Origin: a virus
Strand: one strand, 5' to 3'
IMG/VR virus record: IMGVR_UViG_3300017773_000009
Coordinates: 1-60,447 of that record
Length of the DNA stretch: 60,447 nucleotides
The notes beneath the pieces are model-generated. The model did no database searches and had not been told where the DNA came from. It saw nothing but the letters and a program-made list of their open reading frames with translations. The first letter of the stretch is position 1, and every line of letters begins with the position of its first letter. Position numbers and translations under genes: made by a program. This document shows, one piece after another, positions 1-60,447 of the stretch.

Positions 1-118
1 CATATTTAGTTCCAAAGTATATAGCATCAGCTATAGTCATTCCCTTAACAAAGAAAGACTTCTCTGACCTATCATACATTCCATCTATAGATATTGGATT
101 GTATCCTCTTTGTATAAG
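1..118. repeat. 118-bp block identical to the window end (60330..60447). Circular-assembly overlap or permutation junction, not a physical terminus.
   Basis: catatttagttcc...cctctttgtataag occurs at both ends base for base. It lies inside an uninterrupted reading frame. Confidence 0.95.
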
Positions 119-3100
119 TTCTAGTCTAAGCTCTTCATTCTTTTGCTTATTAATCTCATCAGACTGTGGTTGATTGTTTGGATTCTCAGCAGTCATGTGA
201 GCAAATGTACCATTGCCATTAACTGCATTATTAATATCCTCAACAAAACCTTCTCTACTTTCTGTGTTAGCATTAACCCTAGAAGCCTCTGTGTTTCTTC
301 TGCTTGATGGTTTAGATACTGATATGTTAACCATTTCATCAGTAACACCATTTAAGAAATCAAACACATTCATTCCTTCTTGGAAGTCAGATACGCTCAT
401 GCCATCTTTGTTAGACGCAAATAAGTTTTTAAAGAAGTCCATAAGTTTTTTATAGAAACTTCTCTGCTCATTTAACTTGGCATCTAATTTATTCTTAGTT
501 AAGTGTGCATAGTATTCTATTAGAGCTTCTTCAAACTGTTCTGCTTTGGTAAAGTCAGATTCTTTATAGTTTTGCTTTGCCCAATCTAAGAAAGACTTAG
601 CCTCTTTAGTAGTGTTAAAGAACTCAGATAATTGAGTTTCAAATGACTCAACACCAATGGACTTTATAACCTTTTCTACAACTGGGTGTAATCTTTCGTG
701 ATACACAGTTCTTATATCAGCGATAGACTTATCTATAACCATTATACCATTACCAATATAAACACCCTGACCACCTTTCTGAGATACATTCATCCCATCT
801 AGAACATTATTGTACTCTTCTGTGTTGTTAGTTGTAATTATCTCTATACCCTCTTCCTGTTGAAGTTTGTTAGCAACCATGTCGATTCCCATCTTTCTGG
901 TTTGCTGTTCTTGATAAGATTCTGTAGAAAGGTTTAAAAGTTTTACTCCATCAACAACAGATGTTTGTCCTTTAACTACTGATGATAGAATGTTCATAGT
1001 CTGGTCATCCCTAGTAAAAGTATTTTCAGCAGCACCCTCTTTGTTTGTGTTTATCTCAACATTAATAAATCCATCCCTAACTTTTTCAAGGTTAGATTCT
1101 TTAGATATAAACTCTCTAAACTCTTCTCTAGAAAGAACATCACCATCAACAACATACTGAGCTGTTGTTCTTCCCTTTATTATATCAAGATACATTTGTT
1201 TTTGCTCTTGTATCTCTTGATTTATAGCCTCTATTTGTTCGTTAACATCTAGTTCGTTTGCTTCTTTGTTAGATTCAATAAGTTCTTTCTTTTGATTTTC
1301 TAACACCTCAATAGAGTGAAACACAGACCTAGCTTGTCTTACTGTAGCTATATCGTTCATCTTATCTTGAACAAGACTTAACTTAAACTTAGCTTCAGCA
1401 GCAACATGTCTTAAGATATTGTTGGCATCTTGTTGTGTTATTGTTTCATTCTTTACAAGCTCTCCTAGAGTTCCTACAATCTGATTTATTCTAGCATCTA
1501 ACTTCTCTTGTAGATTTAGTTGCTCTCCTTTGTTTTTATCTTTCTTAGCCTGATTAAATGCCTTTCTGTTTTGAGACATTTTTTCTAACAAACCATCATC
1601 TAATAGTTCAGCAGCTAAGTTTTCTATGTACTTATCTTTTATTATACCATTAGCAATATTTGGAACAGCGAAACCTAATCCCATAGCAGCACCTAATGCA
1701 AACTCTTCTTTACCATGTGGTGATAAAGCATGGTCTACATAGCTTTTAAACCCATTCCTTTTATTATCTTCAAGGTTAAAGTATCCCTGTATAGTTTCTT
1801 CTACACCCTCTGAAGTAAGCTGAAATCCAACAGCAGCAGTTGTTCCAAGTTTTCCAGGAAGTTTAACACCTTTAAGACCTGCAATAGCTAATCCTATCTG
1901 TAAAGCATCAAGACCAACTAGGGTCATGTTATCATCGTATACTTGCTTAAACTTTTTTAAAGCATCTTGCTCAGAAGCTCCAGATTTAATCTGCTCTCCA
2001 TAAGCACCACCTGCTTCCATAAATGATTCTATTGGTCTACTAGCAAACGCACCAGTAATACCTTGCGTTATAATAGTACCAATAGTTCCAAGACCAACAG
2101 ATGCAGCTCCAGCAAGACCTGCCTTCGCTCCAGCATATCCTGCTGGTAAAAGAGATAGAACAAATGGTATGGTAGAAGCACCCCTGTAATACCACCAATC
2201 TGAATTAGATAAGCTTGATAAACTAAACTCCTCTAATATTGGAGCACCATACTCTGCTAAGTTTCTACCCTGTATCATTTCAGTACCCTCAACTAAAAAG
2301 TTTGCTAAGTCTTTGCTTAATGTTTGACTAGCATCATTTACACCAGTAGCTTTTAAACCCCAGCCAACTGTACTTAAAACATTAGACCAACCCATTTCCA
2401 TGGCAGCATCAAACTTTTCTCCACCACTTAAGTAGGAATACCTCTTAGCATCATTAATTGACTTCTGCTTAACAACACTCTTGTAGCTATCCTTGTATAT
2501 TTCTTTTATCTTTAATTTCTCATCTTCATTGTAAGAATACTTAGAGTCTATATTAGAAAGTTTTACAGCTATAGCTTCATTAGCTCTATCTTCTAAAGAC
2601 TTCATTTCAGTCTCGTATATCTTTACAGCCTCATCATAGTTTATCTCTCCCTTAGCTACTCTTTCATTTAAACTCTTGTTTAGTTTATTAGATAAATTAC
2701 TAGCATCTAATTCGTACTTCTCAACAGATAAGTTTAAAGCTTCGTTAGATTCCCTCTCAGCTAAAAACCCTGATGTAGAAGGAGGAACTATACCACTCTG
2801 TTGTATGTTTAGTTGTGCAAGTTGAAAAGCCTTATCATTAAACTGAAGGCTTGACATCTTTTCTTTAACAGCTAGGTTCGCTTTATCTATCTCTTGTATA
2901 GTCCAAGGTATTTGAACCTCAGGGTCAGTTAAATCTATCTCTCCATTTGAAACCTTATCCTGAAACTCATAGTATTCTTTCCTCTTAATATCAAAAAAGT
3001 TTCTAAGACCTGCATAGTTAAACTTTCTCTCTGGAGTGTTAGGGTCTCTTAAATCACCATAGTCTCCCCTAAGCCACATTGGAAATGTTACTAAAAGCTC

Positions 3101-3748
3101 ATGACTATTTCTTTCTGGTACAGGCTTTTGCTTTTCATTAGATATATGAAGTAGAGTGTGGTCAACTAAAACATTAACCCTGTCTTTTATATCAAAATCT
3201 CTAGTTGCTGTAGAAAGTTCATCAGAGTTAGATAGGTCATTAACAACATCTACTCTTGGTGGCTGTGCAACAAATACATTGTCTGCCTGTAATGGCTCTG
3301 GAGAAAAATCTAGTGGCTCTGGAGCTTCTTGCTTCTCAACCTTTTGCTCTGGCATTTGTATATCTTCAGGCTTGTAGAATTTAGTATCTATAACATCACC
3401 ACCTTGCCTTAGAGATATTGTACTAGCAATGTCTTGCTGTGCCTTTCCAGGACTTACATTCCACATTTTTTCTTGGAAGTTCCAGTAGTTTTCTACCCTA
3501 TCTTCTGTATCAATGTCTACCCAACTCTTTCCATCGTACCTATTAAATATCTCTTGAGACAGAGAGTCTGAGTTAAACTCTTCTATTTCTGGTAATACAT
3601 ATTCTGTACCCAAAGATGTTGATGCACCTCCACTTATGTCTTCTTCTTTTTTTTTTAAAGTATTATCAAAAGATGAAAAGTCAATTTCTTGTTTCTTGTT
3701 GAGTGCGTTATCGAAAGCACTGAAGTCAATGTTGTTGTTGTCTGACAT
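1..3748 (-). CDS. N-terminal part (about 1249 codons) of a giant 3318-aa virion/ejection-type polyvalent protein. Partial in the window; continues across the circular junction into 60329..54121.
   Basis: ATG at 3748-3746 (MSDNNNIDFSAFDNALNKKQEIDF...), 1 nt after the stop of the upstream gene. The frame reads ...NEELRLELIQRGYNPISIDGMYDRSEK at positions 180-60, matching the listed 54121..60408 ORF in the same frame (3748-79 is divisible by 3). No complete minus-strand ORF is listed in 1-3748, consistent with one open frame running off the edge. HERLH (HExxH) is at 700-686. Gly/Ala-rich hydrophobic segments (STIPFVLSLLPAGYAGAKAGLAGAASVGLGTIGTIITQGITGAFA) are encoded around 2045-2180. Confidence 0.85.
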   Translation of the reverse strand, partial: MSDNNNIDFSAFDNALNKKQEIDFSSFDNTLKKKEEDISGGASTSLGTEYVLPEIEEFNSDSLSQEIFNRYDGKSWVDIDTEDRVENYWNFQEKMWNVSPGKAQQDIASTISLRQGGDVIDTKFYKPEDIQMPEQKVEKQEAPEPLDFSPEPLQADNVFVAQPPRVDVVNDLSNSDELSTATRDFDIKDRVNVLVDHTLLHISNEKQKPVPERNSHELLVTFPMWLRGDYGDLRDPNTPERKFNYAGLRNFFDIKRKEYYEFQDKVSNGEIDLTDPEVQIPWTIQEIDKANLAVKEKMSSLQFNDKAFQLAQLNIQQSGIVPPSTSGFLAERESNEALNLSVEKYELDASNLSNKLNKSLNERVAKGEINYDEAVKIYETEMKSLEDRANEAIAVKLSNIDSKYSYNEDEKLKIKEIYKDSYKSVVKQKSINDAKRYSYLSGGEKFDAAMEMGWSNVLSTVGWGLKATGVNDASQTLSKDLANFLVEGTEMIQGRNLAEYGAPILEEFSLSSLSNSDWWYYRGASTIPFVLSLLPAGYAGAKAGLAGAASVGLGTIGTIITQGITGAFASRPIESFMEAGGAYGEQIKSGASEQDALKKFKQVYDDNMTLVGLDALQIGLAIAGLKGVKLPGKLGTTAAVGFQLTSEGVEETIQGYFNLEDNKRNGFKSYVDHALSPHGKEEFALGAAMGLGFAVPNIANGIIKDKYIENLAAELLDDGLLEKMSQNRKAFNQAKKDKNKGEQLNLQEKLDARINQIVGTLGELVKNETITQQDANNILRHVAAEAKFKLSLVQDKMNDIATVRQARSVFHSIEVLENQKKELIESNKEANELDVNEQIEAINQEIQEQKQMYLDIIKGRTTAQYVVDGDVLSREEFREFISKESNLEKVRDGFINVEINTNKEGAAENTFTRDDQTMNILSSVVKGQTSVVDGVKLLNLSTESYQEQQTRKMGIDMVANKLQQEEGIEIITTNNTEEYNNVLDGMNVSQKGGQGVYIGNGIMVIDKSIADIRTVYHERLHPVVEKVIKSIGVESFETQLSEFFNTTKEAKSFLDWAKQNYKESDFTKAEQFEEALIEYYAHLTKNKLDAKLNEQRSFYKKLMDFFKNLFASNKDGMSVSDFQEGMNVFDFLNGVTDEMVNISVSKPSSRRNTEASRVNANTESREGFVEDINNAVNGNGTFAHMTAENPNNQPQSDEINKQKNEELRLELIQRGYNPISIDGMYDRSEKSFFVKGMTIADAIYFGTKY

Positions 3749-3749
3749 A

Positions 3750-5816
3750 TTATAACTTATTGTTTTCTTTTAATAATTTTATAGCCTCTTCTCTAGTAAG
3801 GTTGTTTGAATTAGCAAAACTATTTATAGCTGCCTCAACATCAGCAGAGTAAATGTTTGCATTAAGAGAGTTTGCTTTTTCAATCTTAGCGTTAATCTCT
3901 TTTTTCCTTGTCGAAGATACATTAAAATTTCTATAGTCATCTTGATTTACAAAGAAATATTGTGACTTATCTTGCAGCATAGATAGTATGTCTGAACTTA
4001 TATTGCCTGATTCTACATTGGCAGTAGCTTGTTCAACACTAACATTATCTTGTTGCTGAAGCATGTTTATGATAGCATCTTTTTCTATCGCTCTATACAT
4101 TTTATTTAAACCCTTTTTGTATGGTGTTCCATCTGGGTCAACTAAAATTTCATCAGAGCTTGTTACTATATATCCATTATTATCAACAGAACCTATAACA
4201 TCTCCACCATCAAAGAATATATAATCATCTCTCTTATCTACAGATAGTTCTTGACCATCAGTACCTAATAGCTTAACTAAAGGTGGTGCTACCTTTGCAC
4301 TAGTGCTTTGCGTAAACACTCCATCAAAATTATACACAACACCATCTCCCATCTGTATAGCTTGTGGGTTTAGATTAATCTCCAAAACATCATCTGAGCC
4401 AGAATTTTTGGCAAGAACTTTTCTTCTGTAAGCTTCAGTATCAAAGTCTTTCTTAGCACCCTTAAATGACTTGTTAGAGAATCTACTGTAAGAGTATTCT
4501 TTTATTGCTTCAGGAAGAGTTTCCTCAAGCTTTCTGTTTAAAAGGTTTATAGTATTTTGAACCTTAGTTTCTCCAAACTTAGCTTTATTTTTTCTTAAGA
4601 ACTCTATAAACTGTGGTATATTGTTTTGGTTGTTTGGTGATTTATCAAACTGCTCGTTGTATACTAAGCCAAGCATTAACATTGCATCTTGGTCAGCCTC
4701 ACCTTCTATATCAGGACTATACAAATCATATATCTGACCAACATCAACAAAGTTTAAATTTAATTTAGACCTTAGGTCATTATACTTAGATAAGTCTTCA
4801 GATATAAATTCTTTTAGTGACTCGTTAGCTACATTTAACAATGAAGGATTCTGCATTATTTGTTGCAACTGCTCATCTGTTATTTGTCCCTGTAGTTTGT
4901 TTGATATGTTAGCCTTTAAAACCTTCATTTGATTTAAAATGTTTTGGTTTTCTGGGGTAGACATATCAGCCATAACCTCGTCATCAATAGATGAGAGAAG
5001 TGTATTTAAATCATTTACACCTGTGTAAGTTTTTTGCTGACCAGTAATTATACCTCTTTGATAGAAATCAATAGCTCTTATTCCATCAGGGGTGTCGTTA
5101 TACATAGAGTATAGCTTGTCAAATATTTCGCTATTCCTTATCTTGTTGCCATTCGCATCTACAGTAAAGGCATCATCATCCATCTTTTTGAATATCTCAT
5201 CATTGAAGTATTCATTCATCTCATCAGTTCTCCTAAGGTATGGATTCATAACCTCTCTTAGTTTATATTGAGATAGTGGTGGAGTGTTTGGGTCTGACAA
5301 CTGTTGAAACATTTCTAATGCTTCATACTCATAAACATCACCCTTATCAATGTCTGATTGTAGGTCAAGGTATCCCTTGTAGTTTTCAGCTACATCATTA
5401 GAAACCCTATCAACTTGATTTATAAGTGCATCAACCTGAGTCTTCATATTTCTAATATCCTGCTTCTTATACGCAGAAGTATTTTGTATCTCAAGCATCA
5501 GTTGATTTATCTCTTGTTGTTTACTTGTAGCAAACTCTTTAAGGTAGGCATTCTTATATCCTGTAGCACCTGCCTTCTTTAAATTTTCTTTAGCAAGGTT
5601 GTAGCTCTCAGCAACTGCTTTGTACTGAGCCTCCCTACTCTTAATCATGTTATTAGTAAGGTCAGAAAACTGCTTAGAAGCGTTACCAATTACCTGAGAT
5701 TGTAGTTGACCTATGTTAGCCATAGTCTGTGCTATAGCTTTTCCCTGTGTCTGTAGCGACTGTGATGGGTCTACCTTAGACTCTCCTATCGCTACTAATG
5801 CTTGTCCTATACTCAT
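3750..5816 (-). CDS. Internal virion/ejection-type protein, long helical/coiled-coil (688 aa)
   Basis: Complete ORF immediately upstream of the giant ORF, with stop and start 1 nt apart. Charged, heptad-like, Q/N/E/K-rich sequence. Position matches podovirus internal core genes. Confidence 0.5.
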   Translation of the reverse strand: MSIGQALVAIGESKVDPSQSLQTQGKAIAQTMANIGQLQSQVIGNASKQFSDLTNNMIKSREAQYKAVAESYNLAKENLKKAGATGYKNAYLKEFATSKQQEINQLMLEIQNTSAYKKQDIRNMKTQVDALINQVDRVSNDVAENYKGYLDLQSDIDKGDVYEYEALEMFQQLSDPNTPPLSQYKLREVMNPYLRRTDEMNEYFNDEIFKKMDDDAFTVDANGNKIRNSEIFDKLYSMYNDTPDGIRAIDFYQRGIITGQQKTYTGVNDLNTLLSSIDDEVMADMSTPENQNILNQMKVLKANISNKLQGQITDEQLQQIMQNPSLLNVANESLKEFISEDLSKYNDLRSKLNLNFVDVGQIYDLYSPDIEGEADQDAMLMLGLVYNEQFDKSPNNQNNIPQFIEFLRKNKAKFGETKVQNTINLLNRKLEETLPEAIKEYSYSRFSNKSFKGAKKDFDTEAYRRKVLAKNSGSDDVLEINLNPQAIQMGDGVVYNFDGVFTQSTSAKVAPPLVKLLGTDGQELSVDKRDDYIFFDGGDVIGSVDNNGYIVTSSDEILVDPDGTPYKKGLNKMYRAIEKDAIINMLQQQDNVSVEQATANVESGNISSDILSMLQDKSQYFFVNQDDYRNFNVSSTRKKEINAKIEKANSLNANIYSADVEAAINSFANSNNLTREEAIKLLKENNKL

Positions 5817-5818
5817 AA

Positions 5819-6679
5819 TTAATTATAATTAAAGAACCTAAATGGCTCTGAAGTATTGTTAGTGTCCTTGTTAAAAGCACCTGCCTGTGCCATAGAACTT
5901 AAAGCATTTAATCCAGCAGTAGTCATAGCTGCTCCCTGTTGTGCTCCTGCTTGTAATTGAGCTGCACCAAACATTGCTTGATTCTGCATCCCTGACAACG
6001 CTACTTGTTGACCAAACTGTGCTTGACCTGTAGCTGCCTGAGAATATAAATTAAATAATTGTTGTTGTTTAGCCATCTCACTTTGTTGTTCCATACCTCT
6101 CTGACCACCTAATGTTTGGAAGGCTCCTTGTAACTGTGCAGACAATCCTTGTTCCATTTGCATTGCTCTTGGCAAGAAGTTTAAATACTCCTGCTCTTGT
6201 TTTTCCATCTCTGCTTCAGCTAAAGCTCCTGTTTGAGAAGCTTGCCCTGATAATGTTTTGACTAGTCCAGCAACATCTCTAGTTCCACCAACCTTAGATA
6301 ACCTTGCTATATTCTGCTCAGTCCTTTGTAAACCCTCAGTTAGTTTTTGTTCTGCATAACCAGAAAGAGGAGCTCTCCTCCTATCTTCCATCTCTTTTTG
6401 TAGTGTCTGTAGTCTAGATGTTCCTGACTCAAAAGCACCAGAAGCTAAATCCATAGCTTGTAAAAATTCTTGTGGTGTTTTATATGTGGGTATATTTTTA
6501 AACTGCTCTTCTGCTAAATCACCAAACTTATCTGCTCTTGCACTTGCATCTTGCTGCATTTGCTGCTGCATTGCTTGTTGGTCTCTAAACTGTCTAGCTC
6601 CTTGCTTCCTAGCTTTACTGGATTGATATGCTCCAAGTAAGGCTGAACCTCCAGCTATTATTGTAGTTGCTGCTGCCAT
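5819..6679 (-). CDS. Gln/Ala/Gly-rich low-complexity virion internal protein (286 aa)
   Basis: Complete ORF with QQAMQQQMQQ and AQLQAGAQQGAAMTTAG-type low complexity, tightly packed with its neighbours. Confidence 0.5.
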   Translation of the reverse strand: MAAATTIIAGGSALLGAYQSSKARKQGARQFRDQQAMQQQMQQDASARADKFGDLAEEQFKNIPTYKTPQEFLQAMDLASGAFESGTSRLQTLQKEMEDRRRAPLSGYAEQKLTEGLQRTEQNIARLSKVGGTRDVAGLVKTLSGQASQTGALAEAEMEKQEQEYLNFLPRAMQMEQGLSAQLQGAFQTLGGQRGMEQQSEMAKQQQLFNLYSQAATGQAQFGQQVALSGMQNQAMFGAAQLQAGAQQGAAMTTAGLNALSSMAQAGAFNKDTNNTSEPFRFFNYN

Positions 6680-6680
6680 A

Positions 6681-7082
6681 TTATATTCTTTTAACCATCT
6701 CTATTGGTCTATCTGCCTCAATGAAACCACAGTTTTCAAATTTCTTTTTCAAGTTCTCATTCTTTAAACTTGTATATACTACTGAAAATCCTGATGTCTT
6801 AGCGTAATCCAATAATGTATTTATTAATAATTCTATTGATTCCTTTCTAATCTGCCTGTCTCTAACCTCATAGTTAGAAACTATGTACTCAAGCCAACAC
6901 ATATTACTGTTTGTAAAGTATAGAAAACCACCACAAACATCTACATCATCATGCTTAACTACAAATCCATTTAATCCATTTGCAGGTAACATCTCTCTAG
7001 TGGGTGCTGGAAATCTCCAGAACCTCCACCAGTCTACAAATGTTTCGTAATCGTTTTCGTTTAAATTTCTTATACTAAGCAT
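6681..7082 (-). CDS. GNAT-fold N-acetyltransferase-like protein (133 aa from the ATG; the ORF track starts at TTG 7091)
   Basis: Pattern ...WLEYIVSNYEVRDRQIRKESIELLINTLLDYAKTSGFSVVYTSLKNENLKKKFENCGFIE matches the beta4-alpha3-beta5-alpha4 core layout of GNAT enzymes. The usual R/Q-x-x-G-x-G/A acetyl-CoA loop is degenerate. ATG at 7082 lies 6 nt downstream of a TATATTTG box. Confidence 0.5.
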   Translation of the reverse strand: MLSIRNLNENDYETFVDWWRFWRFPAPTREMLPANGLNGFVVKHDDVDVCGGFLYFTNSNMCWLEYIVSNYEVRDRQIRKESIELLINTLLDYAKTSGFSVVYTSLKNENLKKKFENCGFIEADRPIEMVKRI

Positions 7083-7088
7083 CGAATG

Positions 7089-7096
7089 CAAATATA
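7089..7096 (-). promoter_or_regulatory. Candidate Bacteroidota -7 box (TATATTTG on the minus strand) abutting the GNAT-like ATG
   Basis: caaatata on the plus strand is TAnnTTTG on the minus strand. No clear -33 TTG. Confidence 0.3.
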
Positions 7097-7116
7097 CAAA
7101 AAAATATTATTAAATC

Positions 7117-8127
7117 CTATCTTCCATGCCTACCACTAAACACATATCCTAACCCTGTAGCAAACATGTGTGCAGCAGACTTTAGGCTATTCCTTAATTT
7201 AACTATAAGGGTTTGTGAACGAATATCATCACCACTCATTAAGCCACCCTTACTAGCAATGTTTCTATATATTGGTGCATAGTACATACCCTCCTTCTCT
7301 TTATAATCTCTAAGGAGGTTATTTGTTGATTGATTTCTCTCGTTCTCTATGTTCATCACAACCCATGGAGATGTTCCACTTATGGATATGTTCTTGTATA
7401 TCTTTGGTTGAACAGGTGCCACATTAGAAACATAATGTATTTCGCTATAATCTTCATCAGGATTATTGGCACTTAAATTTACAATTCTTATATTCGTTAC
7501 ATTTGCAGTTAATATTCTTCTCCTAATGTAGAAAGCTGCGTTACTACCTATTGCCTGAATCACACCTCTGTAATTTCCATTTCCACTAACTCTAATAGAA
7601 TTATATGCTGCACCTGCTATACCCATATCAGCAAACCCCTCAACTTGTGAATAGTTAGATACAGTAAAGCTAATTTCTACATAATCTCCTGCACTAATAC
7701 CTCCATTACCTAATCTAATTACAGAATAAAAATTATCAAAAATATTACCTGTGTTGTCATACTCAAAAGAATCATCAGTTATATTGTTAATAAATCCAAG
7801 GTCAACAGTTGGATTACCTCCTCCCTGATAAGAACTAGGTGTTATAGCTGTAGCATTAGAAAGATTCTCAACCTCTTCTTCTGGTGAGTTGTAAAAATTA
7901 AACTGTTGATTATTAAAGAACTCGTTGTGTGTTCCTGAATCAAACATCTTGTACATGCCACCTTGATGAAAAGAAAACATTCCCTGACTACTATTTTGAT
8001 ACATCTCAGGATAAAAAGAATAGAATGTTGTCCACTTATTTAACCTTTCATTAAAAGCTAATGTCTGTGGTTTTACAGCCCTACCCCTATAAGGAAATGT
8101 TCTTGGTTTTGATAAACTTGCTCCCAT
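7117..8127 (-). CDS. Tail-associated structural protein (336 aa)
   Basis: Complete ORF sharing one base with the stop of the 1732-aa gene (coupled). Beta-rich N/S/G composition. Confidence 0.45.
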   Translation of the reverse strand: MGASLSKPRTFPYRGRAVKPQTLAFNERLNKWTTFYSFYPEMYQNSSQGMFSFHQGGMYKMFDSGTHNEFFNNQQFNFYNSPEEEVENLSNATAITPSSYQGGGNPTVDLGFINNITDDSFEYDNTGNIFDNFYSVIRLGNGGISAGDYVEISFTVSNYSQVEGFADMGIAGAAYNSIRVSGNGNYRGVIQAIGSNAAFYIRRRILTANVTNIRIVNLSANNPDEDYSEIHYVSNVAPVQPKIYKNISISGTSPWVVMNIENERNQSTNNLLRDYKEKEGMYYAPIYRNIASKGGLMSGDDIRSQTLIVKLRNSLKSAAHMFATGLGYVFSGRHGR

Positions 8128-11100
8128 TATGATTTAAAACTTTTGTCTATTATACTTCTTACCTTTTCTGTACTTGTATCTAAGAATACATTTGGTGTAG
8201 GTCCTGTTCCTCCAACTATTATTGGATTATCAAATGTAACAATATATTCATTGTAGTCTGAGTTGTACTGACCATAAACATTTACTATAGCACTGTCTAG
8301 AGATAATAAATCTCTCGCTATATCTTTAAAGTATTTGTGCATACCACTTTCAGATATTCTAGTTATACCATCTCTTGATAATCTAAGTATAGCACCATTC
8401 CTTAAGTCTGCAAAGTATATAACATTATTAAACTTTGATACTGACTCAGGATTTAATCCTACTCCAAAATCTCCAACATAAGGCACAGCAGCACTTAAAG
8501 GTGTTGCAGATATTACTATATCTCCTGAACCATCTGCTTTTGTTGATATGTCTTTACTAACTAAAGCTCTTGTTGTTTTGTTTTCATGAAGTATTATTAA
8601 GTCTGTATCCCTTGATATTATTTTCTGTATAGAACCATAGTCTTTTTCGTAATCAACAAATCCACTAGTAATACCTAGAGATGGGTTTTGTGATTCGTAG
8701 AAAACATTTAACTGATTCTTGTTAGTGTCCTCTATCATTGGGTCTGAGAACCTTACTGTAGAGTACCTCCACTCTTCTCCTATCTCGTCATTCTGAATGT
8801 GTGGTCTACCTAATCCTGTGGTAATTTCAAACTTAGAAACATTATCATTTATGTGTTGGTCTTGAACATAATATTCATCTATCAAAGTATCTGCTTGGAC
8901 ATTACCATCATCAGTTTCATTATAGTTTATACCTATAATACTTGTGCCATTTAAGGTTGGAACTCTAGGGTTGTTAACATCATCAACTACATGAACCCTG
9001 CTTCTTGTGTAAACATCACCATAACTTTTCCTGGCAGACATGATAACCCTTTTGTTGTTTCCATCACTATCTGTAACAGGTATAGGATGATTTATTATAG
9101 TGTACTGAGCTCCAAAAGTACCCCTTGCAGGTTTAGGTATTCCAGTATTCATTGTGGTGTCAAAGTCTTGGTCGTTTAATTCACCCATGTGATACCTTCC
9201 ATCAGTATGTGGATTTCCAATCCTAAAAGTTTGACCAAACTCGTAAAATATTTTATCTGTCTGAGCTACCTCATCTTTTGTTCTATATATCTCAAACATA
9301 GAGTTTTTAAGTAGTGCAGACCTTAACCATCCATTAGCTGCTGTTTGTTGACTTTCGTCTAATATAGTATCATTTGGGCTAACAGCGTAAGAGTTTACAT
9401 AATTATCAAGATGTAAGTTGAAATCATTATCTTCGTTTCCACAGTAAAATAAATCTTTCTTAAATATACTAAAATCACCTTCTACCCTTAAATGTTGTTG
9501 ACCATTAACCTCTACTAAATCAACTATATTAAATTCTATATACTCTCTATACAAACCATGACCCCAATACCTTGTAACATAATCAGGATTGAATCTATAT
9601 TGGCTAACTGATTGCCCATAGTTTCTAAAGTAGTCAGTTCCATCTGAGTAGTTTCCTAAACCTTGTCTCCAACCTATAAACCTAATTTTATCTCCCTTCC
9701 TAAATGAATACTGCATTACTGGCTCTTCACTTCCATTTGAGTAATACTTTTCATAATTATAGAAGTGTTCTACATTTATATCCATATACCTTATAGAATC
9801 TATAGAAGCATATATTTGAGCTGTAGAATCACCAAAAGCAAACCCTACAGTTTCTTCAGAATTACCATCATTCTTGTAAAATAAAAAGTGTTCAGGGGTT
9901 GTATTATCCTCAAGACTTGGTCCACCTGTTATACCATGAACAAAATAATCTGTGTTTTCATTTTTTGTCATTACCCACTGATAGTGAGTAGCCCACTTAG
10001 GTGGCTTGTGATGTATCTCCCAAAAAAGATTTGGAGGCATCATTGTTCTTCCATTAAGATAGTTGTCACTGACAGCAGTTTTATAAGCATCTAAAACAAT
10101 GTTTGTAAACGCATTATCAGGATATGTAAAGTTACTGCTTGAAGCGTTTCCATTTGAGTCTACTTGATAAACCCATGGAAGTAATTCATGATACCATGGC
10201 ACATCAATAACCATAGAGTTTCGACTTTCTGGATTAGAGTATGTGTTAACCATTGAGGACCTTCCTGCTCTATCGTAATAAACTAATCCATATGTATATC
10301 TACCACCTCTTTTTAAAGTAGGAGAATCTGGGTCAACAATTCCATTTCTATCTAAAACAAAACCATTTGAAGCATTAAATCCATTACCCCAATACCTATT
10401 ACTAAATCCATTTCCACCCTCTTGTGTTTGACCATCAGTTCCTGTACCCTGAGTAGCTGTGATTCCATCAGCAGTTTGGGTAATCTGAACACCATAATTA
10501 AATTGGTCAGAACCTCCAGTGTCTGCAAAAAAGTTTGGAGTTAAGGTGTCCCCCTTAGAAGCACCAATTACATTGAATGTGCCAGAGCCTGAAGGTATAG
10601 TTGTCAGCTCAGTAACATTATTTAATAAACTTGGAAAACCATTAAATTGACCTTCTGCAAGAGCCCATTTATAATCTTGAAGCAATGTTACATTTAACTT
10701 CTCATCAGAGTCACCTGATTTTGGTAGTGGCTCATAACCCTCCAATATATTAGCATAAGCTAATCTGTTGTTATTTAGATACTCTTGAGACCTAGCTATT
10801 CTTGGAACAAAATCATACATCCTGTTAGATTCAGCTATGTCAATTATTTCTTTTATAGTCTTGTCATTTTTAAATACTACATTGTAATTATGAAAATCTT
10901 CAAGACCCAACTCTTCTTTGTCAATCTCTACAAGTTTATAAAACTCTGGACTAGAGCCAACCTCCATATCCCTTACTGCAACCTGTATCTTTTTTACTAA
11001 CTCTGAACCAGTTTGAACGACAAGATTTAGTGCGTTATATTTTATATTGTTATTTGACGCAGAGTTTGGTGTATACGAATCAGATGATGTTTGGTTATAA

Positions 11101-13325
11101 ACAGCATTCATACTTATAAAGTTAAGTGAAGCTCCCATAGCAACACTCTCTTTATAAACAACGCCACTCTCTATATCTATAAAGCAGTTGTAAACATGAC
11201 TAAACCTTCTAGCTTTCATTCTTAATTTATCTCCAGCATTCATGTAAAATTCAGAATCACTAAAGGTATATGTTTCTCCATCAGCAGGAGTGTCTCCTGT
11301 AACAAGGTCTGAGTCACTAGTATTTTTGATTGGGTATTCAGTAATATCTCCAGTCTGACTATCTGTCTTTAGTAAGAATAACTGAACCCTTGGCTTTTGG
11401 TCTTCTTGAAATTCTTTCTCTCCTTCGTACTGAAGGTATGATATTTTTTGAACCTTACCTACTTGACTACCACCAAACCAAACCCCTGCAGCATCTTCTT
11501 GATTAGAATGTGTTGATTCTATGTCATTATTTCCATCAACTAAATCTTCATACGCTGAATAGTGAGCAACCCTTTGCAGTATAAATGGTGGGTATGAACT
11601 GCTACTATAAAAAGCTTGGTCATATCCCTTTGCCATGTGTGGAAATATGCCAGTGCTATACTTCATGTAATCTACATACAGACCATTTCTATCCTTTCTA
11701 TGTGTGTCTAGTAAGCTGTTGTATGAAAAGCTATCGTCATCGTTAGGATTGCCAGTTAAGAATCCAATGTATTGCTTATTCCACCTAGCTTTATTATTAC
11801 TACCATCAGCTAAATTATCTCCCCAGAAACCTATTACGCTTGTTTTTTTTAAAATTTCAGTAGTAGGATAATTCCAATTTGATACGCTATTACTAGCACT
11901 TGCAGCATCTTGATTGAATGACATGAAAGGAAAGGAGTTATTTGAAACAAAGGTTTCGTCTTCTGGAATAGAATAAGAAATCTCATTGTTTAAATTTTCT
12001 ACCTGCCAATCACTAAAGTTAGTAATAACATCTAATTCAGTATCATCAACTTGACCTCCTAAAGATGAACTAAAAGGAGCCTCAGTTGTAGTGTAGTATC
12101 TCTTAGATGCTTTGTTAGGTTTTTTAAACCTCCTCAGTAGTGGTTTGTTTTTTATATCTACCCCATTATCATCCTCAACAGGTTTAGGAGCAGCATTCAT
12201 TGATATGCTAATGTTATAATTACCATCTAATGGAGCTGTATACTCACCTGTGTTTTCGTTGTAGTTTCCTACACCATCTATCTGACCACCACCAGAAGGA
12301 ACAATAGTTTGAACTAAATCTCCAGCACTTACTGCTGAATTATTTCCAAATGGATTACCTTCTTGAAATATCTCTTCGCCTGTTTCTAGGTCAAAGATTT
12401 CATTGTTTATTCCATGAACACTCTGTGCTTTAATAGCATTTGATGCTATCTCATGCCAGTAAGTACCCTCTGGAATCCACTTATTGTATGAAGATAATAT
12501 TTCATCAGAAGAAGCAGCACCTCCTGAAGGACCATCAGTAGAGGTGCTTAGAGAGAAAAAAGATTGTATCCCTCCAAAAAACTGAGCCTTATCATTCTGT
12601 AATTTTACTTTAGATATAGGTGAATACACTGAGCTTTCTCCATCATCGTATATCCATTTGTACTTGAATTGAAAAGCACCCCTGTCTACTTTTGTAGTCG
12701 TTGTGTCTGTTAAATCATTAAAAAAACTAATCAATGGTTCTTTGTATGGACCATACTTTATAGCGTCAAAGTATTCCTCTACAATCATCACCCTATTGTC
12801 TATTAGTGTTTCTTGAAGTTCAGTAACATCTGAAACTGCTACACCATCTTGTATCCTAGAAGAATATCCATCAGGTGTATTTCTCTTTAAACACTTCTTT
12901 ATATTTATTTTTCTAGGTGGGTTCCATCCATCAGTAAAGTATAGTAAATTGTCATCAACTAAATCTACATCGTTTATAAGTTGAGCCCAATCAAAGTTTA
13001 AAACCTCAGATTCTATAAGACCATCTACTGTGTTTGATTTTAAATTATACTGATATATACCATGATTACCAGCATTATTATACATGAAGAAAAATATCCT
13101 AGATGTTTTTGAGTCATAGTGTGAACCAATACATCTTGGTACACCTAGTGGTAAAGGAAACTCTATTTTTGTTGTACCCTTTGTATTTGAAACAGAACCT
13201 AGATTACCAGTTTCATCATTCCCTACTATACAGTTTAAGGCATAACGATAATCGCCTGCCTTAATAATGTGTGGGTCAGAATCCATGTCCATCCCACCAG
13301 TGTATGGTTTCTTGTCTATATTCAT
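8127..13325 (-). CDS. Very large tail/nozzle-associated structural protein (1732 aa)
   Basis: 5.2-kb uninterrupted ORF in the middle of the virion module. The N-terminus (KKPYTGGMDMDSDPHIIKAGDYRYALNCIVGNDETGNLGSVSNTKGT) is of the kind seen in podovirus tail-hub/nozzle proteins. That functional assignment is inference. Confidence 0.55.
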   Translation of the reverse strand: MNIDKKPYTGGMDMDSDPHIIKAGDYRYALNCIVGNDETGNLGSVSNTKGTTKIEFPLPLGVPRCIGSHYDSKTSRIFFFMYNNAGNHGIYQYNLKSNTVDGLIESEVLNFDWAQLINDVDLVDDNLLYFTDGWNPPRKINIKKCLKRNTPDGYSSRIQDGVAVSDVTELQETLIDNRVMIVEEYFDAIKYGPYKEPLISFFNDLTDTTTTKVDRGAFQFKYKWIYDDGESSVYSPISKVKLQNDKAQFFGGIQSFFSLSTSTDGPSGGAASSDEILSSYNKWIPEGTYWHEIASNAIKAQSVHGINNEIFDLETGEEIFQEGNPFGNNSAVSAGDLVQTIVPSGGGQIDGVGNYNENTGEYTAPLDGNYNISISMNAAPKPVEDDNGVDIKNKPLLRRFKKPNKASKRYYTTTEAPFSSSLGGQVDDTELDVITNFSDWQVENLNNEISYSIPEDETFVSNNSFPFMSFNQDAASASNSVSNWNYPTTEILKKTSVIGFWGDNLADGSNNKARWNKQYIGFLTGNPNDDDSFSYNSLLDTHRKDRNGLYVDYMKYSTGIFPHMAKGYDQAFYSSSSYPPFILQRVAHYSAYEDLVDGNNDIESTHSNQEDAAGVWFGGSQVGKVQKISYLQYEGEKEFQEDQKPRVQLFLLKTDSQTGDITEYPIKNTSDSDLVTGDTPADGETYTFSDSEFYMNAGDKLRMKARRFSHVYNCFIDIESGVVYKESVAMGASLNFISMNAVYNQTSSDSYTPNSASNNNIKYNALNLVVQTGSELVKKIQVAVRDMEVGSSPEFYKLVEIDKEELGLEDFHNYNVVFKNDKTIKEIIDIAESNRMYDFVPRIARSQEYLNNNRLAYANILEGYEPLPKSGDSDEKLNVTLLQDYKWALAEGQFNGFPSLLNNVTELTTIPSGSGTFNVIGASKGDTLTPNFFADTGGSDQFNYGVQITQTADGITATQGTGTDGQTQEGGNGFSNRYWGNGFNASNGFVLDRNGIVDPDSPTLKRGGRYTYGLVYYDRAGRSSMVNTYSNPESRNSMVIDVPWYHELLPWVYQVDSNGNASSSNFTYPDNAFTNIVLDAYKTAVSDNYLNGRTMMPPNLFWEIHHKPPKWATHYQWVMTKNENTDYFVHGITGGPSLEDNTTPEHFLFYKNDGNSEETVGFAFGDSTAQIYASIDSIRYMDINVEHFYNYEKYYSNGSEEPVMQYSFRKGDKIRFIGWRQGLGNYSDGTDYFRNYGQSVSQYRFNPDYVTRYWGHGLYREYIEFNIVDLVEVNGQQHLRVEGDFSIFKKDLFYCGNEDNDFNLHLDNYVNSYAVSPNDTILDESQQTAANGWLRSALLKNSMFEIYRTKDEVAQTDKIFYEFGQTFRIGNPHTDGRYHMGELNDQDFDTTMNTGIPKPARGTFGAQYTIINHPIPVTDSDGNNKRVIMSARKSYGDVYTRSRVHVVDDVNNPRVPTLNGTSIIGINYNETDDGNVQADTLIDEYYVQDQHINDNVSKFEITTGLGRPHIQNDEIGEEWRYSTVRFSDPMIEDTNKNQLNVFYESQNPSLGITSGFVDYEKDYGSIQKIISRDTDLIILHENKTTRALVSKDISTKADGSGDIVISATPLSAAVPYVGDFGVGLNPESVSKFNNVIYFADLRNGAILRLSRDGITRISESGMHKYFKDIARDLLSLDSAIVNVYGQYNSDYNEYIVTFDNPIIVGGTGPTPNVFLDTSTEKVRSIIDKSFKS

Positions 13326-13327
13326 TT

Positions 13328-14773
13328 TTAAAGTTTAGGAGATTGTTTAAATCCTTTTCTTCCAGCAACCAGTGCTTCTTCAATAGTGAATGACATCATT
13401 CTAGATTTAGCTAATCTTTTTTGATTATAAAACTCTCTACGAGCTAATACCTTTTCATTCATGTTAATCCCTCTCCTCCTCTGAATGCTTTGCCAGTAAA
13501 TATAAGCCATTAAAGCTTCAACTGCAAATACATTTATTGTATATTTTCTTTGGTTTATTTCACCTGTGTCTTCAGGGTTTGTAGAGACAACAGTATTACC
13601 ATCAGCATCAGTAGTTGTAACTTCATTAGCACCCCTACTCTTTTCTCTGGCAATCATGGTAGAACCATCTGATATATACTCAACAATAACTTCTCCAGTA
13701 ACATCTGTTGAGAAATATATTGTTCCATTCTCTTTGTCTACCCTGTAGTATCCATTTTTATTTTGACCACCACTTTTACCAAACCTTCTACCTAGAGTAT
13801 CATATGTAGGAGGAGTTCCCTCTAGGTTTGTATTATTTGTTAGAGAGTTAAAAGAACCAGGAGCTCCTGAAATAGTGTTATCAAAAGACTCTGTAGTTGT
13901 TACAGTTTCATCTATTCTGTCTACTCTTAAATTTGCTATATTAACAGCTTCACCAGTCTGCATGTTTGTTACCAACAAATAGTAGGTTAAAGCCATTCCA
14001 TCTTCTACTACAAAATCGTAACTAAAATGTTGATAGTTTTCAGGAAATTCATTGTTTACTATGTGAGCAATAAAACCATCTTGATTATTAAGGTTTATTC
14101 TAACATTATTGTTTAAAACATTATCTGCATTATTAGCTCCTTGTAAATAAAATGAAATTCTATATTTTTCACCTGAAATTAAATCTTCACTTAATCCACT
14201 CGCTGATGTAAGAACTGCTCTTGCTCCATGAGTTCCTCCTGCTGTTTCATTTTTAATTCTTGCTGCATATGAGTTAATAGAAGACGATGGGTCTGGATTT
14301 TGGACTGAATTGTTAAATATGTTTAATACTGTAAATCCATTATAGGGACTCCAAATAGTAGCTGGATTAGTGACATATAAATTTATGTCTTCATTAAAAG
14401 TCCTATAAAGATTAAATGATTCAGAAGAAACTGTTTCTGTAATAGTAGGTGTATCAGCTTGCTCATATTCAAAAGCGTTAGGTAAACACATGCTCTTGTC
14501 TTCTGCCATCCAAGCAACTCTTCCATCACTACACAATCCTATTTTAGTATAGTTAACATAATCAAGTGGTAATTCTATTGAGTGAGTATTTGGGTTTATT
14601 TCAATCTTTGCTGTTCTAATTTCTTGTAAAACATCAAAGCTTAATTCTTTCAATCCATTAAGTGCCAACTGATGATAACGCATGTAATCATGTTCAGTAT
14701 CTTTACCCTCTGTAATTAAAAGGTTTCTTACAACCTCATCTATAGTTATATATTGTACTTGTGAGTTAGCCAT
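13328..14773 (-). CDS. Virion structural protein (481 aa)
   Basis: Complete ORF, tightly packed in the structural operon. Confidence 0.45.
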   Translation of the reverse strand: MANSQVQYITIDEVVRNLLITEGKDTEHDYMRYHQLALNGLKELSFDVLQEIRTAKIEINPNTHSIELPLDYVNYTKIGLCSDGRVAWMAEDKSMCLPNAFEYEQADTPTITETVSSESFNLYRTFNEDINLYVTNPATIWSPYNGFTVLNIFNNSVQNPDPSSSINSYAARIKNETAGGTHGARAVLTSASGLSEDLISGEKYRISFYLQGANNADNVLNNNVRINLNNQDGFIAHIVNNEFPENYQHFSYDFVVEDGMALTYYLLVTNMQTGEAVNIANLRVDRIDETVTTTESFDNTISGAPGSFNSLTNNTNLEGTPPTYDTLGRRFGKSGGQNKNGYYRVDKENGTIYFSTDVTGEVIVEYISDGSTMIAREKSRGANEVTTTDADGNTVVSTNPEDTGEINQRKYTINVFAVEALMAYIYWQSIQRRRGINMNEKVLARREFYNQKRLAKSRMMSFTIEEALVAGRKGFKQSPKL

Positions 14774-14777
14774 CTAC

Positions 14778-15650
14778 CTATGCTTTTATATTATCATTTA
14801 TCTCATCCTCTGGTCTACCAATCATTACATTAAATGTTTGCACTAGAGATTTTATTAGTAAGCTTTCCATATCAGCAGGTATTGGTAACTGCTCATCATC
14901 TTTAATATCTCTAGTAGCAGCTACATAAACAACCCTAATATTTGTTGAAGCATATGTAGATGAATCATTTGGAATAGCATTTTGAGAATACAATCCCTCT
15001 GGGTCTTCTGACACTAAGAATATAGTCTTGCCTTGTATGTAGTAACCTGTTCTTCCAGACATAAATCTAGATGGCATATTCCAATGTAAAGAGTTGGTGT
15101 GTAACCCCATAGGAACAAAAGGTCTACTTGGGTTTACTGTATTACCATCTTCATCAAATGTATAACCAAACTGATGAGAAGCTGTATCTTTTCTAACCTG
15201 ATGTATACCCCTGTTGTCTGTAAGGCTTATTGGAGTTCTCTTAAGCCTAGCAAATGGAAGTCTAGTTCCATCTCCATAAACACTTGTTTCTTTGTACTCG
15301 TTGTAAATTTTATAAGACTGAACCTGCTCAGATGTAGCTGGAATAGGATTGTTATTATCATCATATCCAACAATCTCAGTAACAACATCATTTATAGTAG
15401 CGACCTCTAATTGTGGTACAGAATGGTCAGGATGTAAGCTTACAGTTAAAATATCTTCGTTTAAGAAGTGACCTTCAATGTGATGGTCTCCTTTAGAAAA
15501 CTTACTAGAGAGATACTGTGTAATCATTGTGTCTCTCTCTTGCTCTAAGGCATACATAACTTCTCTCTCATCTATAGGGAAGTCTTTACCTGGTGTACCA
15601 CCAGCTAAAATTCTAAGTACCTGCTCTGCTATCTGTCTTTTTGTTGCCAT
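14778..15650 (-). CDS. Virion structural protein (290 aa), head-tail joining region by position
   Basis: Complete ORF. Its start overlaps the stop of the upstream gene by 1 nt. Confidence 0.4.
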   Translation of the reverse strand: MATKRQIAEQVLRILAGGTPGKDFPIDEREVMYALEQERDTMITQYLSSKFSKGDHHIEGHFLNEDILTVSLHPDHSVPQLEVATINDVVTEIVGYDDNNNPIPATSEQVQSYKIYNEYKETSVYGDGTRLPFARLKRTPISLTDNRGIHQVRKDTASHQFGYTFDEDGNTVNPSRPFVPMGLHTNSLHWNMPSRFMSGRTGYYIQGKTIFLVSEDPEGLYSQNAIPNDSSTYASTNIRVVYVAATRDIKDDEQLPIPADMESLLIKSLVQTFNVMIGRPEDEINDNIKA

Positions 15651-17080
15651 TATACTCCAGGTGTTTGAGTTTGTTTTCCTTCAGCATACTGTACTAGCTG
15701 TGCGTCAGAAAGATTAATTCCTAAATACCCTAGAGCTCTCATACATATTTCTAGGTGTGTTTGTTGTGGTAGTTCTAAATCTACAGAACCTGTAGAAAAT
15801 CTTTTGTAGTCTTTAATTATAATACCACACTGGGGATTATCAGAACTGTCATCATAATTTCTTACCATAAGAACCCTCCTTTCTAAATCGTCTGTAAAAT
15901 CTGCATCACTAACACTATTTTTTAAGTTCAATTTAAAATAACCTGAACCTTCAAACCCTAATAGCTTAGGGTATGTACTCATAGTTTGTGCACTAGGATT
16001 TTGTAAAACAAATTCTCTATCTGTATTTTGATTTTCTTGAGAAAAGTGTTCGTATTCGTTTTGATTTACGTCTATAAAATTCATAAGGTTAACTCCATTA
16101 AAACCTTTATTTACATAAATTTCATTCTGAAGACCAGGTTCTGTAACGATTTGACCATCACGAATAGTTGATAAAGTAAATTCAACAATCTCTCCTTGAG
16201 GATTATCATAATTGTTAACTGGATTACCATTTTCATCTAATGCAATTATAATGTAACGCTCCTCGTCATTAGGAATAAATATACACTCTCTTTGCTCATT
16301 GTGATGTTTAAACCCTGTAAATATTGTGCCAGCAGAACTACTAGCGTTTGCTACATTTGTTTCTGGCTCACTTTCTCTCCTTATGTCTACTGCATTTTTA
16401 AAGCTTAAATCTTTATTTAATTGCTTTACTGGTATAACACCACACTCTTTAGAATATGTTGGTCTACCATCTAAATCATTATAGTAGTTCCAGATAGGTT
16501 TCTTAGGTCTCCTTAAGTATATAAAGTACAGTTCATCACCATTATTTACATTGCTAGGATTATAACTACTACTATTTGGATTAACTCCTTGGTCTAAATC
16601 TACCCCAAAGAAAAAATATTTTTCATCATTAAACACTACGCTTGGTCTGTCTTTGTCATCTGCATCAAACATAGTTGACCTCCTGTTGACATTATACTTA
16701 TCATACTCTAAGAAGTCTATAGGGTATCTTTCTTTGTGTATAGGAAATCCTTCGTACCCTGTGTTTTTAAGATAGTAAGCTCCTACAAAATGAAGATATT
16801 CACCATTCTTTAAATCTTTATATGGATTAAAAGATGTATCATAAACTCTCTCAAACTCCATCAAAATACTTATATCATCATGAACCTTTTGAGACTGTGG
16901 ATAACCTACAACTGGTACAGGTCTTCCAGGCTGATAAGTAGCTGGCTGTCCATACCTGTCGTTGAAGAACTCCATTTGGGCTGCATCCATAGCAGTGTTG
17001 AAATCTTCTGGTGATATAAATCCTCCCTGCTCTTTGTTTGAAACCAACTGTATGTATTCATAACATTCATTAATGTTCAT
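15650..17080 (-). CDS. Virion structural protein (476 aa)
   Basis: Complete ORF in the structural operon. Confidence 0.45.
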   Translation of the reverse strand: MNINECYEYIQLVSNKEQGGFISPEDFNTAMDAAQMEFFNDRYGQPATYQPGRPVPVVGYPQSQKVHDDISILMEFERVYDTSFNPYKDLKNGEYLHFVGAYYLKNTGYEGFPIHKERYPIDFLEYDKYNVNRRSTMFDADDKDRPSVVFNDEKYFFFGVDLDQGVNPNSSSYNPSNVNNGDELYFIYLRRPKKPIWNYYNDLDGRPTYSKECGVIPVKQLNKDLSFKNAVDIRRESEPETNVANASSSAGTIFTGFKHHNEQRECIFIPNDEERYIIIALDENGNPVNNYDNPQGEIVEFTLSTIRDGQIVTEPGLQNEIYVNKGFNGVNLMNFIDVNQNEYEHFSQENQNTDREFVLQNPSAQTMSTYPKLLGFEGSGYFKLNLKNSVSDADFTDDLERRVLMVRNYDDSSDNPQCGIIIKDYKRFSTGSVDLELPQQTHLEICMRALGYLGINLSDAQLVQYAEGKQTQTPGV

Positions 17081-17098
17081 AATATAATGTATTATAAA

Positions 17099-18637
17099 TT
17101 AAGCTACAGACTCTACTGAAAAAGTCTCAAGCACAATTTGACTAGCGTTTGCTTGATTAACTACAAAAGTAATGTTAGCATCAGCAGCCTCTGACTTTCC
17201 TGATACAGATGTATACTCTATATCTGTAATAGCTCCATCACCAGTGTTAACTATAGACATTGCTTTTAGACTTGAACTATCAACTCTGTAAACATCTATC
17301 TCTACTTTAAAAGCTGCACTTCTTGTGTCTGCTGTAGATTGTGCGAATGTTGATATTGCAGTTCCTGCAAACTTTACAATCATGTTGTTTGTTCCTGCTC
17401 CAGAAGCAATAGTACCAAAAGCAACAATCTTAACTTTCTTTGCGTTACCAGAACCAAAAGTGTTACCTGGAAGTGTTATTGTTTTAAGGGTAATATCACT
17501 ACCAGTAGTCGTTGTAGAGCTTTGAGTTGTATTGTAATCAACAACACCAGATGAAGAACCATAAGCTAGCTTTTCTGCTGTAATAGCTCTGTCTGCAATC
17601 TTGGCTGTAGTAATGTTAGCATCTTTAATCATTGATGTAATTACAGAGTTTGAACCAACAACTGAAGATACTTTAACTGCATTCCAAGAAGCACCATCAT
17701 AAACTGTCTCTATAACTACAGCTCCTGAAGCTAATTCTTCAGCAGTAAGGGAAACTCCAAATACAGAGAAGGTAAAAGAGCCTTTAGTAATTAGTGCGTT
17801 GAAGTAACAAATAAAACGCTCTCCTGTGATTGGAGAACCACTTGGTGCAGGTATTGAAAAGTTTGTAGCAGCAGTTTGAAGACCACTACTTGTTACAACA
17901 ATAACATTCTCATCTGTTCCAGAGGTTATAGAAGCTAGTCCTGTTTGAGAACCAGTGTATGTAATCTTTTCAACTCCTGCTATTTCTAATGGCACCCCTG
18001 CTGCTCTTAACTTAGTAATGCTGTATCCTGCGTTTGGTTGCCTTGAAATCTCATTCCACTTATCATTACCTGTAGAATACTGCAACACTATAGAGTCACT
18101 ATGTTGATTTGTCATTACAAAGTCAGCATTGTTATCTAATTTTATGTTACCTGTATCAGCAATAGTGAGACTGTTAGATGCAGTATGTTTTCTAACAATT
18201 ACAATATCTCCATCGTAATAATTGTTTTGGTCTCCTGAAGCACCTGCATTATCTTTTGGAACTATATTTTCAAGAGTATCATCAGCCCCTCCCTCTTCAG
18301 TAATACTAAGAGACATTAAAGAGCCTGACCTCAAATAGTTTGCTGTTCCTGATGCTATGGTAGAAAGGCTCCTAACGTTTTCGTCTTTCCTCCTTAAGTG
18401 TTCTGTAATTTCATCAGCACCAGAAACATTACCTTCTGAGCCAGATGTGTTCAAGAAAAATCTTTTAAAATTTAAAGAGCTTGCTCCAGTAACCATAAAC
18501 TCTGACTGTCCCAAAGTAAACGCTGCTGCTGCTCCTGCTTTATTATTTTCTATATTTGCTAGAATGGTTGTTCCATCACTTTTTGTTACATAAATGAAAC
18601 CATTTCCATTCCCTATACTTGTAATCGCTGCTGCCAT
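17099..18637 (-). CDS. Fibre-like or surface structural protein (512 aa)
   Basis: S/T/G/A-rich, beta-rich. Contains ITTAKIADRAITAEKLA, a motif type common in phage fibre/appendage proteins. Confidence 0.45.
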   Translation of the reverse strand: MAAAITSIGNGNGFIYVTKSDGTTILANIENNKAGAAAAFTLGQSEFMVTGASSLNFKRFFLNTSGSEGNVSGADEITEHLRRKDENVRSLSTIASGTANYLRSGSLMSLSITEEGGADDTLENIVPKDNAGASGDQNNYYDGDIVIVRKHTASNSLTIADTGNIKLDNNADFVMTNQHSDSIVLQYSTGNDKWNEISRQPNAGYSITKLRAAGVPLEIAGVEKITYTGSQTGLASITSGTDENVIVVTSSGLQTAATNFSIPAPSGSPITGERFICYFNALITKGSFTFSVFGVSLTAEELASGAVVIETVYDGASWNAVKVSSVVGSNSVITSMIKDANITTAKIADRAITAEKLAYGSSSGVVDYNTTQSSTTTTGSDITLKTITLPGNTFGSGNAKKVKIVAFGTIASGAGTNNMIVKFAGTAISTFAQSTADTRSAAFKVEIDVYRVDSSSLKAMSIVNTGDGAITDIEYTSVSGKSEAADANITFVVNQANASQIVLETFSVESVA

Positions 18638-20226
18638 TATCTATCTATTTTTAAAATTAACTTTAATGTTGAAGAAGAACCTTCGTTAAAGTATTCGTTT
18701 ATACCATTTCTACTTAAAATAACACCTGTCCTTTTATCTACAAACTTAATCACTATAGCTGAACTAGTATATGTTGAAATAACTGGCTCAATTATATGTG
18801 GTGTATCATCTGTGTTTCCTATAAGGTGAACGCTAGTTTTATAATTTGCATCTGCTGTAGCTGAGGCAGAAAAGAAGCCTGTTATATTAAGTGTAAAGTT
18901 TTTATCTAAATCTGTATTCTCTACAACTAATGTTATTGAGGATGAAAAGTCTGTACCAAATATCTGTGCACTTGTTTTAGTAGCTGAAGCACCTGTGTTA
19001 CTTGTCCCAGTAACAAGAGTTATTAAACTATTAAGAGCTGAGTTTGTTACGTCTGGCTTTAGAGTGTATGTTTTAACACCACTTACTGTAGAAGTTGTAG
19101 TTCTTATACCATCTGAAGAAGTAACTCTGTTATCCTCAATGCTTCCAATAATGTTAGCACTGTTTGCTGTTATTGTAAATGTGTTTGCTGGACTTTCTGT
19201 AACAGTAACAGAAGATGAACCATTAATACTTACACTAGCAGCAGAGCCACCAGCAGGAACCACTAACTGTGGACCTGTCTTATCACAACCACTACACTCC
19301 TCAGTACAGTTTGTTATAGACTTTATTTCATTAAAGTATTGAGCAGCTTTTGTAGAATCAGAAATCCTAGCCTTTTCGTAAAGACTTAATAACTGAGTTG
19401 CTCTACTTAATGTTTTGAATAATCTATCTGCCAACACAGGGTTGTTAGATAAAGCACTCCTATATTTTTTATCTAGAGAGTCTAAACACTTCTCTGCATC
19501 AGTACCATCAAACTGGCAAGCTACCTCAACAGTAGCACCTCCATCAACAACATCTGTAATCTTTACCTTCTGAGATAAAGAACTTTCAAAGTCATAAGTT
19601 ACATCTGTACTAACACTGTGTCTAACAACGCCAGTGTATAATGGGTCTGACATAACTATAGTCTTGCCACTACCTGAAATGTCTGCGTTAGAAACACCAG
19701 CAGGATATGTTGCTTTGTTACTCCTTGTAGAAGTTACAGTAGCACCAGTAACAGAATAGTCTGATAAGTCTATTAGGTTTAGGATTGCTGTAGTGCAGTT
19801 TAGTTTGCTTGTAAGTTGAGATGATGGTCTTGTATAGTTTACTGTAAATGTTTCAGTATAAGTATATTCATCAGCACCATTTACTTTAGTAAACATTTGA
19901 ACACTGTATTCTCCTGAAATGAAAACATAATCACTAACATTTTCAACTATTCCACCTGCACCTAAAGATGCTGAGGTAAATACATCTGAATCGTCAACAT
20001 TACCATCTGATTGTATTGTACTATCTATGTGGTCTCCATATGCAGAGCCAGAAACTATAGACTGACCATTTGGGTTTGTTACAATAAAGTAAACCTTTAC
20101 AGTTTGTCCAGCAGAATATGAGCCAGTTGTGTAGTTTGTTAAATCTTCTATTTTTATAGAGCCAACATTTTCAGAAGCCTGTTTCTTAAGTTGAAATGTT
20201 ACTCTTATATCTTGGGTTAAAGCCAT
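18637..20226 (-). CDS. Ser/Thr-rich beta-rich structural protein (529 aa)
   Basis: Complete ORF. First gene after a terminator and TATATTTG box. Confidence 0.4.
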   Translation of the reverse strand: MALTQDIRVTFQLKKQASENVGSIKIEDLTNYTTGSYSAGQTVKVYFIVTNPNGQSIVSGSAYGDHIDSTIQSDGNVDDSDVFTSASLGAGGIVENVSDYVFISGEYSVQMFTKVNGADEYTYTETFTVNYTRPSSQLTSKLNCTTAILNLIDLSDYSVTGATVTSTRSNKATYPAGVSNADISGSGKTIVMSDPLYTGVVRHSVSTDVTYDFESSLSQKVKITDVVDGGATVEVACQFDGTDAEKCLDSLDKKYRSALSNNPVLADRLFKTLSRATQLLSLYEKARISDSTKAAQYFNEIKSITNCTEECSGCDKTGPQLVVPAGGSAASVSINGSSSVTVTESPANTFTITANSANIIGSIEDNRVTSSDGIRTTTSTVSGVKTYTLKPDVTNSALNSLITLVTGTSNTGASATKTSAQIFGTDFSSSITLVVENTDLDKNFTLNITGFFSASATADANYKTSVHLIGNTDDTPHIIEPVISTYTSSAIVIKFVDKRTGVILSRNGINEYFNEGSSSTLKLILKIDR

Positions 20227-20258
20227 TGTATTATTTTTAAGGTCTTTATATTAGGATA

Positions 20259-20266
20259 CAAATATA
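20259..20266 (-). promoter_or_regulatory. Candidate -7 box (TATATTTG, minus strand) 32 nt upstream of the 529-aa gene
   Basis: caaatata on the plus strand. No -33 TTG at the expected spacing; that position overlaps the terminator U-tract. Confidence 0.3.
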
Positions 20267-20277
20267 CAAAAAAATTA

Positions 20278-20313
20278 TGAAAAAAGAAAGCCCTAACCAG
20301 ATAGAAAGGGCTC
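20278..20313 (-). terminator. Candidate intrinsic terminator after the 296-aa gene
   Basis: Minus-strand RNA AGCCCU-(12 nt)-AGGGCU followed by UUCUUUUUU. Short 6-bp stem. Confidence 0.45.
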
Positions 20314-20334
20314 TCGTAAATATGTAGCAGTATA

Positions 20335-21225
20335 CTACTCCTCTAATTCTTTCAAGATTTGAGAGTAAACTACCTCTCCATCTTTCTCATAAAGGAAGTT
20401 AACAAAGTAATCTATTGGGTTCTTTCCTATAGGAATATTTACAATAGTTTGTTTTTGACCAGCTCTTTTCCAGAAGTATTCATAATGGTCGTGACCAATA
20501 ATATCATAGTCCTCTGCTAAAAGTATGTGATATTTTTTCTCAGCCTTTGGGTCATTGAACTCTTCAATAAACTTAGCAGGGTCTTTCTCTGCCATTATCT
20601 TAAGGTCATACTTAATCTCTTGAAGACCTCTGTTTATATTAATACCCATAACCATAGCGTGAGATAACAACTTATTTTCATCTAGATTGAATACTAGATT
20701 CATAGCTTCCATTTGCTTTTCAGCAAACTGCATGTTGTTTACAATATCCTTAGAGCTATCTTTCAATCTAAACACACCACGCTTACCTCCTGTTCTGTTA
20801 GGATTATCAGAGTTGGCATTACAAGCCATCATATACTCATACAAATGTGGTTGTGTTTTTCTAACCATAAGTGTACCATTTTTGAATACAATAGAGCTAA
20901 CCTTTACATTTTCAGACTGCTCATCAACAAATATTGACTTCTCACCTGGAGCATATCTAATCTTTCTGTTTTGATTTGTGATTGGGTCGTATATAATATC
21001 AGTGCCTTTTAATATATACTGAACTGGATATTTCCTTCTGTTTGGATTACTTGAGTCTCTATATGACTTAGTTAATTCAAATACATAAGGTTTTTTCTTT
21101 TTAAGATTCTCCATTTCAATATCCCTCCTTGAAACTCTTTTAGGTTTCTTAGCAGATGTTAATGGAGATTTTATTTTTGCTTTTGGTGACTTCATAGACG
21201 CACCTGTCTCATTAGAATTTTTCAT
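20335..21225 (-). CDS. Hypothetical protein with a Lys-rich N-terminus (296 aa)
   Basis: Complete ORF flanked by hairpin/U-tract terminators on both sides. N-terminus is SPKAKIKSPLTSAKKPKRVSRR. Confidence 0.6.
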   Translation of the reverse strand: MKNSNETGASMKSPKAKIKSPLTSAKKPKRVSRRDIEMENLKKKKPYVFELTKSYRDSSNPNRRKYPVQYILKGTDIIYDPITNQNRKIRYAPGEKSIFVDEQSENVKVSSIVFKNGTLMVRKTQPHLYEYMMACNANSDNPNRTGGKRGVFRLKDSSKDIVNNMQFAEKQMEAMNLVFNLDENKLLSHAMVMGININRGLQEIKYDLKIMAEKDPAKFIEEFNDPKAEKKYHILLAEDYDIIGHDHYEYFWKRAGQKQTIVNIPIGKNPIDYFVNFLYEKDGEVVYSQILKELEE

Positions 21226-21250
21226 TTTAAAATGTTTGTTAAATTAAGTT

Positions 21251-21281
21251 AAAAAAAAGAAGGGGAGGATTTCCCTCCCCT
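21251..21281 (-). terminator. Strong intrinsic terminator after the major capsid gene
   Basis: Minus-strand RNA AGGGGAGG-GAAAU-CCUCCCCU followed by UC-UUUUUUUU. 8-bp GC-rich stem. Confidence 0.8.
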
Positions 21282-21293
21282 ATCTCAATATAA

Positions 21294-22742
21294 TTATGCT
21301 TCGATGTAAACGAATCTGTTTGCACCAAACACTTCTAAACCACGCTCAGTTCTGTAGTGGCACTTCAAGTTATCAACATCATCAGTCTTATCTTGAAGAA
21401 CAGCAGAACCTGTGAACCAGTGCTCCATCTCTCTTGAGTAAGGACCAGCTTCTTTGTAACGAATCCTCATTGAAGGTACAGCATCGCCATTACCATCTCT
21501 TTGAGTATCCATAGGAACTGTAAATCCAACTCTACCCCAGTTTTGTCCTGAAGCAGAACCTAACATACCAGTGTAAGAGAATGGGTCATAGATAGACTTG
21601 TTGAAAGTATATCCACCTCTGTTGAATTTAGTGTAACCAAAGTCAGCAGTGTCTCCCATGTTGAAGTGACCAAACTTAAATGCAGATGCAGTAGTACCAG
21701 CATTGAAGTCAGCGATTACATCATCTAACTTTAAAGAAAGTTCGATACCACAGAATAACATGTTTTCTTTAGCTCCACGCTCTCTGTCGATAGCTTTTAC
21801 CATGTCATCAATGTCATCAGTACCATAGTCTCCAAAAGCACCTGGGTCTAATTGAGTACCATTTGCTTTGATGTTAGGAATTAAACCTAAAGTTCCTGAC
21901 ATACCATTTGATGATAAATCACCAGTAGCTTGCTCACCTAAAAGCATTGTCATTTCACAGTAGTTTTGCATCCTTCTGTAAGTATCAGCCTCACCTTTTA
22001 GGTACCATAGGTAACCTTCTTTTCCATCAGCTCCCTGAACTTTTACATAAACAACATTAGTAGCTTCAGAACCTGAAACCTCAAATGATTCTTTCATAAT
22101 CATTACAGTGTTGTCTACTTTCTTAGCCTTTGGAGTTAATCCATCTGGCTGTCCAGTTGCCTCAGCAAATTCGTTACCAATGATTGGTAATAAATCTCCA
22201 TCAGCTAAAGCTAAAGTACCATTAGCGTCATCATAGAAAGCTAATTTAATAGATTCTACAGCAGCAGCACCTGGAGCGAAAGGTACAGAGAAACCATCTA
22301 CAGCAACACCATTTACTAAAGCAGAACCAGTGTGAGTCCTAAGACCTACAACCTGTGCTAAAGAACCATCAGTTAACATAACGATGTCTCCTAAACGAGC
22401 AGCAGTCCTGTGTGTAGCTGAACCATCATTTGGAGTGTCTACAGCAGCAACGATTTTTACATCAATCGTCTTAGCAGCAGCAGTATCACCTGTTACATCA
22501 GCAGAAACTTCTAAGTAGTTGTGAATGTACTCTTCCTCATAGTGAGTGAAAGTTTGTTGAGTTGTTGGTGCTTTTGCTCCCATCATCTCTAATAAACCAG
22601 TTAAATTTTGAGAACCATATCTCTTGATAAAGTCTTCAGACCTGTCTGGTTTGTGCAGGTCAAGTGTGCTAATATAGTTACTCTTCGTTGCAATTCTTGC
22701 ATTTGAAGGAGTATATGTAGCGTTAGTTGGTGTTAAAGCCAT
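21294..22742 (-). CDS. Major capsid protein (482 aa, HK97-fold class inferred)
   Basis: Lies immediately after the scaffold-like gene and before a strong terminator. The size and the N-terminal region (...GSQNLTGLLEMMGAKAPTTQQTFTHYEEEY...) are typical of podovirus capsid families. Locally GC-richer codon usage. Confidence 0.75.
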   Translation of the reverse strand: MALTPTNATYTPSNARIATKSNYISTLDLHKPDRSEDFIKRYGSQNLTGLLEMMGAKAPTTQQTFTHYEEEYIHNYLEVSADVTGDTAAAKTIDVKIVAAVDTPNDGSATHRTAARLGDIVMLTDGSLAQVVGLRTHTGSALVNGVAVDGFSVPFAPGAAAVESIKLAFYDDANGTLALADGDLLPIIGNEFAEATGQPDGLTPKAKKVDNTVMIMKESFEVSGSEATNVVYVKVQGADGKEGYLWYLKGEADTYRRMQNYCEMTMLLGEQATGDLSSNGMSGTLGLIPNIKANGTQLDPGAFGDYGTDDIDDMVKAIDRERGAKENMLFCGIELSLKLDDVIADFNAGTTASAFKFGHFNMGDTADFGYTKFNRGGYTFNKSIYDPFSYTGMLGSASGQNWGRVGFTVPMDTQRDGNGDAVPSMRIRYKEAGPYSREMEHWFTGSAVLQDKTDDVDNLKCHYRTERGLEVFGANRFVYIEA

Positions 22743-22771
22743 TTTAAAAAAGTATTAAAAAGTTAAAATTA

Positions 22772-23866
22772 TTATCTCAATATATCTCTGTAGATAACAT
22801 CTCTTACTTGGTCTTCTATGGATTTTGGTTTTGAATCTGTAGTTTGAGCTTGACTTGAAACACTTGGATTTTTAATCTCATTAACAATGTTTTCAGTTCC
22901 AGATGCCTTAGCCTGTGATACTGCACTCCTCATGATTTGGTCAAAGTATTCTAACTTATACCTATCAGAATTAAGTGTTTTCATATCAACGCTACCATCT
23001 TCCCTTTGATACTTTGCAAAGAAAGTATTCAAATCGCTGTTGAGTTTACCAATGTTTTCTCTCTGCTCATCTGTAACAACATGTCTAAACTCTTGGTCGT
23101 TTACTTTAAAAGAAACATCCTTAAGTTCTGGAACGCTAGTCTCAATGCTCTTGAGCCATTGTTCTCTCTGTTGTTGTGCTTGAGCTTGCTGTGCAGCCTG
23201 TTGCTTTTGAATATCTTCAGTGATGCTTTGTTTAGCTTCAGGCAACCTGAGCTTGTCTTGCATTTCCTTTAGAGTATTCTTAGCTTCTTTAGCAGCAGCC
23301 TTTAACTCAATCTTAGATAACCTAACCTCATCCTCATCAAAGTTTTCGTCATTCAATTTGTATTTCCTAGCAAGTAAAAAATCTGCGTCACTCTCATCCA
23401 TCTCTGGATTGTCGACTAACATTTTTTCTTTCACTAATTCTAGGTCGTTCAAACTATCGTAGTCTGTTGCCTGTGATAGTATAAAGTCTTCAAAAGAACC
23501 ACCTTTATTAAGGTATTCTTGAATCTCACTTAACCTCTCATCCAACTCTGTTTTAGTTGGTTGTTCAGTCATTTGAGTTAACTCTTCCCAGTTGTTAAAT
23601 TTACCACCTGTCTTTTCGACTAGCATTTCCTGAAACAACTTATCCCTATCTATGGTAGGCACTTCGTCAGTTTGAACTTCTGGAGTCGCTTCTACCTGTT
23701 CTTTTTGCTGTTCGCTTTGAACTGGTTCTTCTGCGACTGGTTCAGTCTTGGTTGTTTGCTCTTCAACAGTTTCCTGCTTCTGAGCCTCTTCATTATTTAA
23801 AGAACTTTCTTGGTCACCACCTTGTAATTTAGACAAGGCTTCTGCCATATAATCATTATTGTTCAT
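22772..23866 (-). CDS. Scaffolding protein (364 aa)
   Basis: Highly acidic, E/Q/K-rich predicted helical protein between the portal and capsid genes. Confidence 0.65.
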   Translation of the reverse strand: MNNNDYMAEALSKLQGGDQESSLNNEEAQKQETVEEQTTKTEPVAEEPVQSEQQKEQVEATPEVQTDEVPTIDRDKLFQEMLVEKTGGKFNNWEELTQMTEQPTKTELDERLSEIQEYLNKGGSFEDFILSQATDYDSLNDLELVKEKMLVDNPEMDESDADFLLARKYKLNDENFDEDEVRLSKIELKAAAKEAKNTLKEMQDKLRLPEAKQSITEDIQKQQAAQQAQAQQQREQWLKSIETSVPELKDVSFKVNDQEFRHVVTDEQRENIGKLNSDLNTFFAKYQREDGSVDMKTLNSDRYKLEYFDQIMRSAVSQAKASGTENIVNEIKNPSVSSQAQTTDSKPKSIEDQVRDVIYRDILR

Positions 23867-23899
23867 ATTTATTAATTAAATTAAGTTACCTATTAGTTT

Positions 23900-23929
23900 G
23901 CAAATATAATAAAAATTTAGTATAAATCA
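23900..23929 (-). promoter_or_regulatory. Candidate Bacteroidota promoter (TTG-N19-TATATTTG, minus strand) upstream of the scaffold gene
   Basis: caaatata at 23900-23907 and caa at 23927-23929 on the plus strand. Confidence 0.45.
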
Positions 23930-23932
23930 AAA

Positions 23933-26227
23933 TTATCCCTGAGCTTGACCCTTCCTTTCAGAACGCTCTCTCTCAATTTTCTGCTGATTGTTACCCTCCA
24001 AGTCTTTTGACAAACTTAAAAGTTCCATCTTTCTCATGTGTTCTGCTTTTGCAAATTCTTCTTTTAAGCTATATTCGATTTTCATCTTTTCAGATTCAAT
24101 AGCTAGAGCTTGTTGAGTCTCTTGCTGTTTCATTTGACCAGCCATTTGAGTTGATTGCATTTGCTGTTGAGCGTTAGCTTGAGAGTTTGCTTGAGCCTGT
24201 TCTTGTAGCTCTTTCATATACTTCTTCCTTCTGTACACTAACATCCTATTTGCTAGCTTTGTATTTTTTATTGAGCGAATAAGTATAGCGTCTTCAATCC
24301 TAAGTTCTTTCTGAGATAGAGATATTTGTATATTCTGTTCTAGTATAGCCTTTTGTTCTTCATCAGGCATAACATCAATAAACACACCAAAGTCTATCTC
24401 TCTCATATCGTCTATATCCTTGAATGAATTTATAGCAGAGGTTCCTAGAGCTTGGTCATATATTTCAAAATCTCCTAAGTATGTTACAACATCTTGAACC
24501 CTTCTGACAACACTCCTTGAAGCTCTACCAATAATATTAAAGTAAGCACTATTGATTGACCTTGTTGCATTGTTAGAAGACATTAGAGCCATTTTCTGAA
24601 CACCAATTAAAGAATCTTTAGATGGTGTTGAACCATCTCTAACCTCATTAATACCTGTTACGTCTCTAATCCTTTCTAGGTTGTAGTTGTATATAGATAT
24701 TAAATTACCAAGGTCTCTACCAATACCATTTTCTAACTCCATAATAGGAGGTCCTGATGAAGCATTACCCTCATCATCTAATCTCCTGTAGTAGAAGTTA
24801 CCTGTCTGGTCATATATAGACTGTAGTTCTAGTGGGTCCCATGTAGCACCACCATCACCCTTGGTTACATTCTCTAATCCACCAACCTCAATAGCTAATC
24901 CTTTTGGTCTAGCTTTAGCTACTAGTTGTTGAATTTTTAAGTGTGCCAACTGAATCTGGTCAGCGAATGGAATCATTCTAGACACTAGAGATTTAAACCT
25001 CATATCTTTCATCCCAGGAGAGAATACTATATAAGACAACATAGTCTCAGACAAAAATCCTTTTGGTCTTTCTTGATTCTTAGCTCTACCAAAATCAAAA
25101 ACAAAGTCAGTTCCAACTATAAATTTACCAACATATTTGTTTTTTACCTGTACATTTTTTTGTTCTCTCTTGTACTTACTATTCTTTGGTGGGTCATATT
25201 CAAAATCTTTTTTATTAAAAGAGTATCCACCAAATCTATTCTTTTTCTTTTCATACTTGTATGTATCAACAGCTAAAAATTCTGCATCCATAACCTCTAT
25301 AGTATAATCATCATAAGGACTAGCACCATAACCATAGTCGCTATTACTACTTGTTCTCTCTTGATTACTATACTTTGTAGAAACTAGTGTAGCCATTTCT
25401 TCATAATCTTCATCAGAGAATTGGTCTCCTGCCATTCTCTTTAAATCTCTTATGCTCATCTTCACAATCTCTCCAGCATGAACCATGTCTCTAAAGTCTG
25501 GGCTTGAAGTGTAAGATGTTACAAGTCTCTGTGGGTCTACATATCTAACTTTAACCTGACCATTAACCTCAGTCTCTGTTTTTACCCCACATATACCCAG
25601 TACAATTAAATCTCTAATTAACTCCTCTCTAACTACATCAAAGTCACAAGCCTCTACAACAAACTTTATAGCTTGTTCCATGGCGATTTCAGCAGCCTGC
25701 TTATAGTTTAAATCCATAAACAAATCAACCTCCTCCTCATCATCTAGAACTGGTCTACCTTGTTGTAGGTCAACACCCATACCTTTTAACTTTTCTGAAA
25801 CCTCTTTCATCTTCATGTCAGTCAAAAGTTCTGCTCTCTCTTGTTTTCTTTTTGTAGCAGATAGTGGGTCGATTGCATTACACATAATATCAAAATCTTG
25901 ATTCATCATACCACCTGTAATAACATCTACAAACTTAGGGATGATAGCTATAGGTGTCCAGTCAAGATTCATATAAGACTGGTCTCCTTGATTGTCAAGT
26001 AAGTCTTTATACTTCTGAACGCTTTGATTCCCCTCAGAATATCTTCTATTCTCTGCAAAACTTAACTTCTGATAGTCATAAAGAGTTGCATCTCTCTTAA
26101 TGTGGTCAGAATACATTTGTTTTAAATAAGCTAGGATATACTCTTTGGTATTCTTAACTTCTGGAGATACAAATGGAGAAGGATACCCATTTGACTCTGA
26201 TACTTTATTTCCAAAATTATTATACAT
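23933..26227 (-). CDS. Portal protein (764 aa)
   Basis: Large ORF directly downstream of terL (1-nt gap) and upstream of the scaffold gene. Q-rich C-terminal tail. Assignment is by size and synteny. Confidence 0.7.
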   Translation of the reverse strand: MYNNFGNKVSESNGYPSPFVSPEVKNTKEYILAYLKQMYSDHIKRDATLYDYQKLSFAENRRYSEGNQSVQKYKDLLDNQGDQSYMNLDWTPIAIIPKFVDVITGGMMNQDFDIMCNAIDPLSATKRKQERAELLTDMKMKEVSEKLKGMGVDLQQGRPVLDDEEEVDLFMDLNYKQAAEIAMEQAIKFVVEACDFDVVREELIRDLIVLGICGVKTETEVNGQVKVRYVDPQRLVTSYTSSPDFRDMVHAGEIVKMSIRDLKRMAGDQFSDEDYEEMATLVSTKYSNQERTSSNSDYGYGASPYDDYTIEVMDAEFLAVDTYKYEKKKNRFGGYSFNKKDFEYDPPKNSKYKREQKNVQVKNKYVGKFIVGTDFVFDFGRAKNQERPKGFLSETMLSYIVFSPGMKDMRFKSLVSRMIPFADQIQLAHLKIQQLVAKARPKGLAIEVGGLENVTKGDGGATWDPLELQSIYDQTGNFYYRRLDDEGNASSGPPIMELENGIGRDLGNLISIYNYNLERIRDVTGINEVRDGSTPSKDSLIGVQKMALMSSNNATRSINSAYFNIIGRASRSVVRRVQDVVTYLGDFEIYDQALGTSAINSFKDIDDMREIDFGVFIDVMPDEEQKAILEQNIQISLSQKELRIEDAILIRSIKNTKLANRMLVYRRKKYMKELQEQAQANSQANAQQQMQSTQMAGQMKQQETQQALAIESEKMKIEYSLKEEFAKAEHMRKMELLSLSKDLEGNNQQKIERERSERKGQAQG

Positions 26228-26228
26228 T

Positions 26229-28223
26229 TTATCTAATTATTTTTGATGTCATTCCTCTATTATTGAATCTTTTGACAAATACTATTGGTTTACTATTTTG
26301 TTTCTTTACTTTAACATGCTTCTGTGCAGCGAGTAGCGTTATACCTGAAGCCATACTAGCATCATACTTTGTTCTATTGTCTGGCTCAAATTCTGCCCAG
26401 TCTAGTAGTAGGTTTTGAAAGAAGCACCTACCTATAGCTCCTGAATCCTCATCATACCCTACAGCCTCATAAACATAAGCTTGTATAGAATCAATGATAC
26501 TGTTTATAACAGCCTCACCTGAAGATGGTAGTCCTTTAATTTTTTGTCCCCTACTATTTTTTGTATGTGTAACCTCTGGTCTTTCCATAAGGTATTCACC
26601 ATAACCCCTCTGTTCCATGTAGTTTATTAGACCAATCTTGTTATTCTCTACAAGTATTTGACAACCATAGAACTTACACATCATAATCATATCTTCATAA
26701 AACATCTGTACTGTAGCAGGTCTGTTTATATACTCTGCAACAAACATGTGTGTTTCTGCTGGTAGAGCAGGGTTGTATTTTCTAAATACATAAGCAGCAG
26801 CATCTGACCTCTTACCATCTGTTGTGGTTTTGTGGTCGTAAGGGTCTACTCCAGCCACGATAGTGGCTTCGTTTTTTGGAGCCCACTTACCCCTTCGCTT
26901 CATTACTTCATTCCTGTCTTCCAAGTTTGGAAGCCATGCTATTTCCCATCTACCATTTCTATCTGGAACAAAAACTACATCATTATCCTTAACACCATTA
27001 GACCATATAAAGTTTCCCTTGAATGTCATTGGTCTTATCAAACCTTCCATGTAGTCTAGCTGTGAGTATATCTTCTCTGAATCAAAGGCACAGCTTTTAT
27101 TGTCTATCCTAAACGCTTCCTCTGGTGTGTATGGGAACTGACGCTTGTGCTCAGAGAGTCTAGATGTGTCATTCTTCAAACTCTCTCTGATGTTATCAAG
27201 GTACTCTTTCGCACCTTTGATGTCAGAGTTACCATATTCATCAATGAATCCTTCGTACCCATCATATGCTGGTGTAAAGTATCTGTATAATCCAGACCTT
27301 GTTCTACCATTACCATCTCTCTCTTCAGGGTCACTGTCATCCCAGATAGCTTTATACTTCTGTCCACCACCCTTAGTCATTTCGTTTACTGTCGATGGCA
27401 TGAAACACTTACCTACAATGTTGGTACCTACAGAGAGACATGGTTTAACAATCTGCCAGTTTTTAGATACATCAGCCTCTTCCCATTTCCCAGCCTCATC
27501 ACACATGTAATACTTTAGCTTAGTAGAGTCATAAGAGTTTTCTTTTGTGTTCCTCCAGTCTATCTTTGAGTTTAGTGCGTTTGATTTTTGCACACCCCTA
27601 GTTGTCTTAGTAATCCTTTCACCAGGTTTGTTAAATGATAGTACAGATTTAGGATTATCTGTTCCATCAATGATAGGTTGGAAAAATGGTGGTAGGTTTC
27701 TAAACATGTAAACCACCTTCTCGAAAAGTTCTCTCGCATCCTTACCAGTCTTTGATAGTAGACCACCATGTGCATTATAGTTTTGTGTTATATCATACAG
27801 AGCCATGCAAGCACCCTTCCATGAAGCACCTTCTCTTCTGTGCTTAATCATCTGCATTCCATATGAGTTTGTATCTTTCTTGCATTCTTCCCAGAAAAGG
27901 AAGAACCTCCTGTCTCTATCCCTGTAGTCAGGGTAACCAATATCAATCTTAGACCAGTTGAGGTAGAAGTAATGATTGCCAGTAATGTAAGTTTCTACCC
28001 CATTATTCATGAACCACATACCATTCTCTCTCCTGTCGTACTCTTGTTTTACAAAAGCAGCCTTGTCTCTTGAGTTCATGTAATCCCAGTCACTAGGTAA
28101 TTCAGTTCTGGTCCATCTTTGATTTTCTTTAGCAAGATTGTAGCCAAGGATTTGTTCCTTCGCTGGCTTAAGTGGCAGCTCTATAGATAGCTCACTAATA
28201 TTTACCTTTTGTCTTCTCGCCAT
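26229..28223 (-). CDS. terL: Terminase large subunit (664 aa)
   Basis: Walker-B-like LKYYMCDEAGKWEE, RNaseH-like nuclease aspartate motif IVAGVDPYDH, and a position upstream of the portal gene. Confidence 0.85.
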   Translation of the reverse strand: MARRQKVNISELSIELPLKPAKEQILGYNLAKENQRWTRTELPSDWDYMNSRDKAAFVKQEYDRRENGMWFMNNGVETYITGNHYFYLNWSKIDIGYPDYRDRDRRFFLFWEECKKDTNSYGMQMIKHRREGASWKGACMALYDITQNYNAHGGLLSKTGKDARELFEKVVYMFRNLPPFFQPIIDGTDNPKSVLSFNKPGERITKTTRGVQKSNALNSKIDWRNTKENSYDSTKLKYYMCDEAGKWEEADVSKNWQIVKPCLSVGTNIVGKCFMPSTVNEMTKGGGQKYKAIWDDSDPEERDGNGRTRSGLYRYFTPAYDGYEGFIDEYGNSDIKGAKEYLDNIRESLKNDTSRLSEHKRQFPYTPEEAFRIDNKSCAFDSEKIYSQLDYMEGLIRPMTFKGNFIWSNGVKDNDVVFVPDRNGRWEIAWLPNLEDRNEVMKRRGKWAPKNEATIVAGVDPYDHKTTTDGKRSDAAAYVFRKYNPALPAETHMFVAEYINRPATVQMFYEDMIMMCKFYGCQILVENNKIGLINYMEQRGYGEYLMERPEVTHTKNSRGQKIKGLPSSGEAVINSIIDSIQAYVYEAVGYDEDSGAIGRCFFQNLLLDWAEFEPDNRTKYDASMASGITLLAAQKHVKVKKQNSKPIVFVKRFNNRGMTSKIIR

Positions 28224-28242
28224 TGGTAGTTTAATAGATTTA

Positions 28243-28273
28243 CAAATATACGAATATTATTTTGATATATCAA
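28243..28273 (-). promoter_or_regulatory. Candidate promoter (TTG-N20-TATATTTG, minus strand) upstream of terL
   Basis: caaatata at 28243-28250 and caa at 28271-28273 on the plus strand. Confidence 0.45.
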
Positions 28274-28353
28274 TAGAGTTTTGTATGTTTGTACTTTGTA
28301 GGTATTTTTCTTACATAGTTTCAAAGTTTTCGTATAAGAAAGGGTAGTTTTAA

Positions 28354-28638
28354 CTACTCTTTTTTATTTGCGAACTTTTCTGCAAAACCTGCACTGTATG
28401 TACCATCATCAGACTCTATCTCCTCACCATTGAGTTGTGCTTCTAACTTAGCAATATCTCCAATAATCTTTTGAGCATCTTCAAAGCATTCTCTCTTTGC
28501 TTTAGCAGCGTTACGAGCTTTATCATCTTGTAACTCTTCTCTATCTAATGGTCTTTCAATCTCTTCAATAAGAATGTCTACACTCTTCTTGGCAGCTTGA
28601 ATTAACCTAACTATACTTTCTTTTGTGTAATTATTCAT
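28354..28638 (-). CDS. Small helical acidic protein (94 aa); small-terminase role possible by position only
   Basis: Complete ORF upstream of terL. No diagnostic motif recognised. Confidence 0.3.
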   Translation of the reverse strand: MNNYTKESIVRLIQAAKKSVDILIEEIERPLDREELQDDKARNAAKAKRECFEDAQKIIGDIAKLEAQLNGEEIESDDGTYSAGFAEKFANKKE

Positions 28639-29249
28639 TATACTCCTACATGTATTAGTTCTGGGTCAAGAACTCCAGTAATATCTTCGTTCTTCATCCT
28701 TAAGTATTCAACCCCATCAATACTCATTGAGTAGTCTGATAGTTTTTTGTAAGCAACTAAATCGCCAACCTTGAATCCTTCTGAGTGTTTATTTGTATGT
28801 CTAACCCATGCACAACCTTTCATTTCGTCTGGTTCTGATTTTAACCACAAGCCACTTGATGTTTTACATGTCTCTTCAGAGAAGTATGCCCTCTCTAAGA
28901 ATACATAATCCTGAATCATTTCTATATCCCCATCTAATTCTTTCTTGCAGTATATGTGTTGGTACTTCATTTCTGCATACTCCTTACCCTCGTAATCAAA
29001 GTGATTATCTGGTTGACAGATAAAGTGATGAACAAACACCCTGTCTCCCTCCTCTACCTCAACATCAAAATCTTTTAGGTGACCAGTTAGTTTAGCAGGA
29101 ATCCTCCTAACTACAGCATCTTGGTTTGTATGCTTTAAAATATCCCAGCTTCCAGCTTGATAGAGTGTTACTTCAGATTTTGTTTCTGCGATGTCAGACT
29201 TATCTACAAACTCTAACAAACATCTATTGTGTAGTAGTTTATAGTTCAT
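28638..29249 (-). CDS. Tandem GroES/Cpn10-like co-chaperonin (203 aa, two Cpn10-like halves)
   Basis: C-terminal half KTSSGLWL...KGCAWVRHT...FKVGDLVAYKKLSDYSMSIDGVEYLRMKNEDITGVL parallels GroES KSAGGIVL...RGEVLAVG...VKVGDIVIF...IDNEEVLIMSESDILAIV. N-terminal half LLHNRCLLEFVD...ETKSEVTL...VEEGDRVFVHHF...YEGKEYAEMKYQHIYC repeats the pattern. Confidence 0.6.
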   Translation of the reverse strand: MNYKLLHNRCLLEFVDKSDIAETKSEVTLYQAGSWDILKHTNQDAVVRRIPAKLTGHLKDFDVEVEEGDRVFVHHFICQPDNHFDYEGKEYAEMKYQHIYCKKELDGDIEMIQDYVFLERAYFSEETCKTSSGLWLKSEPDEMKGCAWVRHTNKHSEGFKVGDLVAYKKLSDYSMSIDGVEYLRMKNEDITGVLDPELIHVGV

Positions 29250-29517
29250 CGTAAGCAGGATTTATATCATACTCAATAACCATTGGTTGACCAAAGAAGT
29301 CTTTCCACTTAAAAGCTTCTCCTGGTGTTTCAGTCTTTGAACAGTAAACACTGTAGCACACATCTCCAAAGGTTTCATGATAAGCATCATCCCTCATGAT
29401 GGCTTCAATCTTTAATGAGCCACCCATGATAACCCTGCCAACAACATAAGAGATACCATCCTTCATATCTCCCTTGGCAATAGTTATCTTTCTTATTGCA
29501 TTATTACTTAATTCCAT
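29239..29517 (-). CDS. Hypothetical protein (92 aa)
   Basis: Complete ORF, packed in the operon. Confidence 0.5.
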   Translation of the reverse strand: MELSNNAIRKITIAKGDMKDGISYVVGRVIMGGSLKIEAIMRDDAYHETFGDVCYSVYCSKTETPGEAFKWKDFFGQPMVIEYDINPAYDEL

Positions 29518-29769
29518 TTAATTGTCATTTAAAAAATTATCTATATCAGTAGATGAGTTTCCATCTAAATCATTCTTAGTATCTATAAAACCATATATCA
29601 TTTCATAAAAAACCTCATCATTCATATCTCTTGATAGTAGATTACATATACCAAGTTCGACATCATCATCTGCATATGTAAATGAAAATGCAAAGTCAAA
29701 CATCTTTATGTCTTCTTTGATTTTATCAAGGTCTTTAATTATTCTGTTTAGTCTTTTAGCTGAATCCAT
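29518..29769 (-). CDS. Hypothetical acidic protein (83 aa), first gene of the minus-strand operon
   Basis: ATG at 29769 lies 4 nt downstream of a TATATTTG box. Confidence 0.5.
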   Translation of the reverse strand: MDSAKRLNRIIKDLDKIKEDIKMFDFAFSFTYADDDVELGICNLLSRDMNDEVFYEMIYGFIDTKNDLDGNSSTDIDNFLNDN

Positions 29770-29773
29770 ACTA

Positions 29774-29802
29774 CAAATATATAAAATATTTTACATACGC
29801 AA
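29774..29802 (-). promoter_or_regulatory. Candidate promoter (TTG-N18-TATATTTG, minus strand) for the structural operon; near-leaderless
   Basis: caaatata at 29774-29781 and caa at 29800-29802 on the plus strand. ATG at 29769. Confidence 0.5.
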
Positions 29803-29860
29803 CCCCTTGTGAAAAACCCAACCCCCCATTGTGATTTACCTAACACCCCCTTTAGGTAAA
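29801..29860. promoter_or_regulatory. Control-region repeats between divergent promoters: two AACCCC..TTGTGA direct repeats plus a 9-bp inverted repeat
   Basis: aaccccttgtga (29801-12) and aaccccccattgtga (29820-34). tttacctaa (29835-43) pairs with ttaggtaaa (29852-60). The reverse complement contains ACCTAAAGGGGGT, the core of the iterons at 39988-40067. Confidence 0.5.
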
Positions 29861-29947
29861 CCTAATACATAATAATACATAGTATATAAGATATATATAT
29901 AATACTCTATTATAAAACCTAAGTAATATATATATCTCTCTATCATT

Positions 29948-29977
29948 TTGTTAAAAGAAACAAAATTCGTATATTTG
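29948..29977 (+). promoter_or_regulatory. Candidate early promoter (TTG-N19-TATATTTG), near-leaderless
   Basis: TTG at 29948-50 and TATATTTG at 29970-77. ATG at 29981. Confidence 0.55.
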
Positions 29978-29980
29978 TAT

Positions 29981-30220
29981 ATGCTAATCAAAAGGATTAA
30001 AACATTCTTTAAAGCGTTTGCAAGGCACGCTGAGAATGACTTTACAAAAGTACCAATGGACACATGGTCTAAAAGATTTAACCTGTGTATGTCTTGCGAA
30101 GAAATAGGCAACACAATACCAGAAACATGTAAACAGTGTGGTTGTGTTATATACTTAAAAACAGAATGGGCTTCAGAAGAGTGCCCAAAAGGTAAGTGGA
30201 AAAAATATGAAGGTAAATAA
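29981..30220 (+). CDS. Cys-rich zinc-ribbon-like protein (79 aa from the ATG; the ORF track starts at TTG 29948 inside the promoter)
   Basis: CMSCEE...CKQCGC...ECPKGKW cysteine pattern. Confidence 0.5.
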   Translation: MLIKRIKTFFKAFARHAENDFTKVPMDTWSKRFNLCMSCEEIGNTIPETCKQCGCVIYLKTEWASEECPKGKWKKYEGK

Positions 30221-30473
30221 TAAAGAGTTTCAAGCAACAGTAGAGGGCATAGTTAATTCTATGATTAGTAGTTTTAGTAGTTCATCAAATAACCTTAACC
30301 ACATCTTATCACACCTCAACAATACTGATACGAGACAGTCGATAATAAAAGCAGCTATACTTTTAGCTAAAGATATTAACACTGGTGTAGAGAAGGCAAA
30401 GAATAGTGGTAAGGATAATGTTACAATCATACAGGGTAATCAACATACAACAAACGCTAAAACAGTTTCCTAA
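30207..30473 (+). CDS. Hypothetical protein (88 aa)
   Basis: Complete ORF overlapping its neighbours by a few nt. Confidence 0.45.
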   Translation: MKVNNKEFQATVEGIVNSMISSFSSSSNNLNHILSHLNNTDTRQSIIKAAILLAKDINTGVEKAKNSGKDNVTIIQGNQHTTNAKTVS

Positions 30474-30772
30474 TGTCAGATAAACTAAAAAGAGCAAGGG
30501 CAACAATGAAGAGGTTAGGTCTTAGTGGATTTAACAAAGCAAAGAGGACACCATCACACCCAAAGAAGTCTCACATAGTGATGGCAAAAGAGGGTGATAA
30601 AACTAAACTAATAAGGTTTGGTGAGCAGGGTGCCTCAACAGCAGGTAAACCTAAATCTGGTGAGTCCTCAAAGATGAAGAAGAAAAGGGCATCATTCAAA
30701 GCAAGACACAGGAGGAATATACTCAAGGGAAAAATGTCTGCTGCATACTGGGCAAATAAAGTCAAGTGGTAA
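30473..30772 (+). CDS. Small highly basic protein (99 aa)
   Basis: K/R-rich. C-terminus is FKARHRRNILKGKMSAAYWANKVKW. Confidence 0.5.
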   Translation: MSDKLKRARATMKRLGLSGFNKAKRTPSHPKKSHIVMAKEGDKTKLIRFGEQGASTAGKPKSGESSKMKKKRASFKARHRRNILKGKMSAAYWANKVKW

Positions 30773-31449
30773 TACAAGAACTTAGAGATAACTTTAAGGG
30801 TAAGGAAGTTTTTATTGTTGGAGGAGGACCTTCTCTAAAAAACTTTGACTTTGAATGCCTAAGAGATAAGACAACAATATCTGTAAACCACTCGTTTAAA
30901 TATGTTCCCAATACAAACCTTATAACACACCTTGACTGGAGATTCGTAAGAGAGTATGGAAAAGACGAAACATTTATCAATACAGATAAACTAACATGGT
31001 CTAGACACCTAAGAAACAATAAATACCACGAAGCTAAACTATACCCAAGAGCATACGAGAATACTGCACTGATACATGGTACACACTACCACCAACAGAT
31101 AGGACTGTCAAAGGCAATAGATAAACAACACCCAAAGATTACACTACACACATCTGGTCAACTAGCAATACTTTTCTGTATAGCAGCTAGGGCAAGTAAA
31201 GTATACCTACTAGGCTTTGACGCTTGTCAAGAATACAAAGAACATAATCAGTTTCATGACTTCTTTCCAAAAAATAAAACAGGTGCACCTGCTTATATGA
31301 AACAATCTGTTGCACTACAGAGAATGTTTGACAAGTTTAATAACAAAGAAGAGATAGGGCACTTTTCTAAAAACAATATCATAAACCTTAACCCAGAATC
31401 ATGTATGGGTGTATTCCAAAAAATGAGTCCTGACTTTTTGAAGTCGTAG
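30766..31449 (+). CDS. DUF115/MptE-like (sialyl- or nonulosonate-transferase-like) protein (227 aa)
   Basis: N-terminal KGKEVFIVGGGPSLKNFDF...ISVNHS resembles the GxGPSL nucleotide-sugar-binding start of the DUF115/Maf/Cst-type families. Confidence 0.45.
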   Translation: MVIQELRDNFKGKEVFIVGGGPSLKNFDFECLRDKTTISVNHSFKYVPNTNLITHLDWRFVREYGKDETFINTDKLTWSRHLRNNKYHEAKLYPRAYENTALIHGTHYHQQIGLSKAIDKQHPKITLHTSGQLAILFCIAARASKVYLLGFDACQEYKEHNQFHDFFPKNKTGAPAYMKQSVALQRMFDKFNNKEEIGHFSKNNIINLNPESCMGVFQKMSPDFLKS

Positions 31450-31787
31450 GTCAATAGAAGTTTGGGGTTATATATATTGGTGGGAGCCACGCAGTCCAAT
31501 CCCAAAGTCGTTCTTCTCTAGTGGGTGGGGTCTAGCTTCTACTGGTCTAAATAAAAAGCGACTACTACCTATCCATACCTAGTAACTACTACTACTTTCT
31601 GGATAATTACCAACTACTTTCTGTTGATACATTACATCACACATGCGTACTATATATGCAAAAATAGAACATATGCTCACTGCAAGAGAAAAAGTCTGTT
31701 AGGATTGCTCTAAATGGTCTTATTTCGCACACCTACACAGATGATGCGTAACTCCCTCCCCTATTAAGCCTATTCAACCTTTAAACT

Positions 31788-31830
31788 TTACCAACAAACA
31801 TTACACAATTTACCACAAATTACCACATTT
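31788..31830 (+). repeat. Four phased TTACCAC(A)-type repeats (DnaA-box-like) in the 0.9-kb non-coding region
   Basis: ttaccaacaaac, ttacacaa, ttaccacaaa and ttaccacattt start at 31788, 31801, 31810 and 31820. TTTACCACA matches the relaxed DnaA box TTWTNCACA at 8 of 9 positions. Confidence 0.4.
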
Positions 31831-31993
31831 TGCTAGGTCTGGTATCTAGTAATGTTCACTTTTCAAACTTTAACTTTCAAAATCTGACGTTTTTAGACAA
31901 TTTCAGCACGACATTTTTGATGATTTTGGTGCCAATTTGATATGTTTTTGAAATTAATTTGTATCTAGTAAATGAATTTTTATTTAAATTTAT

Positions 31994-32025
31994 TTGGAAA
32001 TTAAAGTTCAATGTTTGTATATTTG
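31994..32025 (+). promoter_or_regulatory. Candidate promoter (TTG-N21-TATATTTG) for the ribozyme-punctuated early operon
   Basis: TTG at 31994-96 and TATATTTG at 32018-25. About 360 nt upstream of the first ORF. Confidence 0.5.
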
Positions 32026-32279
32026 CCCCAACAATCGTTCATTGACATACTGAATTACTGCGACATCAACGCTCACTAGGTTGCATACCTAGTATACTTG
32101 GCTCTCGTTCTCCTAGATTACCCTCGATGTGATATTGATAGGAAATAGGATAAGATAGACTCCAGATGATATGCGAACATCTCTAATCAAGTAAGGCGTA
32201 GTAATTTAGTTTTTGGGAAGCAGAGTAATCTAGCAAGTAGGTGGTACTACTGCGATGTGGTTACTCTAGGGTTTAGGGA

Positions 32280-32363
32280 AATTCGACAATGTCGAAACCT
32301 ACCTAGTTACTAGTGTAGGTCTAGTAGAGGTGGCTACTCTACTACTGATGAGACAAGCCAATT
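32280..32363 (+). ncRNA. Hammerhead ribozyme HH1, type II topology (stem II open)
   Basis: UGUC (32290-93), GAAA (32294-97), and stem III ACCUAC/GUAGGU with an inner CUAG/CUAG helix. GUC cleavage triplet with C17 at 32321. Stem I hairpin UAGUAGAG-loop-CUCUACUA (32322-44), CUGAUGA (32345-51), then GACA (32352-55) pairing back to UGUC. Confidence 0.8.
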
Positions 32364-32384
32364 AACCCCTAAATTTATTCTATT

Positions 32385-32714
32385 ATGAATTATTACGAAT
32401 TATCTCAAGAGATTTACTATGCTATCAAGAAAGGATTGCCAGTTGTAGCGATATATCATCACGATAACAATGGTACGTTGAAAGGTACAAAAGACTTTCA
32501 CCTACCTAGTCCACAAGTTTCTGGGACATATGCCCAGCAAGATACTTACGCTAGGATGAGAGCATCATCTCTGACTGATGAGATTAAAAACTATGTAAAC
32601 TCTAGTGAACATGAGGTAAGTGTTTACAAGATTTACACTATGGTTGACGATGATTGTTCTAATGAAACAAACAAAGAACCTCTTTTATATTCTTATTTAA
32701 ACAAGAGAAAGTAA
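32385..32714 (+). CDS. Early small protein (109 aa), unknown function
   Basis: ATG follows the ttaacccctaaatttattctatt leader. The stop TAA (32712-14) lies inside stem I of HH2. Confidence 0.65.
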   Translation: MNYYELSQEIYYAIKKGLPVVAIYHHDNNGTLKGTKDFHLPSPQVSGTYAQQDTYARMRASSLTDEIKNYVNSSEHEVSVYKIYTMVDDDCSNETNKEPLLYSYLNKRK

Positions 32715-32774
32715 TACTGATGAGACTTGATGAGTCGAAACATCCCTCACTATCTGGTGGGGAATGTCTATTAC
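32711..32774 (+). ncRNA. Hammerhead ribozyme HH2, type I
   Basis: Stem I GUAAUA (32711-16) pairs with UAUUAC (32769-74). CUGAUGA at 32717-23, stem II GACU-UGAUG-AGUC, GAAA at 32737-40. Stem III is 11 positions with one C.A mismatch and one U.G wobble. GUC triplet; cleavage after C32768. Confidence 0.9.
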
Positions 32775-32803
32775 AAATTATTAACCCCTAAATTTATTTT
32801 ATT

Positions 32804-33103
32804 ATGGTATTTGAAGTATTAAGAGAGAAACTAACCACTAGAGGTGGAGGTATCGAAATTGACTTAACTGAATTTGGTTACGATGACCAGAGAATGACTG
32901 CCTACCAGAATTATCTGGGAGGAGGTATGCTTGGTGGTATTTCTAATGATTGCACAATATCAGATTGGCAAGAGAGTCTTCACTTGAGACATATATCAGA
33001 TATGTTGAGAATGGAGTATGCCAACAGACTAGGTAGACTACTGGATGTAGACTCTGATGTTCTATTAAAAGAACTAGAGGTTAGACCAGTTAGTGCCTAC
33101 TAG
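32804..33103 (+). CDS. Early small protein (99 aa), unknown function
   Basis: Leader ttaacccctaaatttattttatt. The stop TAG sits immediately 5' of HH3 stem I. Confidence 0.65.
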   Translation: MVFEVLREKLTTRGGGIEIDLTEFGYDDQRMTAYQNYLGGGMLGGISNDCTISDWQESLHLRHISDMLRMEYANRLGRLLDVDSDVLLKELEVRPVSAY

Positions 33104-33167
33104 AGTATTACTGATGAGACCTTATAGGTCGAAACACTACTGATGTGAGTCAGAGGTTTCTAATACT
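33104..33167 (+). ncRNA. Hammerhead ribozyme HH3, type I (C.U mismatch at the 15.2-16.2 position)
   Basis: Stem I AGUAUUA pairs with UAAUACU. CUGAUGA at 33111-17, stem II GACCU-UAU-AGGUC, GAAA at 33131-34. Stem III has a GUGA tetraloop and is homologous to HH6, with compensatory changes. The triplet is UUC (C17 at 33160), so the pair closing stem III next to the cleavage site is broken. Confidence 0.72.
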
Positions 33168-33186
33168 AACCCTAAATTAAATTACT

Positions 33187-33363
33187 ATGGACTACAAAAT
33201 TAGCGAAAGACTAAAGATGACAATAGGAAACATTAAACACCAACAGAAGAAAGGTTTTTGCGATGATGAAGATTTAACTTTACTAGAGTACGAAATCAAG
33301 AAACTAGAAGAGGTACTCGAAAGGGTAAAAAAACTAGAAAAGAGTATTACTGATGAGACTTGA
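33187..33363 (+). CDS. Early small protein (58 aa; below the ORF-track cutoff)
   Basis: ATG at 33187 after ctaaccctaaattaaattact. Translation MDYKISERLKMTIGNIKHQQKKGFCDDEDLTLLEYEIKKLEEVLERVKKLEKSITDET*. The last 7 codons are encoded by HH4 stem I, the CUGAUGA core and part of stem II. Confidence 0.6.
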   Translation: MDYKISERLKMTIGNIKHQQKKGFCDDEDLTLLEYEIKKLEEVLERVKKLEKSITDET

Positions 33364-33398
33364 TGAGTCGAAACCACTAGAGATAGTGGTCTAATACT
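33343..33398 (+). ncRNA. Hammerhead ribozyme HH4, type I (fully canonical)
   Basis: Stem I AGUAUUA pairs with UAAUACU. CUGAUGA at 33350-56, stem II GACU-UGAUG-AGUC, GAAA at 33370-73. Stem III ACCACUA-GAGA-UAGUGGU is perfect. GUC triplet; cleavage after C33391. Confidence 0.92.
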
Positions 33399-33417
33399 AA
33401 CCCTAAATTAAATTACT

Positions 33418-33654
33418 ATGAACTACATAGAAGAAAAAGTTGTTAAGATGAAGTCTAAATCTAGGAGAAAAGAATACCTAGATAAGATACAAGAGAGAAC
33501 ACAGAATGATATTGGTAATGTCCTCTGGGCATTGGATATGAATCATCCAGAATCGTATGGTTGGCTACTAGGAGAGCAAGTAACTCAAGATGACTTGTAT
33601 GCTCTAGAGGAAGAACTAGATACGATAAACTCTCTATACATCTACACTGAATAG
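33418..33654 (+). CDS. Early small protein (78 aa), unknown function
   Basis: Same leader motif. The last base of the stop TAG is the first base of HH5 stem I. Confidence 0.65.
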   Translation: MNYIEEKVVKMKSKSRRKEYLDKIQERTQNDIGNVLWALDMNHPESYGWLLGEQVTQDDLYALEEELDTINSLYIYTE

Positions 33655-33708
33655 CAATACTGATGAGACCTAATTGGTCGAAACTACTCCTAGTGAGTAG
33701 TCTATTGC
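33654..33708 (+). ncRNA. Hammerhead ribozyme HH5, type I
   Basis: Stem I GCAAUA pairs with UAUUGC. CUGAUGA at 33660-66, stem II GACC-UAAUU-GGUC, GAAA at 33680-83. Stem III ACUACUC-CUAGU-GAGUAGU. GUC triplet; cleavage after C33702. Confidence 0.9.
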
Positions 33709-33741
33709 AATAATGCAATTTAACCCTAAATTTATTTTATT

Positions 33742-34599
33742 ATGACAACGAATGAAAGAATCTTTCAAGTATTAGAAGAAACTAAAACTAACTGGAATGT
33801 AAACAAGTTACCTCTGGTAGCAATAGATTCAGCTACAGACTACAAGTTTGAGACTGAAACCTATGGTTTGTTTCGCTCTGATAATGGTAACTGGCTAGGT
33901 AGCGTAGGTAATCGCTATGAGGTTATGCCTAATTCAGAACTAGCTGAAATTATGGTTGGTATCCAAGCTAGGTTTGGTGGAGAAATACTTGGAGGTAGTT
34001 TACAAGGAGGTAAGAAGATATACTATCAGATGACCTTACCTAAAGAGAGAATTGGTAATGATGTTATCAAGCGTAACATTACTTGCCTTAACTCACATGA
34101 TGGTACATCTAGTATTGGCTTTGGCTCAACAAATGTTGTAGTATCTTGTAGCAATATGTTTCACAGAGCAATGAAAGACCTATCTAAATTCAGACATACA
34201 ATGTCTGCTAGTGAGAGGTTAGCTATTGCAGTTGATGAATTTCAGAAAGCACTAGATACAGACAGAGCGTTAATGGATGACTTTCAGAAGATGTCTCAAA
34301 TACAGATAGATGAGACTATCCTAGAGAAAGTTATGGGTAGCGTATTCAATGTAGATATGAAGAGCAAGGTCTCTGATAACTCTACCAGAAAGCGTAACCA
34401 GATTTCTCAATTTGAGACTGCTCTAGCTAAAGAGACTAGAGAGAAAGGTGGTACACTATGGGGTCTGTTTAATGCAGTAACATACTATACTAATCACCTA
34501 GAGAAGAAGCAAGACCTTAACTACTTGATGTATGGTAGTGGCTACAAGAAGAACTTGACTGCCTTTAATACTATCAAGAAGTATATGGAGACTGCCTAG
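33742..34599 (+). CDS. DUF932-family protein (phage/plasmid-associated, 285 aa)
   Basis: Layout and motifs (CLNSHDGTSSIGFGSTNVVVSCSNM...; GGTLWGLFNAVTYYTNH) are typical of the DUF932/DUF945 family found on mobile elements. Confidence 0.6.
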   Translation: MTTNERIFQVLEETKTNWNVNKLPLVAIDSATDYKFETETYGLFRSDNGNWLGSVGNRYEVMPNSELAEIMVGIQARFGGEILGGSLQGGKKIYYQMTLPKERIGNDVIKRNITCLNSHDGTSSIGFGSTNVVVSCSNMFHRAMKDLSKFRHTMSASERLAIAVDEFQKALDTDRALMDDFQKMSQIQIDETILEKVMGSVFNVDMKSKVSDNSTRKRNQISQFETALAKETREKGGTLWGLFNAVTYYTNHLEKKQDLNYLMYGSGYKKNLTAFNTIKKYMETA

Positions 34600-34660
34600 T
34601 AATGCTGATGAGACCTCAATGGTCGAAACACTACTGCTGTGAAGCAGGGGTGTCCATTAC
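34599..34660 (+). ncRNA. Hammerhead ribozyme HH6, type I
   Basis: Stem I GUAAUG pairs with CAUUAC. CUGAUGA at 34605-11, stem II GACC-UCAAU-GGUC, GAAA at 34625-28. 11-position stem III capped by a GUGA tetraloop. GUC triplet; cleavage after C34654. Confidence 0.9.
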
Positions 34661-34686
34661 AAATGTTTAACCCTAAAAAAAATATT

Positions 34687-34884
34687 ATGGAAAAAGAATT
34701 AAGAAAGTTATCTGTATGGCTAAAGTCAGCAGACAAGTATGAATTTGGATATGACTCTACATATGATGGCATACTAGAAGAAAAGATTGCACAATCTCAA
34801 CAAGAGGTGTGTCATAAGATTGGAGAGTATATCGAGGAGATACTAGAGATTAAGAAGAAAGAAGATACAAGAGATTGTATTTAG
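34687..34884 (+). CDS. Early small protein (65 aa; start moved from 34639 to 34687)
   Basis: The listed 34639 start lies inside HH6 stem III. ATG 34687 follows tttaaccctaaaaaaaatatt, as at the other cistrons. The stop TAG (34882-84) lies 5 nt before pistol P1. Confidence 0.6.
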   Translation: MEKELRKLSVWLKSADKYEFGYDSTYDGILEEKIAQSQQEVCHKIGEYIEEILEIKKKEDTRDCI

Positions 34885-34888
34885 GGGA

Positions 34889-35045
34889 AGTGGACTACGC
34901 CACTATAAATAGAATTTAAGCGTAGAGCGTTTTATGGTACACTAGATGTAGTAAGTAGGAGGGTAATAGGGAGTTAGCCCCTCGTAAAAATCATCCCCAA
35001 AGGCAATAGTCAATGTGCTTTACATCAGTGTATCATAGAGGTATT
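34889..35045 (+). ncRNA. Pistol ribozyme Pi1 with a long P3 insertion
   Basis: P1 AGUGG/CCACU. Loop CUACG pairs with CGUAG (34921-25) as a pseudoknot. Linker AUAAAUAG-AAU-UUAAG, then A-GCG. P3 UUUUAUGGUA (34930-39) pairs with UAUCAUAGAG (35031-40) and encloses an extended helix. G35041-U35042 is the cleavage dinucleotide. P2' AUU pairs with AAU. Confidence 0.8.
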
Positions 35046-35068
35046 ATTAACCCTAAAATTAAATTAAA

Positions 35069-35344
35069 ATGGCAAAAGTAAAAATTATGCAAAGGTCTGT
35101 GTACCACAAGTACGCAGAGATAGAGATTGAAATTCCTATTTTACCAAATGGTTTTGCAGATGTTGACGTTCAAGAATATCTGCGTAATAACGAACACCTG
35201 TATATTGACAAGATAGACAAAGCTATTAGCGAATCTAACTTACAATATGGGAGTGGTGTAGAGGAGTACAGAGGTATGTGTGAACTAGAGGCTGACTCTG
35301 AATGGAGGTATGAATTTGAGAGTGGATATGGTGGACATCTCTAA
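35069..35344 (+). CDS. Early small protein (91 aa), unknown function
   Basis: Leader ttaaccctaaaattaaattaaa. The stop TAA lies 2 nt before Pi2. Confidence 0.65.
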   Translation: MAKVKIMQRSVYHKYAEIEIEIPILPNGFADVDVQEYLRNNEHLYIDKIDKAISESNLQYGSGVEEYRGMCELEADSEWRYEFESGYGGHL

Positions 35345-35345
35345 A

Positions 35346-35463
35346 ACTGGACTATGCCAGTATAAATAGGAATTAAGCATAGAGCGTTTTATGGTATGTT
35401 AGTGGTGTATAAAATGATAAAGTCTGAGGTTATCAAAACACACTAGCATATCATAGAGGTTTT
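35346..35463 (+). ncRNA. Pistol ribozyme Pi2 with an extended P3
   Basis: P1 ACUGG/CCAGU. Loop CUAUG pairs with CAUAG (35378-82). Linker AUAAAUAG-GAA-UUAAG, then A-GCG. P3 UUUUAUGGUA (35387-96) pairs with UAUCAUAGAG (35449-58). G35459-U35460, then P2' UUU. Confidence 0.8.
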
Positions 35464-35487
35464 ATTAACCCCTAAAACTAAATTACA

Positions 35488-35838
35488 ATGGGATACAGAA
35501 GTGATGTTATCTTTGGAGTAAAGAAGAATTTCAAAGATAAAATTGATGCAATTATCAAGGAGAATTTTACAGAAGATTGCTGGAAGGTTACCAACAAAAA
35601 AATCAATGATGATGATTACAATCGAGGAGACTGGGTTGTATATTCTGCTCAATACCTAAAGTGGTATGATGACTACGAGGAGGTAAGGGCTATAAACAGA
35701 ATCATAGATACTATTGACCATCAATCTAACTCTAAAGACTGCTTTATGGTATGTCTTGGAGAGGATGGAGAGATACACGATGATATTGGAGAGTGGTATG
35801 ATTTCGTTGAACATAAACACGAGATAAAGTTATGGTAA
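35488..35838 (+). CDS. Early protein (116 aa), unknown function
   Basis: Leader ttaacccctaaaactaaattaca. Sequence MGYRSDVIFGV...KWYDDYEEV.... Confidence 0.65.
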   Translation: MGYRSDVIFGVKKNFKDKIDAIIKENFTEDCWKVTNKKINDDDYNRGDWVVYSAQYLKWYDDYEEVRAINRIIDTIDHQSNSKDCFMVCLGEDGEIHDDIGEWYDFVEHKHEIKLW

Positions 35839-35852
35839 GATTTATAGAGATT

Positions 35853-35951
35853 ATGGCACAATTATTCTGGTTACTATTTCAAGCAGTATTTATAGTAGCT
35901 TTTTTCAGCACCATCTTGTATGGATTTATCATGCTTTTGCTTGGTAAGTAG
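35853..35951 (+). CDS. Possible 32-aa hydrophobic (single-TM) micro-ORF
   Basis: MAQLFWLLFQAVFIVAFFSTILYGFIMLLLGK*. The last base of the stop TAG (35949-51) falls in Pi3 P1. No conserved leader upstream. Confidence 0.3.
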   Translation: MAQLFWLLFQAVFIVAFFSTILYGFIMLLLGK

Positions 35952-36014
35952 TGGACTACACCACTTTAAAAAGAACATTAAGTGTAGTGCGTTCCCCCTC
36001 TGGGGGAGGTTGTT
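35950..36014 (+). ncRNA. Pistol ribozyme Pi3 (compact, canonical)
   Basis: P1 AGUGG/CCACU. Loop ACUACA pairs with UGUAGU (6-bp pseudoknot). Linker UUAAAAAG-AACA-UUAAG, then GCG. P3 UUCCCCC-UCU-GGGGGAG. G36009-U36010. P2' UGUU pairs with AACA. By recollection it aligns nearly position for position with the published env25 pistol (CGUGG UUAGGG CCACG UUAAAUAG UUGC UUAAG CCCUAA GCG UUGAUC..GAUCAG GU GCAA). Confidence 0.88.
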
Positions 36015-36036
36015 TAACCCTAAAATTATATTTAAT

Positions 36037-36264
36037 ATGAAAACAAATGATTCAAATGTTATGGAATTTCTAGATGAGGTTGTAACACAAATGTTAGAAC
36101 TAGAGTTTGGAGAATACTATAAAAACACTGGCTTTGATAATGTTGAGGATAAAACTTACACCTTAACTGATGAAGCACAAGATTTCTACAACGAAAGATA
36201 TGATGAAGTCGAAACATTATTTAGTAACTTAATTTTAAACCCAGAAGAAGATGGAAAACAATAA
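36037..36264 (+). CDS. Early small acidic protein (75 aa; start moved from 35920 to 36037)
   Basis: The listed N-terminal extension is translated through Pi3. ATG 36037 follows ttaaccctaaaattatatttaat. Confidence 0.6.
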   Translation: MKTNDSNVMEFLDEVVTQMLELEFGEYYKNTGFDNVEDKTYTLTDEAQDFYNERYDEVETLFSNLILNPEEDGKQ

Positions 36265-36535
36265 ACTAATAGCAGAATTTATGGAGTTACCCACAGAAAT
36301 AATGGGTGCAAAAGAGGTTGTTTATGGTATGAATCACGATGATTGGTATACTGCCGACAACTTAAACTATCATCTGTCTTGGGATTGGCTTATGCCAGTA
36401 GCAAACGAGATTATAAAGTCAAGAGATGAGCAAAATGCTGATTGGGACTTGACTGATTTAAAATATGCTTTGCAGACTACAAATATTGAGTTAGTATATA
36501 AAGCAGTAGTAGAATTTATTAAAGAAGAGGGGTAA
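36251..36535 (+). CDS. Early protein (94 aa), last gene of the operon
   Basis: NKLIAEFME...YHLSWDWLMPV motif. Overlaps the upstream ORF by 14 nt. The stop lies inside a terminator hairpin. Confidence 0.6.
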   Translation: MENNKLIAEFMELPTEIMGAKEVVYGMNHDDWYTADNLNYHLSWDWLMPVANEIIKSRDEQNADWDLTDLKYALQTTNIELVYKAVVEFIKEEG

Positions 36536-36551
36536 TACCCTCTTTTTTTTT
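36524..36551 (+). terminator. Intrinsic terminator ending the ribozyme-punctuated operon
   Basis: GAAGAGGG-GUAAUA-CCCUCUU followed by a U-tract. Confidence 0.8.
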
Positions 36552-36585
36552 GCTCAAAAGTGTAGGATGTGAACTTTATTTTTAT

Positions 36586-36593
36586 TAGATTTG
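36586..36593 (+). promoter_or_regulatory. Candidate -7 box TAGATTTG for the recombination/replication operon
   Basis: Matches TAnnTTTG. No clear -33 TTG. Confidence 0.3.
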
Positions 36594-36643
36594 TAACCTA
36601 TATTCATGACAATTTTGTCAATTAACCCATTAAACTATCGAAT

Positions 36644-36826
36644 ATGAGAATACATCAAAAGGATATGATAGATACTGCAACGAAGTATCTTCTTAACATT
36701 AACAGAACTTTAGATAAAGTAGAATATAAGAAAGGGAAAGTCCTTTTTGCTTATAGTGGAGACCATGTCTACCTCATGGATTTCTCTACAAATAAACTGA
36801 ATGTAATCAAGGTAGAACTTAACTAA
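36644..36826 (+). CDS. Hypothetical protein (60 aa)
   Basis: Preceded by the degenerate leader ttaacccattaaactatcgaat. Confidence 0.45.
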   Translation: MRIHQKDMIDTATKYLLNINRTLDKVEYKKGKVLFAYSGDHVYLMDFSTNKLNVIKVELN

Positions 36827-36839
36827 ATTTATTTTAACT

Positions 36840-37442
36840 ATGGCTAAAACAAACATGGCTATTTGGGACAAGGTCTCAAAGACAAATCCAAAGTACACTA
36901 AACAAGTAAACTTTGGTCGCAAATTTACCAGTATCAACGCTCAATATCAGTTCATGGTAGCGACAGAGCAGTTTGGTGCTTTTGGTAAAGGATGGGGTGT
37001 AGAGGATGAGAACTTCTACGTGGTAACAGAGGGTCTACTTGGATACCAAGCTACGATGTTCTGGAATGATAAGGATGGTAAGCATAGTGCCTCCATCAAT
37101 TCTTCAATCGCTACCCACAATAAGAGTGGTAAACTAGATGATGATTGCTTTAAGAAAGTATCAACTGATGCCTTAACTAAAGGATTATCAAAGCTAGGAT
37201 TCTCTGCTGATATATTCTTAGGTATGTATGATGACAACAAGTATGTTGCACAAGTAACCCAAGAGTTCAAGAAAGATGAAAAGAAACCTAAACTATCTGA
37301 TGCTCAATTTAAAGCTATGAACAAGTTTATTGAGGATGGTAAATCTGATGTAGTTAGAAATAAACTAACTAACTATGAACTTACTGAAAAACAGAAAGAG
37401 TGGTTTACTGGAGTGTTTAAGGTTGAGAAAGCTATATCGTAA
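36840..37442 (+). CDS. Rad52-family single-strand annealing protein (200 aa)
   Basis: KKVSTDALTKGLSKLGFSADIFLGMYDDNKY parallels the Rad52/Sak signature K-x-A-x-TDALKRA...FG. Paired with the downstream exonuclease. Confidence 0.65.
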   Translation: MAKTNMAIWDKVSKTNPKYTKQVNFGRKFTSINAQYQFMVATEQFGAFGKGWGVEDENFYVVTEGLLGYQATMFWNDKDGKHSASINSSIATHNKSGKLDDDCFKKVSTDALTKGLSKLGFSADIFLGMYDDNKYVAQVTQEFKKDEKKPKLSDAQFKAMNKFIEDGKSDVVRNKLTNYELTEKQKEWFTGVFKVEKAIS

Positions 37443-38209
37443 TGGATTTAGAAAAGGCAAAATTAGACCTTGCTAGATTCGATAGTGATGAGGATTACTA
37501 TGGGGATGCTTCTTATGTTACCAATTCAATGCTTGGTAGACTGAAGAAGTCCCCTAAACACCTCTCTCACTACTTGAAGTATGGCTCTGGAACATCACAA
37601 GCGTTAGAGTTTGGGAGAGCGTTCCATCTTTGCATCCTAGAACCAGATAAGTTTACCAAAGAGGTGGTCTTATATCAAGGTAGGAGGGCTGGTAAAGACT
37701 GGACTGCTTTCAAAGAGAATAAGAAAAACTATTTAATATTAAATCAAACTGAATTTGACTCATTGAGGTATATGAGGGATAGTATAATATCAAACGAAAT
37801 AGCTAGAGACCTTATTGACAACTGCAAAAAAGAAGTCCCAATGGTTTGGGAAGATAGTGATACTGGAGTGTTGTGTAAGGGTAAAGCAGATGGAGTAGCT
37901 GATGATTATTTACTAGACCTCAAGACTACAAGAGAACCAAATCTATTTAACTTTAAGAGGAGTGCCATGAAGTATGGATACGACAGACAAACTGCGTTCT
38001 ATCTTGATGGTTTCCAGAAGAGAGACTTTTGGTTTATATGTATAGAAAAGGATGCACCAAACAATCTGGTAATAGCATCTGCATCAAATGAATTTATTAA
38101 CAGAGGTAGGGAAGACTACAAGCAATTATTAGTAGAGTACAAAAAGTATTTTATAGATAAGGAGAGTAAGGAGACCCCACAATCCTCATACGAAATTGGA
38201 ATATTATGA
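37442..38209 (+). CDS. PD-(D/E)xK recombination exonuclease (RecE/exonuclease VIII-like, 255 aa)
   Basis: FGRAFHLCILEPDKF and KGKADGVADDYLLDLKTT motifs. Start overlaps the annealase stop. Confidence 0.7.
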   Translation: MDLEKAKLDLARFDSDEDYYGDASYVTNSMLGRLKKSPKHLSHYLKYGSGTSQALEFGRAFHLCILEPDKFTKEVVLYQGRRAGKDWTAFKENKKNYLILNQTEFDSLRYMRDSIISNEIARDLIDNCKKEVPMVWEDSDTGVLCKGKADGVADDYLLDLKTTREPNLFNFKRSAMKYGYDRQTAFYLDGFQKRDFWFICIEKDAPNNLVIASASNEFINRGREDYKQLLVEYKKYFIDKESKETPQSSYEIGIL

Positions 38210-38712
38210 TTGAATTAAAACCTAGAAGAAATTATATCTTCAGATTAAAAGAGAAGTCTGCTGATGTGTGTAATCACATGGAGGGCATGATATTTGACCT
38301 TGTCAAAGAGGAGATAGGTGTAACTAGAGAAGAAATAAGGGGTCGAGGTAGAGATAGAGACCTTGTTATTGCTAGAAAAGTTATCGTAAATCTTCTTTCA
38401 AACTATCACAATGTACATGAAGATATTTCTGGACTATTTATAAATAGAGATAGAACTACATCTATATACTACATGAAGCAGTTTCTTGATGATTACAAGT
38501 ACGATAGATTGTTTAGAACTGCGTATGATAAGATACTATTTAGAACTGAGTTTATTAACAATAAAAACATAACTCCTTATGAGTACAAAGAAAAACTTGA
38601 AAAAGAAAACAAGTGCCTCCAAGAGAAGATTGAAGGGCTTGGAGCCAAAGTCGAGGAGCTTGAGTCTAAAATCAGAGAGATTGAAGGGACTCAACAACCT
38701 TGCTTATCATAG
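38206..38712 (+). CDS. DnaA domain IV-like DNA-binding protein with a C-terminal coiled coil (168 aa)
   Basis: EIRGRGRDRDLVIARKVIVNLL...FINRDRTTSIYYMKQ parallels DnaA ...SKRRSRSVARPRQMAMAL...FGGRDHTTVLHACRK. Confidence 0.6.
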   Translation: MIELKPRRNYIFRLKEKSADVCNHMEGMIFDLVKEEIGVTREEIRGRGRDRDLVIARKVIVNLLSNYHNVHEDISGLFINRDRTTSIYYMKQFLDDYKYDRLFRTAYDKILFRTEFINNKNITPYEYKEKLEKENKCLQEKIEGLGAKVEELESKIREIEGTQQPCLS

Positions 38713-39004
38713 TATTGTAAAGGCAAATTTCTGTAGCGACAGAGAGTTGAGGAACACAGAGTTCGATATACTTATCTTTGGTTCAGAGTTTGAATGCTTT
38801 GAAATGAAAGATGTAACAAACTATTGTCCTAGTGGTAGGACAACATCTATATATTCTCTAAAGTATTTACTTTCAGAGGACTTTATAGAAATACTTAAGG
38901 AAAAGTCTATGTACAACAATAGACTCTACTGCCTTACACAAAAGGGTAGATACTGCGTAACACAATTTTATAACCAACTTAAATTATTTTCAAATGAAGT
39001 TTAA
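38579..39004 (+). CDS. Hypothetical protein, possible winged-helix; true start uncertain (listed ATG overlaps the upstream gene by 134 nt)
   Basis: The C-terminal part (...NRLYCLTQKGRYCVTQF...) looks wHTH-like. The first 45 or so residues are basic low complexity read out of frame from a coiled-coil gene. Alternative starts are ATT 38714 or TTG 38747. Confidence 0.4.
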   Translation: MSTKKNLKKKTSASKRRLKGLEPKSRSLSLKSERLKGLNNLAYHSIVKANFCSDRELRNTEFDILIFGSEFECFEMKDVTNYCPSGRTTSIYSLKYLLSEDFIEILKEKSMYNNRLYCLTQKGRYCVTQFYNQLKLFSNEV

Positions 39005-39326
39005 ACCTACTGATAAATTTTTTATCGTAAAGAGTGGTAAAATCCACCAAGCAGTTGTCATTGAGGTAACTGAAACAATAGGACTCCCTACAAAAGTAGG
39101 TAGCAGTAACTATGAGAAAGAGAGAAGGGTGCACTACGCTATCTTAGAAACAAAGATAGATGGAAAGGCACTATTTACAAGTTATTTTTTATCTAAAAAT
39201 GATGTTATTTTCTCAAGTTATTTAAAAGCAGTTCGTTTTTTAAAAGAAAATGTTGTATATTTGCAAGCATCAGACGTTCAAGATTTCATAAATCAAGAGC
39301 GTGAGCGTGATGAATTACCATTTTAG
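38994..39326 (+). CDS. Hypothetical protein (110 aa) ending in an SSB-like acidic tip ...ERDELPF
   Basis: The C-terminal DELPF resembles the bacterial SSB C-terminal tip (D-D-D-I/L-P-F). Confidence 0.5.
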   Translation: MKFKPTDKFFIVKSGKIHQAVVIEVTETIGLPTKVGSSNYEKERRVHYAILETKIDGKALFTSYFLSKNDVIFSSYLKAVRFLKENVVYLQASDVQDFINQERERDELPF

Positions 39327-39353
39327 TAACCTAATTTAATTAAATTTTTTATT

Positions 39354-39629
39354 ATGAGTATTATTAACTTAAGTATCAATCTAGAAAAGATTGACAAAAC
39401 AAAAATCATTGAAGGGAAAAAAGGAAAGTACCTTAATGTAACTATCGCTAGAAACAAAGATGGCGAAGACCAGTATGGAAACACGCACTATGCGTTCATA
39501 TCTCAAACGAAAGAAGAGAGAACTTCTGGAGGAGATAAAACTTATTTAGGAAATGGTAAAGAGTTTGTCTTTGACAAAACTCCAACTACTGCAACTACTG
39601 AAGATAGTGGTTCAGACTTACCATTCTAA
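39354..39629 (+). CDS. Small SSB-like protein (91 aa) ending in ...DSGSDLPF
   Basis: Compact beta-rich body, a flexible T/S-rich linker, and an acidic DLPF tip. Sits in the replication module. Confidence 0.5.
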   Translation: MSIINLSINLEKIDKTKIIEGKKGKYLNVTIARNKDGEDQYGNTHYAFISQTKEERTSGGDKTYLGNGKEFVFDKTPTTATTEDSGSDLPF

Positions 39630-39647
39630 ATGTTTTTTAGTTAGTTT

Positions 39648-39679
39648 AAAGGGGGTAGCGAAAGTTATCCCCTTTTTTT
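39648..39679 (+). terminator. Intrinsic terminator
   Basis: AAAGGGGGUA-GCGAAAGU-UAUCCCCUUU followed by UUUU. Confidence 0.75.
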
Positions 39680-39712
39680 ACCAAGAGTTTAACCCACTTA
39701 AATTTATATAAT

Positions 39713-40411
39713 ATGAAAGTACATAGAGACTTTAAGGGTATATGGATACCCAAAGAGATATACCTTCTCAAAGACCTCAACTGGACACAGAAGATACTTC
39801 TGATAGAGATACACTCTCTCGACAATGGAGAGGGTTGTTTTGCTACAAATCAATACTTTGCTAACTTCCTTGATGTAAGTACATGGACTATTTCTACTAG
39901 CATATCTAAGCTAGAAGAACTTAAACTTGTAACCACAAGAACATTCATGAATAAAGGTCAGCAACAGAGGAGAATCTTTACCCTTTTGAAAAACCTAAAG
40001 GGGTTTGAGAAAAACCCAAAGACCCCATTAGAAAAACCTAAAGAGGGGGTTGAGGAAAACCTAAAGCATAATAATACAACTAATAATACAAAGAATAATA
40101 CTAACTCTTCATCAAAAACTGATGCCAAAAAATTAGAACTCTTTGAGCAGTTTTGGATTGATTATGATAAAAAGGTTGGTAAAAAGAGTTGCCAGAATAA
40201 ATTTATGAGATTAAAGATGGCAGACATTGAAGACCTAATGACAAAGGTAAAACCTTATGTTGAGTCAACACCAGAGGTAAAGTATCGTAAACACCCTATC
40301 ACTTGGTTAAACCAAGAGGCATGGAACGATGTAATAATAAAAGAGGAAGAGAAGAGAACGAAAACTTCAAACCTTATAATCGAAACTAATAAAGGAAAAA
40401 TACTATTGTAA
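39713..40411 (+). CDS. Replication initiator/organiser with an N-terminal winged-helix (232 aa)
   Basis: WIPKEIYLLKDLNWTQKILLIEIHSLDNGEGCFATNQYFANFLDVSTWTISTSISKLEELKLV is typical of DnaD/phage replisome-organiser N-terminal HTH domains. Contains iterons and an AT-rich tract. Confidence 0.6.
   Translation: MKVHRDFKGIWIPKEIYLLKDLNWTQKILLIEIHSLDNGEGCFATNQYFANFLDVSTWTISTSISKLEELKLVTTRTFMNKGQQQRRIFTLLKNLKGFEKNPKTPLEKPKEGVEENLKHNNTTNNTKNNTNSSSKTDAKKLELFEQFWIDYDKKVGKKSCQNKFMRLKMADIEDLMTKVKPYVESTPEVKYRKHPITWLNQEAWNDVIIKEEEKRTKTSNLIIETNKGKILL
39988..40067 (+). repeat. Four iterons (GAAAAACCTAAAG(A)GGGGTTGAG-like, about 21-23 bp period) inside the initiator gene; candidate origin
   Basis: Copies start at about 39988, 40009, 40031 and 40052-54, followed by the AT-rich cataataatacaactaataatacaaagaataatactaac. 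Confidence 0.55.
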
Positions 40412-40412
40412 A

Positions 40413-40694
40413 ATGAAAAAAGAAATTAAAGATGAAAACGCATTGGACATGATATTACTTGTTGCAATGTTTAGATGTTTTAACGAACAATTATACAACC
40501 TAAAAGGAGTTCACAAGAAAGTTTTAAAACAAAGATTCAATAGACTTTGTGGTGTAGCAAATCTCTACGAGAAAGAGGTTGTAAAATCACTAGGAGATAA
40601 TGTTGGATACGAAAAGGTTTATGATGAACTAATGGATGTTATAATACAAGTGAAAGAACAGTTTGTTCTTGTAGATAAAAACCCTTTAAAATAA
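40413..40694 (+). CDS. Hypothetical protein (93 aa)
   Basis: Complete ORF between the initiator and the primase-helicase. Confidence 0.5.
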   Translation: MKKEIKDENALDMILLVAMFRCFNEQLYNLKGVHKKVLKQRFNRLCGVANLYEKEVVKSLGDNVGYEKVYDELMDVIIQVKEQFVLVDKNPLK

Positions 40695-40700
40695 ATTAAT

Positions 40701-42425
40701 ATGGAAAGTTTTTCAGATTATGGCATCTACATTGGGCGAAAGAGTGGAGGTCAGACAAAAGTAACTTGCCCAAAATGTTCTAAAGATAGAAAGAATAAAT
40801 CAGAACCATGCTTGTCAGTGAACATTGACGAGGGGGTTTGGAACTGCCACCATTGTGAATGGACTGGTAAGTTAAAGAATGGTAACATGATACAGAGGGT
40901 TCAAAAGAAATCCTATGTAAGACCTAAACACAAACCATTACATGACCTATCACAAAATGTAATATCTTGGTTTAAAGGTAGGGGTATATCTTTGAAAACT
41001 CTAATTGAAAATAAAATTTCAGAAGGTAAAGAGTATATGCCACAGACCAGAAAAGAAGAGAATACTATACAGTTTAATTATCTTATGGATGGGGATTTGG
41101 TTAATGTAAAGTACAGAGATGGTTCCAAGAACTTTAAGATGGTTAAGGATGCAGAGAAGATATTCTATGGTATTGATGACATCATTTCAAATGACAATCA
41201 AGATGTACTAGACTGCGTTATTGTTGAGGGAGAGATAGATAAATTATCTTTCTGGGAAGCAGGTGTAACTAACTGTGTATCAGTTCCTAATGGAGCATCT
41301 GATAAAACAATGGACTACCTAGAATCAGCGATGAACATGTTTGAAAACATGAAGTCTGTATACATAGCAGTTGACATGGATGATGCTGGTAGAAACCTCA
41401 TGTCTGAATTGGCTAGGAGGATTGGAAAGCATAAGTGCTTTAAGGTAAACTTTAAAGATTGTAAAGATGCTAATGAGTTTCTGGTAAAGCATGGTGCAGA
41501 AGATTTAGTTGAATGCTTGAGGAAGGCAGAAGGATTTCCAGTTGAGGGTTTGGTAACTGTAAATGATATATCTGGAGACATTGATAGGGTTTTTGCTGAG
41601 GGATTAAAGAGAGGAGACCTAAGTGGAGACAAAGCCTTTGATGAAATATTCTCTTGGGGCAAGGCACAACTTACAGTTGTTACTGGTGAATCAACTCATG
41701 GTAAGTCTAATTGGGTAGAAGACCAGATGATGAAGTTGGCAGTAAGGTGTGATTGGAAGTGGGCAGTATTCTCTCCAGAGCATTACCCACTAGAGCTTCA
41801 CTTCTCTACCTTTGCAGAAAAACTAATAGGAAAAAACTTTAGTGGTCAGAGGGGAGAAAAAATGTCTGAGGATGACTTATTTGTTTCCAAAAGATTTATA
41901 AACAATAACTTTAAATGGATAAGACCTGAAAAAGATTTGTATACCTTAGATGATATTCTTAATATTGCAAAGGAACTGGTTTATAAGTTTGGAGTTAATG
42001 GTATACTGATTGACCCATGGAACAAGATGTCTCATGAGATTGGTAATAAGACTGAAACAAACTACATCAATGACCTTATGATAAAGTTAAATAATTTTAA
42101 ACAGATGTATGATTGCCACATAATATTGGTTGCACACCCAAGAAAGATGGCTAAAAATCCTACCACTGGTTTGATTGAGATACCTACGCTAACTGATATA
42201 GCTGGTAGTGGTAACTTTAAGAATCAAGCTGATAATGGTATCACTGTTTACAGAAACTTTTCTAATAATGTTACAGAGGTATATGTCCAGAAGGTTAAGT
42301 TCAGACACATGGGTCAACTTGGTAGTGCTGACTATAAGTTTAACATGGTAAATGGTAGGTTAGAACCTATAGTTACTGCTGTAGGAGACCATAGACCAAC
42401 ATATAAACCATATTTTTTATCATAA
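40701..42425 (+). CDS. Bifunctional primase-helicase (T7 gp4/Twinkle-like, 574 aa)
   Basis: Zinc finger CPKCSKDRKNKSEPCLSVNIDEGVWNCHHCEW. Toprim VIVEGEIDKLS and AVDMDDAGRN. Walker A VVTGESTHGKSNW. Walker B GILIDPWNK. Confidence 0.85.
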   Translation: MESFSDYGIYIGRKSGGQTKVTCPKCSKDRKNKSEPCLSVNIDEGVWNCHHCEWTGKLKNGNMIQRVQKKSYVRPKHKPLHDLSQNVISWFKGRGISLKTLIENKISEGKEYMPQTRKEENTIQFNYLMDGDLVNVKYRDGSKNFKMVKDAEKIFYGIDDIISNDNQDVLDCVIVEGEIDKLSFWEAGVTNCVSVPNGASDKTMDYLESAMNMFENMKSVYIAVDMDDAGRNLMSELARRIGKHKCFKVNFKDCKDANEFLVKHGAEDLVECLRKAEGFPVEGLVTVNDISGDIDRVFAEGLKRGDLSGDKAFDEIFSWGKAQLTVVTGESTHGKSNWVEDQMMKLAVRCDWKWAVFSPEHYPLELHFSTFAEKLIGKNFSGQRGEKMSEDDLFVSKRFINNNFKWIRPEKDLYTLDDILNIAKELVYKFGVNGILIDPWNKMSHEIGNKTETNYINDLMIKLNNFKQMYDCHIILVAHPRKMAKNPTTGLIEIPTLTDIAGSGNFKNQADNGITVYRNFSNNVTEVYVQKVKFRHMGQLGSADYKFNMVNGRLEPIVTAVGDHRPTYKPYFLS

Positions 42426-42820
42426 TGTTTTACAAAAAAAAGAAAGGAGTTCAAGTTAAAAAGGTTCAATACAAAGGTATTACCTTTGATTCAAAGCTTG
42501 AGCTTTTTTTTTATAAGGAGTTAAAGAAAGCAAAGATACCTTTTGAGTTTCAAAAGAAGTATGTACTGCTAGATAAGTTTAGGTATGATGGAAAAGCAGT
42601 CAGACAGATGACTCTGACTGTGGACTTCTACATACCTAAATGCAACTCCATTGTAGATACAAAAGGTTTTCAGAGGAATGATAATAAAATTAAATGGAAG
42701 TTATTGAGGAGACACCTACTAGATAATGGAAAAGAATATCATATTTTTTTACCAACTTCTCAGAAAAAATGCCTTGTTTTAATAAAAGATTTACTAAATT
42801 TGTTACATGATAAGTCTTAA
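42425..42820 (+). CDS. DUF1064-like PD-(D/E)xK nuclease (131 aa)
   Basis: GITFDSKLELFFYKEL...TVDFYIPKCNSIVDTKGF pattern. Confidence 0.55.
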   Translation: MFYKKKKGVQVKKVQYKGITFDSKLELFFYKELKKAKIPFEFQKKYVLLDKFRYDGKAVRQMTLTVDFYIPKCNSIVDTKGFQRNDNKIKWKLLRRHLLDNGKEYHIFLPTSQKKCLVLIKDLLNLLHDKS

Positions 42821-43001
42821 ATATATATTTAAAACAGCGATGACTAGGCAGGAGAAAGACCTTGCAAAGAAGATGGATAAGATAAAAACAGAAGTTGAAA
42901 GTTATCTTAAAAAGATAGATGAACAGCAAGGTTCTAACTATAAGTACATCACAAGTAGAGTATGTTTAACAAAAATTAAAAAGATAATAGATGAAATCTA
43001 A
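42807..43001 (+). CDS. Hypothetical protein (64 aa)
   Basis: Complete ORF. Confidence 0.4.
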   Translation: MISLKYIFKTAMTRQEKDLAKKMDKIKTEVESYLKKIDEQQGSNYKYITSRVCLTKIKKIIDEI

Positions 43002-43320
43002 AGATATTTTAAAAGTGCATGAAAACTATGCACAAGAAAAGAAGAATACAATGTTTGATGCAGAGAAAGAACTTGAATCAATAGAGAAGGTTATCGAGAA
43101 AAAAGAGTGGACAGAGGTTGACCACTTGCTGTATGAAGCTCATATGATTAACACAAACTCTAAGGGAACAGATGTTATGCCAGAAGAAAAGGCTACTGCT
43201 AAGAGAAAAATCAAGAGAATATACAACAAGATAAAGAGCATTGACCCTTTCATGTACAACATTCTACAGGAAGAAGATAAGGCTAGTGTTGTTATAGAAG
43301 AATCACAAGACCAAAAATAA
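42991..43320 (+). CDS. Hypothetical protein (109 aa)
   Basis: Complete ORF. Confidence 0.45.
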   Translation: MKSKDILKVHENYAQEKKNTMFDAEKELESIEKVIEKKEWTEVDHLLYEAHMINTNSKGTDVMPEEKATAKRKIKRIYNKIKSIDPFMYNILQEEDKASVVIEESQDQK

Positions 43321-43413
43321 ATTTATCCAGTCAGTTGGAGCGAACAGTTTTTGGAGGAAGATTTAATGTTCGTGTGGGTTATAAGGGGGGTTACTGACAG
43401 CCACCCCTTTTTT

Positions 43414-43485
43414 AGACCTATAGTTAAATGGATATAATAAAACTCTCCTAAAGTTTAGTTGCAGGTTCGACTCCTGCTAGGTCTA
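43414..43485 (+). tRNA. tRNA-Arg (anticodon CCU)
   Basis: Acceptor AGACCUA/UAGGUCU. U8. D arm GUUA-AAUGGAUA-UAAU with GG and A20. Anticodon arm AAACU-CUCCUAA-AGUUU (U33, CCU, A37). 4-nt variable loop. T arm GCAGG-UUCGACU-CCUGC. Discriminator A. No encoded CCA. Confidence 0.85.
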
Positions 43486-43499
43486 CAAAATTATTTAAT

Positions 43500-43700
43500 A
43501 TGAAAGAAAAAAATACAGGTAAGAATTGGGTTAGCTATTCAAGAGAATACAAGAACATTGTTGGTGATGTCTCTAAGGAAAAAGCAAATACTGCTATAAG
43601 AATGAGGAGAGAAGGAAAGACTGTTAGAGATATAGCTTTTGAAATGGGACTAAGCATATCTAGAATATATGAATACTTAAGAAATGATGACGAAAAGTAA
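43500..43700 (+). CDS. Small HTH protein (66 aa; sigma region 4/resolvase-type HTH)
   Basis: GKTVRDIAFEMGLSISRIYEYL. Confidence 0.5.
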   Translation: MKEKNTGKNWVSYSREYKNIVGDVSKEKANTAIRMRREGKTVRDIAFEMGLSISRIYEYLRNDDEK

Positions 43701-44349
43701 TAAGTCAAAAACACCACCAAAAGGTTCTGTAAGATTTTCGATAACACTATCTGAAGAACAAAAGAAGGCAAAAACTATGATGTTAAAACATCCATTTAGT
43801 TTTGTTGTAGGGAGGGCTGGTAGTGGTAAAACTTTATTAGCTGTACAGATTGCACTAGACCAATTCTTTAAGAGGCAGTTTAATAAAATTATAATCACAA
43901 GACCTACAGTTTCTACTGAAGACAATGGATTCTTGCCTGGTTCTGAGAAAGAGAAGATGGAACCATGGTTGGTGCCAATAAAATCTAACATGAGAAAGGT
44001 TTACAATAAACCAGATAAGTTAGAAAAGATGGAGCAAGAAGAAGAGATAGAGCTTGTATCGTTAGCTCACTTTAGAGGTCGTACTTTTGACAACTCTATA
44101 GTTATAGTAGATGAGTTCCAGAATCTAACTAAATCACAGCTTAGAATGGCTCTTGGTAGGCTTGGTAAGAACTCAATGATGATACTGTGTGGTGATATGC
44201 AACAGATAGATTTAAAGGATGGAAACTATTCTGCTATACATGAACTTGCAAAAATAAAAGATTCTAAGTATGTTTGTAAAGTTGTTTTAGAGGACAACCA
44301 TAGACATGAATCTATAGAAGAGATACTAAAACTATTAACTGGATATTAA
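43684..44349 (+). CDS. phoH: PhoH-like ATPase (221 aa)
   Basis: Walker A GRAGSGKTLLAV, IIITRPTVSTEDNGFLPGSEKEKMEPWL, and Walker B IVIVDEFQN. Confidence 0.85.
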   Translation: MMTKSNKSKTPPKGSVRFSITLSEEQKKAKTMMLKHPFSFVVGRAGSGKTLLAVQIALDQFFKRQFNKIIITRPTVSTEDNGFLPGSEKEKMEPWLVPIKSNMRKVYNKPDKLEKMEQEEEIELVSLAHFRGRTFDNSIVIVDEFQNLTKSQLRMALGRLGKNSMMILCGDMQQIDLKDGNYSAIHELAKIKDSKYVCKVVLEDNHRHESIEEILKLLTGY

Positions 44350-44370
44350 CCTATTTAAATTTAAATTAAA

Positions 44371-44583
44371 ATGAAACAAGAATTTATTACAGACGAACAG
44401 ATTAAGATGCAGGGTCTTCAGCACCTTCTAATCTATTATGAAAACCTATTAAAGAAAACAGATAGAGAAGACTTAATTGAATCCTCGCATAGATATATTG
44501 CAAAGATTAGGAGAACCATTATAAGAATGATGGAGGAGCCTGTCGTAAAAAAAGTAGAGAACAAAGTAGAAGCTTATAAGTAA
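44371..44583 (+). CDS. Hypothetical protein (70 aa)
   Basis: Preceded by ttaacctatttaaatttaaattaaa. Confidence 0.45.
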   Translation: MKQEFITDEQIKMQGLQHLLIYYENLLKKTDREDLIESSHRYIAKIRRTIIRMMEEPVVKKVENKVEAYK

Positions 44584-44584
44584 T

Positions 44585-44854
44585 ATGAAAGACAACAAAA
44601 TAATAGATTATTCAAGAACTAAAAAACCTAGCTATTACATTGGCTCTGTGTATGGATACGAGGCTAGAGCTATCATAGAAGACTTTGATTTATCTTACAA
44701 TGTTGGGACTGCCACGACCTATCTCTTGCGTTGTGGAAAGAAAAAAGAGGAGGGAATAAGTGATGGAAGTAAACATATAGAGGATATACAGAAGGCTATA
44801 AATCATTTAGAGTTTGAGATAATTAAATTAAAAAATAAATATGGCGAAGTATAA
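44585..44854 (+). CDS. DUF3310-like protein (89 aa)
   Basis: YE...IIEDFDLSYNVGTATTYLLRCGKK...DIQKAINHL pattern. Confidence 0.5.
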   Translation: MKDNKIIDYSRTKKPSYYIGSVYGYEARAIIEDFDLSYNVGTATTYLLRCGKKKEEGISDGSKHIEDIQKAINHLEFEIIKLKNKYGEV

Positions 44855-45032
44855 GTGTAAATGTAAAGAGTTTGAGGTCAAAGGAAAGACCTCTATAAAA
44901 ATAATTGAAGGTCAGGTAGTAACACCAGAAGCTTACTGCGAAGAATGTAAAACCTATGGAGAAACCAAGAGAGACCATCAAGGATTTGGTGGTATTATAA
45001 AAAGAAGAGGTGGAAAGGTAGGTAGATTATAA
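44841..45032 (+). CDS. Small zinc-ribbon-like protein (63 aa)
   Basis: CKCKEF...CEECK cysteine pairs. Confidence 0.4.
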   Translation: MAKYKCKCKEFEVKGKTSIKIIEGQVVTPEAYCEECKTYGETKRDHQGFGGIIKRRGGKVGRL

Positions 45033-45039
45033 TTAAATT

Positions 45040-45375
45040 ATGGCAAAGAAAAAAACACCAAGAGGGGTTAGTGAATTACACATTGATGGTAAAAGGTTTA
45101 AAGTACCTATGGCTGTACATGCTTTCATAGACCAGCAACACAAAGTAAACACTGCTACTCAACAACAGATGGGTCAGCTTGTGGAAATTATTTATAAGAT
45201 AGTAGAAGAAACTAAATACGAGTTCCCTACTGGAGATAAGATAATGGCTTGGCAACACATGGCTAAAGATGCTTGTAAAAAGTATGGAGAGTATTTAGAG
45301 TTATCTAAAAAACAAGAGAGCGAGACTCCTTCTGAACAAGAGAATGTGGAAGAGTCTGAACATCAGAAAGCTTAA
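45040..45375 (+). CDS. Hypothetical protein (111 aa), last plus-strand gene
   Basis: Complete ORF. Its 3' end overlaps the convergent minus-strand gene by 71 nt. Confidence 0.5.
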   Translation: MAKKKTPRGVSELHIDGKRFKVPMAVHAFIDQQHKVNTATQQQMGQLVEIIYKIVEETKYEFPTGDKIMAWQHMAKDACKKYGEYLELSKKQESETPSEQENVEESEHQKA

Positions 45376-45817
45376 TGATAGATATTTCATCCTTCTGACC
45401 TTTCCTAGTGTATAAACTATAGAGGGCATCCTTAGCTTTGGATACCCTCTTTTTTTTATCTACTAACTTCTCGCAAAGCTTTGCTAGGTCAGTGGTCTGC
45501 ACTATAATAAACTCATCTACTAACTCAAACGCTATGTATGTAGCCTTACCATAAAGCCAACCATCATTACCCCTTACATTTTTAAACTCCACCCATATAA
45601 TATCTGGGTTAACCTTTTTATCCCACCTGCTTATTTTCTTTAGTGCTTTTACATCTACAGAAAACTCCCTAACATCTTTCCAGAATAAAAAATCTATGTG
45701 TTCTGTCCACTGTCTCTTGCCTTTGATTTCTTTCATCAAGAAACCTCTCTTGTGTAATATGTCAACAAAACTAAACTCTCCTGAGTTACCTCTTCTTATA
45801 GATTCTGGGTTATACAT
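45305..45817 (-). CDS. PD-(D/E)xK nuclease-fold protein (170 aa)
   Basis: GEFSFVDILHKRGF...HIDFLFW...FSVDVKALKK resembles the E/D...D-x(n)-(D/E)-x-K core. Confidence 0.5.
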   Translation of the reverse strand: MYNPESIRRGNSGEFSFVDILHKRGFLMKEIKGKRQWTEHIDFLFWKDVREFSVDVKALKKISRWDKKVNPDIIWVEFKNVRGNDGWLYGKATYIAFELVDEFIIVQTTDLAKLCEKLVDKKKRVSKAKDALYSLYTRKGQKDEISIIKLSDVQTLPHSLVQKESRSLVF

Positions 45818-46118
45818 CTTCGTAATTTACAGTTAGTATCACATCAGTTCCTGCTGATGCTTTAGCAAAAATACTGTTTTTATGTTCTACAAACAAATCA
45901 TTCGACTCGTCTATAATGCTAATTGATACTTGTGCTGGTAAATTAAAAGTTATAAATGTAGTTTTTGAATCTTTCGTACCCTGTTCAATAGTAATAAGTC
46001 TAGATGTGGTAGCGTTTGTGTTTGTTAAAAACATGTTAGTAACTTTTGTACCACCCCTTGATAATGACCTAAATATTTTTGTTGATGTAGTTGAAAGTGT
46101 ATGTTGTGAGTTTATCAT
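45810..46118 (-). CDS. Hypothetical beta-rich protein (102 aa), tail-fibre-associated by position
   Basis: Complete ORF downstream of the fibre gene. Confidence 0.4.
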   Translation of the reverse strand: MINSQHTLSTTSTKIFRSLSRGGTKVTNMFLTNTNATTSRLITIEQGTKDSKTTFITFNLPAQVSISIIDESNDLFVEHKNSIFAKASAGTDVILTVNYEDV

Positions 46119-46128
46119 AATATATTAA

Positions 46129-47637
46129 TTAAGGTGTTGTTGTATATTCTGCACTAGTTCCACCCAAGAAAGTTGACCAATCATACTCTATTACTGCTGA
46201 TACCCAAAAAAATCTATTAGCATTTTGCATATCTGCTGACTGCTGTATTGATATAGCCATTTTATCTGTAGACTCAAAATGTTTAGCGTTGTCAAAAGCA
46301 AAGTGAAATACATGATGGTCATCTGTTTGTGTTGCTGCAGGAATTGTAACTTCTGTTTCTTCTATAGTCCAAGGATTAGTATATGATTGACCACAAGGTG
46401 ATGTTTCAATACCTATAGTTATGTTTCCATCGTTGTTGTGCATTTGAGCCATGTGTACAGTCACAGAAACAACTCTACCATCTGCTGGCATAACCATACA
46501 AGCTTCTTCTTGATAGTTTACAGTTTGCTCAATGTTAGTAACAAATGGCATATAATGTTTTGTAGTCCCTAAGTCATCTACAAAGTTCATTGGAAATATT
46601 TGTATAACTTTTTGACTAGAAGAACCAGTACCTCCATTAGCTACTGGAAGAATACCAGTAACATTATCTGTCAAGTCTATATCGTTTGCTGTAATTTCTT
46701 GACCAGACAAACTTAAATAATCTTCTCCTGCTAAAGTAACATTAGTAGAGTTATCTGTACCAGCAGCATCCACACCTAGTGCAGTTCTAGCGTCACTTGC
46801 TGAAGCAGAACCAGTACCACCATTTGCAATAGGCGTTGCACCTGTAACATCTGCTGTTAAGTCTATGGCGTTTCTAGTAATCTCTTGACCAGATATTGTT
46901 ATGTAATCAGGAGTACCAGCCAATGTTACGTTAGTAGAGTTATCAGTACCAGACACGTCTACATTTAGTACAGTTCTTGCAGCAGCAGAATCAGCAGCAG
47001 TTACAAGTCCAATCATAGGTGCGTCAGTCTGAACAGACTTAGCGTTAGAGTCCCCAAGAAATATAGCATTGTCATCTAAGTTAGGAACATCATTACTACG
47101 ACCTGTAGCAACCACCTCAATCATACCACTGTTTTGTTGAGACCTAGTAACTACACCTACATTCTGTATTAGTTTTGCTTCAGTAGTAGGCTTTGTGTTT
47201 GTCAAACCACCACCAGAAGCTACATAAAGAGTGTCTCCTACAGAATAGGCTTGAGTGTCTACATCTTCTAAATTACCTATAGATATTACATAACCATTAT
47301 CATTTAAAGAATAGTCAGCATCTGCCAAACCAAATGATGGCATTTTATTAGCATCATCACAATCAGCTTTTTGTACCTCTGCTCTGTCTTGACCACTGTT
47401 GTATCCTGATATATATACTGGGTCACCTTTAACAACAGCTTCTTTAAATCTAACTGGAAGTCTCACTTTACTAGCTTCAGAGTCTCCACTACCCCCAGTC
47501 AAACTGTTAGTTGTTACCTTACCATCAGCATCTACAACAAGAGCTGTGGTCTCTGAACTGCCTTGAAGATTTTCAAAGTAAACATCATTACGAAACCTAG
47601 ATATAAAATCCCATATATGTTGACCTATCCATCTCAT
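46129..47637 (-). CDS. Tail fibre protein (502 aa) with two ~60-aa tandem repeats
   Basis: ARTVLNVDVSGTDNSTNVTLAGTPDYITISGQEITRNAIDLTADVTGATPIANGGTGS is repeated as ARTALGVDAAGTDNSTNVTLAGEDYLSLSGQEITANDIDLTDNVTGILPVANGGTGS (DNA about 46624-46989). The NGGTG...AR.ALG motif is common in phage fibres. Confidence 0.75.
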   Translation of the reverse strand: MRWIGQHIWDFISRFRNDVYFENLQGSSETTALVVDADGKVTTNSLTGGSGDSEASKVRLPVRFKEAVVKGDPVYISGYNSGQDRAEVQKADCDDANKMPSFGLADADYSLNDNGYVISIGNLEDVDTQAYSVGDTLYVASGGGLTNTKPTTEAKLIQNVGVVTRSQQNSGMIEVVATGRSNDVPNLDDNAIFLGDSNAKSVQTDAPMIGLVTAADSAAARTVLNVDVSGTDNSTNVTLAGTPDYITISGQEITRNAIDLTADVTGATPIANGGTGSASASDARTALGVDAAGTDNSTNVTLAGEDYLSLSGQEITANDIDLTDNVTGILPVANGGTGSSSQKVIQIFPMNFVDDLGTTKHYMPFVTNIEQTVNYQEEACMVMPADGRVVSVTVHMAQMHNNDGNITIGIETSPCGQSYTNPWTIEETEVTIPAATQTDDHHVFHFAFDNAKHFESTDKMAISIQQSADMQNANRFFWVSAVIEYDWSTFLGGTSAEYTTTP

Positions 47638-48164
47638 TAATACTTAAACTCTTTTACTTGTTTTATAAAGGCATCAGAAGTTCCATGACTATCAGCTTTT
47701 GTGTTGTAAAAATTAGACCAATAATCAGCTCTACCCTCAACTGTATCTGGAACTGGGTCAGGAACCTTACCATACATCATCCTTGCACCTAAAGCATTTA
47801 ACAATGGGTCTGTTTTAAAGTCTTGATATGAAGCGTTCATAATATCATAACCAAAGTTTTCTTTAATTTTTTGGTGATATTTCTTTAGACCTGGATGAGA
47901 CTTTATATCCTTAACTGCATCAATGCCAACCTTTGTTAATTGAAATACATTCTTTCCAGCCCTAGTATCTCTTCCCATTTTAGATTCTATTATAGCAGTT
48001 TCTTTTAGAAGGTCAGAAGCTCCTGGGAAAACCTTTTCTATCTTAGATATATTATCTAGTGTCATATCTGTAAGAGAAACCTCTTTCTTTTTTTCTGCTG
48101 GTGGGTCTCCACCATTCCTTGCCTTTAACATTCTGTCTCTGACAAGCTTCATCATTAAACTCAT
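47637..48164 (-). CDS. Lytic transglycosylase (SLT)-like protein (175 aa)
   Basis: AIIESKMG...NVFQLT...DPLLNALGARMMY resembles the SLT E-S / GLMQ / dP..Ni..ga.yL motif order. Confidence 0.45.
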   Translation of the reverse strand: MSLMMKLVRDRMLKARNGGDPPAEKKKEVSLTDMTLDNISKIEKVFPGASDLLKETAIIESKMGRDTRAGKNVFQLTKVGIDAVKDIKSHPGLKKYHQKIKENFGYDIMNASYQDFKTDPLLNALGARMMYGKVPDPVPDTVEGRADYWSNFYNTKADSHGTSDAFIKQVKEFKY

Positions 48165-48166
48165 AA

Positions 48167-48613
48167 TTATAAATTTATTAAAACTAAATCTGTTTTTATT
48201 TCTTTCAAGAAAGAGCTAACATTAAATCCCTCTGAATCATATCCAGAAACCTTACTGTATCCTACAATATTTAGGTCTGGGAACCTTAACAACATATACT
48301 TTATATATATTCCTAAAGATTTTTTTTGTGCTCTAGATATAGTGTTCCTTGTAAAGCCATTGACCACACCACCAACATAAGCAATGTGTCTAGAGTTATT
48401 CTTTAGGTTTTCATAATCCTCTTTGTATATCCAGTTGTCTATCCTTTTAGGATTGTACTGCACTAAAGACTCTATTGTTCCATCAAGTTTTATAACATCT
48501 TGAAAAGAACATATCTTTAAATCTTCATCATCAGCATGAGATTTAGCTATAGAGCCTCCTGATATATTAAAATCTTCTTCAGTCAAAGTAGAGTGTATTA
48601 CTAAATTTTTCAC
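48167..48613 (-). CDS. Amidase_2 (T7-lysozyme/PGRP)-like protein with apparently substituted zinc ligands (148 aa)
   Basis: The family layout is present: VIHSTLT, VIKLDGTI, SRHIAYVGG, NTISRAQKKSL, FPDLNIVGYS, SEGFNV. The usual GH(R/S)D histidine reads GYSK, and the C-P-x-F cysteine reads E-G-F-N. Confidence 0.5.
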   Translation of the reverse strand: MKNLVIHSTLTEEDFNISGGSIAKSHADDEDLKICSFQDVIKLDGTIESLVQYNPKRIDNWIYKEDYENLKNNSRHIAYVGGVVNGFTRNTISRAQKKSLGIYIKYMLLRFPDLNIVGYSKVSGYDSEGFNVSSFLKEIKTDLVLINL

Positions 48614-49068
48614 TATCCTATATCATCATATATTATTACAACCTCTTCACCCCTATCTAAAGCATCTGCTATTATAGGATATATCCTTTTGTACGCTTGA
48701 CCAGAGTTTCCCACAAACCCATCTCTTGCGATAATGTTGTTTGTTTGCGTATCTCCAACGATAAGGCAGCCACTAGTGTGTTCATCAGTATTCCCAGTAT
48801 GTATAAGAATATACTCAAAGCCAGGAACATTAGTGATATGAAGCATGCCACGATGAAAATCACCATACCTTTTAGTGTATTTCTTATGGAACCCTCCTTC
48901 TTTTCTGTACTTGATTTCATATTCTCCTTTTGGTATTCTGGTTTCGTGCATTACTTTTTCATCTCTAGCTTCATCCTCTAGAGTGTAGCAAGCAAACTTG
49001 TCATTAATAAATAACAAACCATTTGTAGAGTCTTCTCCACTACTAAACCTTAATACTGTTAGTTCCAT
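48613..49068 (-). CDS. DUF5675-like / L,D-transpeptidase-fold cell-wall enzyme candidate (151 aa)
   Basis: GLLF..F.CYTLED...RIPKGEY...LHITNVPGFEYILIHTGNTDEHTSGCLIVG carries the H...(S/T)GC catalytic-type motif of YkuD-fold enzymes. Confidence 0.5.
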   Translation of the reverse strand: MELTVLRFSSGEDSTNGLLFINDKFACYTLEDEARDEKVMHETRIPKGEYEIKYRKEGGFHKKYTKRYGDFHRGMLHITNVPGFEYILIHTGNTDEHTSGCLIVGDTQTNNIIARDGFVGNSGQAYKRIYPIIADALDRGEEVVIIYDDIG

Positions 49069-49166
49069 TAATATTTTTTCTTGTAAGTATTTTTCTTCTT
49101 ACTTACCTTAACCTTTTTCATTTTGTTAGCAGCCTTTGGCTTACTTTTTGTTTTGTTTTTATACAT
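49068..49166 (-). CDS. Possible 32-aa extremely basic micro-ORF (MYKNKTKSKPKAANKMKKVKVSKKKNTYKKKY)
   Basis: Fills the only gap in the lysis block. Its stop overlaps the next ATG as TAATG. No other support. Confidence 0.25.
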   Translation of the reverse strand: MYKNKTKSKPKAANKMKKVKVSKKKNTYKKKY

Positions 49167-49575
49167 CTTTCTCTTTTTTTTGTGAGCTCCCTCCAAAGAA
49201 GAAGTCGATTATTGTGTTTACTTTTGCTGACATTGCTCCAAAGATAGTAGAAATAAAACTAATTTCAAACTCTCCCATGTCAATACTACCACTAACAAAG
49301 TGTTGAAACATTACAAAGCTAATACCAAAATAAGCTACAGTAAATAAAGTTGCTAGAACTTTTTGTATAATAGCATCATCTTTGTACATATCTCTAGCAG
49401 ACTTTCTATCCTCTACCTCTTTTGCAAATGCTTCTTTCTCTGCTTCTAGTAGTAGTTTTTTAAGCTGTAATTTAGCTTCTTCTCTCTCTTTATCTGTTGT
49501 GATAACTTTATCTAATATACCCTCAGCATTATCTACTACCTTACCAAGTATACCACCTAATAAATTATTTATCAT
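49159..49575 (-). CDS. Holin candidate (138 aa; N-terminal amphipathic/coiled region plus two C-terminal TM helices)
   Basis: VLATLFTVAYFGISFVMFQHFV and ISFISTIFGAMSAKVNTIIDFFFG. The architecture resembles the GTA-type holin family. Adjacent to the hydrolase-like genes. Confidence 0.55.
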   Translation of the reverse strand: MINNLLGGILGKVVDNAEGILDKVITTDKEREEAKLQLKKLLLEAEKEAFAKEVEDRKSARDMYKDDAIIQKVLATLFTVAYFGISFVMFQHFVSGSIDMGEFEISFISTIFGAMSAKVNTIIDFFFGGSSQKKEKDV

Positions 49576-49849
49576 CTTCTATTTCTTTTAATTCTTCTAA
49601 TACTTTTTTTATCTCAGTACATTTCTCGTACTCCTCAGTATATACAAAGTAATCCATACAAGTATTAAGAACCTCAACAACATCCCAATCACCATCATAA
49701 TCAAATGGTAGTGCAAGATACTTGCCTTCCATAGAATCTAATATATCATCAAGATTTTTGTCATTGACAATTATCTCGTATGCGTTGTTCATTGCTAATT
49801 GTTCAAGTTGTATTTCTTCTTTTAAAGTCATGACCCACAGTTTTCGCAT
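49565..49849 (-). CDS. Hypothetical acidic protein (94 aa)
   Basis: Complete ORF. Confidence 0.45.
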   Translation of the reverse strand: MRKLWVMTLKEEIQLEQLAMNNAYEIIVNDKNLDDILDSMEGKYLALPFDYDGDWDVVEVLNTCMDYFVYTEEYEKCTEIKKVLEELKEIEDDK

Positions 49850-50091
49850 TCTTCTGGATTATCTAAGTTGCATGATGGTTGTTCTTGTTCTTCTAAAGAC
49901 TTGCACCAAGATTCAAAAAACTTATCATCATCTAATTTATTTTCTTTTACTTTGTTTCGTACAGCATCAGCCATGATACAAGCACAAGTTATTAAATTTC
50001 TTTCACAATCGCAATTTACATTTTTGTTTTCCATCTGTTCGTTGTTCATATTTCTAGTATAATCGTAATAGTATTTACTTTTTTTTATCAT
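49828..50091 (-). CDS. Cys-rich small protein (87 aa)
   Basis: NCDCERNLITCAC...SWC...PSCNLDNPEECENCGS. Confidence 0.45.
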   Translation of the reverse strand: MIKKSKYYYDYTRNMNNEQMENKNVNCDCERNLITCACIMADAVRNKVKENKLDDDKFFESWCKSLEEQEQPSCNLDNPEECENCGS

Positions 50092-50480
50092 GCTCTTCTT
50101 ACTCTCTTAGCTATTCTCTTTGTGTATTTTGCTTTTTGACTACCAGACTTAGAGGCACTCCTTTTCCTCTTATTAGTGGCTGCCTTTTCTGATTTACTTA
50201 AAGATTCTCTAACCTTCTTTGGTAAGTATCTTCCTCTCTTAGCTCTTGGTTTTTTCTCATCACCCTTAGTGACATAACCCCATTTTTGTTTTGTCCACTT
50301 AGACAGCTTGTTACTAGATGATTTCTTACCCTTGTAACCACCACCAGCTTTCTTATACCTAGCAACAGCTAATTGTGCCTTACGAGCAGACCACTGTCCA
50401 GCTCTACCACCCTTACTACCAGCCTTTACTCTGGCAACAATTCTTTTCCATAATCCTGGTTTTGTTTTCTTAGCTGACAT
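50088..50480 (-). CDS. Highly basic Lys/Arg-rich protein (130 aa)
   Basis: GLWKRIVARVKAGSKGGRAGQWSARKAQLAVARYKKAGGGYKG. K/R-rich throughout. Confidence 0.5.
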   Translation of the reverse strand: MSAKKTKPGLWKRIVARVKAGSKGGRAGQWSARKAQLAVARYKKAGGGYKGKKSSSNKLSKWTKQKWGYVTKGDEKKPRAKRGRYLPKKVRESLSKSEKAATNKRKRSASKSGSQKAKYTKRIAKRVRRA

Positions 50481-52462
50481 TATTTTATTATTACTTTAGT
50501 AGTTATACTCAAATCATTTTTATTTACTTTAATTAAATAAAAACCTCTCTCTAACTCCACGTCTGAAATATTTTTATCTTTATAGACAATCTCTCCTAAA
50601 TTATTATAAACTATAATATCTACTATAGATTTAAAACTAATCAATCCACTTGAAGGATTTGGGAATGGTATTATTCCCATTCTTTCAAACGAAGTTATAT
50701 CTGTAGGACCTGACCAGCCATCTACACAGTAGGCATATAATCCATCACACCCATCATCCCATGTTGTATTACAGCAGTATGGGTCTACCTGTATCACCCA
50801 CTCAAAACATGTATTAGGAATGTAGTATACATTACCAGAATTACAGCCAGCAGAATAATAACAGGATGAGTCTGACATATTAGCTTCTGAATTATAGTTA
50901 ATAGCGTTGACATCAGTGCAGCCAAACAAAGGATAAACACAAGACCCATTATCAGTATTTGCATTATCATTATAATTAATTGCTGTGCTGTCTGTACATC
51001 CATAATAAAAAGGTATGCAATTACCATTATCTATATTTGCTTCTGAGTTATAATTAAACATTGTGTTATCTGTGCAACCATAAACAACGTCTATGCAAGA
51101 GTTGTCGTTAACATTAGCTAGTGGATTGTAGTTAAATGCTTCAGAGTCAGTACAACCTAAGACTGGTAGTATGCAACTACCATCATCAGTATTAGCTAAA
51201 GAATCATAGTTAAGAGCCTCAACAATCATACACCCCTCTATTACAGCTATACAAGTGTCAGGTACATTTGCATTAGGATTGTAGTTAAATGCTAGTTCAT
51301 TCATACAGCCTTCTACAACAGCAATACAAGAATTTTCTAGCTCTACGTTTGCCTCAGGGTCAAAGTTTAGTGCTTCTTCATCCATGCAACCTAATACTAT
51401 TAAAGTCTCACAAGTTTCATCGTCAAAGTCTGCGTCTTCATTGTACTCTAAATATATTGGATTAGTGCAGCCTAAAACATAATAGCAGCTTTCATCGTCT
51501 GTATTGGCAAGAACATTATAATTTAATGATGTATCATCTGTGCAACCATAAATTCTTTCTATACACTCATCACCACAATAAGGCATTCCATTAACTATTA
51601 CAAAAGGAACTATAGGACTAGCAAATCCTCCTGGAGCATCAATGGCTACGTGCTCCTCAGAGTATACACTATACCCACATTGTACTGATGTAAACTGAGA
51701 CTGTTGCGTTATGTTAAACTTAACACTAATAGGTTCTGATATGCTTAACTCAAATGTAAACGTAGTATCAAAACCATCATCAAGAGTAAATATGCCTAGA
51801 AAGTTATTGCCTTGAAACACTTGTAGATATGCTCCAGCCCAACCATTACCAGCTAAATCTGTTAGTTCAAGCGTATGTGTACAACTATCTATTAGTATAT
51901 CTGTGTTAGCTGAATCTATATAATTATAAGCTAAAGAGTCAGTACAGCCAAATACTTTTTCTGTAAAACACATCCCTGTATCTATTGTTGCTATTGGTAG
52001 GAACTCTAAAAAGCTATCATCCATGCAGCCAAATATAGGTGGAGGGGGAGCACAATCTTCTACTGTAAATCCATGATAAGAAGCAAATCCAAAATTGGCT
52101 GAATCCATTTCAACTAAAGTATCATTACATCTTACTAAATAGTATGAGCCATCTTGTCCACCCCATAAACTGCCTTGCATACCATCTCCATATCCATCAC
52201 TTATCACAAAATCGTAATCACCATTAGGTAGGCATAGCTGTGTAACTTGAGGTGAATAATCAACTATATTATCGTAGGGACCACCAGTAACTACTGTATC
52301 TAAGTTATCATCTAATATAGCCCAAGAAGTTTCTTCTGGGTATTGGTCTGGATTAATAACTATATCTAGATACGTACCATTAGGACATTGAGCAAATGCT
52401 GAAGCCATGGTAAAAACCACAACCATTATAAAAGCGTATAAAAATTTAGTAAAGTTGTTCAT
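50480..52462 (-). CDS. Secreted Cys-repeat protein with a T9SS (Por) C-terminal sorting domain (660 aa)
   Basis: Signal peptide MNNFTKFLYAFIMVVVFTMASAFAQ. 11 copies of G-C-(T/M)-D-x3-(A/L)-x-N-(Y/F)-(N/D)-x3-A-(N/D)-x-D-(D/N)-x-S-C. The C-terminus IIPFPNPSSGLISFKS...YNNLGEIVYKDKN...ERGFYLIKVN...TTKVIIK is typical of T9SS CTDs. Confidence 0.75.
   Translation of the reverse strand: MNNFTKFLYAFIMVVVFTMASAFAQCPNGTYLDIVINPDQYPEETSWAILDDNLDTVVTGGPYDNIVDYSPQVTQLCLPNGDYDFVISDGYGDGMQGSLWGGQDGSYYLVRCNDTLVEMDSANFGFASYHGFTVEDCAPPPPIFGCMDDSFLEFLPIATIDTGMCFTEKVFGCTDSLAYNYIDSANTDILIDSCTHTLELTDLAGNGWAGAYLQVFQGNNFLGIFTLDDGFDTTFTFELSISEPISVKFNITQQSQFTSVQCGYSVYSEEHVAIDAPGGFASPIVPFVIVNGMPYCGDECIERIYGCTDDTSLNYNVLANTDDESCYYVLGCTNPIYLEYNEDADFDDETCETLIVLGCMDEEALNFDPEANVELENSCIAVVEGCMNELAFNYNPNANVPDTCIAVIEGCMIVEALNYDSLANTDDGSCILPVLGCTDSEAFNYNPLANVNDNSCIDVVYGCTDNTMFNYNSEANIDNGNCIPFYYGCTDSTAINYNDNANTDNGSCVYPLFGCTDVNAINYNSEANMSDSSCYYSAGCNSGNVYYIPNTCFEWVIQVDPYCCNTTWDDGCDGLYAYCVDGWSGPTDITSFERMGIIPFPNPSSGLISFKSIVDIIVYNNLGEIVYKDKNISDVELERGFYLIKVNKNDLSITTKVIIK
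50858..51550 (-). repeat. Nine tandem ~25-27-aa GCTD...NYN...AN.D.GSC repeats (coding)
   Basis: Repeat glycines at residues 306, 331, 358, 385, 410, 436, 462, 488 and 514 of the 660-aa protein. Two more copies lie at residues 144-194. Confidence 0.85.
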
Positions 52463-52797
52463 TAGAATTTACTTATTATAAGTTCATCAATATAATTTTG
52501 TATTTCTTTTTTAGTAGCAACCATTTTAAAGCTAATGTCTGCTTGAAATCTTTTTACTTCTTCTCCATCATCAAACACTACTATCGTTGGAACAATAGCT
52601 ATTTCGTATTTAGTTTGATTGTTATCTTCTTCTATTAATAGAGTTTGTTTATCGCATTCTTTTAGTTTTGAAAACCAAACAACATCATTAGATGAATTAA
52701 AGTCTGCATTAAAATGTATTGCTTCTATTTGAGCAAAAGCACCATTAGAAAACAATATTAATATGTAACTAAAAAATATTTTCCAGATTGCTTTCAT
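52462..52797 (-). CDS. Secreted thioredoxin-fold protein lacking the CxxC motif (111 aa)
   Basis: Signal peptide MKAIWKIFFSYILILFSNGAFAQ. ...YEIAIVPTIVVFDDGEEVKRFQ matches the Trx cis-Pro/beta region. The active-site position reads FNADFNSSN. Confidence 0.5.
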   Translation of the reverse strand: MKAIWKIFFSYILILFSNGAFAQIEAIHFNADFNSSNDVVWFSKLKECDKQTLLIEEDNNQTKYEIAIVPTIVVFDDGEEVKRFQADISFKMVATKKEIQNYIDELIISKF

Positions 52798-53072
52798 TAT
52801 TTTAGTGCGTCAATTTTATCTTCCATTCTAATCATACGCTCTTCTAGCTTTTCCACATTACGCTCTGTGTTCTTAATAGACTGTCGTATATTAACATCCT
52901 TCATGTCAAACTCCATTTTAGAAATTTCAGGTTCTGGAAGTTCTTTAGCTTCAGCTATATCTGCTTGCAGAGAAAACCACATTCCTATTAGTGTTGCCAT
53001 TGCAAATCCAACACCTATTAGTGTTTGTATACTTATTTTAAAGCTTGTATTCTCGCTTAGTTCTTTTGCCAT
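52797..53072 (-). CDS. Membrane-anchored coiled-coil protein (91 aa; i-spanin-like architecture)
   Basis: One TM (LIGVGFAMATLIGMWFSL) followed by a charged helical segment (NTERNVEKLEERMIRMEDKIDALK). Confidence 0.45.
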   Translation of the reverse strand: MAKELSENTSFKISIQTLIGVGFAMATLIGMWFSLQADIAEAKELPEPEISKMEFDMKDVNIRQSIKNTERNVEKLEERMIRMEDKIDALK

Positions 53073-53074
53073 TA

Positions 53075-54109
53075 CTAAAAAATTCTATAGTTTATTCCAA
53101 ATTTAAAATCATACCACTCTCTATCCCAATACTTATTATACTTACCTTCAATAAAGCAACCCACATTTTTATTCACTTTATATCCAAATATTAATCCTCC
53201 TGAATAGTCATACCACTGTTCTCCATCATTAAAGTTGTGATATGAATATGCCTCGCCATCATCATAATGATAAGGCATTAGATTACCCCATGTGTGTAGC
53301 CAAAAATTTTTTTTATAGTGATAGAAATCAAACCCAACAACTAACGAATACTGCCACTGGTTATCTAGTTCACTCCTTTTCTTTTCTACATAATCCTCTA
53401 GAACTTGAGGGATAACAACATTATTCCAGATAGAAGCGTTTTCAGCAACTAAGCTACCATCTGGAGCTCTATATTCAGATTCGTATACATCTACGCTATA
53501 ACCTTCTTCAATCGCTAAACAAGTATAGTGTAGCTCTCCAGATAAAATTAACCACTCCTCTAGTGGGTCATAACCATAAGGCTCTGCAAGTCTTTGTACA
53601 GCTCCTAAATTAAAAGATAGTTTTTTCTTTCCATTAATTCTTAACCTCTGTGTTGCTTCGTAATATTCTATATCTGCAAATCCTTCTTTAACATATTGTA
53701 CTTTTGTAAACCACAATGGTTTAACATATCTAAGAAAGTGATGTTGGTCTAGATACTCTATTCCCTCTTGTCTCCTGTAATCTATTTCAAACAGGTATTC
53801 AAATGATGCCCTTCCTATATTAGCAGCATCAGAGAAAGAAGTTTCTGTACCATCTTTAAATGGTGATGTACCTTCGTACTGAAACCTTTGTATCTTCCTA
53901 ATCCCCATAGACAATGAATAATCAAATGGGGTAAATACTGTGTCGTAAAGTAATGTGCTTTTGTCTACAGAATAAATATTTTTATCTGCTAAAGATGTTC
54001 CACCATTAGCAGCCACATAAAATGTAGAAAACTTAAAGACTTTCTTAATTTGTGCGTTTGTCTCAAGTGTATAAGATAGTAATATGAAAATTAAAAAAAA
54101 TAGACGCAT
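53075..54109 (-). CDS. Outer-membrane beta-barrel-like protein (344 aa from ATG 54109; the ORF track starts at TTG 54115)
   Basis: Signal peptide MRLFFLIFILLSYTLETNAQ. Alternating aromatic/beta pattern and a C-terminal ...FGINYRIF ending in Phe. Confidence 0.55.
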   Translation of the reverse strand: MRLFFLIFILLSYTLETNAQIKKVFKFSTFYVAANGGTSLADKNIYSVDKSTLLYDTVFTPFDYSLSMGIRKIQRFQYEGTSPFKDGTETSFSDAANIGRASFEYLFEIDYRRQEGIEYLDQHHFLRYVKPLWFTKVQYVKEGFADIEYYEATQRLRINGKKKLSFNLGAVQRLAEPYGYDPLEEWLILSGELHYTCLAIEEGYSVDVYESEYRAPDGSLVAENASIWNNVVIPQVLEDYVEKKRSELDNQWQYSLVVGFDFYHYKKNFWLHTWGNLMPYHYDDGEAYSYHNFNDGEQWYDYSGGLIFGYKVNKNVGCFIEGKYNKYWDREWYDFKFGINYRIF

Positions 54110-54112
54110 GTG

Positions 54113-54143
54113 CAAATATACTATTTTAATTCCTTTTTAACAA
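54113..54143 (-). promoter_or_regulatory. Candidate promoter (TTG-N20-TATATTTG, minus strand); the -33 element lies inside the end of the giant ORF; near-leaderless OMP transcript
   Basis: caaatata at 54113-20 and caa at 54141-43 on the plus strand. ATG at 54109. Confidence 0.45.
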
Positions 54144-57100
54144 CTTTTCTCAACTCATAATCATATATGTAGTCTCCAGTGGATACTTGCTGTATTGCTT
54201 CTCTCTCAACATCAGAAACTACATACTTCCTAAATATGGAATTTATTTCTGAAGTAGTTACAATACCAAGCTGTGCAGCAATCATTAAGTTTGATGCCAC
54301 TTTTTGTAGTTCTGAATTACTTACATTCCTATGAGATGGTATTATTGGAAATGCCTGTCCTATATACATTGATATTTGATTTCTCTTTCCAATATATATA
54401 TCTTTCTCTGCTGGCATCTTAGTCATCTTGTAAGCTCTATTAGAGTTCATCCCTAACTCTTCTAGATTTACCCTATGATTATATAGTGTTGAAAATGTTT
54501 CCTGTAACTTTTCGTTTGCTTTTTCTAAAGCATTGTCTTTCTGACTGTTGCTAACATCATCCTTACCTGCTACATCATAATACAATCTAGAGTTTAGCTT
54601 TGAATCATCAACAGCATCTTGCACCCTAAAGTAGTATTGTTTCTCTGCATTTAACTGTGATATTCTAACACCACCAAATGTAGAAACTAACTCTTTAAGC
54701 AAGTCTTTATCAGGGTCAGCCATCTTCATGAAAGATTTTACTGTACCAGGAGTTAATACTTTAGCTATATGATTAAATCCTTTTACAGCAATACTTCCTG
54801 GGTCATCAGTTTCATTATATATTGGATTACCATAGCCATCTCTGTTTGAATTAACTTCTAGTATAGCTTCTGTTACAGGCTCCATACCTAAGAATGGGTC
54901 AAATGTTTCTCTTAAAAACTCCATTACAGAATCTTCTTCTCCAGAAACCATGTTAAATAAAGTTTTACCAGACTTCTTAATATGAGCATATGGGTCAAGA
55001 GAACTAAAGTCGAAGTAGTAAACATTACCATCTTCAAACTCTACAGGTACTAGGTCTGAATTTCTAGACCATGGTGCAACCTCTAGCTGTAGTGCTTCTG
55101 TTTTTTCTTCATCCCAATCAGGTAATAGATTTCTCACAGCAGCAGCGATTAATGTAGCAAGTGAACTGGCAGTTAATAATCCAACAGCTCTTCTTTTACC
55201 CATACCACTAACTACCTCATTATCAGACTTAATCATCTTAGGAGTGTTTGATATATGATTTATAGTGTTTCTAGCCATCTCTGAAACAAACGATGGGAAT
55301 GTACCAACAAGAGGGAACTTTCTAATCTCTTTAATAGCATGTGGTATTTTACTATATGTTGGCATATGATTCAACACATCGTCAGAAGCCATCTTATCTA
55401 TCTGCTCTTCTGTAGCGTTAGGATACGCTTTAGTATAATCTTGTTTAAGATTGTAAAAAGCAAATATTTTCCAGTAATCATCTTCTGCCTGATACGCTTT
55501 CTGTGCTATGTTAGAAGCTCCTTGAGTAACTAGTTTAGCTTTATTAGTAAACATCTTTGTTGTAGGAATCTCTTCACCCATAGTATCGTTGATGATAGCC
55601 TTCAATTCACCACTGTAAGCTCCATCTCTTATCACTCCAAGTTGAATTAATTTTCTCAACTCAGACTCATTCCACCTTCCATCAGTTTTTAATTTATCAA
55701 ACATATACTTGTGAGAGTTTATGTTAAATGGATTGATACCAAAAGAACCAACAACTAGTGTGTTAGATAAGAAGTTTCTAATATGCGTTTGAACACTTAG
55801 TATCGTTGCTCCATACTTAAACATGTAGTTTGCAGTCATTAAAGATTGCATCAACATACCATTTTGATTTGGCTCTGATGTAAACATTTTAATAACCTCA
55901 GCAAACTCAGGTGTTGTGTATAGTGCCTGCCCTTGAGTTAGTGGGTAATACTGACTATACTTAGTTGACTCTTCTTTGCTAATTCTTTTTGGGAACTTTT
56001 GACTATCATATTTGTCAGAAAGAAATCCTTCTTGGAAACCTATCTCTCTTAATCCAGATAAAAATTTACTCTGCTCTATTATGTGTATTAGTTTAGAAGA
56101 TGTTTTATAGAAGTTTGATACTGGGTCTTTAGATTCTCCCATAACATCTCTCATCCAAGTAGGAATATCTTTCCTTCTTTTAAATGATTTAACATCCCTC
56201 TTAAGTAAATCTTTAGCTCTGAAGAAAGCAAGTGGATTATTACCAATCCCTTTCATCTCTGCAAATACTTCGTTTAATATTTCTGTGGCAGCATTTTCTG
56301 TAAGCTCTATACCCATCTCATCGTAAGATTTTCTTAATTGATATACAGCGTTATTCCAAACTTCAGGAGCTACCTCATAGTTTGGGTTTTCAAAAACATC
56401 ATAAGTTCTGTTTACATACACCCCAATATTACTAGCAACAACAGCCTCTAAATCTCCCTGAACCATACCCTCATCAATCAAGTGTTGAGAAAGCGAGTCA
56501 ATATAATCTCTCATCCCTACAATAGATTCTTGTATACTTGGAGGTAACATTTCTACCAACTCATAAGTTCCTGTTAATGATGAGTTTATAGCTTCAAGAG
56601 TTTCTTTATCTAACTCTTTACCATACTCTTTTTCTACAGCTATCTGAAACTTATCAACAATGTTTTCAACATCAAACATCTTTGCTTTTGTTTCGTTAAG
56701 TTTCTTAATACTAGCCTCGTAAGTTTTCTTACTCATCAAGCCTCTAGTAGTAAAGTTCTTCTTAAACTGTAGTTTAGCATTAGTGCCATTGAAACTAAAG
56801 AACCCATTGTCTTGAATCCTTATGTTGTCCATGTGTATCTGTAGTGGAGGAAGCTTAGACTCTTTAGCCCTTAGAGATATTGCACCAAGCAATGCTCCAT
56901 TCTTTGTGTATCCACCAAGCTTTTTATTTCTCTGTGCTGTATCACCTTCAAAGTATTGCTCTCCCTCAGATGTAAGTGCGTAATTCATTAAGTTAGAAAT
57001 GTTTACTCCAGCCTCTGTATTTATTCCTAAAAACTCTCCATTGATTGTAATTGGATAGCCAGGATGTATTTGTTCTCCTCTAGGATTTTGTGAGTCTATT

Positions 57101-60100
57101 TTACCTACACTCATGATTGTTCCTCTTGGAACCTTTGTCAATTCATTCTTTGTGTTTTCAGACTTCAAAGGCATTGACTTTTCTAGTGTTAAGTCTAACA
57201 TTTTAGATATATTAGGAAACCCTTTATACTCTCCAGTCTCAAACTTAGCATTAGGGTTCTTAACTTCCAATACTCCTGCTGCACCCATAGAGTCCATAAA
57301 GTCTCTACGAACATCATAGGTTCCATTATCTATTAATAAACTTCTTAAGTCTTCAATAGAATTTATAGTTGAACCATGTATTTTAGCAAATCTTTTATTC
57401 CCAGTCTTTGTAGTTTGATTTATCTTTTCATTTATAAAAGAAATTGCTTCTATTTTGGTAAGCTCTCCTCTCTGTATAGACTCTTCTAACTCAAGAATAT
57501 ATAGGTTAGCAAACTCTTGGTTACCCCTGTGAGATATAGGACCTTGAGAAACAATAACCATGTACATATCTTTTGTCTTATATGCCATGTTCATAAACGA
57601 ACTAAAAGCAGCATCTGTTGTAGATGCCCATAGAGCATTCTTATCAGCATACTTTTTACCAAACAAAGGACCACCATTTATATCTACCTGAATATTAGAA
57701 CCTTCTCTATATCCAGTATATACTCCAGTTCCCATTAGGTCTCCAGGAACAACAAGTATTAGCTTACCCTCTAGTTCTTGTAGGTTAAATATTGGTAATC
57801 CACCAAACTTAGATTCTTTTGGTTTAGAATATCCAACCCTTTCAAAGAATCCTTCTGGAACTTCTGCAAGTCCAAATGGTTGTCCCTGTGGTGTGTCTCC
57901 CAACATATCCATCTTAGACTCTCTTGGCTCTCTAGATTTAAAATCTATATCTTCTATAACAATATCCTCAATAAATTCTGATGGCATATTTCCATTTCTA
58001 TCCATGTAGTCTTTACTGAAATCACTCTTCATGAATCCAGTCATAGGATTAAATCCTTCTACATTTCTTAAATAAAATTTACTCTTATCAAAGAACCATC
58101 TTGGAATAGTTATCCTAGTTACATCATCTATCTCTTGTATGTTTGCTATAGATTTTGGAAGGTAGTTAAACTTGTAACTTCTTTCCTTAGACCTATCTTC
58201 AGAATACTTAATTGCTTTTCCTGATGCAGTTTCCCCATGTAATCTATCTGAGCTTATCTCAAATGTCATTGGGTCATTCTTAATCTTGTCGTATCTTTCG
58301 TTATACTCTTGCTGTGCTTTCTCCCAAAGTTCTCTTTGTATCTGGAACTTTTTAGATGAGTCTTGCATTTGTTTTAACAAGTCGTACTTAGATGTTATCT
58401 GTGATGAAGATAATCCCTTATCACGACCATACATCATCTTCCATCCAGTCATCTTAGAAAACTTAACTGTCTTACCAGTCTTCTTTTCTACTGCCTCAAA
58501 AGCTTTGTCTTGTGGGTTTGTTTTAGCAACATTCTTAGCGTAAACTAGCCCACCTATTTGAATTACTTCATCAGCATGTAGAACAGGCATGCCATCAGCT
58601 CTATCATAGAAGTACGAGTGCCTAAAAGGATTCATACCTATTTGAGACCAAGTATCATCGTTTATTATAGATGCTATAAAGTCCATAGCATTCTGTCCCT
58701 GCTCTTGTGGTGTTGCCCCCTCTATTGGAGACCACTCACCCTGCATCCTAGCAATGGTAGCCTTACCCATTCTCTTACCACCTGGCTTTAATTCAGCATG
58801 CCTAGCAATATTCATGGCAACTACAGGGTTAGATGTGAAGTCTACATTCTTTATCTTAGCAACATTACTGTATGACAAAGGTGCACCAGTAGTACCACCC
58901 TCATGTACAGTGATAGCCCATATATTACTATTAGTGTAAGCAGGTATATCTAATCTTAATCCAACTGATTTACCTTCCTCAAACTGTAGGTTTATCTTAC
59001 CCTCAGATTTTACACCAACAGCAGTAGATATATCTTCAGCTTTTGCTGGCTCAATAAAATCTATAATTGGTTTGATTGGACTGTATTGATTTACTGTAGC
59101 AAGATATTCTTCTTGTGTAATCTCTTCGTTATAGTATGCTTCAGCAGCATCTCTAACAATGTTATTTCTTTCTGTTATAGCCCTGTCTCCTCTACCTATT
59201 TTAGATGGTGACCACTGAAGTTTTGATTCTTTAACATTAAGTTTTTCAGTAAACAAAGAGGAGTCTGTAAATATTATGCTTTTTTCTTGAGTGTCTTCAG
59301 TCATGTCTAACAAGGCGTTTCTTCTCTGCTCTTCTGTAAGGTTCAATCTTCTTTCTACATTTCTAGATTCAACCTCACCATAATTTGAATAATAAGCCAT
59401 ATAAGCAGCTACATTAGTGCCATCTTCTTTACGAAGATTATCTAGCTCTGATGCTTGGCGTTCTAATCTATTTCTTCTTTCTGTTAAAGAATTAATCTCA
59501 GATTGAGTAATGCTGCCACTATTTTCTATTTCCCTAGTTATCTTAGCTATAGAGCTATCAATCTCACTTAAAGCACTAGATGGACTGCTTCCACCTTCAA
59601 AATTTTCTATATCTTGAATGTAATGCTGTACTTCATGAATCAAAGTCTGCCTAACCAACTCTTCTGTAGAACCCCTTCCCACCTCTAATACTATCTGAGG
59701 AAGATTGTCTGGAGTATACAATCCATTATAAGAGCCTCCAACCTCTCCTTCCTGAAGGTAACTATCTTTCTTTACTAAGACATTTATTTTGTTTATATCT
59801 TGTAAGGTACCAGCAAAATCACCTGTGCCATATAGCTCAGTAAGTTCACCTAAGTTAGCTAATTCAGTAAGCTTTACAATATCGCCAGACTTAATACTTT
59901 CAATATCTTTCTTTAGACTAAGTGGCATCAATTCATATCTCCACTGACCATCTTTTCCAAGCTCCCACCCTGTCTGTCTCTTTATTAAAAGTGGGTCTTG
60001 ATTTTCTTTTGTCATCTGCTTGGCAAGAATGTAATTATCAAGCCTTAGATTATCAAGATTAGCACGAACTCCTATTACAGAACTTTTTGGTCTTATAGGT

Positions 60101-60447
60101 CCTTCAATCTCTATCTCTTGTTCTTCTTGTACAACAACAGGGGTATTGACTAAATTACCAAAGTCATAACCAATACTATACTTAAACGCACCATCTCCTA
60201 ACTGAATTGTGCTGAAGTAATTGTTCATACCTTGGTCAGTTACTATCGCACCAGTGGTAGGTTCCATCTTACCAATATTCTCACCACTTGTATATATCAT
60301 ACCAACACTGTGAGCTACAGACTCTTGACCATATTTAGTTCCAAAGTATATAGCATCAGCTATAGTCATTCCCTTAACAAAGAAAGACTTCTCTGACCTA
60401 TCATACATTCCATCTATAGATATTGGATTGTATCCTCTTTGTATAAG
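54121..60447 (-). CDS. C-terminal part of the giant 3318-aa virion/ejection-type polyvalent protein (continuation of 3748..1)
   Basis: The frame is open from the stop at 54121-23 to the window edge. The listed start M at 60408 is internal (residue 1224). HExxH motif LIHEVQHYIQD at 59623-59637 is followed by YGEVESRNVERR. The protein is long and largely helical. Confidence 0.85.
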   Translation of the reverse strand, partial: LIQRGYNPISIDGMYDRSEKSFFVKGMTIADAIYFGTKYGQESVAHSVGMIYTSGENIGKMEPTTGAIVTDQGMNNYFSTIQLGDGAFKYSIGYDFGNLVNTPVVVQEEQEIEIEGPIRPKSSVIGVRANLDNLRLDNYILAKQMTKENQDPLLIKRQTGWELGKDGQWRYELMPLSLKKDIESIKSGDIVKLTELANLGELTELYGTGDFAGTLQDINKINVLVKKDSYLQEGEVGGSYNGLYTPDNLPQIVLEVGRGSTEELVRQTLIHEVQHYIQDIENFEGGSSPSSALSEIDSSIAKITREIENSGSITQSEINSLTERRNRLERQASELDNLRKEDGTNVAAYMAYYSNYGEVESRNVERRLNLTEEQRRNALLDMTEDTQEKSIIFTDSSLFTEKLNVKESKLQWSPSKIGRGDRAITERNNIVRDAAEAYYNEEITQEEYLATVNQYSPIKPIIDFIEPAKAEDISTAVGVKSEGKINLQFEEGKSVGLRLDIPAYTNSNIWAITVHEGGTTGAPLSYSNVAKIKNVDFTSNPVVAMNIARHAELKPGGKRMGKATIARMQGEWSPIEGATPQEQGQNAMDFIASIINDDTWSQIGMNPFRHSYFYDRADGMPVLHADEVIQIGGLVYAKNVAKTNPQDKAFEAVEKKTGKTVKFSKMTGWKMMYGRDKGLSSSQITSKYDLLKQMQDSSKKFQIQRELWEKAQQEYNERYDKIKNDPMTFEISSDRLHGETASGKAIKYSEDRSKERSYKFNYLPKSIANIQEIDDVTRITIPRWFFDKSKFYLRNVEGFNPMTGFMKSDFSKDYMDRNGNMPSEFIEDIVIEDIDFKSREPRESKMDMLGDTPQGQPFGLAEVPEGFFERVGYSKPKESKFGGLPIFNLQELEGKLILVVPGDLMGTGVYTGYREGSNIQVDINGGPLFGKKYADKNALWASTTDAAFSSFMNMAYKTKDMYMVIVSQGPISHRGNQEFANLYILELEESIQRGELTKIEAISFINEKINQTTKTGNKRFAKIHGSTINSIEDLRSLLIDNGTYDVRRDFMDSMGAAGVLEVKNPNAKFETGEYKGFPNISKMLDLTLEKSMPLKSENTKNELTKVPRGTIMSVGKIDSQNPRGEQIHPGYPITINGEFLGINTEAGVNISNLMNYALTSEGEQYFEGDTAQRNKKLGGYTKNGALLGAISLRAKESKLPPLQIHMDNIRIQDNGFFSFNGTNAKLQFKKNFTTRGLMSKKTYEASIKKLNETKAKMFDVENIVDKFQIAVEKEYGKELDKETLEAINSSLTGTYELVEMLPPSIQESIVGMRDYIDSLSQHLIDEGMVQGDLEAVVASNIGVYVNRTYDVFENPNYEVAPEVWNNAVYQLRKSYDEMGIELTENAATEILNEVFAEMKGIGNNPLAFFRAKDLLKRDVKSFKRRKDIPTWMRDVMGESKDPVSNFYKTSSKLIHIIEQSKFLSGLREIGFQEGFLSDKYDSQKFPKRISKEESTKYSQYYPLTQGQALYTTPEFAEVIKMFTSEPNQNGMLMQSLMTANYMFKYGATILSVQTHIRNFLSNTLVVGSFGINPFNINSHKYMFDKLKTDGRWNESELRKLIQLGVIRDGAYSGELKAIINDTMGEEIPTTKMFTNKAKLVTQGASNIAQKAYQAEDDYWKIFAFYNLKQDYTKAYPNATEEQIDKMASDDVLNHMPTYSKIPHAIKEIRKFPLVGTFPSFVSEMARNTINHISNTPKMIKSDNEVVSGMGKRRAVGLLTASSLATLIAAAVRNLLPDWDEEKTEALQLEVAPWSRNSDLVPVEFEDGNVYYFDFSSLDPYAHIKKSGKTLFNMVSGEEDSVMEFLRETFDPFLGMEPVTEAILEVNSNRDGYGNPIYNETDDPGSIAVKGFNHIAKVLTPGTVKSFMKMADPDKDLLKELVSTFGGVRISQLNAEKQYYFRVQDAVDDSKLNSRLYYDVAGKDDVSNSQKDNALEKANEKLQETFSTLYNHRVNLEELGMNSNRAYKMTKMPAEKDIYIGKRNQISMYIGQAFPIIPSHRNVSNSELQKVASNLMIAAQLGIVTTSEINSIFRKYVVSDVEREAIQQVSTGDYIYDYELRKVVKKELK
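60330..60447. repeat. Second copy of the 118-bp assembly overlap (identical to 1..118)
   Basis: Exact identity by inspection. Confidence 0.95.

Follow-up and report, generated by a model that had tools for sequence, protein, structure and literature searches.

An 11-gene phage operon with hammerhead or pistol ribozymes at its non-overlapping gene junctions and their proposed role in transcript punctuation

The window, i.e. the whole stretch of 60,447 nucleotides that was analysed, is a complete 60-kb phage genome containing one operon of 11 genes (about ten had been counted in the first-pass annotation). Ribozymes are present at 9/9 non-overlapping gene junctions of this operon, all on the + (coding) strand; they comprise six hammerheads and three pistols and represent three architectures. 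The only two ribozyme-free junctions (gene 8/9 and gene 10/11) belong to overlapping gene pairs. Covariance models bear out this inventory of one element per gap, initially proposed from reading the sequence, in number, position and strand, as do covariation and its conservation in relatives. The features of the locus are the following:

31993..32025, + strand: Bacteroidota-type promoter, TTTG-N21-TATATTTG (regex scan of the window)
32026..32289, + strand: long non-coding 5' leader without ORF, which would be removed if HH1 cuts
32290..32362, + strand: HH1, type II hammerhead, predicted cleavage after C32321 (RF02276, 36.0 bits, E = 1e-4)
32363..32373, + strand: leader motif UAACCCCUAAA after HH1, 22 nt upstream of the gene 1 AUG
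32385..32714, + strand: gene 1, 109 aa, family F5
32710..32775, + strand: HH2, type I hammerhead, predicted cleavage after C32768 (R1, 58.3 bits)
32804..33103, + strand: gene 2, 99 aa, F0; leader motif 32782-32792
33104..33167, + strand: HH3, type I hammerhead, predicted cleavage after C33160 (R1, 49.4 bits)
33187..33363, + strand: gene 3, 58 aa; leader motif 33167-33176; final 21 nt shared with HH4
33343..33398, + strand: HH4, type I hammerhead, predicted cleavage after C33391 (R1, 69.2 bits; R1 seed)
33418..33654, + strand: gene 4, 78 aa, F6; leader motif 33398-33407
33653..33709, + strand: HH5, type I hammerhead, predicted cleavage after C33702 (R1, 72.2 bits; R1 seed)
33742..34599, + strand: gene 5, 285 aa, DUF932/PF06067 (Pfam 1.7e-29; phrog_1221), F1, the longest gene of the array; leader motif 33721-33730
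34598..34661, + strand: HH6, type I hammerhead, predicted cleavage after C34654 (R1, 53.7 bits)
34687..34884, + strand: gene 6, 65 aa, F2; leader motif 34668-34677
34889..35047, + strand: Pi1, pistol, P3 enlarged by a branched insertion of 111 nt, predicted cleavage after G35041 (RF02679, 40.7 bits)
35069..35344, + strand: gene 7, 91 aa, F7; leader motif 35048-35057
35346..35465, + strand: Pi2, pistol, P3 hairpin of 72 nt, predicted cleavage after G35459 (RF02679, 40.6 bits)
35488..35838, + strand: gene 8, 116 aa, F4; leader motif 35466-35476
35832..35951, + strand: gene 9, 39 aa, hydrophobic; 7-nt overlap with gene 8, junction without ribozyme
35950..36014, + strand: Pi3, compact pistol, predicted cleavage after G36009 (RF02679, 54.4 bits, E = 3.7e-7)
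36037..36264, + strand: gene 10, 75 aa; leader motif 36015-36024
36251..36535, + strand: gene 11, 94 aa, F8; 14-nt overlap with gene 10, junction without ribozyme
36529..36551, + strand: intrinsic terminator at the operon end

In the regex scan of the window, the promoter at 31993..32025, whose sequence is the same in the relatives L038 and L040, was the only complete one of Bacteroidota type before the array, and none was detected in the inter-gene gaps. With the terminator at 36529..36551, this confirms the earlier view that one promoter and one terminator bracket the array; a second TAGATTTG promoter box lies at 36586-36593, after the terminator. The 5' leader (32026..32289) shows no significant fold (z = -0.15). 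Its 3' part, which has GGGUUUAGGG and the palindrome UUCGACA-AUG-UCGAA at its end, is kept in L038 and L040, and the palindrome competes with stem II of HH1 in the predicted fold.

The Rfam covariance models, put forward in the first-pass annotation as a check on the ribozymes, gave a divided answer. All three pistols exceed the gathering score of the Pistol model (RF02679; 54.4, 40.7 and 40.6 bits for Pi3, Pi1 and Pi2 vs 34.5), whereas HH1 is 1 bit under that of Hammerhead_II (RF02276; 36.0 vs 37), and HH2-HH6 reach only 21-33 bits on the Rfam hammerhead models, under the gathering scores (e.g. 28 bits vs 34 for HH6 on RF00163). R1 is a type I hammerhead covariance model made in this analysis from relatives. 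Run on the whole 60-kb window with filters off, it retrieved HH2-HH6 only, at 49.4-72.2 bits, with the next best match at 17.7; its seeds include HH4 and HH5, whose scores are thus partly circular, and not HH2, HH3 or HH6.

HH1 has a complete core, a stem I of 8 bp and a type II pseudoknot in which loop I (UGGCU) pairs with the 3' tail (AGCCA); its core fold is the minimum-free-energy structure, and the element is kept in L038 and L040. The 5' strand of HH2 stem I includes the gene 1 stop codon. HH4 starts 18 nt upstream of the gene 3 stop (33361-33363), which sits inside its stem II loop, and the rule that every ribozyme begins within 5 nt of the upstream stop codon is therefore broken for HH4. 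HH3 harbours a UUC triplet, GUC in its L040 counterpart, with a C15.2/U16.2 mismatch adjoining the cleavage site, and because of this mismatch it may be weakened. An element identical to HH5 precedes the DUF932 gene in L001, L018, L024, L029 and L038, and that of L040 is an HH5 variant with a changed stem III. The cleavage sites read off the covariance-model alignments for HH1-HH6 (C32321, C32768, C33160, C33391, C33702 and C34654) coincide with those originally assigned.

The insertions in P3 of Pi1 and Pi2 have fold z scores of -4.5 and -5.9, respectively, and Pi1 shows covariation within its insertion and in the pseudoknot. Because of these 111- and 72-nt insertions, the Rfam alignments of Pi1 and Pi2 end at a false 3' end. 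Once they are folded, the G^U sites are at G35041 and G35459, and all three pistol sites, including G36009 of Pi3, match the initial predictions. P2 is very weak in Pi1 and Pi2 (approximately three A-U pairs plus G/A).

Each ribozyme is followed by a common leader motif. Exact TAACCC(C)TAAA occurs in nine copies in the 60 kb, 9/9 of them closely 3' of a ribozyme and none elsewhere, for an estimated expectation of ~0.3 copies from base composition. It is located at a fixed 19-22 nt upstream of the AUG. The cleavage sites are 26-39 nt from the AUG, as first described, and 63 nt for HH1 (rather than 64), and two junctions of the window have an identical 29-nt product leader, counted from the cleavage site to the end of the ATG. 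No Shine-Dalgarno sequences were found at any gene of the phage genome, and the late genes have a UAACUUAAUUUAAUUA start region that resembles the array leader. Of note, in unrelated phages, pistols tend to cleave ~20-45 nt 5' of a Shine-Dalgarno sequence and ATG, as judged from sequences read by eye.

The conserved leader might be a phage-specific promoter from which each gene is transcribed singly, the ribozymes only trimming read-through RNA. Degenerate copies of the motif before some ribozyme-free genes (36644, 39713 and 40701) and its loose resemblance to the T3 promoter core, ATTAACCC, speak for this idea. However, Pfam and PHROG searches, which covered every long ORF not belonging to the structural-gene block, found no phage RNA polymerase, and the two giant proteins correspond to virion structural proteins only (PHROGs), with a DFDxD motif in neither. 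Host-type TTTG/TAnnTTTG promoters, unlike the leader, are present at the expected module starts. The fixed motif-AUG spacing, the occurrence in other lineages of a similar motif followed by a Shine-Dalgarno sequence, and the lack of motif enrichment after unrelated pistols make a promoter function of the leader very improbable.

Similar arrays, with up to 10 ribozymes, recur on five or more metagenomic contigs of related phages. The window and metagenomic loci together supplied 59 distinct type I hammerheads; in this set, 98.3% of the cells are paired, compensatory changes are seen at 15 of the 17 pairs, and none of 500 shuffles attains the observed covariation score. The corresponding paired fraction for P1, the pseudoknot and P3 of the pistols is 98%, and 9 of their 18 pairs are compensatory, including four pseudoknot pairs. 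Computationally, the ribozyme structures are thus under selection.

The classes are interchangeable between relatives. The junction between the DUF932 gene and gene 6, with clearly orthologous coding sequences on both sides, harbours a type I hammerhead in the window, L001, L024 and L040 and a pistol in L018 and L029. Similarly, the type II hammerhead 5' of gene 1 in the window corresponds to a type I element in L001, L018 and L029, and hammerheads and pistols are exchanged 5' of F4 and F6. Because orthologous junctions hold different ribozyme classes, these sequence comparisons suggest that selection maintains cleavage itself. The gene 7 orthologues of L001 and L040 have no ribozyme upstream, and therefore a ribozyme is not obligatory for each gene.

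The window, L001, L018/L029, L024/L038 and L040 differ by shuffling of gene content and order, and homology breakpoints are found at ribozyme/leader or leader/ORF borders (32359, 35078 and 35465). Both observations, as well as the identical 29-nt product leader at two junctions, are those expected if the units were chiefly DNA-level recombination linkers for swapping small accessory genes, with self-cleavage as a secondary or hitch-hiking property. Promoter-stem-loop cassettes of T4-type phages and integron cassette boundaries are comparable linkers. Nevertheless, sequence identity alone would suffice for such a role, and the invariant catalytic cores, compensatory changes that extend to every helix and the pistol pseudoknot, the strict coding-strand orientation and the substitution of catalytic classes for one another are left unexplained; we consider it improbable.

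Rather, we propose, with a probability of roughly 60%, that the ribozymes cut the polycistron into gene-sized mRNAs, ribozyme and leader together forming a punctuation or insulation module. The host RNA polymerase would start at the 31993-32025 promoter and stop at the 36529-36551 terminator, making one unit of ~4.5 kb, and the nine ribozymes would fold and self-cut during transcription, releasing an mRNA of its own for each gene or overlapping (translationally coupled) gene pair. Each mRNA would have as its 3' end a compact folded ribozyme with a 2',3'-cyclic phosphate and, at the other end, a 5'-OH followed by 5-18 nt and then an A/U-rich UAACCC(C)UAAAWUWWAUU leader devoid of Shine-Dalgarno sequence; the post-HH1 leader would be 63 nt long and retain the stem I hairpin. 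Since each cistron would acquire a ribozyme 3' end and a standard leader, the module would be class-independent, giving small accessory genes equal start context and ends whatever their neighbours. As a side effect, the repeated ribozyme and leader units could be crossover points for cassette shuffling among related phages. The conversion of a polycistron into monocistronic mRNAs, as suggested in the first-pass annotation, fits the anatomy of the operon and the class swapping at orthologous junctions; we infer cleavage in vivo, the fate of the RNA ends and a benefit for expression.

Cleavage might instead mainly tune decay, setting stoichiometry or timing through cistron-specific half-lives or a glmS-like destabilisation via the 5'-OH product, and differential stability is among the roles proposed in a review (PMC6765202). 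Consistent with this, the 5' ends differ, with the stem I hairpin after HH1 and, ahead of gene 5, an HH5 3' product predicted to be able to refold into the hairpin AUUGCA-AUAA-UGCAAU, and P3 length varies widely among pistols. The predicted accessibility of the start regions is about equal before and after cleavage (0.40-0.74 vs 0.47-0.85), which is also in line with a decay function; therefore, cleavage is not obviously required to unmask the ribosome site. However, the same junction accommodates classes with different product structures, which argues against junction-specific tuned ends, and the uniform leader points to standardisation, not differentiation, making decay tuning an unlikely main function.

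The end chemistry of the proposed gene-sized mRNAs would also be compatible with their re-joining by a host RtcB-type ligase, which acts on 2',3'-cyclic phosphate and 5'-OH ends, to yield circular or spliced RNAs. Perreault et al. weighed this possibility but saw no re-joined products (PMC3088659). No RNA ligase, kinase or RtcB was found with PHROGs on eight large ORFs and the array genes or with Pfam on the array genes and the long ORFs outside the structural-gene block. In addition, a circular cistron would have no free 5' leader, and re-ligation is in our view the least probable of these alternatives.

RiboJ insulators and mitochondrial tRNA punctuation follow the same logic as the proposed module, a structured RNA cut between cistrons providing neighbour-independent ends. 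Unlike the phage array, RiboJ is engineered, and tRNA punctuation is carried out by RNase P and RNase Z, endonucleases of protein or RNP nature.

The closest precedents are phage hammerheads. Perreault et al. reported in 2011 that multiple prophage hammerheads flank single genes or short gene blocks, as in the triple arrangement around ardA of Agrobacterium tumefaciens, proposed that they process long phage transcripts into single-gene mRNAs, and observed that three tandem arrangements cleave both in vitro and in E. coli (PMC3088659). The processing idea was restated in a 2019 review, which termed the function elusive (PMC6765202). The novelty ascribed to the arrangement and its role in the first-pass annotation was thus overstated. 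As in those prophage clusters, several coding-strand ribozymes surround genes of phage origin here, with the same proposed processing role. In contrast with them, the array has nine elements of three architectures at all non-overlapping junctions of an 11-gene operon, a common Shine-Dalgarno-less leader, class replacement at orthologous junctions and a Bacteroidota-like host, and its cleavage is predicted whereas that of three of their arrangements was demonstrated.

The gene-neighbourhood search of Weinberg et al. (2015), which led to the discovery of pistol, hatchet and twister-sister, likewise placed pistols and hammerheads in each other's vicinity and in that of phage genes. According to the accounts in PMC4604425 and PMC6765202, this is a statistical association, and neither account mentions an array with one ribozyme per junction, a leader in common or an exchange of classes. 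In the haloarchaeal viruses HF1/HF2, an early polycistronic transcript has a hammerhead 13 nt 5' of its first ORF, and the mapped 5' end fits cleavage (PMC3088659). The short fixed distance from cleavage site to start codon is shared with the array, but HF1/HF2 have one ribozyme at the transcript 5' end and an archaeal host, as opposed to punctuation between cistrons. Fungal RNA viruses have hammerheads in their 5' UTRs and between genes, as proposed translation enablers (bioRxiv 10.1101/2024.05.16.594327). There too, a type I hammerhead in a short intergenic region cuts a few nt before a start codon to give a separate translatable RNA, but the setting is eukaryotic, with cap-dependent translation and one or two ribozymes per segment. 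Altogether, the array is an unusually clean example of an arrangement that is already known: clustered hammerheads beside phage genes and a transcript-processing role were proposed in 2011 (PMC3088659), and what is new here is the ribozyme density, the mixture of classes, their swapping and the common leader.

The first 118 bp of the window (1-118) are identical to its last 118 bp (60330-60447), and we therefore take it to be the whole of a phage genome, 60,329 bp long with a G+C content of 34.9%, that either was assembled as a circle or is terminally redundant. The ribozyme operon lies where the structural and replication modules diverge, and it forms the first rightward transcription unit. 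The landmarks of the genome are as follows:

minus strand: genes for the portal, the large terminase and two giant virion proteins
31993-32025: operon promoter
36529-36551: operon terminator
from 36.8 kb, plus strand: replication and recombination genes, encoding a PDDEXK nuclease, a primase-helicase and PhoH

The crAss-type DFDxD motif of the virion RNA polymerase is absent from the 2095-aa and 1732-aa proteins, and we therefore call the operon 'early' only on account of its position at the divergent switch between structural and replication genes. It comprises 11 ORFs, not about 10 as proposed in the first-pass annotation. Of the array genes, only that coding for the DUF932 protein (gene 5, PF06067) has recognisable features, and the DUF932 literature gave no functional clue for these genes. 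A clustered arrangement in the sense of Perreault et al. (2011) has at least two ribozymes that follow gene orientation and flank single genes or short blocks in phage DNA; the operon is of this kind, its nine ribozymes being packed into 3.7 kb of a full phage genome and all sharing the coding strand. The only junctions of the window devoid of a ribozyme are those between overlapping genes.

Six hammerheads and three pistols had been called from the sequence, with an Rfam search suggested as a check. This search upheld the pistols but left the type II hammerhead (HH1) and the type I copies (HH2-HH6) below thresholds. At gathering score, the whole window returned exactly the three pistols, at the positions first annotated, and a single tRNA, a phage-encoded tRNA-Arg(CCT) at 43414-43486. 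All three pistols pass the RF02679 gathering score of 34.5 bits (54.4, 40.7 and 40.6 bits), and those of relatives score 42-66 bits with the same model. The layout sought was a P1 loop engaged in a 6-7 bp pseudoknot with the P2-P3 segment, followed by P3, the G-U step and the 3' strand of P2, and the window copies display it. Over 11 pistols, pairing is complete (100%) in P1 and P3 and reaches 94.8% in the pseudoknot, which includes 4 compensatory pairs; the three elements together are 98% paired, with nine compensatory pairs. In the first two pistols, Pi1 and Pi2, P2 is weak (three A-U pairs plus a G/A), and the Rfam alignments stop too early owing to P3 insertions that measure 111 and 72 nt, respectively. 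Each insertion forms a long hairpin (z = -4.5 and -5.9), and these folds place the G^U cleavage steps of Pi1 and Pi2 at 35041/2 and 35459/60; that of Pi3 is at 36009/10.

The P3 insertion of the Pi1 type, of about 110 nt, is branched and conserved. It is found at 34930-35040 of the window, at 2533-2641 of the related contig L001 and in the related arrays L018, L024, L029 and L040, with seven compensatory pairs among six relatives, and it may serve as an additional domain with a function of its own, for instance in protein binding or regulation. The Pi2 orthologues of L024 and L040 have a short P3 instead.

For the type I hammerheads, the RF00163 gathering score of 34 bits (clan CL00010) was missed, HH6 alone being reported, at 28 bits; the other four copies matched RAGATH-1-hammerhead or Hammerhead_3 at 21-33 bits, under the thresholds. 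Assignment to RAGATH-1 (RF03152) was rejected, as scores of 21.3-33.4 bits stand against a gathering score of 56.3 that includes a 5' accessory hairpin; the putative 5' hairpin of the window copies falls in coding sequence. We built a type I covariance model, R1, from 16 sequences, two of the window (HH4 and HH5) and 14 of relatives. An unfiltered R1 search of the entire window, plus and minus strands, yielded five matches of 49-72 bits, all on the plus strand within 32710-34661, and the next match scored 17.7 bits. The five copies harbour the invariant CUGAUGA...GAAA core, three helices with an open stem I, an NUH triplet and covariation. In an alignment of 59 distinct type I hammerheads, pairing reaches 98.3% of cells and compensatory changes occur in 15 of the 17 pairs; no shuffle or slid register comes near these values. 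Of the five window copies, only HH3 departs from the GUC cleavage triplet, having UUC with a C15.2/U16.2 mismatch; its counterpart in L040 has GUC. Stem I is short, always of 6 bp, with A residues on its flanks.

While the cleavage coordinates and AUG distances of the first-pass annotation all proved right, its statement that each ribozyme starts within 5 nt of the upstream stop codon does not hold for HH4. There, the coding sequence of gene 3 runs through the CUGAUGA core to a stop codon in the stem II loop (33343-33363). At a number of further junctions, the 5' strand of stem I includes the stop codon. With a stop codon inside the ribozyme, a terminating ribosome would thus transiently block ribozyme folding.

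HH1 missed the RF02276 gathering score of 37 by 1 bit, scoring 36.0 bits (E = 1e-4) in a permissive search of 5 kb (31800-36800) that also gave sub-threshold hammerhead matches at the HH2-HH6 sites. It has the make-up of a type II hammerhead, with CUGAUGA and GAAA cores, closed stems I and III, an open stem II and a GUC triplet. The hallmark pseudoknot, between UGGCU of loop I and AGCCA of the 3' tail, is present in both the sequence and the Rfam alignment, and 32290-32355 adopts the three-stem fold in its minimum-free-energy structure. HH1, the promoter and the 3' part of the 5' UTR are conserved in the related arrays L038 and L040. Two features precede HH1:

32026-32289: 264-nt non-coding leader that would be freed as a separate RNA, near-identical in L040 and partly replaced in L038
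32270-32296: palindrome UUCGACA-AUG-UCGAA directly 5' of HH1, which the minimum-free-energy fold shows in competition with stem II of HH1 and its GAAA core

The latter segment also contains GGGUUUAGGG, complementary to CCCUAAA of the leader motif described below. Both the palindrome and GGGUUUAGGG are conserved in L038 and L040, and they could form a switch over the first cleavage. The hypothesis that the 5' UTR (32030-32290) is a structured non-coding RNA was rejected, its fold being no better than those of shuffles (z = -0.15). In L038 (8320-8500) and L040 (about 5900-6090, minus strand), a 31-codon micro-ORF lies between the type II and type I hammerheads, and the type I hammerhead of L040 at this place has a large stem III insertion.

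A blastn search of the region against 50,697 phage records revealed no DNA similarity. The 16.6-kb IMG/VR contig L001, whose DUF932 protein is 92% identical to that of the window, has an array of ten ribozymes over 4.9 kb, of which six are type I hammerheads and four are pistols. A pattern scan of metagenomes further yielded the arrays L018 and L029 (both from TARA Oceans), L024, L038, L040 and L006. The arrays of relatives reach 10 ribozymes, and that of L040 combines three pistols with six type I hammerheads and one of type II. The elements of the window and its relatives are genuine ribozyme sequences, maintained by purifying selection. The comparison's most informative result is that orthologous junctions are occupied by different classes:

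upstream of gene 1: type II hammerhead in the window; type I hammerhead in L001, L018 and L029
upstream of protein family F4: pistol in the window; type I hammerhead in L001, L018 and L029
upstream of protein family F6: type I hammerhead in the window; pistol in L001, L018 and L029
DUF932/gene 6 junction: type I hammerhead in the window; pistol in L029

At the last of these junctions, the coding flanks read ...KKYMETA / ...KKYMEIA (C-terminus) and MEKELRKLS / MEKELRRLS (N-terminus). The operon of L001 ends in a pistol where the window has its terminator. The conserved trait is the presence of a self-cleaver at each junction, with no particular fold. Gene order and content vary among relatives, and homology breakpoints are located at the leader edges; the repeated units thus also act as recombination joints.

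Several features bear on the identity of the host. The terminase shares 35-38% identity with those of Flavobacterium, Cellulophaga and Maribacter podophages, no Shine-Dalgarno sequence was found before any gene of this genome, and Bacteroidota-type promoters, TTTG-N(17-23)-TAnnTTTG, are present at module starts. Three domains were also identified:

7117-8127, minus strand: crAss muzzle-protein C-terminal domain
28638-29249, minus strand: Cpn10/GroES-like domain in a 203-aa ORF
50480-52462, minus strand: weak type IX secretion C-terminal sorting domain in a 660-aa ORF

Such domains are in keeping with a podophage of the Bacteroidota that has the crAss-like phages as distant relatives. Because of the terminase similarity, the lack of Shine-Dalgarno sequences, the TAnnTTTG promoters, the weak sorting domain and the muzzle domain, the host most likely belongs to the Bacteroidota and is probably a flavobacterium. 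A search for the hammerhead-plus-leader pattern in 185,579 reference genomes returned only single matches, in Legionella, Saccharibacteria and one unclassified MAG. In Legionella parisiensis (L164) and L. pneumophila subsp. fraseri (L165), lone type I hammerheads are followed by UUUAACCCUUAAC about 13 nt later.

The genome contains nine exact copies of the leader motif TAACCC(C)TAAA, each 19-22 nt before the next ATG and 5-18 nt past the cleavage site of a type I hammerhead or pistol, or just past the 3' tail of HH1. A promoter function was rejected, as the motif differs from host-type promoters. Late genes have start regions similar to it (UAACUUAAUUUAAUUA), and for these two reasons we read the motif as the putative Shine-Dalgarno-less translation-initiation region of this phage. 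The idea that the leader is a general companion of pistols was rejected as well: among IMG/VR pistol-pattern matches, it was found downstream of 7/122, versus 12/122 for control regions. The motif is lineage-specific. Based on a reading of the listed sequences, not a measurement, genuine pistols of that IMG/VR sample tend to be located about 20-45 nt upstream of a Shine-Dalgarno sequence and an ATG. An unrelated, G+C-richer contig, L025 (OGWK01000017.1), harbours seven type I hammerheads in 3.5 kb (2040-5601). After each of them comes a short leader, AUAAAAACUCNAAGCU-AUG, that is conserved within this array and differs from that of the window. L025 shows the same design in another lineage.

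The best-supported account of this organization is ribozyme punctuation, whereby one transcript would be cut at nine places. Each upstream product would end with a folded ribozyme and a cyclic phosphate, and each downstream product would begin with a 5'-OH followed by the standard leader. The short 6-bp stem I and the short P2 (3-4 bp) should allow the products to separate. The downstream product of HH1 is predicted to retain an 8-bp hairpin. After HH5 cleavage, the 3' strand of stem I can pair with sequence further downstream to form a 6-bp hairpin, AUUGCA-AUAA-UGCAAU (33703-33720), which lies at the new 5' end of the mRNA of DUF932, the longest gene, and is kept in every relative. Together, these predicted hairpins suggest attention to the 5' ends. 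Scans with PHROGs, covering eight large ORFs plus the array genes, and with Pfam, covering the array genes plus every long ORF outside the structural-gene block, detected no RtcB, polynucleotide kinase or ligase.

Cleavage might also serve to unmask the start region for ribosomes. This is unsupported by our models, in which the predicted unpaired probability of the start region is similar before and after cleavage. Such nearly unchanged accessibility would favour insulation, standardisation and end protection over ribosome-site unmasking as the roles of punctuation.

Multiple hammerheads that flank single genes or short blocks were described in prophages by Perreault et al. (2011), who proposed processing into single-gene mRNAs and reported that three tandem arrangements cleave (PMC3088659). 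Passages of the literature on pistol indicate that its discovery came via association with such ribozyme neighbourhoods (PMC4604425, PMC6765202), and a 2019 review considered the role of the thousands of bacterial and phage hammerhead, twister and pistol ribozymes to be largely elusive (PMC6765202). Our full-text searches returned no description of a one-per-junction mixed-class array, of a shared leader or of class swapping, and no link between ribozymes and flavobacterial phages. Given the precedent, we therefore regard the arrangement as an unusually clean version of a known type, not as a new type; what is new here is the one-per-junction mixed-class array, the shared leader and the class swapping.

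The operon and its relatives represent a natural experiment, in which every non-overlapping junction is filled, unrelated folds interchange and the same leader follows each of them. Full occupancy, fold exchange and the common leader suggest that the property under selection is the act of cleavage in combination with a defined 5' leader. With nine predicted cut sites in 4.5 kb, the operon is a compact test object. If confirmed, punctuation would show how a phage of non-Shine-Dalgarno hosts expresses a block of small accessory genes, and would provide a supply of natural, orthogonal insulator parts.

A broader reading, to which we tentatively assign a probability of roughly 0.3, is that ribozyme and leader together form a selected, class-agnostic module. 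Any ORF placed between two units would be released on an mRNA of its own, with the standard leader at its 5' end and a structured RNA at its 3' end, and the units would serve as crossover points for the exchange of accessory cassettes among phages. Shine-Dalgarno pairing is not used in Bacteroidota, and under this reading a free 5' end beside the UAACCCUAAA leader could let ribosomes load on internal cistrons in these bacteria. If this reading holds, the module would be nature's equivalent, at the RNA level, of integron cassette arrays and of synthetic ribozyme-insulated operons.

Follow-up and report, generated by a model that had tools for sequence, protein, structure and literature searches.

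Results

A repeated motif upstream of nine early genes

Why does one short sequence, TTAACCC(C)TAAA, recur in front of gene after gene in the early region of a viral genome, and at which level does it act? We addressed this question in a 60,447-nt stretch of viral DNA (IMG/VR record IMGVR_UViG_3300017773_000009), hereafter the window. The host of this phage is in all probability a member of the Flavobacteriaceae, since relatives of its terminase infect Flavobacterium, Cellulophaga, Maribacter and Tenacibaculum.

The initial annotation placed the motif ahead of nine named ATGs, and this is borne out: the 60 kb window contains nine strong copies, every one of them on the + strand, where approximately none are expected by chance. 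TTAACCCCTAAA is found at 32362, 32781 and 35465 (three against 0.00 expected) and TAACCCTAAA at 33167, 33398, 33721, 34668, 35048 and 36015 (six against 0.27 expected, a number reached in 0 of 100 shuffles). Copies 1 and 2 (TTAACCCCTAAA; 32362–32373 and 32781–32792) precede the ATGs at 32385 and 32804, copies 3 and 4 (TAACCCTAAA; 33167–33176 and 33398–33407) those at 33187 and 33418, and copy 5 (TTAACCCTAAA; 33720–33730) the ATG at 33742, which begins a 285-aa PHROG 1221 protein. Copies 6 and 7 (TTAACCCTAAA; 34667–34677 and 35047–35057) precede the ATGs at 34687 and 35069, copy 8 (TTAACCCCTAAA; 35465–35476) that at 35488, and copy 9 (TTAACCCTAAA; 36014–36024) that at 36037. In each case AACCC starts 18–21 nt upstream of the ATG. 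The motif had been described as lying 15–20 nt upstream; the upstream position stands, and the range holds only loosely, the whole motif spanning approximately -23 to -9.

Degenerate copies had also been reported before 36644, 39354, 39713 and 44371, and all four were found on the + strand. TTAACCCATTAAAC (36622–36635) precedes the ATG at 36644 without a ribozyme, TAACCTAATTTAA (39318–39330) that at 39354, TTTAACCCACTTAAA (39688–39702), which follows a terminator-like hairpin, that of the replication initiator at 39713, and TTAACCTATTTAAA (44346–44359), overlapping the upstream stop codon, that at 44371. An additional degenerate copy, AACCCTTTAAAA (40680–40691), falls inside the preceding ORF, at its 3' end, and stands before the ATG of the primase/helicase at 40701.

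Transcriptional context

A putative host-type promoter at 31993–32025 (+ strand; TTG followed by a TATATTTG -7 box at 32018–32025) would drive the whole ribozyme-ORF array; we placed the -7 box at -12 to -5 following PMC9723704. From 32018 to 38773 on the + strand this is the sole TAnnTTTG box with an upstream TTG, and the array contains no internal host-type TAnnTTTG promoters, though these are present elsewhere. An intrinsic-terminator-like hairpin read by eye (agaggggtaataccctct followed by T9; 36526–36551, + strand) appears to end the unit, and all nine strong copies thus probably fall within one host-promoter-driven unit running from 32018 to about 36551.

These features bear on whether the motif acts in DNA, as an operator for a replication initiator or repressor, or as a promoter read by a polymerase other than the host's. 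There is a likeness between the AACC(C)TAAA core and the four AAAACCTAAAG iterons at 39987–40066, and two degenerate copies (36622 and 39688) come after terminator-like hairpins. However, the iterons contain 2 C where all nine strong copies have 3–4, and the motif occurs strictly in one orientation and has no dyad symmetry. Nor do the copies look like promoters: none has the G that belongs to the TAnnTTTG -7 box, cellular and viral matches lie at no constant spacing from -7 boxes, and searches of the window's genes detected no phage RNA polymerase that could use them in an array without internal host-type promoters. The initial annotation had linked an operator to related elements at 29801–29834 and, inverted, in the iterons. 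This link is unsupported, as the elements differ from the motif, and the motif lies inside one transcription unit; 29797–29860 holds ACGCAACCCC/ACCCAACCCC direct repeats and a TTTACCTAA/TTAGGTAAA inverted repeat, and the iterons carry AAAACC(T/C)AAAG runs in direct, not inverted, orientation. Neither an operator nor a promoter role finds support, and we regard a DNA-level function as extremely improbable.

Predicted ribozymes flanking the motif

Each strong copy lies 4–14 nt 3' of a predicted hammerhead or pistol cleavage site, with the exception of the first (40 nt). The cleavage-to-motif distance is variable and the motif-to-ATG distance is tight. Cleavage would leave leaders of 26–39 nt, or 63 nt for the first ORF. 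That ORF is preceded by a type II hammerhead at 32290–32362 (RF02276, 36.0 bits against a gathering score of 37; core CUGAUGAG/CGAAAC/GUC), with predicted cleavage at C32321^U32322 giving the 63-nt leader. Hammerheads of type I topology follow at 32711–32774 (stem I GTAATA/TATTAC; predicted cleavage C32768^U32769, 35-nt leader), 33104–33167 (stem I AGTATTA/TAATACT; RF00008, 32.7 bits; C33160^U33161, 26-nt leader), 33343–33398 (C33391^U33392, 26-nt leader) and 33654–33708 (stem I GCAATA/TATTGC; C33702^U33703, 39-nt leader), with a type I hammerhead at 34600–34659 (stem I TAATG/CATTA; RF00163, 28 bits; C34654^C34655, 32-nt leader). Predicted pistol ribozymes, each leaving a 27-nt leader, are located at 34889–35046 (long P3 insertion; RF02679, 40.7 bits, above the gathering score; G35041^U35042), 35346–35464 (long P3; 40.6 bits; G35460^U35461) and 35950–36014 (54.4 bits; G36009^U36010). 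The last was aligned to the model, in which its cleavage site corresponds to positions 63/64; the 3' end of the first was placed by analogy to this alignment and by homology with a related phage, L122. All of these ribozymes are on the + strand. The hammerhead at 33343–33398 overlaps the stop codon of ORF 33187–33363, and the 39-nt leader contains a small hairpin, ATTGCAATAATGCAAT.

The motif had been described as not part of any ribozyme helix. This is correct in part, although its first T closes stem I of the hammerheads at 33167 and 33398 and P2 of the pistol at 36014, where the P2 3' strand UGUU ends on that T. In the nine early mRNAs the motif is predicted to be mostly unpaired (P unpaired 0.3–0.99), and cleavage brings only a modest gain in the predicted accessibility of the start sites; with the type II hammerhead, that of -22 to +3 goes from 0.37 to 0.60.

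On the + strand the complementary heptamer TTTAGGG occurs only twice in the 60 kb window, each time just 5' of a ribozyme. The copy at 32272–32278 lies 5' of the type II hammerhead and is predicted to pair with motif copy 1 (32272/32367), lengthening stem II; the MFE structure has GGGTTTAGGG paired to CCCCTAAATT. The copy at 34880–34886 lies 5' of the first pistol, overlaps the upstream ORF stop codon, and could base-pair with copy 7 of the motif (34880/35051). The same TTTAGGG-ribozyme-motif arrangement recurs in L122 at 3766. The modelled pairing of these two copies hints at an additional structural role, and the motif might more generally serve the ribozyme, either as a 3' flank that pairs with the anti-motif, closing the ribozyme and masking the start until cleavage, or as an unstructured buffer against misfolding by the coding sequence. 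The gain in accessibility at the type II hammerhead would fit, as would the several copies that abut or overlap the last ribozyme helix. We nevertheless consider this very unlikely: an anti-motif is available for only two of the nine copies, the ATG and not the cleavage site is the reference for fixed spacing, and the motif also occurs without ribozymes, both elsewhere in the phage and in cellular genomes.

Features of the initiation region

The UAAA half of the motif falls at -11 to -15 in the nine starts, and all nine have an A at -3. In F. johnsoniae, initiation is enhanced by adenines at -14 to -11, -6 and -3 (PMC6847099), and the UAAA and A-3 seen here match the published signature of Shine-Dalgarno-less initiation regions in Bacteroidia. 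Unselected genes, from related loci and from other AT-rich loci, also show a TAAA peak at -15, and 28 of the 66 occurrences of AAC-Y(1-3)-TAAA among unselected genes cluster at -22 to -18. The AAC-Y part adds only about 2-fold over UAAA alone, and strict CCCTAAA is rare upstream of genes (8 among 1512 predicted genes of the viral sample, 1 among 788 of the genome-neighbour sample); initiation in general therefore does not require the motif. Two leaders carry upstream AUGs (33713 and 34663), which a Bacteroidia initiation region would ideally lack.

Occurrence outside the array

Relaxed versions precede 11 of the 53 other genes in the window (21%), late structural genes included, the rate among 2058 unselected genes being 5.5% (OR 4.5, p = 2e-4). 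Among the matches listed for viral contigs, the 11-mer with its A/T spacer and ATG leads into an ORF of 60 aa or longer in 49 of 74 distinct contexts, and the one scrambled heptamer used as a control does so in 3 of 67. For the exact 11-mer in cellular genomes, Bacteroidota account for 58 of 80 matches and ORFs follow in 81 of 121, again among the matches listed; those ORFs include hpf (8), HU (2), ssb (2), rpmI and gap. When hpf loci were sampled without regard to the motif, the leaders of 74 Flavobacterium-like loci showed GTTTAAC conserved at 0.8–0.99 per column against 0.5–0.6 in the spacer, and Cytophagales hpf leaders have GTTTAAC(TTT/TT/CCC)TAAA, apart from a single variant, GTTTAATCTTTAAA. 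The motif is confined neither to phages nor to early genes. Of the earlier suggestion of a phage-specific translation-initiation or RNA-binding-protein site, the translational part is upheld by the fixed AUG spacing, the UAAA at -11 to -15, the invariable A-3 and the strand specificity; the phage-specific part fails, as many cellular genes of Bacteroidota, and late genes in the phage itself, have the same leader.

A related proposal is that the motif is a site bound or cut by a phage or host protein controlling the whole early set, on the model of T4, where RegA (a repressor) and RegB (a nuclease) act on early-gene initiation regions. A short single-stranded sequence that nine early mRNAs share at one position would suit such a protein, and the retention of GUUUAAC in the hpf leaders of two orders would fit a host RNA-binding regulator. 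On the other hand, we identified no candidate RNA-binding protein or nuclease among the window's genes, the relaxed copies before late structural genes are unlike an early-specific switch, and the length of the C-run and the flanks vary freely in close relatives. It is a quite unlikely explanation.

Comparison with phage L122

L122 is 90% identical to the window phage, and between the two the motif is kept while ribozymes and ORFs reassort around it. The C-run, previously called invariant, is not: it has 2–4 C in L122, where the flanks vary freely too, and U or A replaces it in host leaders. The same pistol stands before unrelated ORFs in the two phages; the ribozyme ahead of ORF 35488 is a pistol in one and a hammerhead in the other, and that ahead of ORF 32385 is a hammerhead of type II in one phage and of type I in its relative. 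The two genomes cease to be homologous at the leader or near position -3 relative to the ATG, and the L122 homologue of ORF 35069 has neither ribozyme nor motif. This comparison reveals exchange at leader boundaries, and the earlier notion of a boundary repeat that lets cassettes shuffle finds support, as a secondary effect: with the motif retained as its neighbours reassort and with breakpoints at the leader, the leader also acts as a module joint.

It could be argued that this is its main function, with the motif providing microhomology for module exchange by an Erf/RecE-type system and any effect on translation being incidental; exonuclease VIII-like and Erf-related genes are indeed present at 36840–38209. 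We think this unlikely. Homology of 11–25 nt is very short, and a recombination joint needs no fixed distance to the ATG, no A-3 in nine of nine starts, and no UAAA in the host-typical register. The motif also precedes single-copy cellular genes, and late phage genes without a cassette structure.

Discussion

The setting is best read from its sequence as an early operon of a flavobacterial phage in which the leader follows each self-cleaving ribozyme, and each small gene is therefore probably carried on its own, uniformly built mRNA. We favor, as reasonably probable, the interpretation of the motif as the constant core of a standardised leader for translation initiation of the host type, itself the 3' half of a modular ribozyme-plus-leader cassette. 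Host RNA polymerase would start at the TATATTTG promoter at 32018 and produce one long early RNA, which nine hammerhead and pistol ribozymes, judging from Rfam matches and intact cores, would cut co-transcriptionally. Every downstream ORF would then reside on a separate RNA with a 5'-OH end and its short leader. There, UAAA and A-3 would be positive determinants for Shine-Dalgarno-less initiation by Bacteroidia ribosomes, and UUAAC with the pyrimidines would form an epsilon-like upstream extension, also conserved in cellular Bacteroidota leaders such as that of hpf; it most likely aids binding of the 30S subunit or bS1, or merely keeps the site single-stranded. We infer the cleavage events, the 5' ends, the effect on translation and hence the function of the motif.

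Because every cassette has the same ~25 nt and the phage encodes Erf/RecE-type recombination functions, this common leader may also offer the short homology over which ribozymes and ORFs are exchanged as modules, and such reassortment would therefore keep the copies alike. That all nine successive cassettes carry the motif could largely reflect their shared ancestry or gene conversion, rather than selection acting copy by copy.

Several parallels to known systems place this leader in context. The predicted leaders of 26–39 nt are of about normal length for a flavobacterial 5'UTR, the F. psychrophilum median being 24 nt (PMC9723704). The GUUUAAC-Y(1-3)-UAAA conserved in hpf leaders of Flavobacterium and Cytophagales closely resembles the epsilon enhancer of T7 gene 10, GTTTAACTTTAAG, which lies at a similar distance from its ATG (PMC8748333).

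Host assignment and transcription of the early region

The phage has a genome of ∼60 kb with 35% G+C, in which the structural and packaging genes are on the minus strand and the early/replication block is on the plus strand, from 29981 to 45375. This block also carries a single tRNA-Arg(CCT) gene (43414–43486), which is present in a close relative (locus L122) and in a second relative (L124) as well. The large terminase has 35–38% identity to terminases of podoviruses that infect Flavobacterium, Cellulophaga, Maribacter and Tenacibaculum, and the Bacteroidota sigma-A promoter, TTG-N17-19-TATATTTG, is found in many copies across the genome. PHROGs, Pfam and PDB sequence searches, which included the large virion proteins, revealed no phage RNA polymerase in the window. 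Together these observations make the flavobacterial host suggested in the initial annotation a sound assignment, and since host promoters are numerous and no phage polymerase was found, transcription is attributed to the host enzyme.

The −7 box of the Bacteroidota promoter is located at −12 to −5 (PMC9723704). Consensus TATATTTG boxes in the window end 3–6 nt before an ATG, as in TATATTTGTATATG, at 29970–29983 on the plus strand and at 54120–54107, 29781–29767 and 7096–7080 on the minus strand, and with the box in this position the first genes of these operons would have little or no 5′ leader. In Flavobacterium ∼5% of mRNAs have been reported to be leaderless.

Scanning the plus strand between 32018 and 38773 identifies just one consensus promoter, at 32018, and a terminator-like hairpin can be read from the sequence at about 36526–36551, 3′ of the early array of ribozymes and small ORFs (∼32018–36551). 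A single promoter combined with a terminator-like hairpin makes the array look like one transcript that is diced into one-gene pieces. Immediately 5′ of the array are ∼840 nt without a convincing ORF (31450–32290). Initiation at the 32018 promoter would put ∼290 nt of leader ahead of the array, to be removed by cleavage at the first hammerhead. This leader has no Rfam match, and its fold z-score of −0.6 (32031–32325) does not support a structured RNA.

Arrangement of the leader motif and the predicted ribozymes

The motif UUAACCC(C)UAAA is present nine times between 32362 and 36024, always on the plus strand, as three copies of TTAACCCCTAAA (0.00 expected) and six copies of TAACCCTAAA (0.27 expected), so that its recurrence, first noticed by a reader of the sequence, stands. 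Degenerate copies that had been listed further downstream are likewise present, at 36622, 39318, 39688 and 44346, and there is an additional weak copy at 40680. Neighboring copies are spaced 231–947 bp apart.

Every strong copy comes after a predicted self-cleaving ribozyme. All on the plus strand, these are a type II hammerhead (32290–32362) and five hammerheads open at stem I (∼32711, 33104, 33343, 33654 and 34600), each identified by an Rfam match and its core, and three pistols (34889, 35346 and 35950) that score above the Rfam gathering score. The six hammerheads score 28–36 bits, below the gathering scores, with intact CUGAUGAG/CGAAAC/NUH cores. Cleavage sites were placed at the family-standard positions of the consensus, and alignment of the third pistol to its Rfam model puts the scissile G-U at 36009/36010. 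The motif would begin 4–14 nt (40 nt in the type II hammerhead cassette) after the predicted 5′ end of each downstream RNA, and the predicted leaders are 63, 35, 26, 26, 39, 32, 27, 27 and 27 nt in array order; the median 5′UTR of Flavobacterium psychrophilum is 24 nt (PMC9723704). The distance from the start of AACCC to the ATG is held to 18–21 nt at all nine genes (ATGs at 32385, 32804, 33187, 33418, 33742, 34687, 35069, 35488 and 36037), and the distance to the cleavage site is loose. Tight spacing to the one and loose spacing to the other point to a role at the start codon.

Several smaller features of the array were also noted. Seven leaders are free of upstream AUGs and two contain one: the ATG at 33713 begins a uORF of 10 codons that extends over the start at 33742, and the ATG at 34663 is in frame with that at 34687, such that this ORF may begin eight codons earlier, in which case the motif would be coding. 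ORF 33187–33363 ends at a stop codon (33361–33363) within CTGATGAGACTTGA in the 5′ part of the next hammerhead (33343–33398), and coding sequence and ribozyme thus overlap. A small hydrophobic ORF of ∼32 aa (MAQLFWLLFQAVFIVAFF...; 35854–35952), which has no motif of its own, is located between ORF 35488 and the third pistol, and a different small hydrophobic ORF occupies the same place in the close relative (L122, 3319–3437).

A DNA-level function had been proposed too, with the motif serving as an operator and its core recurring in two repeat regions. We regard an operator or iteron role as unlikely, since the motif has no dyad and a single orientation, the origin-like iterons at 39987–40066 carry two C residues and have different flanks, and the elements at 29797–29860 are different repeats. 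The iterons consist of four direct repeats, (A/T)G(A/G)AAAACC(T/C)AAAG, phased at 21–23 bp within the replication-initiator gene (39713–40411) and followed by two copies of TAATAATACAA(C/A); their core resembles the leader motif, and the region is probably an origin. The segment at 29797–29860, in the divergent promoter region between the minus and plus strand blocks, contains direct repeats ACGCAACCCC/ACCCAACCCC as well as an inverted repeat with perfect 9-bp arms, TTTACCTAA-N8-TTAGGTAAA, and is a possible operator in its own right. That the motif is itself a promoter is similarly unlikely: TTT is correctly placed in three of the nine copies, but the invariant G of TAnnTTTG is missing from all nine, and the polymerase searches offer no phage enzyme that might recognize some other sequence. 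We also considered whether the motif marks the 5′ end of primary transcripts, and rejected this because it has no preferred distance to TAnnTTTG boxes in other genomes.

The complement of the motif core CCCTAAA, TTTAGGG, occurs only twice on the plus strand in 60 kb, at 32272–32278 and 34880–34886. Both adjoin a ribozyme on its 5′ side, and the CCCTAAA 3′ of the same ribozyme can pair with them, enclosing the ribozyme. Around the type II hammerhead, GGGTTTAGGG is predicted to pair with CCCCTAAATT, lengthening stem II, and the motif copy there has a P(unpaired) of 0.28. The relative has the same arrangement, with TTTAGGG at 3766–3772 of L122 before a pistol at 3774. In these two cassettes of the window cleavage would free the leader from its masking strand; predicted accessibility of −22 to +3 goes from 0.37 to 0.60 on cleavage in the type II hammerhead cassette. 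Because seven copies are without such a partner, the pairing appears to be an add-on and not the main role of the motif.

The UAAA half and host start-site signals

Bacteroidia do not use Shine-Dalgarno (SD) pairing, and in F. johnsoniae translation is raised by adenines at −14 to −11, −6 and −3, positions at which they are over-represented (Baez et al. 2019, PMC6847099). UAAA(A) or AAA(A) falls within −11 to −15 in 9/9 array leaders, and all nine starts have A at −3, which has a frequency of 0.70 among the other window genes. The spacer is A/U-only, with no GGAGG-like run and no anti-SD complementarity, and after predicted cleavage the mean P(unpaired) of −22 to +3 is 0.48–0.89 in the nine leaders. 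TAAA peaks sharply at −15 in unselected genes of related and other AT-rich loci (49/436; 147/2061). Half of the motif is thus the ordinary host signal, with the UAAA portion corresponding to the known Bacteroidia A-tract.

Distribution of the UUAAC-pyrimidine half

A relaxed form of the motif, A(A/C)C-Y(0-4)-UAA at −27 to −16, precedes 11 of the 53 non-array window genes as compared with 5.5% of 2058 unselected genes (OR 4.5, p = 2e-4), and the window genes include the late minus strand genes 20226, 21225, 22742, 23866 and 46118. Among unselected genes AAC-Y(1-3)-TAAA clusters at −22 to −18 (28 of 66 occurrences), and where TAAA is in register the triplets AAC, ACT and CCT are 2.4–4.7-fold enriched before it. 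Of 74 distinct contexts of TTAACCCTAAA-W7-N1-4-ATG among the matches listed in public viral contigs, 49 lead into an ORF of 60 aa or more, versus 3 of 67 for a scrambled heptamer; this control was one heptamer of the same composition, and the fraction at gene starts was used because motif and control each gave at least 120 raw matches. When each prokaryotic species was represented by one genome, Bacteroidota accounted for 58 of the 80 matches listed. Across prokaryotic genomes 81 of 121 matches listed precede ORFs, and the genes that follow the motif among these matches are hpf (eight), HU (two), ssb (two), rpmI, gap, csbD-like and usp.

Because the collection scans had selected for the motif, hpf loci were sampled motif-blind. 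Across 74 distinct Flavobacterium-like loci the per-column conservation of GTTTAAC is 0.8–0.99, as high as at the end of the upstream xerC-like gene, and that of the spacer before the ATG is 0.5–0.6; the third C of the motif varies and may be C, A or T. At the same position Cytophagales hpf leaders have GTTTAACTTTTAAAA (Echinicola), GTTTAACTTAAAT (Nitritalea), GTTTAATCTTTAAAT (Marinoscillum) and GTTTAACCCTTAAAA (a Cyclobacteriaceae), such that GUUUAAC-Y(1-3)-UAAA is kept in both Flavobacterium and Cytophagales. In both orders (loci L529–L608 and L614–L622) this gene, which encodes a ribosome hibernation factor, has a xerC-like recombinase gene ∼30 nt upstream. From these variants the conserved element is UUAAC followed by a short pyrimidine run and UAAA, and the C-run is one flavor of it. 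The C-run had been described as invariant and the site as possibly phage-specific; the hpf leaders contradict the former, and the latter fails because the same UUAAC half is found in cellular Bacteroidota leaders (hpf, HU and ssb) and, in relaxed form, before late window genes.

The strict heptamer CCCTAAA ranks first of 140 permutations upstream of unselected viral-contig genes, but in just 8 genes, and it is not enriched upstream of genes neighboring the genome matches. The motif is therefore a minority leader type and not a general rule, and the gain of the full motif over UAAA alone is about two-fold. A full-text literature search for the motif together with Bacteroidetes returned primer sequences only.

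This distribution also bears on the proposal that the motif is the site of a dedicated RNA-binding repressor or nuclease. That late and host genes have it too speaks against a switch confined to early genes, and no candidate repressor or nuclease gene was identified in the window; we consider this explanation quite improbable.

The UUAAC half strikingly resembles epsilon (Enh), the translational enhancer in the leader of T7 gene 10, UUAACUUUA (PMC8748333, which cites Olins and Rangwala 1989 for it). The 16S pairing proposed for epsilon (helix 17, nt 458–466) is disputed, even in E. coli (PMC8748333). UUAAC of the array is identical to that of UUAACUUUA, the pyrimidine run being C and not U, and Cytophagales hpf leaders have UUAACUUUUAAA; this is a resemblance and not a statistical test. 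T7 TGTTTAACTTTAAG starts 25 nt before the ATG and TGTTTAACCCTAAA in the window 22–23 nt before (copies at 34665 and 36012), and the T of TTAAC is 19–23 nt before the ATG in the array versus 25 in T7, in both cases upstream of the core ribosome-binding element. We therefore refer to the UUAAC half as epsilon-like, its function being putative.

Exchange of ribozymes and ORFs between relatives

The close relative, IMGVR_UViG_3300023278_000974 (L001/L122), has 89–92% protein identity and an array of the same kind, with motif variants ACCCTAAA, AAACCCTAAA, AACCCTTAAA and AACCTAAA. The pistol before ORF 35069 is ∼87% identical to a pistol of the relative, whole leader included, but the likeness ends at about −3 of the ATG and the ORFs that follow are unrelated; the relative's own homologue of ORF 35069 has neither ribozyme nor motif. 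The ribozyme ahead of ORF 35488 is a pistol in the window but a hammerhead in the relative, the shared upstream sequence being TTAACCC(C/T)TAAA alone, and ORF 32385 has a type II hammerhead upstream in one phage and a type I in the other. Cassette shuffling at these boundaries, as had been envisaged, is thus supported: ribozymes and ORFs are reassorted and homology ends at the leader or ATG. As the leader is kept while modules are reassorted, it may be the joint at which they recombine, or may be re-selected each time. Exonuclease VIII-like and annealing-type genes are present at 36840–38209.

More distant relatives sharing the primase (L125–L161) have no array and no motif run, and megablast of 30000–40000 against GenBank phages found nothing. 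In Flavobacterium phage elemoF the genes are tightly packed and leaders are of an AAC-UAAAA type. MW202828.1 (30001–60850, locus L610; terminase 38% identical) has no ribozymes, and in the region equivalent to the array its repeated intercistronic element is a different one, a perfect palindrome of 16 bp, GTGTCGTTAACGACAC, which contains GTTAAC and is 20–45 nt before at least seven early ORFs (14573, 14840, 15631, 15925, 17708, 18962 and 19907 of L610). Scanning viral contigs for CGAAAC...TTAACCCTAAA gave at least 119 matches, nearly all by chance in coding DNA, and among those listed true hammerhead contexts were restricted to L001/L053 (the close relative) and L016. A full-core hammerhead scan added only two credible cases of hammerhead plus motif (L522 and L525), too few for a general link between the two.

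Proposed role and implications

We favor, with some reservation, the explanation that a standard leader for host-type translation, with the motif as its core, has been fused to ribozymes in portable cassettes. The ribozymes would cut a polycistronic early RNA into units that can be translated separately and have uniform leaders, a scheme in which cleavage, 5′ ends and the effect on translation are all predictions from sequence. A more speculative extension, to which we give considerably less credence, is that UUAAC-(pyrimidine)1-3-UAAA, positioned ∼20 nt upstream of the AUG, acts throughout the Bacteroidota as an epsilon-like, SD-independent translational enhancer, recognized by bS1 or another part of the 30S platform, used by host genes that are strongly expressed or stress-induced (hpf, HU, ssb, rpmI and gap), copied by flavobacterial phages, and here joined to ribozymes as 'cut-and-translate' cassettes.

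The roles of phage hammerhead, pistol and related ribozymes are still called largely elusive in reviews (PMC6765202), and this locus makes testable what they do: nine predicted ribozymes, each followed by the same host-style leader at a distance fixed to the start codon, provide the clearest sequence-level argument for dicing that we can offer. It also makes testable how Bacteroidia ribosomes, which ignore SD sequences, pick and rank start sites, with GUUUAAC-Y-UAAA in the hpf leaders of two orders, and its likeness to T7 epsilon, offering a concrete candidate element for mutation. The leader of 25–35 nt, with or without its ribozyme, is a ready part for gene expression in Flavobacteriia.

Comparison with known systems

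One close parallel is with the SD-less initiation regions of Bacteroidia, with which the array leaders share UAAA(A) at −11 to −15, A at −3, an A/U spacer, the lack of an anti-SD match and the host family. They differ in that the published signature does not include UUAAC and a C-run before the A-tract, and in that the array leader is predicted to be made by ribozyme cleavage and not by transcription initiation. T7 epsilon is likewise an A/U-plus-pyrimidine element upstream of the core ribosome site, and the Echinicola hpf sequence GTTTAACTTTTAAAA is nearly identical to it; however, epsilon works with a strong SD in E. coli, whereas the array has none and its pyrimidines are C rather than U.

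T4 RegB targets GGAG in early SD sequences and RegA acts on early initiation regions, and these targets, like the motif, are short sequences common to the initiation regions of many early phage mRNAs. In contrast, no RegA- or RegB-like gene was found in the window, and the motif extends to late and host genes. The PeSL (promoter-early stem-loop) mobile regulatory cassettes of the hyperplastic regions of T4-type phages, reportedly described by Arbiol and colleagues in 2010, are similar in that short repeats flank small early ORFs and relatives differ by ORF exchange at the repeats. A PeSL is an early promoter with a terminator-like stem-loop, whereas the array unit is a ribozyme with a translation leader; a plus strand scan found no TAnnTTTG promoter inside the array, and the structured element there is the ribozyme.

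In the RiboJ-type 5′UTR insulators of synthetic biology, said to have been reported by Lou and colleagues in 2012, a ribozyme before the ribosome site strips variable upstream RNA and leaves a short defined 5′-OH leader, making the gene context-independent. The array similarly has a predicted self-cleaving ribozyme directly before each ribosome site, although without a dedicated downstream hairpin save for a small one at 33704–33719. Unlike the insulators it is natural, with nine ribozymes of two classes in tandem in one operon, and may be viewed as a natural counterpart of these engineered parts.

What the first reader, a model, noticed from the sequence alone, without database searches (positions are those of the whole stretch)
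34889..36014. Three pistol ribozymes show compensatory changes in P1, pseudoknot and P2; two have greatly expanded P3 arms
The pseudoknot covaries: loop/partner pairs are CUACG/CGUAG (Pi1), CUAUG/CAUAG (Pi2) and ACUACA/UGUAGU (Pi3). P1 reads GUGG/CCAC, CUGG/CCAG and GUGG/CCAC. P2 reads AAU/AUU, GAA/UUU and AACA/UGUU. The single-stranded conserved blocks (AUAAAUAG or UUAAAAAG, UUAAG, GCG, and G-U at the scissile position) are retained. Pi3 has a 7-bp P3 with a 3-nt loop. Pi1 and Pi2 share a 10-bp P3 base (UUUUAUGGUA/UAUCAUAGAG) that encloses about 90 and 52 nt of further helix (CACU(A)GAUGUA/UACAUCAGUG in Pi1; UGUUAGUG/CACUAGCA in Pi2). The insertions may add a regulatory or protein-binding module.
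Basis: seen in the sequence. Interest (0 to 1): 0.8.

Follow-up and report, generated by a model that had tools for sequence, protein, structure and literature searches.

The report
Pistol ribozymes punctuating a phage operon
Three genuine self-cutting "pistol" RNAs, two of them with unusually long side arms, sit together with six hammerhead ribozymes between the small early genes of a marine phage, where they most likely cut one long transcript into single-gene messages. This kind of element is known, but the long arms and the regular layout are new details.

Summary
Rfam calls three pistol ribozymes above its curated threshold. Their true extents are 34889-35045, 35346-35463 and 35950-36014, with cleavage at G35041^U35042, G35459^U35460 and G36009^U36010. 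The P1, pseudoknot and P2 differences fall exactly on the pistol pairing positions. P3 measures 111, 72 and 17 nt, against 12-34 nt in most of about 55 other phage pistols.

The wider picture is larger than the finding. The three pistols are the last of nine self-cleaving ribozymes (six hammerheads, three pistols). These separate the short genes of one + strand operon (about 32.0-36.55 kb) in a marine, probably Bacteroidota-infecting, phage. Each ribozyme is followed by the same leader, UAACCC(C)UAAA...AUG.

Related phages carry a hammerhead where others carry a pistol, so what is conserved is cleavage itself.

The 91-nt interior of Pi1's P3 is a conserved folded domain: two hairpins on a junction plus a probable pseudoknot. 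In six variants, 100% of cells are paired and seven pairs show compensatory changes. It matches no Rfam family and always follows the same upstream 65-aa gene.

Pi2's long arm occurs in one phage population only; relatives have 24-34 nt there.

A regulatory role for the arms is neither shown nor excluded. This is a new variant of a known kind.

The parts
34889..35045 (+). Pi1, pistol ribozyme with 111-nt P3. P1 34889-34893/34900-34904; pseudoknot 34895-34899 with 34921-34925; P2 34913-34915 with 35043-35045; P3 34930-35040; predicted cleavage between G35041 and U35042.
   Evidence: Rfam GA hit for the 5' part; pairings read from sequence; six distinct versions aligned, 100% of cells paired.
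34940..35030 (+). Interior of Pi1's P3, a conserved folded domain. It has a 10-bp extension with one bulged A; stem A 34959-34963/34979-34983 with invariant loop GGGAGU(U/A)AGC; a possible loop pseudoknot GGGA 34969-34972 with UCCC 34994-34997; hairpin B 35001-35007/35013-35020.
   Evidence: RNAalifold. Pair counts: stem A has 3 of 5 pairs with double changes, hairpin B has 1, the P3 base has 1. A covariance model finds the domain only in orthologues of this pistol across 781 kb of phage loci. No Rfam family matches.
35346..35463 (+). Pi2, pistol ribozyme with 72-nt P3 (35387-35458). P1 35346-35350/35357-35361; pseudoknot 35352-35356 with 35378-35382; P2 35370-35372 with 35461-35463; predicted cleavage G35459^U35460.
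   Evidence: Rfam GA hit for the 5' part; fold z = -5.6; identical in six independent metagenome contigs; relatives have a 24- or 34-nt P3.
35950..36014 (+). Pi3, canonical-size pistol. P3 35992-36008 (7 bp, 3-nt loop); predicted cleavage G36009^U36010. The stop codon UAG (35949-35951) of a 32-aa hydrophobic ORF overlaps the first bases of P1.
   Evidence: Rfam 54.4 bits over the full model 1-68; identical in relative L108.
32269..32376 (+). HH0, a hammerhead with open stem II (type-II-like order CGAAAC ... GUC^ ... CUGAUGAG). It is closed by a helix between GGGUUUAGGG and the leader CCCCUAAAUUU. Predicted cleavage after C32321.
   Evidence: Core motifs read from sequence; closing helix in the MFE fold; conserved in L108, L109 and L134. 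Activity not tested; the MFE fold also offers a competing hairpin over CGAA.
32710..32775 (+). HH1, type I hammerhead, predicted cleavage after C32768.
   Evidence: CUGAUGAG/CGAAAC/GUC core with three stems; sub-threshold Rfam RAGATH-1-hammerhead hit.
33104..33167 (+). HH2, type I hammerhead, predicted cleavage after C33160 (UUC rather than GUC before the cleavage site).
   Evidence: sub-threshold Hammerhead_3 hit.
33343..33398 (+). HH3, type I hammerhead, predicted cleavage after C33391. The upstream ORF's stop codon (33361-33363) lies inside stem II.
33653..33709 (+). HH4, type I hammerhead, predicted cleavage after C33702.
34598..34661 (+). HH5, type I hammerhead after the DUF932 gene, predicted cleavage after C34654. 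Relative L109 has a pistol at this junction.
35047..35068 (+). Conserved leader after Pi1 (UUAACCCUAAAAUUAAAUUAAA, then AUG at 35069). The same leader follows all nine ribozymes, starting at 32362, 32781, 33166, 33397, 33720, 34667, 35047, 35465 and 36014.
   Evidence: Pattern search; intergenic listing. After cleavage the 5' UTRs are 26-39 nt (63 nt after HH0).
35465..35487 (+). Leader after Pi2 (UUAACCCCUAAAACUAAAUUACA, then AUG at 35488).
36014..36036 (+). Leader after Pi3 (UUAACCCUAAAAUUAUAUUUAAU, then AUG at 36037).
34880..34886 (+). Anti-leader UUUAGGG immediately 5' of Pi1, complementary to CCCUAAA (35051-35057) in the leader 3' of Pi1. The second of the only two UUUAGGG copies on this strand (32272-32278) plays the same part at HH0.
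   Evidence: Present in 6 of 9 flank variants of Pi1 orthologues, and non-coding in L137 and at L109:5488.
36529..36550 (+). Intrinsic-terminator-like hairpin GGGG UAAUA CCCU followed by U9, at the end of the ribozyme-punctuated operon.
31993..32025 (+). Possible Bacteroidota-type promoter (TTTG, 21 nt, TATATTTG) upstream of the array. Inferred only.
   Evidence: Read from sequence. The consensus TTTG/TAnnTTTG comes from my own knowledge of Bacteroidetes promoters. A Bacteroidota host is suggested by a T9SS sorting domain in ORF 50480-52462 (24.5 bits, below Pfam's curated cut-off of 27).

Best explanation
The three elements are functional pistol self-cleaving ribozymes. They are the last three of nine ribozymes (six hammerheads, then three pistols) that punctuate one + strand operon of small early genes in a marine phage. 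The operon runs from a promoter near 32.0 kb to a terminator near 36.55 kb.

Proposed mechanism:
- Each ribozyme starts at or within a few bases of the stop codon of the gene before it.
- It cuts itself near its own 3' edge.
- The upstream product (leader, gene, nearly the whole ribozyme) ends in a compact structured 3' end with a 2',3'-cyclic phosphate.
- The downstream product starts with a 5'-OH, 5-18 nt, then the standard leader UAACCC(C)UAAA and an A/U-rich stretch to the AUG.
- The polycistronic transcript thus becomes single- or two-gene mRNAs with uniform 26-39-nt 5' UTRs.

The long P3 arms are peripheral additions on the one helix whose tip points away from the catalytic core. They need not affect catalysis.
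- Pi1's arm carries a conserved folded domain. It travels with the upstream 65-aa gene as part of that mRNA's 3' end. It most likely acts there, in mRNA stability or as a binding site for a factor.
- Pi2's arm is a recent, lineage-specific long hairpin. Its 10-bp base was copied from, or shares a donor with, Pi1.

Shown here: identity, architecture, covariation, conservation and layout. Inferred: cleavage in vivo, the fate of the products, and any role of the arms.
For: Identity:
- Three Rfam hits above the gathering score.
- All pistol pairings and conserved blocks are present.

Array:
- Five type I hammerheads with intact CUGAUGAG/CGAAAC/GUC cores. Stems I, II and III covary between copies and between relatives.
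- One permuted hammerhead.
- A ribozyme lies in nine consecutive spaces between genes; two gene pairs inside the operon have no ribozyme between them (35488-35838 with the 32-aa ORF, and 36037-36264 with 36251-36535).
- The same leader follows all nine ribozymes and occurs nowhere else in this arrangement.
- A terminator-like hairpin with U9 lies only at the end of the operon.

Cleavage itself is what is conserved:
- The junction after the DUF932 gene holds a hammerhead in the window and L035 but a pistol in L109.
- The junction before the MGYRS gene holds a pistol in the window, L107 and L108 but a hammerhead in L035 and L109.

Ribozymes travel with the upstream gene:
- The 65-aa gene family is followed by the long-armed pistol in all five fully compared relatives.
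- The downstream gene belongs to three different families.

Pi1 arm:
- In six distinct sequences at 93% mean identity, 294 of 294 cells are paired.
- Seven pairs changed on both sides; slid controls give none, apart from a single pair at +3.
- The domain is found only in orthologues.

Pi2 arm:
- Identical in six independent assemblies.
- Absent from relatives, which have 24- or 34-nt P3 arms.

Precedent:
- Clustered hammerheads flank single genes in prophages, cleave in vitro within 2-kb transcripts, and were proposed to process phage polycistronic RNA (Perreault 2011, PMC3088659).
- An unrelated phage contig (L098) has nine pistols, and the eight read through are each followed by its own standard leader with a Shine-Dalgarno sequence.
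Against: - No cleavage assay and no transcript-end data exist for this phage, so activity and processing in vivo are inferred.
- The hammerheads do not reach Rfam gathering scores (29-33 bits against 48-56).
- The promoter is only a consensus match from memory. Internal promoters cannot be excluded.
- The role of the leader motif AACCCUAAA is unknown.
- Covariation in the Pi1 arm rests on six closely related sequences, which represent few independent events.
- The loop pseudoknot GGGA/UCCC has only one one-sided change, so it is not proven.
- P2 is only 3 bp in Pi1 and Pi2.
Confidence: 0.75

Rival explanations
1. The long P3 arms are sensor or switch modules, so Pi1 and perhaps Pi2 are natural allosteric pistols. 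Cleavage would respond to a small molecule, a protein or another RNA that binds the arm.
For: - Pi1's arm is a conserved, non-trivial fold with an invariant loop GGGAGU(U/A)AGC and an A-rich strand GUA(A/U)AAAUCAU, as expected of a binding site.
- P3 is a position where engineered pistols accept aptamers (my own recollection of the aptazyme literature, not checked here).
- Perreault 2011 speculated on regulated cleavage in phage hammerheads.
Against: - The domain is separated from the catalytic core by about 20 continuous base pairs, which should form whether or not the tip is folded. No obvious communication path exists.
- No Rfam riboswitch or aptamer matches.
- Pi2's arm is a plain hairpin, absent in close relatives.
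- A hammerhead can replace a pistol at the same junction. This argues for constitutive cutting.
Confidence: 0.12
2. The arms are selectively neutral baggage: insertions or recombination scars tolerated because the tip of P3 is not needed for catalysis.
For: - P3 length is plastic in the pistol that follows the 91-aa gene family: 24 nt (L107, L108), 34 nt (L035, L109), 72 nt (window).
- Pi2's arm is confined to one population.
- Pi2's 10-bp base, including two window-specific wobble pairs, is identical to Pi1's. That points to recombination between the copies.
- Other phage pistols carry unrelated 86-118-nt branched P3 inserts.
Against: - For Pi1, the insert is kept in every relative that has this pistol.
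- Its base substitutions fall so that all 49 pairs stay paired, with three double changes in a 5-bp stem. Neutral sequence would not do this.
Confidence: 0.1
3. The repeated ribozyme-plus-leader units matter mainly at the DNA level. They would act as shared homology that lets gene cassettes be shuffled between co-infecting phages, with RNA cleavage secondary or lost.
For: - Gene order differs among five relatives, with breakpoints at the ribozyme/leader junctions.
- Cassettes of leader, gene and ribozyme move as units.
- Pi1 and Pi2 share identical 17-nt and 12-nt runs around P3.
Against: - Catalytic cores are intact in every copy, and helices covary rather than staying identical. This indicates selection on RNA structure, not on DNA identity.
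- Two unrelated ribozyme classes fill the same junctions.
Confidence: 0.05
4. The long, nearly perfect P3 helices (about 20 bp) are targets of a double-strand-specific nuclease such as RNase III. This would add a second, host-dependent cut inside the ribozyme arm.
For: - Both long arms contain about two turns of nearly continuous helix and share the same 10-bp base.
- Phage T7 processes its early polycistronic RNA with RNase III (my own knowledge).
Against: - No direct evidence.
- Pi3 and all relatives with short P3 arms do without it.
- The Pi1 helix carries wobble pairs and a bulge that vary between relatives.
Confidence: 0.05

Closest known systems
Pistol self-cleaving ribozyme (Rfam RF02679; Weinberg 2015; Harris 2015, PMC4604425)
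   Same: - P1 hairpin whose loop forms a pseudoknot with the P2-P3 junction.
- Conserved AAA-rich linker, UUAAG and GCG blocks.
- P2 and P3, with a two-nucleotide G-U junction as the cleavage site.
- Association with phages.
   Different: - P3 is 111 and 72 nt in two copies, against 12-34 nt in most of the 55 phage pistols compared here.
- The Rfam model cannot align their 3' halves.
- One arm carries a conserved branched domain.
- P2 is only 3 bp in Pi1 and Pi2.
Clustered hammerhead ribozymes flanking genes in prophages (Perreault et al. 2011, PMC3088659)
   Same: - Several ribozymes in one transcription unit, each between single genes or short gene blocks.
- Processing of a long phage transcript into gene-length mRNAs was proposed.
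- Triple arrays cleave in vitro.
   Different: - Here nine ribozymes of two classes lie in 4 kb.
- A standard leader follows every cut.
- Classes are exchanged at equivalent junctions between relatives.
- The host is probably Bacteroidota, which do not rely on Shine-Dalgarno pairing.
RNase III processing of phage T7 early polycistronic mRNA (my own knowledge, not checked here)
   Same: - Cuts between early genes.
- The upstream product keeps a hairpin at its 3' end.
- Gene-length mRNAs result.
   Different: - T7 uses a host protein enzyme acting on hairpins. Here the RNA cuts itself.
- The products here carry a 2',3'-cyclic phosphate and a 5'-OH.
Ribozymes beside phage tRNAs (theta ribozymes, Kienbeck et al. 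2024, PMC10879173) and ribozyme-dependent translation in RNA viruses (bioRxiv 10.1101/2024.05.16.594327)
   Same: - Viral self-cleaving ribozymes placed so that the cut defines the end of a functional RNA.
- In the RNA viruses, cleavage in the 5' UTR is needed for translation.
   Different: - Different ribozyme classes and hosts.
- Here the downstream product is a bacterial-type mRNA with a conserved leader.
- No translation data exist for this phage.
Ligand-controlled ribozymes (glmS ribozyme; engineered pistol aptazymes)
   Same: A folded extra domain is attached to a self-cleaving core.
   Different: - No ligand is known.
- No known aptamer matches.
- The domain is insulated from the core by a long helix.

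Membership tests
Pistol ribozyme (RF02679) | Score at or above the Rfam gathering threshold (34.5 bits) | tested here: met
   54.4, 40.7 and 40.6 bits. For Pi1 and Pi2 the score comes from the 5' two-thirds; the 3' part is misaligned.
Pistol ribozyme (RF02679) | P1 hairpin with a 6-nt loop | tested here: met
   AGUGG-ACUACG-CCACU, ACUGG-ACUAUG-CCAGU and AGUGG-ACUACA-CCACU. P1 is paired in 98.9% of cells across 55 pistols.
Pistol ribozyme (RF02679) | [quoted passage not shown] | tested here: met
   CUACG/CGUAG, CUAUG/CAUAG, ACUACA/UGUAGU. 99.3% paired, with 3 of 5 pairs showing double changes. Pi1 orthologues add CUGUG/CACAG. The definition comes from Harris 2015.
Pistol ribozyme (RF02679) | Highly conserved unpaired nucleotides (A-rich linker, UUAxG, GCG) | tested here: met
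   All three copies carry AUAAAUAG or UUAAAAAG, UUAAG and GCG, aligned to upper-case consensus positions.
Pistol ribozyme (RF02679) | P3 followed by a junction of exactly two nucleotides (usually G-U) and then the 3' strand of P2 | tested here: met
   GAG-GU-AUU, GAG-GU-UUU and GAG-GU-UGUU, with P2 AAU/AUU, GAA/UUU and AACA/UGUU. P2 is short (3 bp) in two copies.
Pistol ribozyme (RF02679) | Site-specific self-cleavage at the G-U junction | not testable with these tools
   Needs in vitro transcription and cleavage assays.
Hammerhead ribozyme, type I (context elements) | Core CUGANGA ... GAAA ... NUH with three flanking helices, stem I open | tested here: met
   Five window copies and 16 further distinct copies in relatives have the core. 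Stem I has 6-7 of 7 pairs, stem II 4 bp, stem III 4-5 of 5 pairs, with covarying sequences.
Hammerhead ribozyme, type I (context elements) | Score at or above an Rfam hammerhead gathering threshold | tested here: not met
   Best hits are 29-33 bits, against 48.5 (Hammerhead_3) or 56.3 (RAGATH-1-hammerhead). I call them hammerheads on core and stems, not on the Rfam score.
Known riboswitch or aptamer classes (for the P3 inserts) | Match to a curated aptamer covariance model | tested here: not met
   A permissive cmscan of 34925-35045 gave only a chance miRNA hit at E = 1.4. Nothing appeared in the whole-window scan at E <= 5.

The most novel reading that the evidence does not exclude
The 91-nt interior of Pi1's P3 is a previously undescribed functional RNA module grafted onto a ribozyme. 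It could be a binding site for a phage or host factor, or an exonuclease-blocking or translation-controlling 3' element for the mRNA of the upstream 65-aa gene. Together with the anti-leader/leader helix that brackets Pi1, it would couple self-cleavage to expression of the flanking genes. Pi1 would then be a natural ribozyme whose output is regulated or signal-dependent, not merely constitutive.
Probability: 0.15. Interest if true: 0.8.

Novelty: new variant of a known kind. Interest (0 to 1): 0.5.

Why it matters
What the many self-cleaving ribozymes of phages and bacteria do is still described as largely elusive (review PMC6765202). This locus is an unusually readable case for four reasons:
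- Nine ribozymes of two classes separate the genes of one operon.
- Every cut is followed by the same leader.
- Relatives swap one ribozyme class for the other at the same junction.
- Each ribozyme travels with the gene upstream of it.

Together these point to cutting the transcript into standard mRNAs as the selected function. They also give precise predicted RNA ends that can be looked for in ocean metatranscriptomes.

The long P3 arms show that pistol ribozymes can carry large passengers. One of these passengers is a conserved folded domain of unknown function. Current covariance models mis-place the 3' end of such copies, so long-armed pistols are probably mis-annotated or under-counted.

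Tried and rejected
- blastn of 32200-36100 against INPHARED phages found no match.
- The exact 17-mer of the P3 base in IMG/VR gave six chance hits without pistols.
- The leader 17-mer in IMG/VR returned only the one related contig plus chance hits.
- The pistol 5' half pattern in IMG/VR gave 28 loci, of which 26 are a different pistol type in jumbo-phage contigs.
- The insert-specific pattern GGGAGTWAGCN5GTAWAAATC gave only chance matches in GTDB genomes and IMG/VR, apart from the known relative.
- A covariance model of the insert, run over 781 kb of phage loci, found only the orthologues.
- Rfam found no family for the insert.
- Pi1 and Pi2 interiors aligned to each other scored below the shuffle mean, so they are not homologous.
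- PHROGs and Pfam on the ten small proteins returned only DUF932 and unknowns.
- An AlphaFold model of the linked 65-aa protein is a confident helical hairpin, which is uninformative. I did not run a fold search.
- I looked for RNA repair or ligase genes that would use 5'-OH / cyclic-phosphate ends and found none.
- I checked whether short public contigs end at the predicted cleavage sites. One (L128) starts at 33391, next to the HH3 site. The others span the sites, so this is not evidence.
- More distant homologues of the 65-aa protein (L138-L140) are not followed by a pistol.
- I considered the leader as a promoter and rejected it as less likely. It lies 19-22 nt before each AUG, has no TAnnTTTG box, and the window encodes no recognisable phage RNA polymerase. 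This is not excluded.
Full report

A scan of the whole window with Rfam at curated thresholds gives four hits. One is a tRNA. The other three are pistol ribozymes at 35950-36014 (54.4 bits), 34889-34968 (40.7) and 35346-35391 (40.6), against a threshold of 34.5.

The last copy aligns to the full model. In the other two only the 5' two-thirds aligns, and the model then forces a false 3' end close by. Reading the sequence gives the real architecture.

| Copy | P1 | Pseudoknot | P2 | P3 | Scissile pair |
|---|---|---|---|---|---|
| Pi1 | AGUGG/CCACU | CUACG/CGUAG | AAU/AUU | 34930-35040 | G35041-U35042 |
| Pi2 | ACUGG/CCAGU | CUAUG/CAUAG | GAA/UUU | 35387-35458 | G35459-U35460 |
| Pi3 | AGUGG/CCACU | ACUACA/UGUAGU | AACA/UGUU | 35992-36008 | G36009-U36010 |

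Both long arms fold far better than shuffled sequence (z = -3.6 and -5.6).

**The differences fall on pistol pairing positions**

I collected pistols from IMG/VR with two degenerate patterns. I parsed their 3' ends, removed the P3 interiors and aligned 55 distinct sequences.
- P1 and the pseudoknot were not used to select sequences. P1 is paired in 98.9% of cells and the pseudoknot in 99.3%.
- Seventeen of 19 pairs show changes on both sides. Sliding the partners by 1-3 columns drops pairing to 32-47%.
- P2 and P3 were used as selection filters, so their percentages are biased upward.
- The three window copies sit in this register.

**How unusual the arms are**

In the same sample, P3 is 12-34 nt in most sequences. 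Besides the present lineage, two other lineages have credible long, branched P3 inserts closed by a proper base and a G-U junction:
- L055 and L086, with 118 and 101 nt.
- L102 and L105, with 88 and 86 nt.

Long P3 arms are therefore rare but recurrent in phage pistols. I found no paper that describes them. The Rfam model does not accommodate them.

**The context is the main addition**

The pistols are the last three of nine self-cleaving ribozymes on the + strand between 32.27 and 36.01 kb.
- Five are type I hammerheads with intact CUGAUGAG, CGAAAC and GUC (once UUC) elements.
- Their three stems differ between copies in a compensatory way: stem I AGUAAUA/UAUUAC, AGUAUUA/UAAUACU, AGCAAUA/UAUUGC, AGUAAUG/CAUUAC; stem II GACU/AGUC and GACC/GGUC.
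- Predicted cuts lie after 32768, 33160, 33391, 33702 and 34654.
- A sixth hammerhead, upstream of the first gene, has the permuted order with stem II open.
- These hammerheads do not reach Rfam thresholds. I call them on core and stems.

Each ribozyme begins at or within a few bases of the stop codon of the preceding ORF. In two cases the stop codon lies inside the ribozyme.

Each ribozyme is followed, 5-18 nt after the predicted cut, by the same leader: (U/C)UAACCC(C)UAAA, then A/U-rich sequence, with the AUG 19-22 nt after the motif starts. The processed 5' UTRs would be 26-39 nt.

A terminator-like hairpin with nine U residues follows the last gene, at 36529-36550. A match to the Bacteroidetes promoter consensus lies at 31993-32025. 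That consensus is from my own knowledge, and the assignment is only inferred.

The proteins are small and unknown except for a DUF932 protein. The rest of the window is a phage: an SU10-like capsid protein, a primase-helicase, PhoH and a large polyvalent protein. One ORF carries a type IX secretion sorting domain, just under Pfam's own cut-off, which hints at a Bacteroidota host.

**Relatives**

No match exists in the INPHARED phage records. Relatives came from several sources:
- IMG/VR: L035, L011 and L072, all from one contig.
- A metagenome scan: L107 and L108.
- Contigs encoding homologues of the 65-aa protein upstream of Pi1: L109-L118 and L134-L137, mostly Tara Oceans; and L125-L133 from JGI seawater and SRA assemblies.

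All have the same design of ribozymes and leaders. Three points follow.

First, ribozyme classes are exchanged at equivalent junctions.
- After the DUF932 gene the window, L035, L107 and L108 have a hammerhead, and L109 has a pistol.
- Before the MGYRS gene the window, L107 and L108 have a pistol, and L035 and L109 have a hammerhead.
- What is kept is a self-cleaving element, not a particular fold.

Second, ribozymes stay with the gene upstream of them while downstream genes change.
- The 65-aa gene family is followed by the long-armed pistol in all five genomes compared, with three different gene families downstream.
- The 91-aa family is always followed by a pistol with P1 ACUGG/CCAGU.
- This fits the chemistry. 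After cleavage nearly the whole ribozyme remains on the upstream product.

Third, gene order differs between relatives, with breakpoints at the ribozyme/leader junctions. The units behave as cassettes.

**The Pi1 arm**

Six distinct orthologous sequences were aligned (window, L108, L107, L035, L109, L117). The covariance model recovered a seventh in L137. The six are 93% identical on average.

I wrote a structure containing the pistol helices, a 20-bp P3 with one bulged A, an inner hairpin (stem A), a second hairpin (B) stacked on P3, and a possible pseudoknot between the stem A loop (GGGA) and UCCC in the following strand.
- All 294 cells are standard pairs.
- Seven pairs changed on both sides: two in the pistol pseudoknot, one in P3, three of the five in stem A (GAGGG/CCCUC, GUGAG/CUCAC, GAGGU/ACCUC, GUGGU/ACCAC) and one in hairpin B (A-U, G-U, G-C).
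- The slid controls have none, apart from a single pair at +3.
- The loop pseudoknot is consistent but has only a one-sided change, so it remains a proposal.

The sequences are few and related, so these are few independent events. Even so, the substitutions are clearly placed to keep the helices.

The domain matches no Rfam family, even with permissive settings. Its signature pattern occurs only by chance in GTDB genomes and IMG/VR. A covariance model built from it finds only the orthologues in 781 kb of phage loci. More distant homologues of the 65-aa protein are not followed by a pistol.

**The Pi2 arm**

It is identical in six independently assembled contigs, so it is not an assembly error. 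All six belong to the same phage population.

On the pistol that follows the same gene, L107 and L108 have a 24-nt P3, and L035 and L109 a 34-nt P3.

Its 10-bp base equals Pi1's base, including two wobble pairs specific to the window lineage. The flanking AGAGCG also follows Pi1 rather than the AGUGCG of the L107 and L108 orthologues. The interiors are unrelated. The simplest reading is recombination with Pi1 or with a similar donor, followed by or combined with a different interior. Whether this arm has any function cannot be told.

**Mechanism**

The best-supported account is that the ribozymes cut the operon transcript into gene-length mRNAs.
- The upstream product would end flush with P3 (or with hammerhead stem III) and carry a cyclic phosphate. 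This end gives 3' exonucleases little to hold.
- The downstream product would begin with a 5'-OH and a standard leader.

This follows the proposal made for clustered prophage hammerheads, which cleave in vitro in their native 2-kb context (PMC3088659). It parallels RNase III processing of T7 early RNA (my own knowledge).

The class exchange, the fixed position of the cuts relative to the leader, and the single terminator are the evidence here. Cleavage in vivo is inferred.

The arms project from the helix that points away from the active site, according to descriptions of the crystal structures (PMC6154101). They are separated from the core by about two helical turns. I therefore think a direct effect on catalysis is unlikely (about 0.12). 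I favour a role for the Pi1 domain in the 3' end of the upstream mRNA, but this is inference.

**An unexpected detail**

UUUAGGG occurs only twice on the + strand of the whole window. Both copies lie directly 5' of a ribozyme (HH0 and Pi1) and are complementary to the CCCUAAA of the leader on the other side of that ribozyme. Minimum-energy folds form this bracket helix in both cases.

At Pi1 the element is present in six of nine flank variants. It lies outside the coding sequence in L137, and also at another pistol in L109 and L035. Before cleavage it would hold the next gene's leader in a helix. After cleavage the two strands are on different molecules. This suggests cleavage-dependent release of the leader at some junctions. 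It is untested.

**Verdict**

The finding is real and accurately described. The elements are members of a known ribozyme class in a known kind of setting. The new points are:
- the long P3 arms, one carrying a conserved folded domain of unknown function;
- the standard leader after every cut;
- the exchange of ribozyme classes at the same junctions;
- the linkage of each ribozyme to its upstream gene.

I rate it a new variant of a known kind, with interest 0.5.

Noticed in passing
L007-L034 (26 of 28 loci; e.g. L014:2080-2295, L010:5432-5824): Jumbo-phage contigs (up to 233 kb) carry a nearly invariant pistol with a short GC-rich P3, placed directly 5' of tRNA genes. In L014 the pistol at 2080-2142 is followed by tRNAs at 2144 and 2222. 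In L010 and most others, about 180 nt of conserved, apparently structured RNA with no Rfam match lies between the pistol and the tRNAs.
   Followed up: partly
L098:3360-8574 (IMGVR_UViG_3300042922_000923): An unrelated 131-kb phage contig has nine Rfam-threshold pistols within 5 kb. The eight read through are each followed by its own standard leader AGAAUUUAAUUUAAAAGGAG...AUG, which includes a Shine-Dalgarno sequence. The ribozyme-plus-standard-leader design is therefore not confined to the window's lineage.
   Followed up: partly
window 32272-32278 and 34880-34886 (partners 32366-32372 and 35051-35057): The only two UUUAGGG heptamers on the + strand of the 60-kb window lie immediately 5' of ribozymes HH0 and Pi1. 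They can pair with the leader CCCUAAA 3' of the same ribozyme, bracketing it. The element is non-coding in L137 and at L109:5488.
   Followed up: partly
L055(-), L086(-), L102(-), L105(-): Other phage pistols have branched P3 inserts of 118, 101, 88 and 86 nt. These are unrelated in sequence to the window's arms. L102 and L105 differ by apparently compensatory changes.
   Followed up: partly
window 35853-35951: A 32-codon ORF encodes a hydrophobic peptide (MAQLFWLLFQAVFIVAFFSTILYGFIMLLLGK). It ends with a UAG that overlaps the first two bases of Pi3's P1. A similar small hydrophobic ORF precedes the orthologous pistol in L035 and L109.
   Followed up: no
window 33361-33363, and L109:4605-4610: Stop codons of upstream ORFs lie inside hammerhead cores or stem II (for example UGA within CUGAUGAG). 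A terminating ribosome would therefore cover and unfold the ribozyme, so translation and cleavage may compete.
   Followed up: no
window 36560-36643; L109:6125-6300: A conserved non-coding stretch lies after the operon's terminator or last pistol. It has a TAnnTTTG box (TAGATTTG in the window, TAAGTTTG in L109) and a degenerate leader-like AACCC motif. It is possibly the promoter of the next transcription unit.
   Followed up: no
L128 (Logan SRR10522321 contig), start = window 33391: One short public contig begins next to the predicted HH3 cleavage site (cut after 33391). Other short contigs span the cleavage sites, so this may be coincidence. The type of sequencing library is unknown.
   Followed up: no
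window 35019-35047: A sigma-70-like TTTACA-17-TATTAT match lies in the 3' strand of Pi1's arm, just before the leader. It is probably irrelevant in a Bacteroidota host, but it would matter if the host uses sigma-70-type promoters.
   Followed up: no
window 43414-43485: A tRNA gene (65.4 bits) lies in the replication-gene region. No ribozyme is next to it.
   Followed up: no
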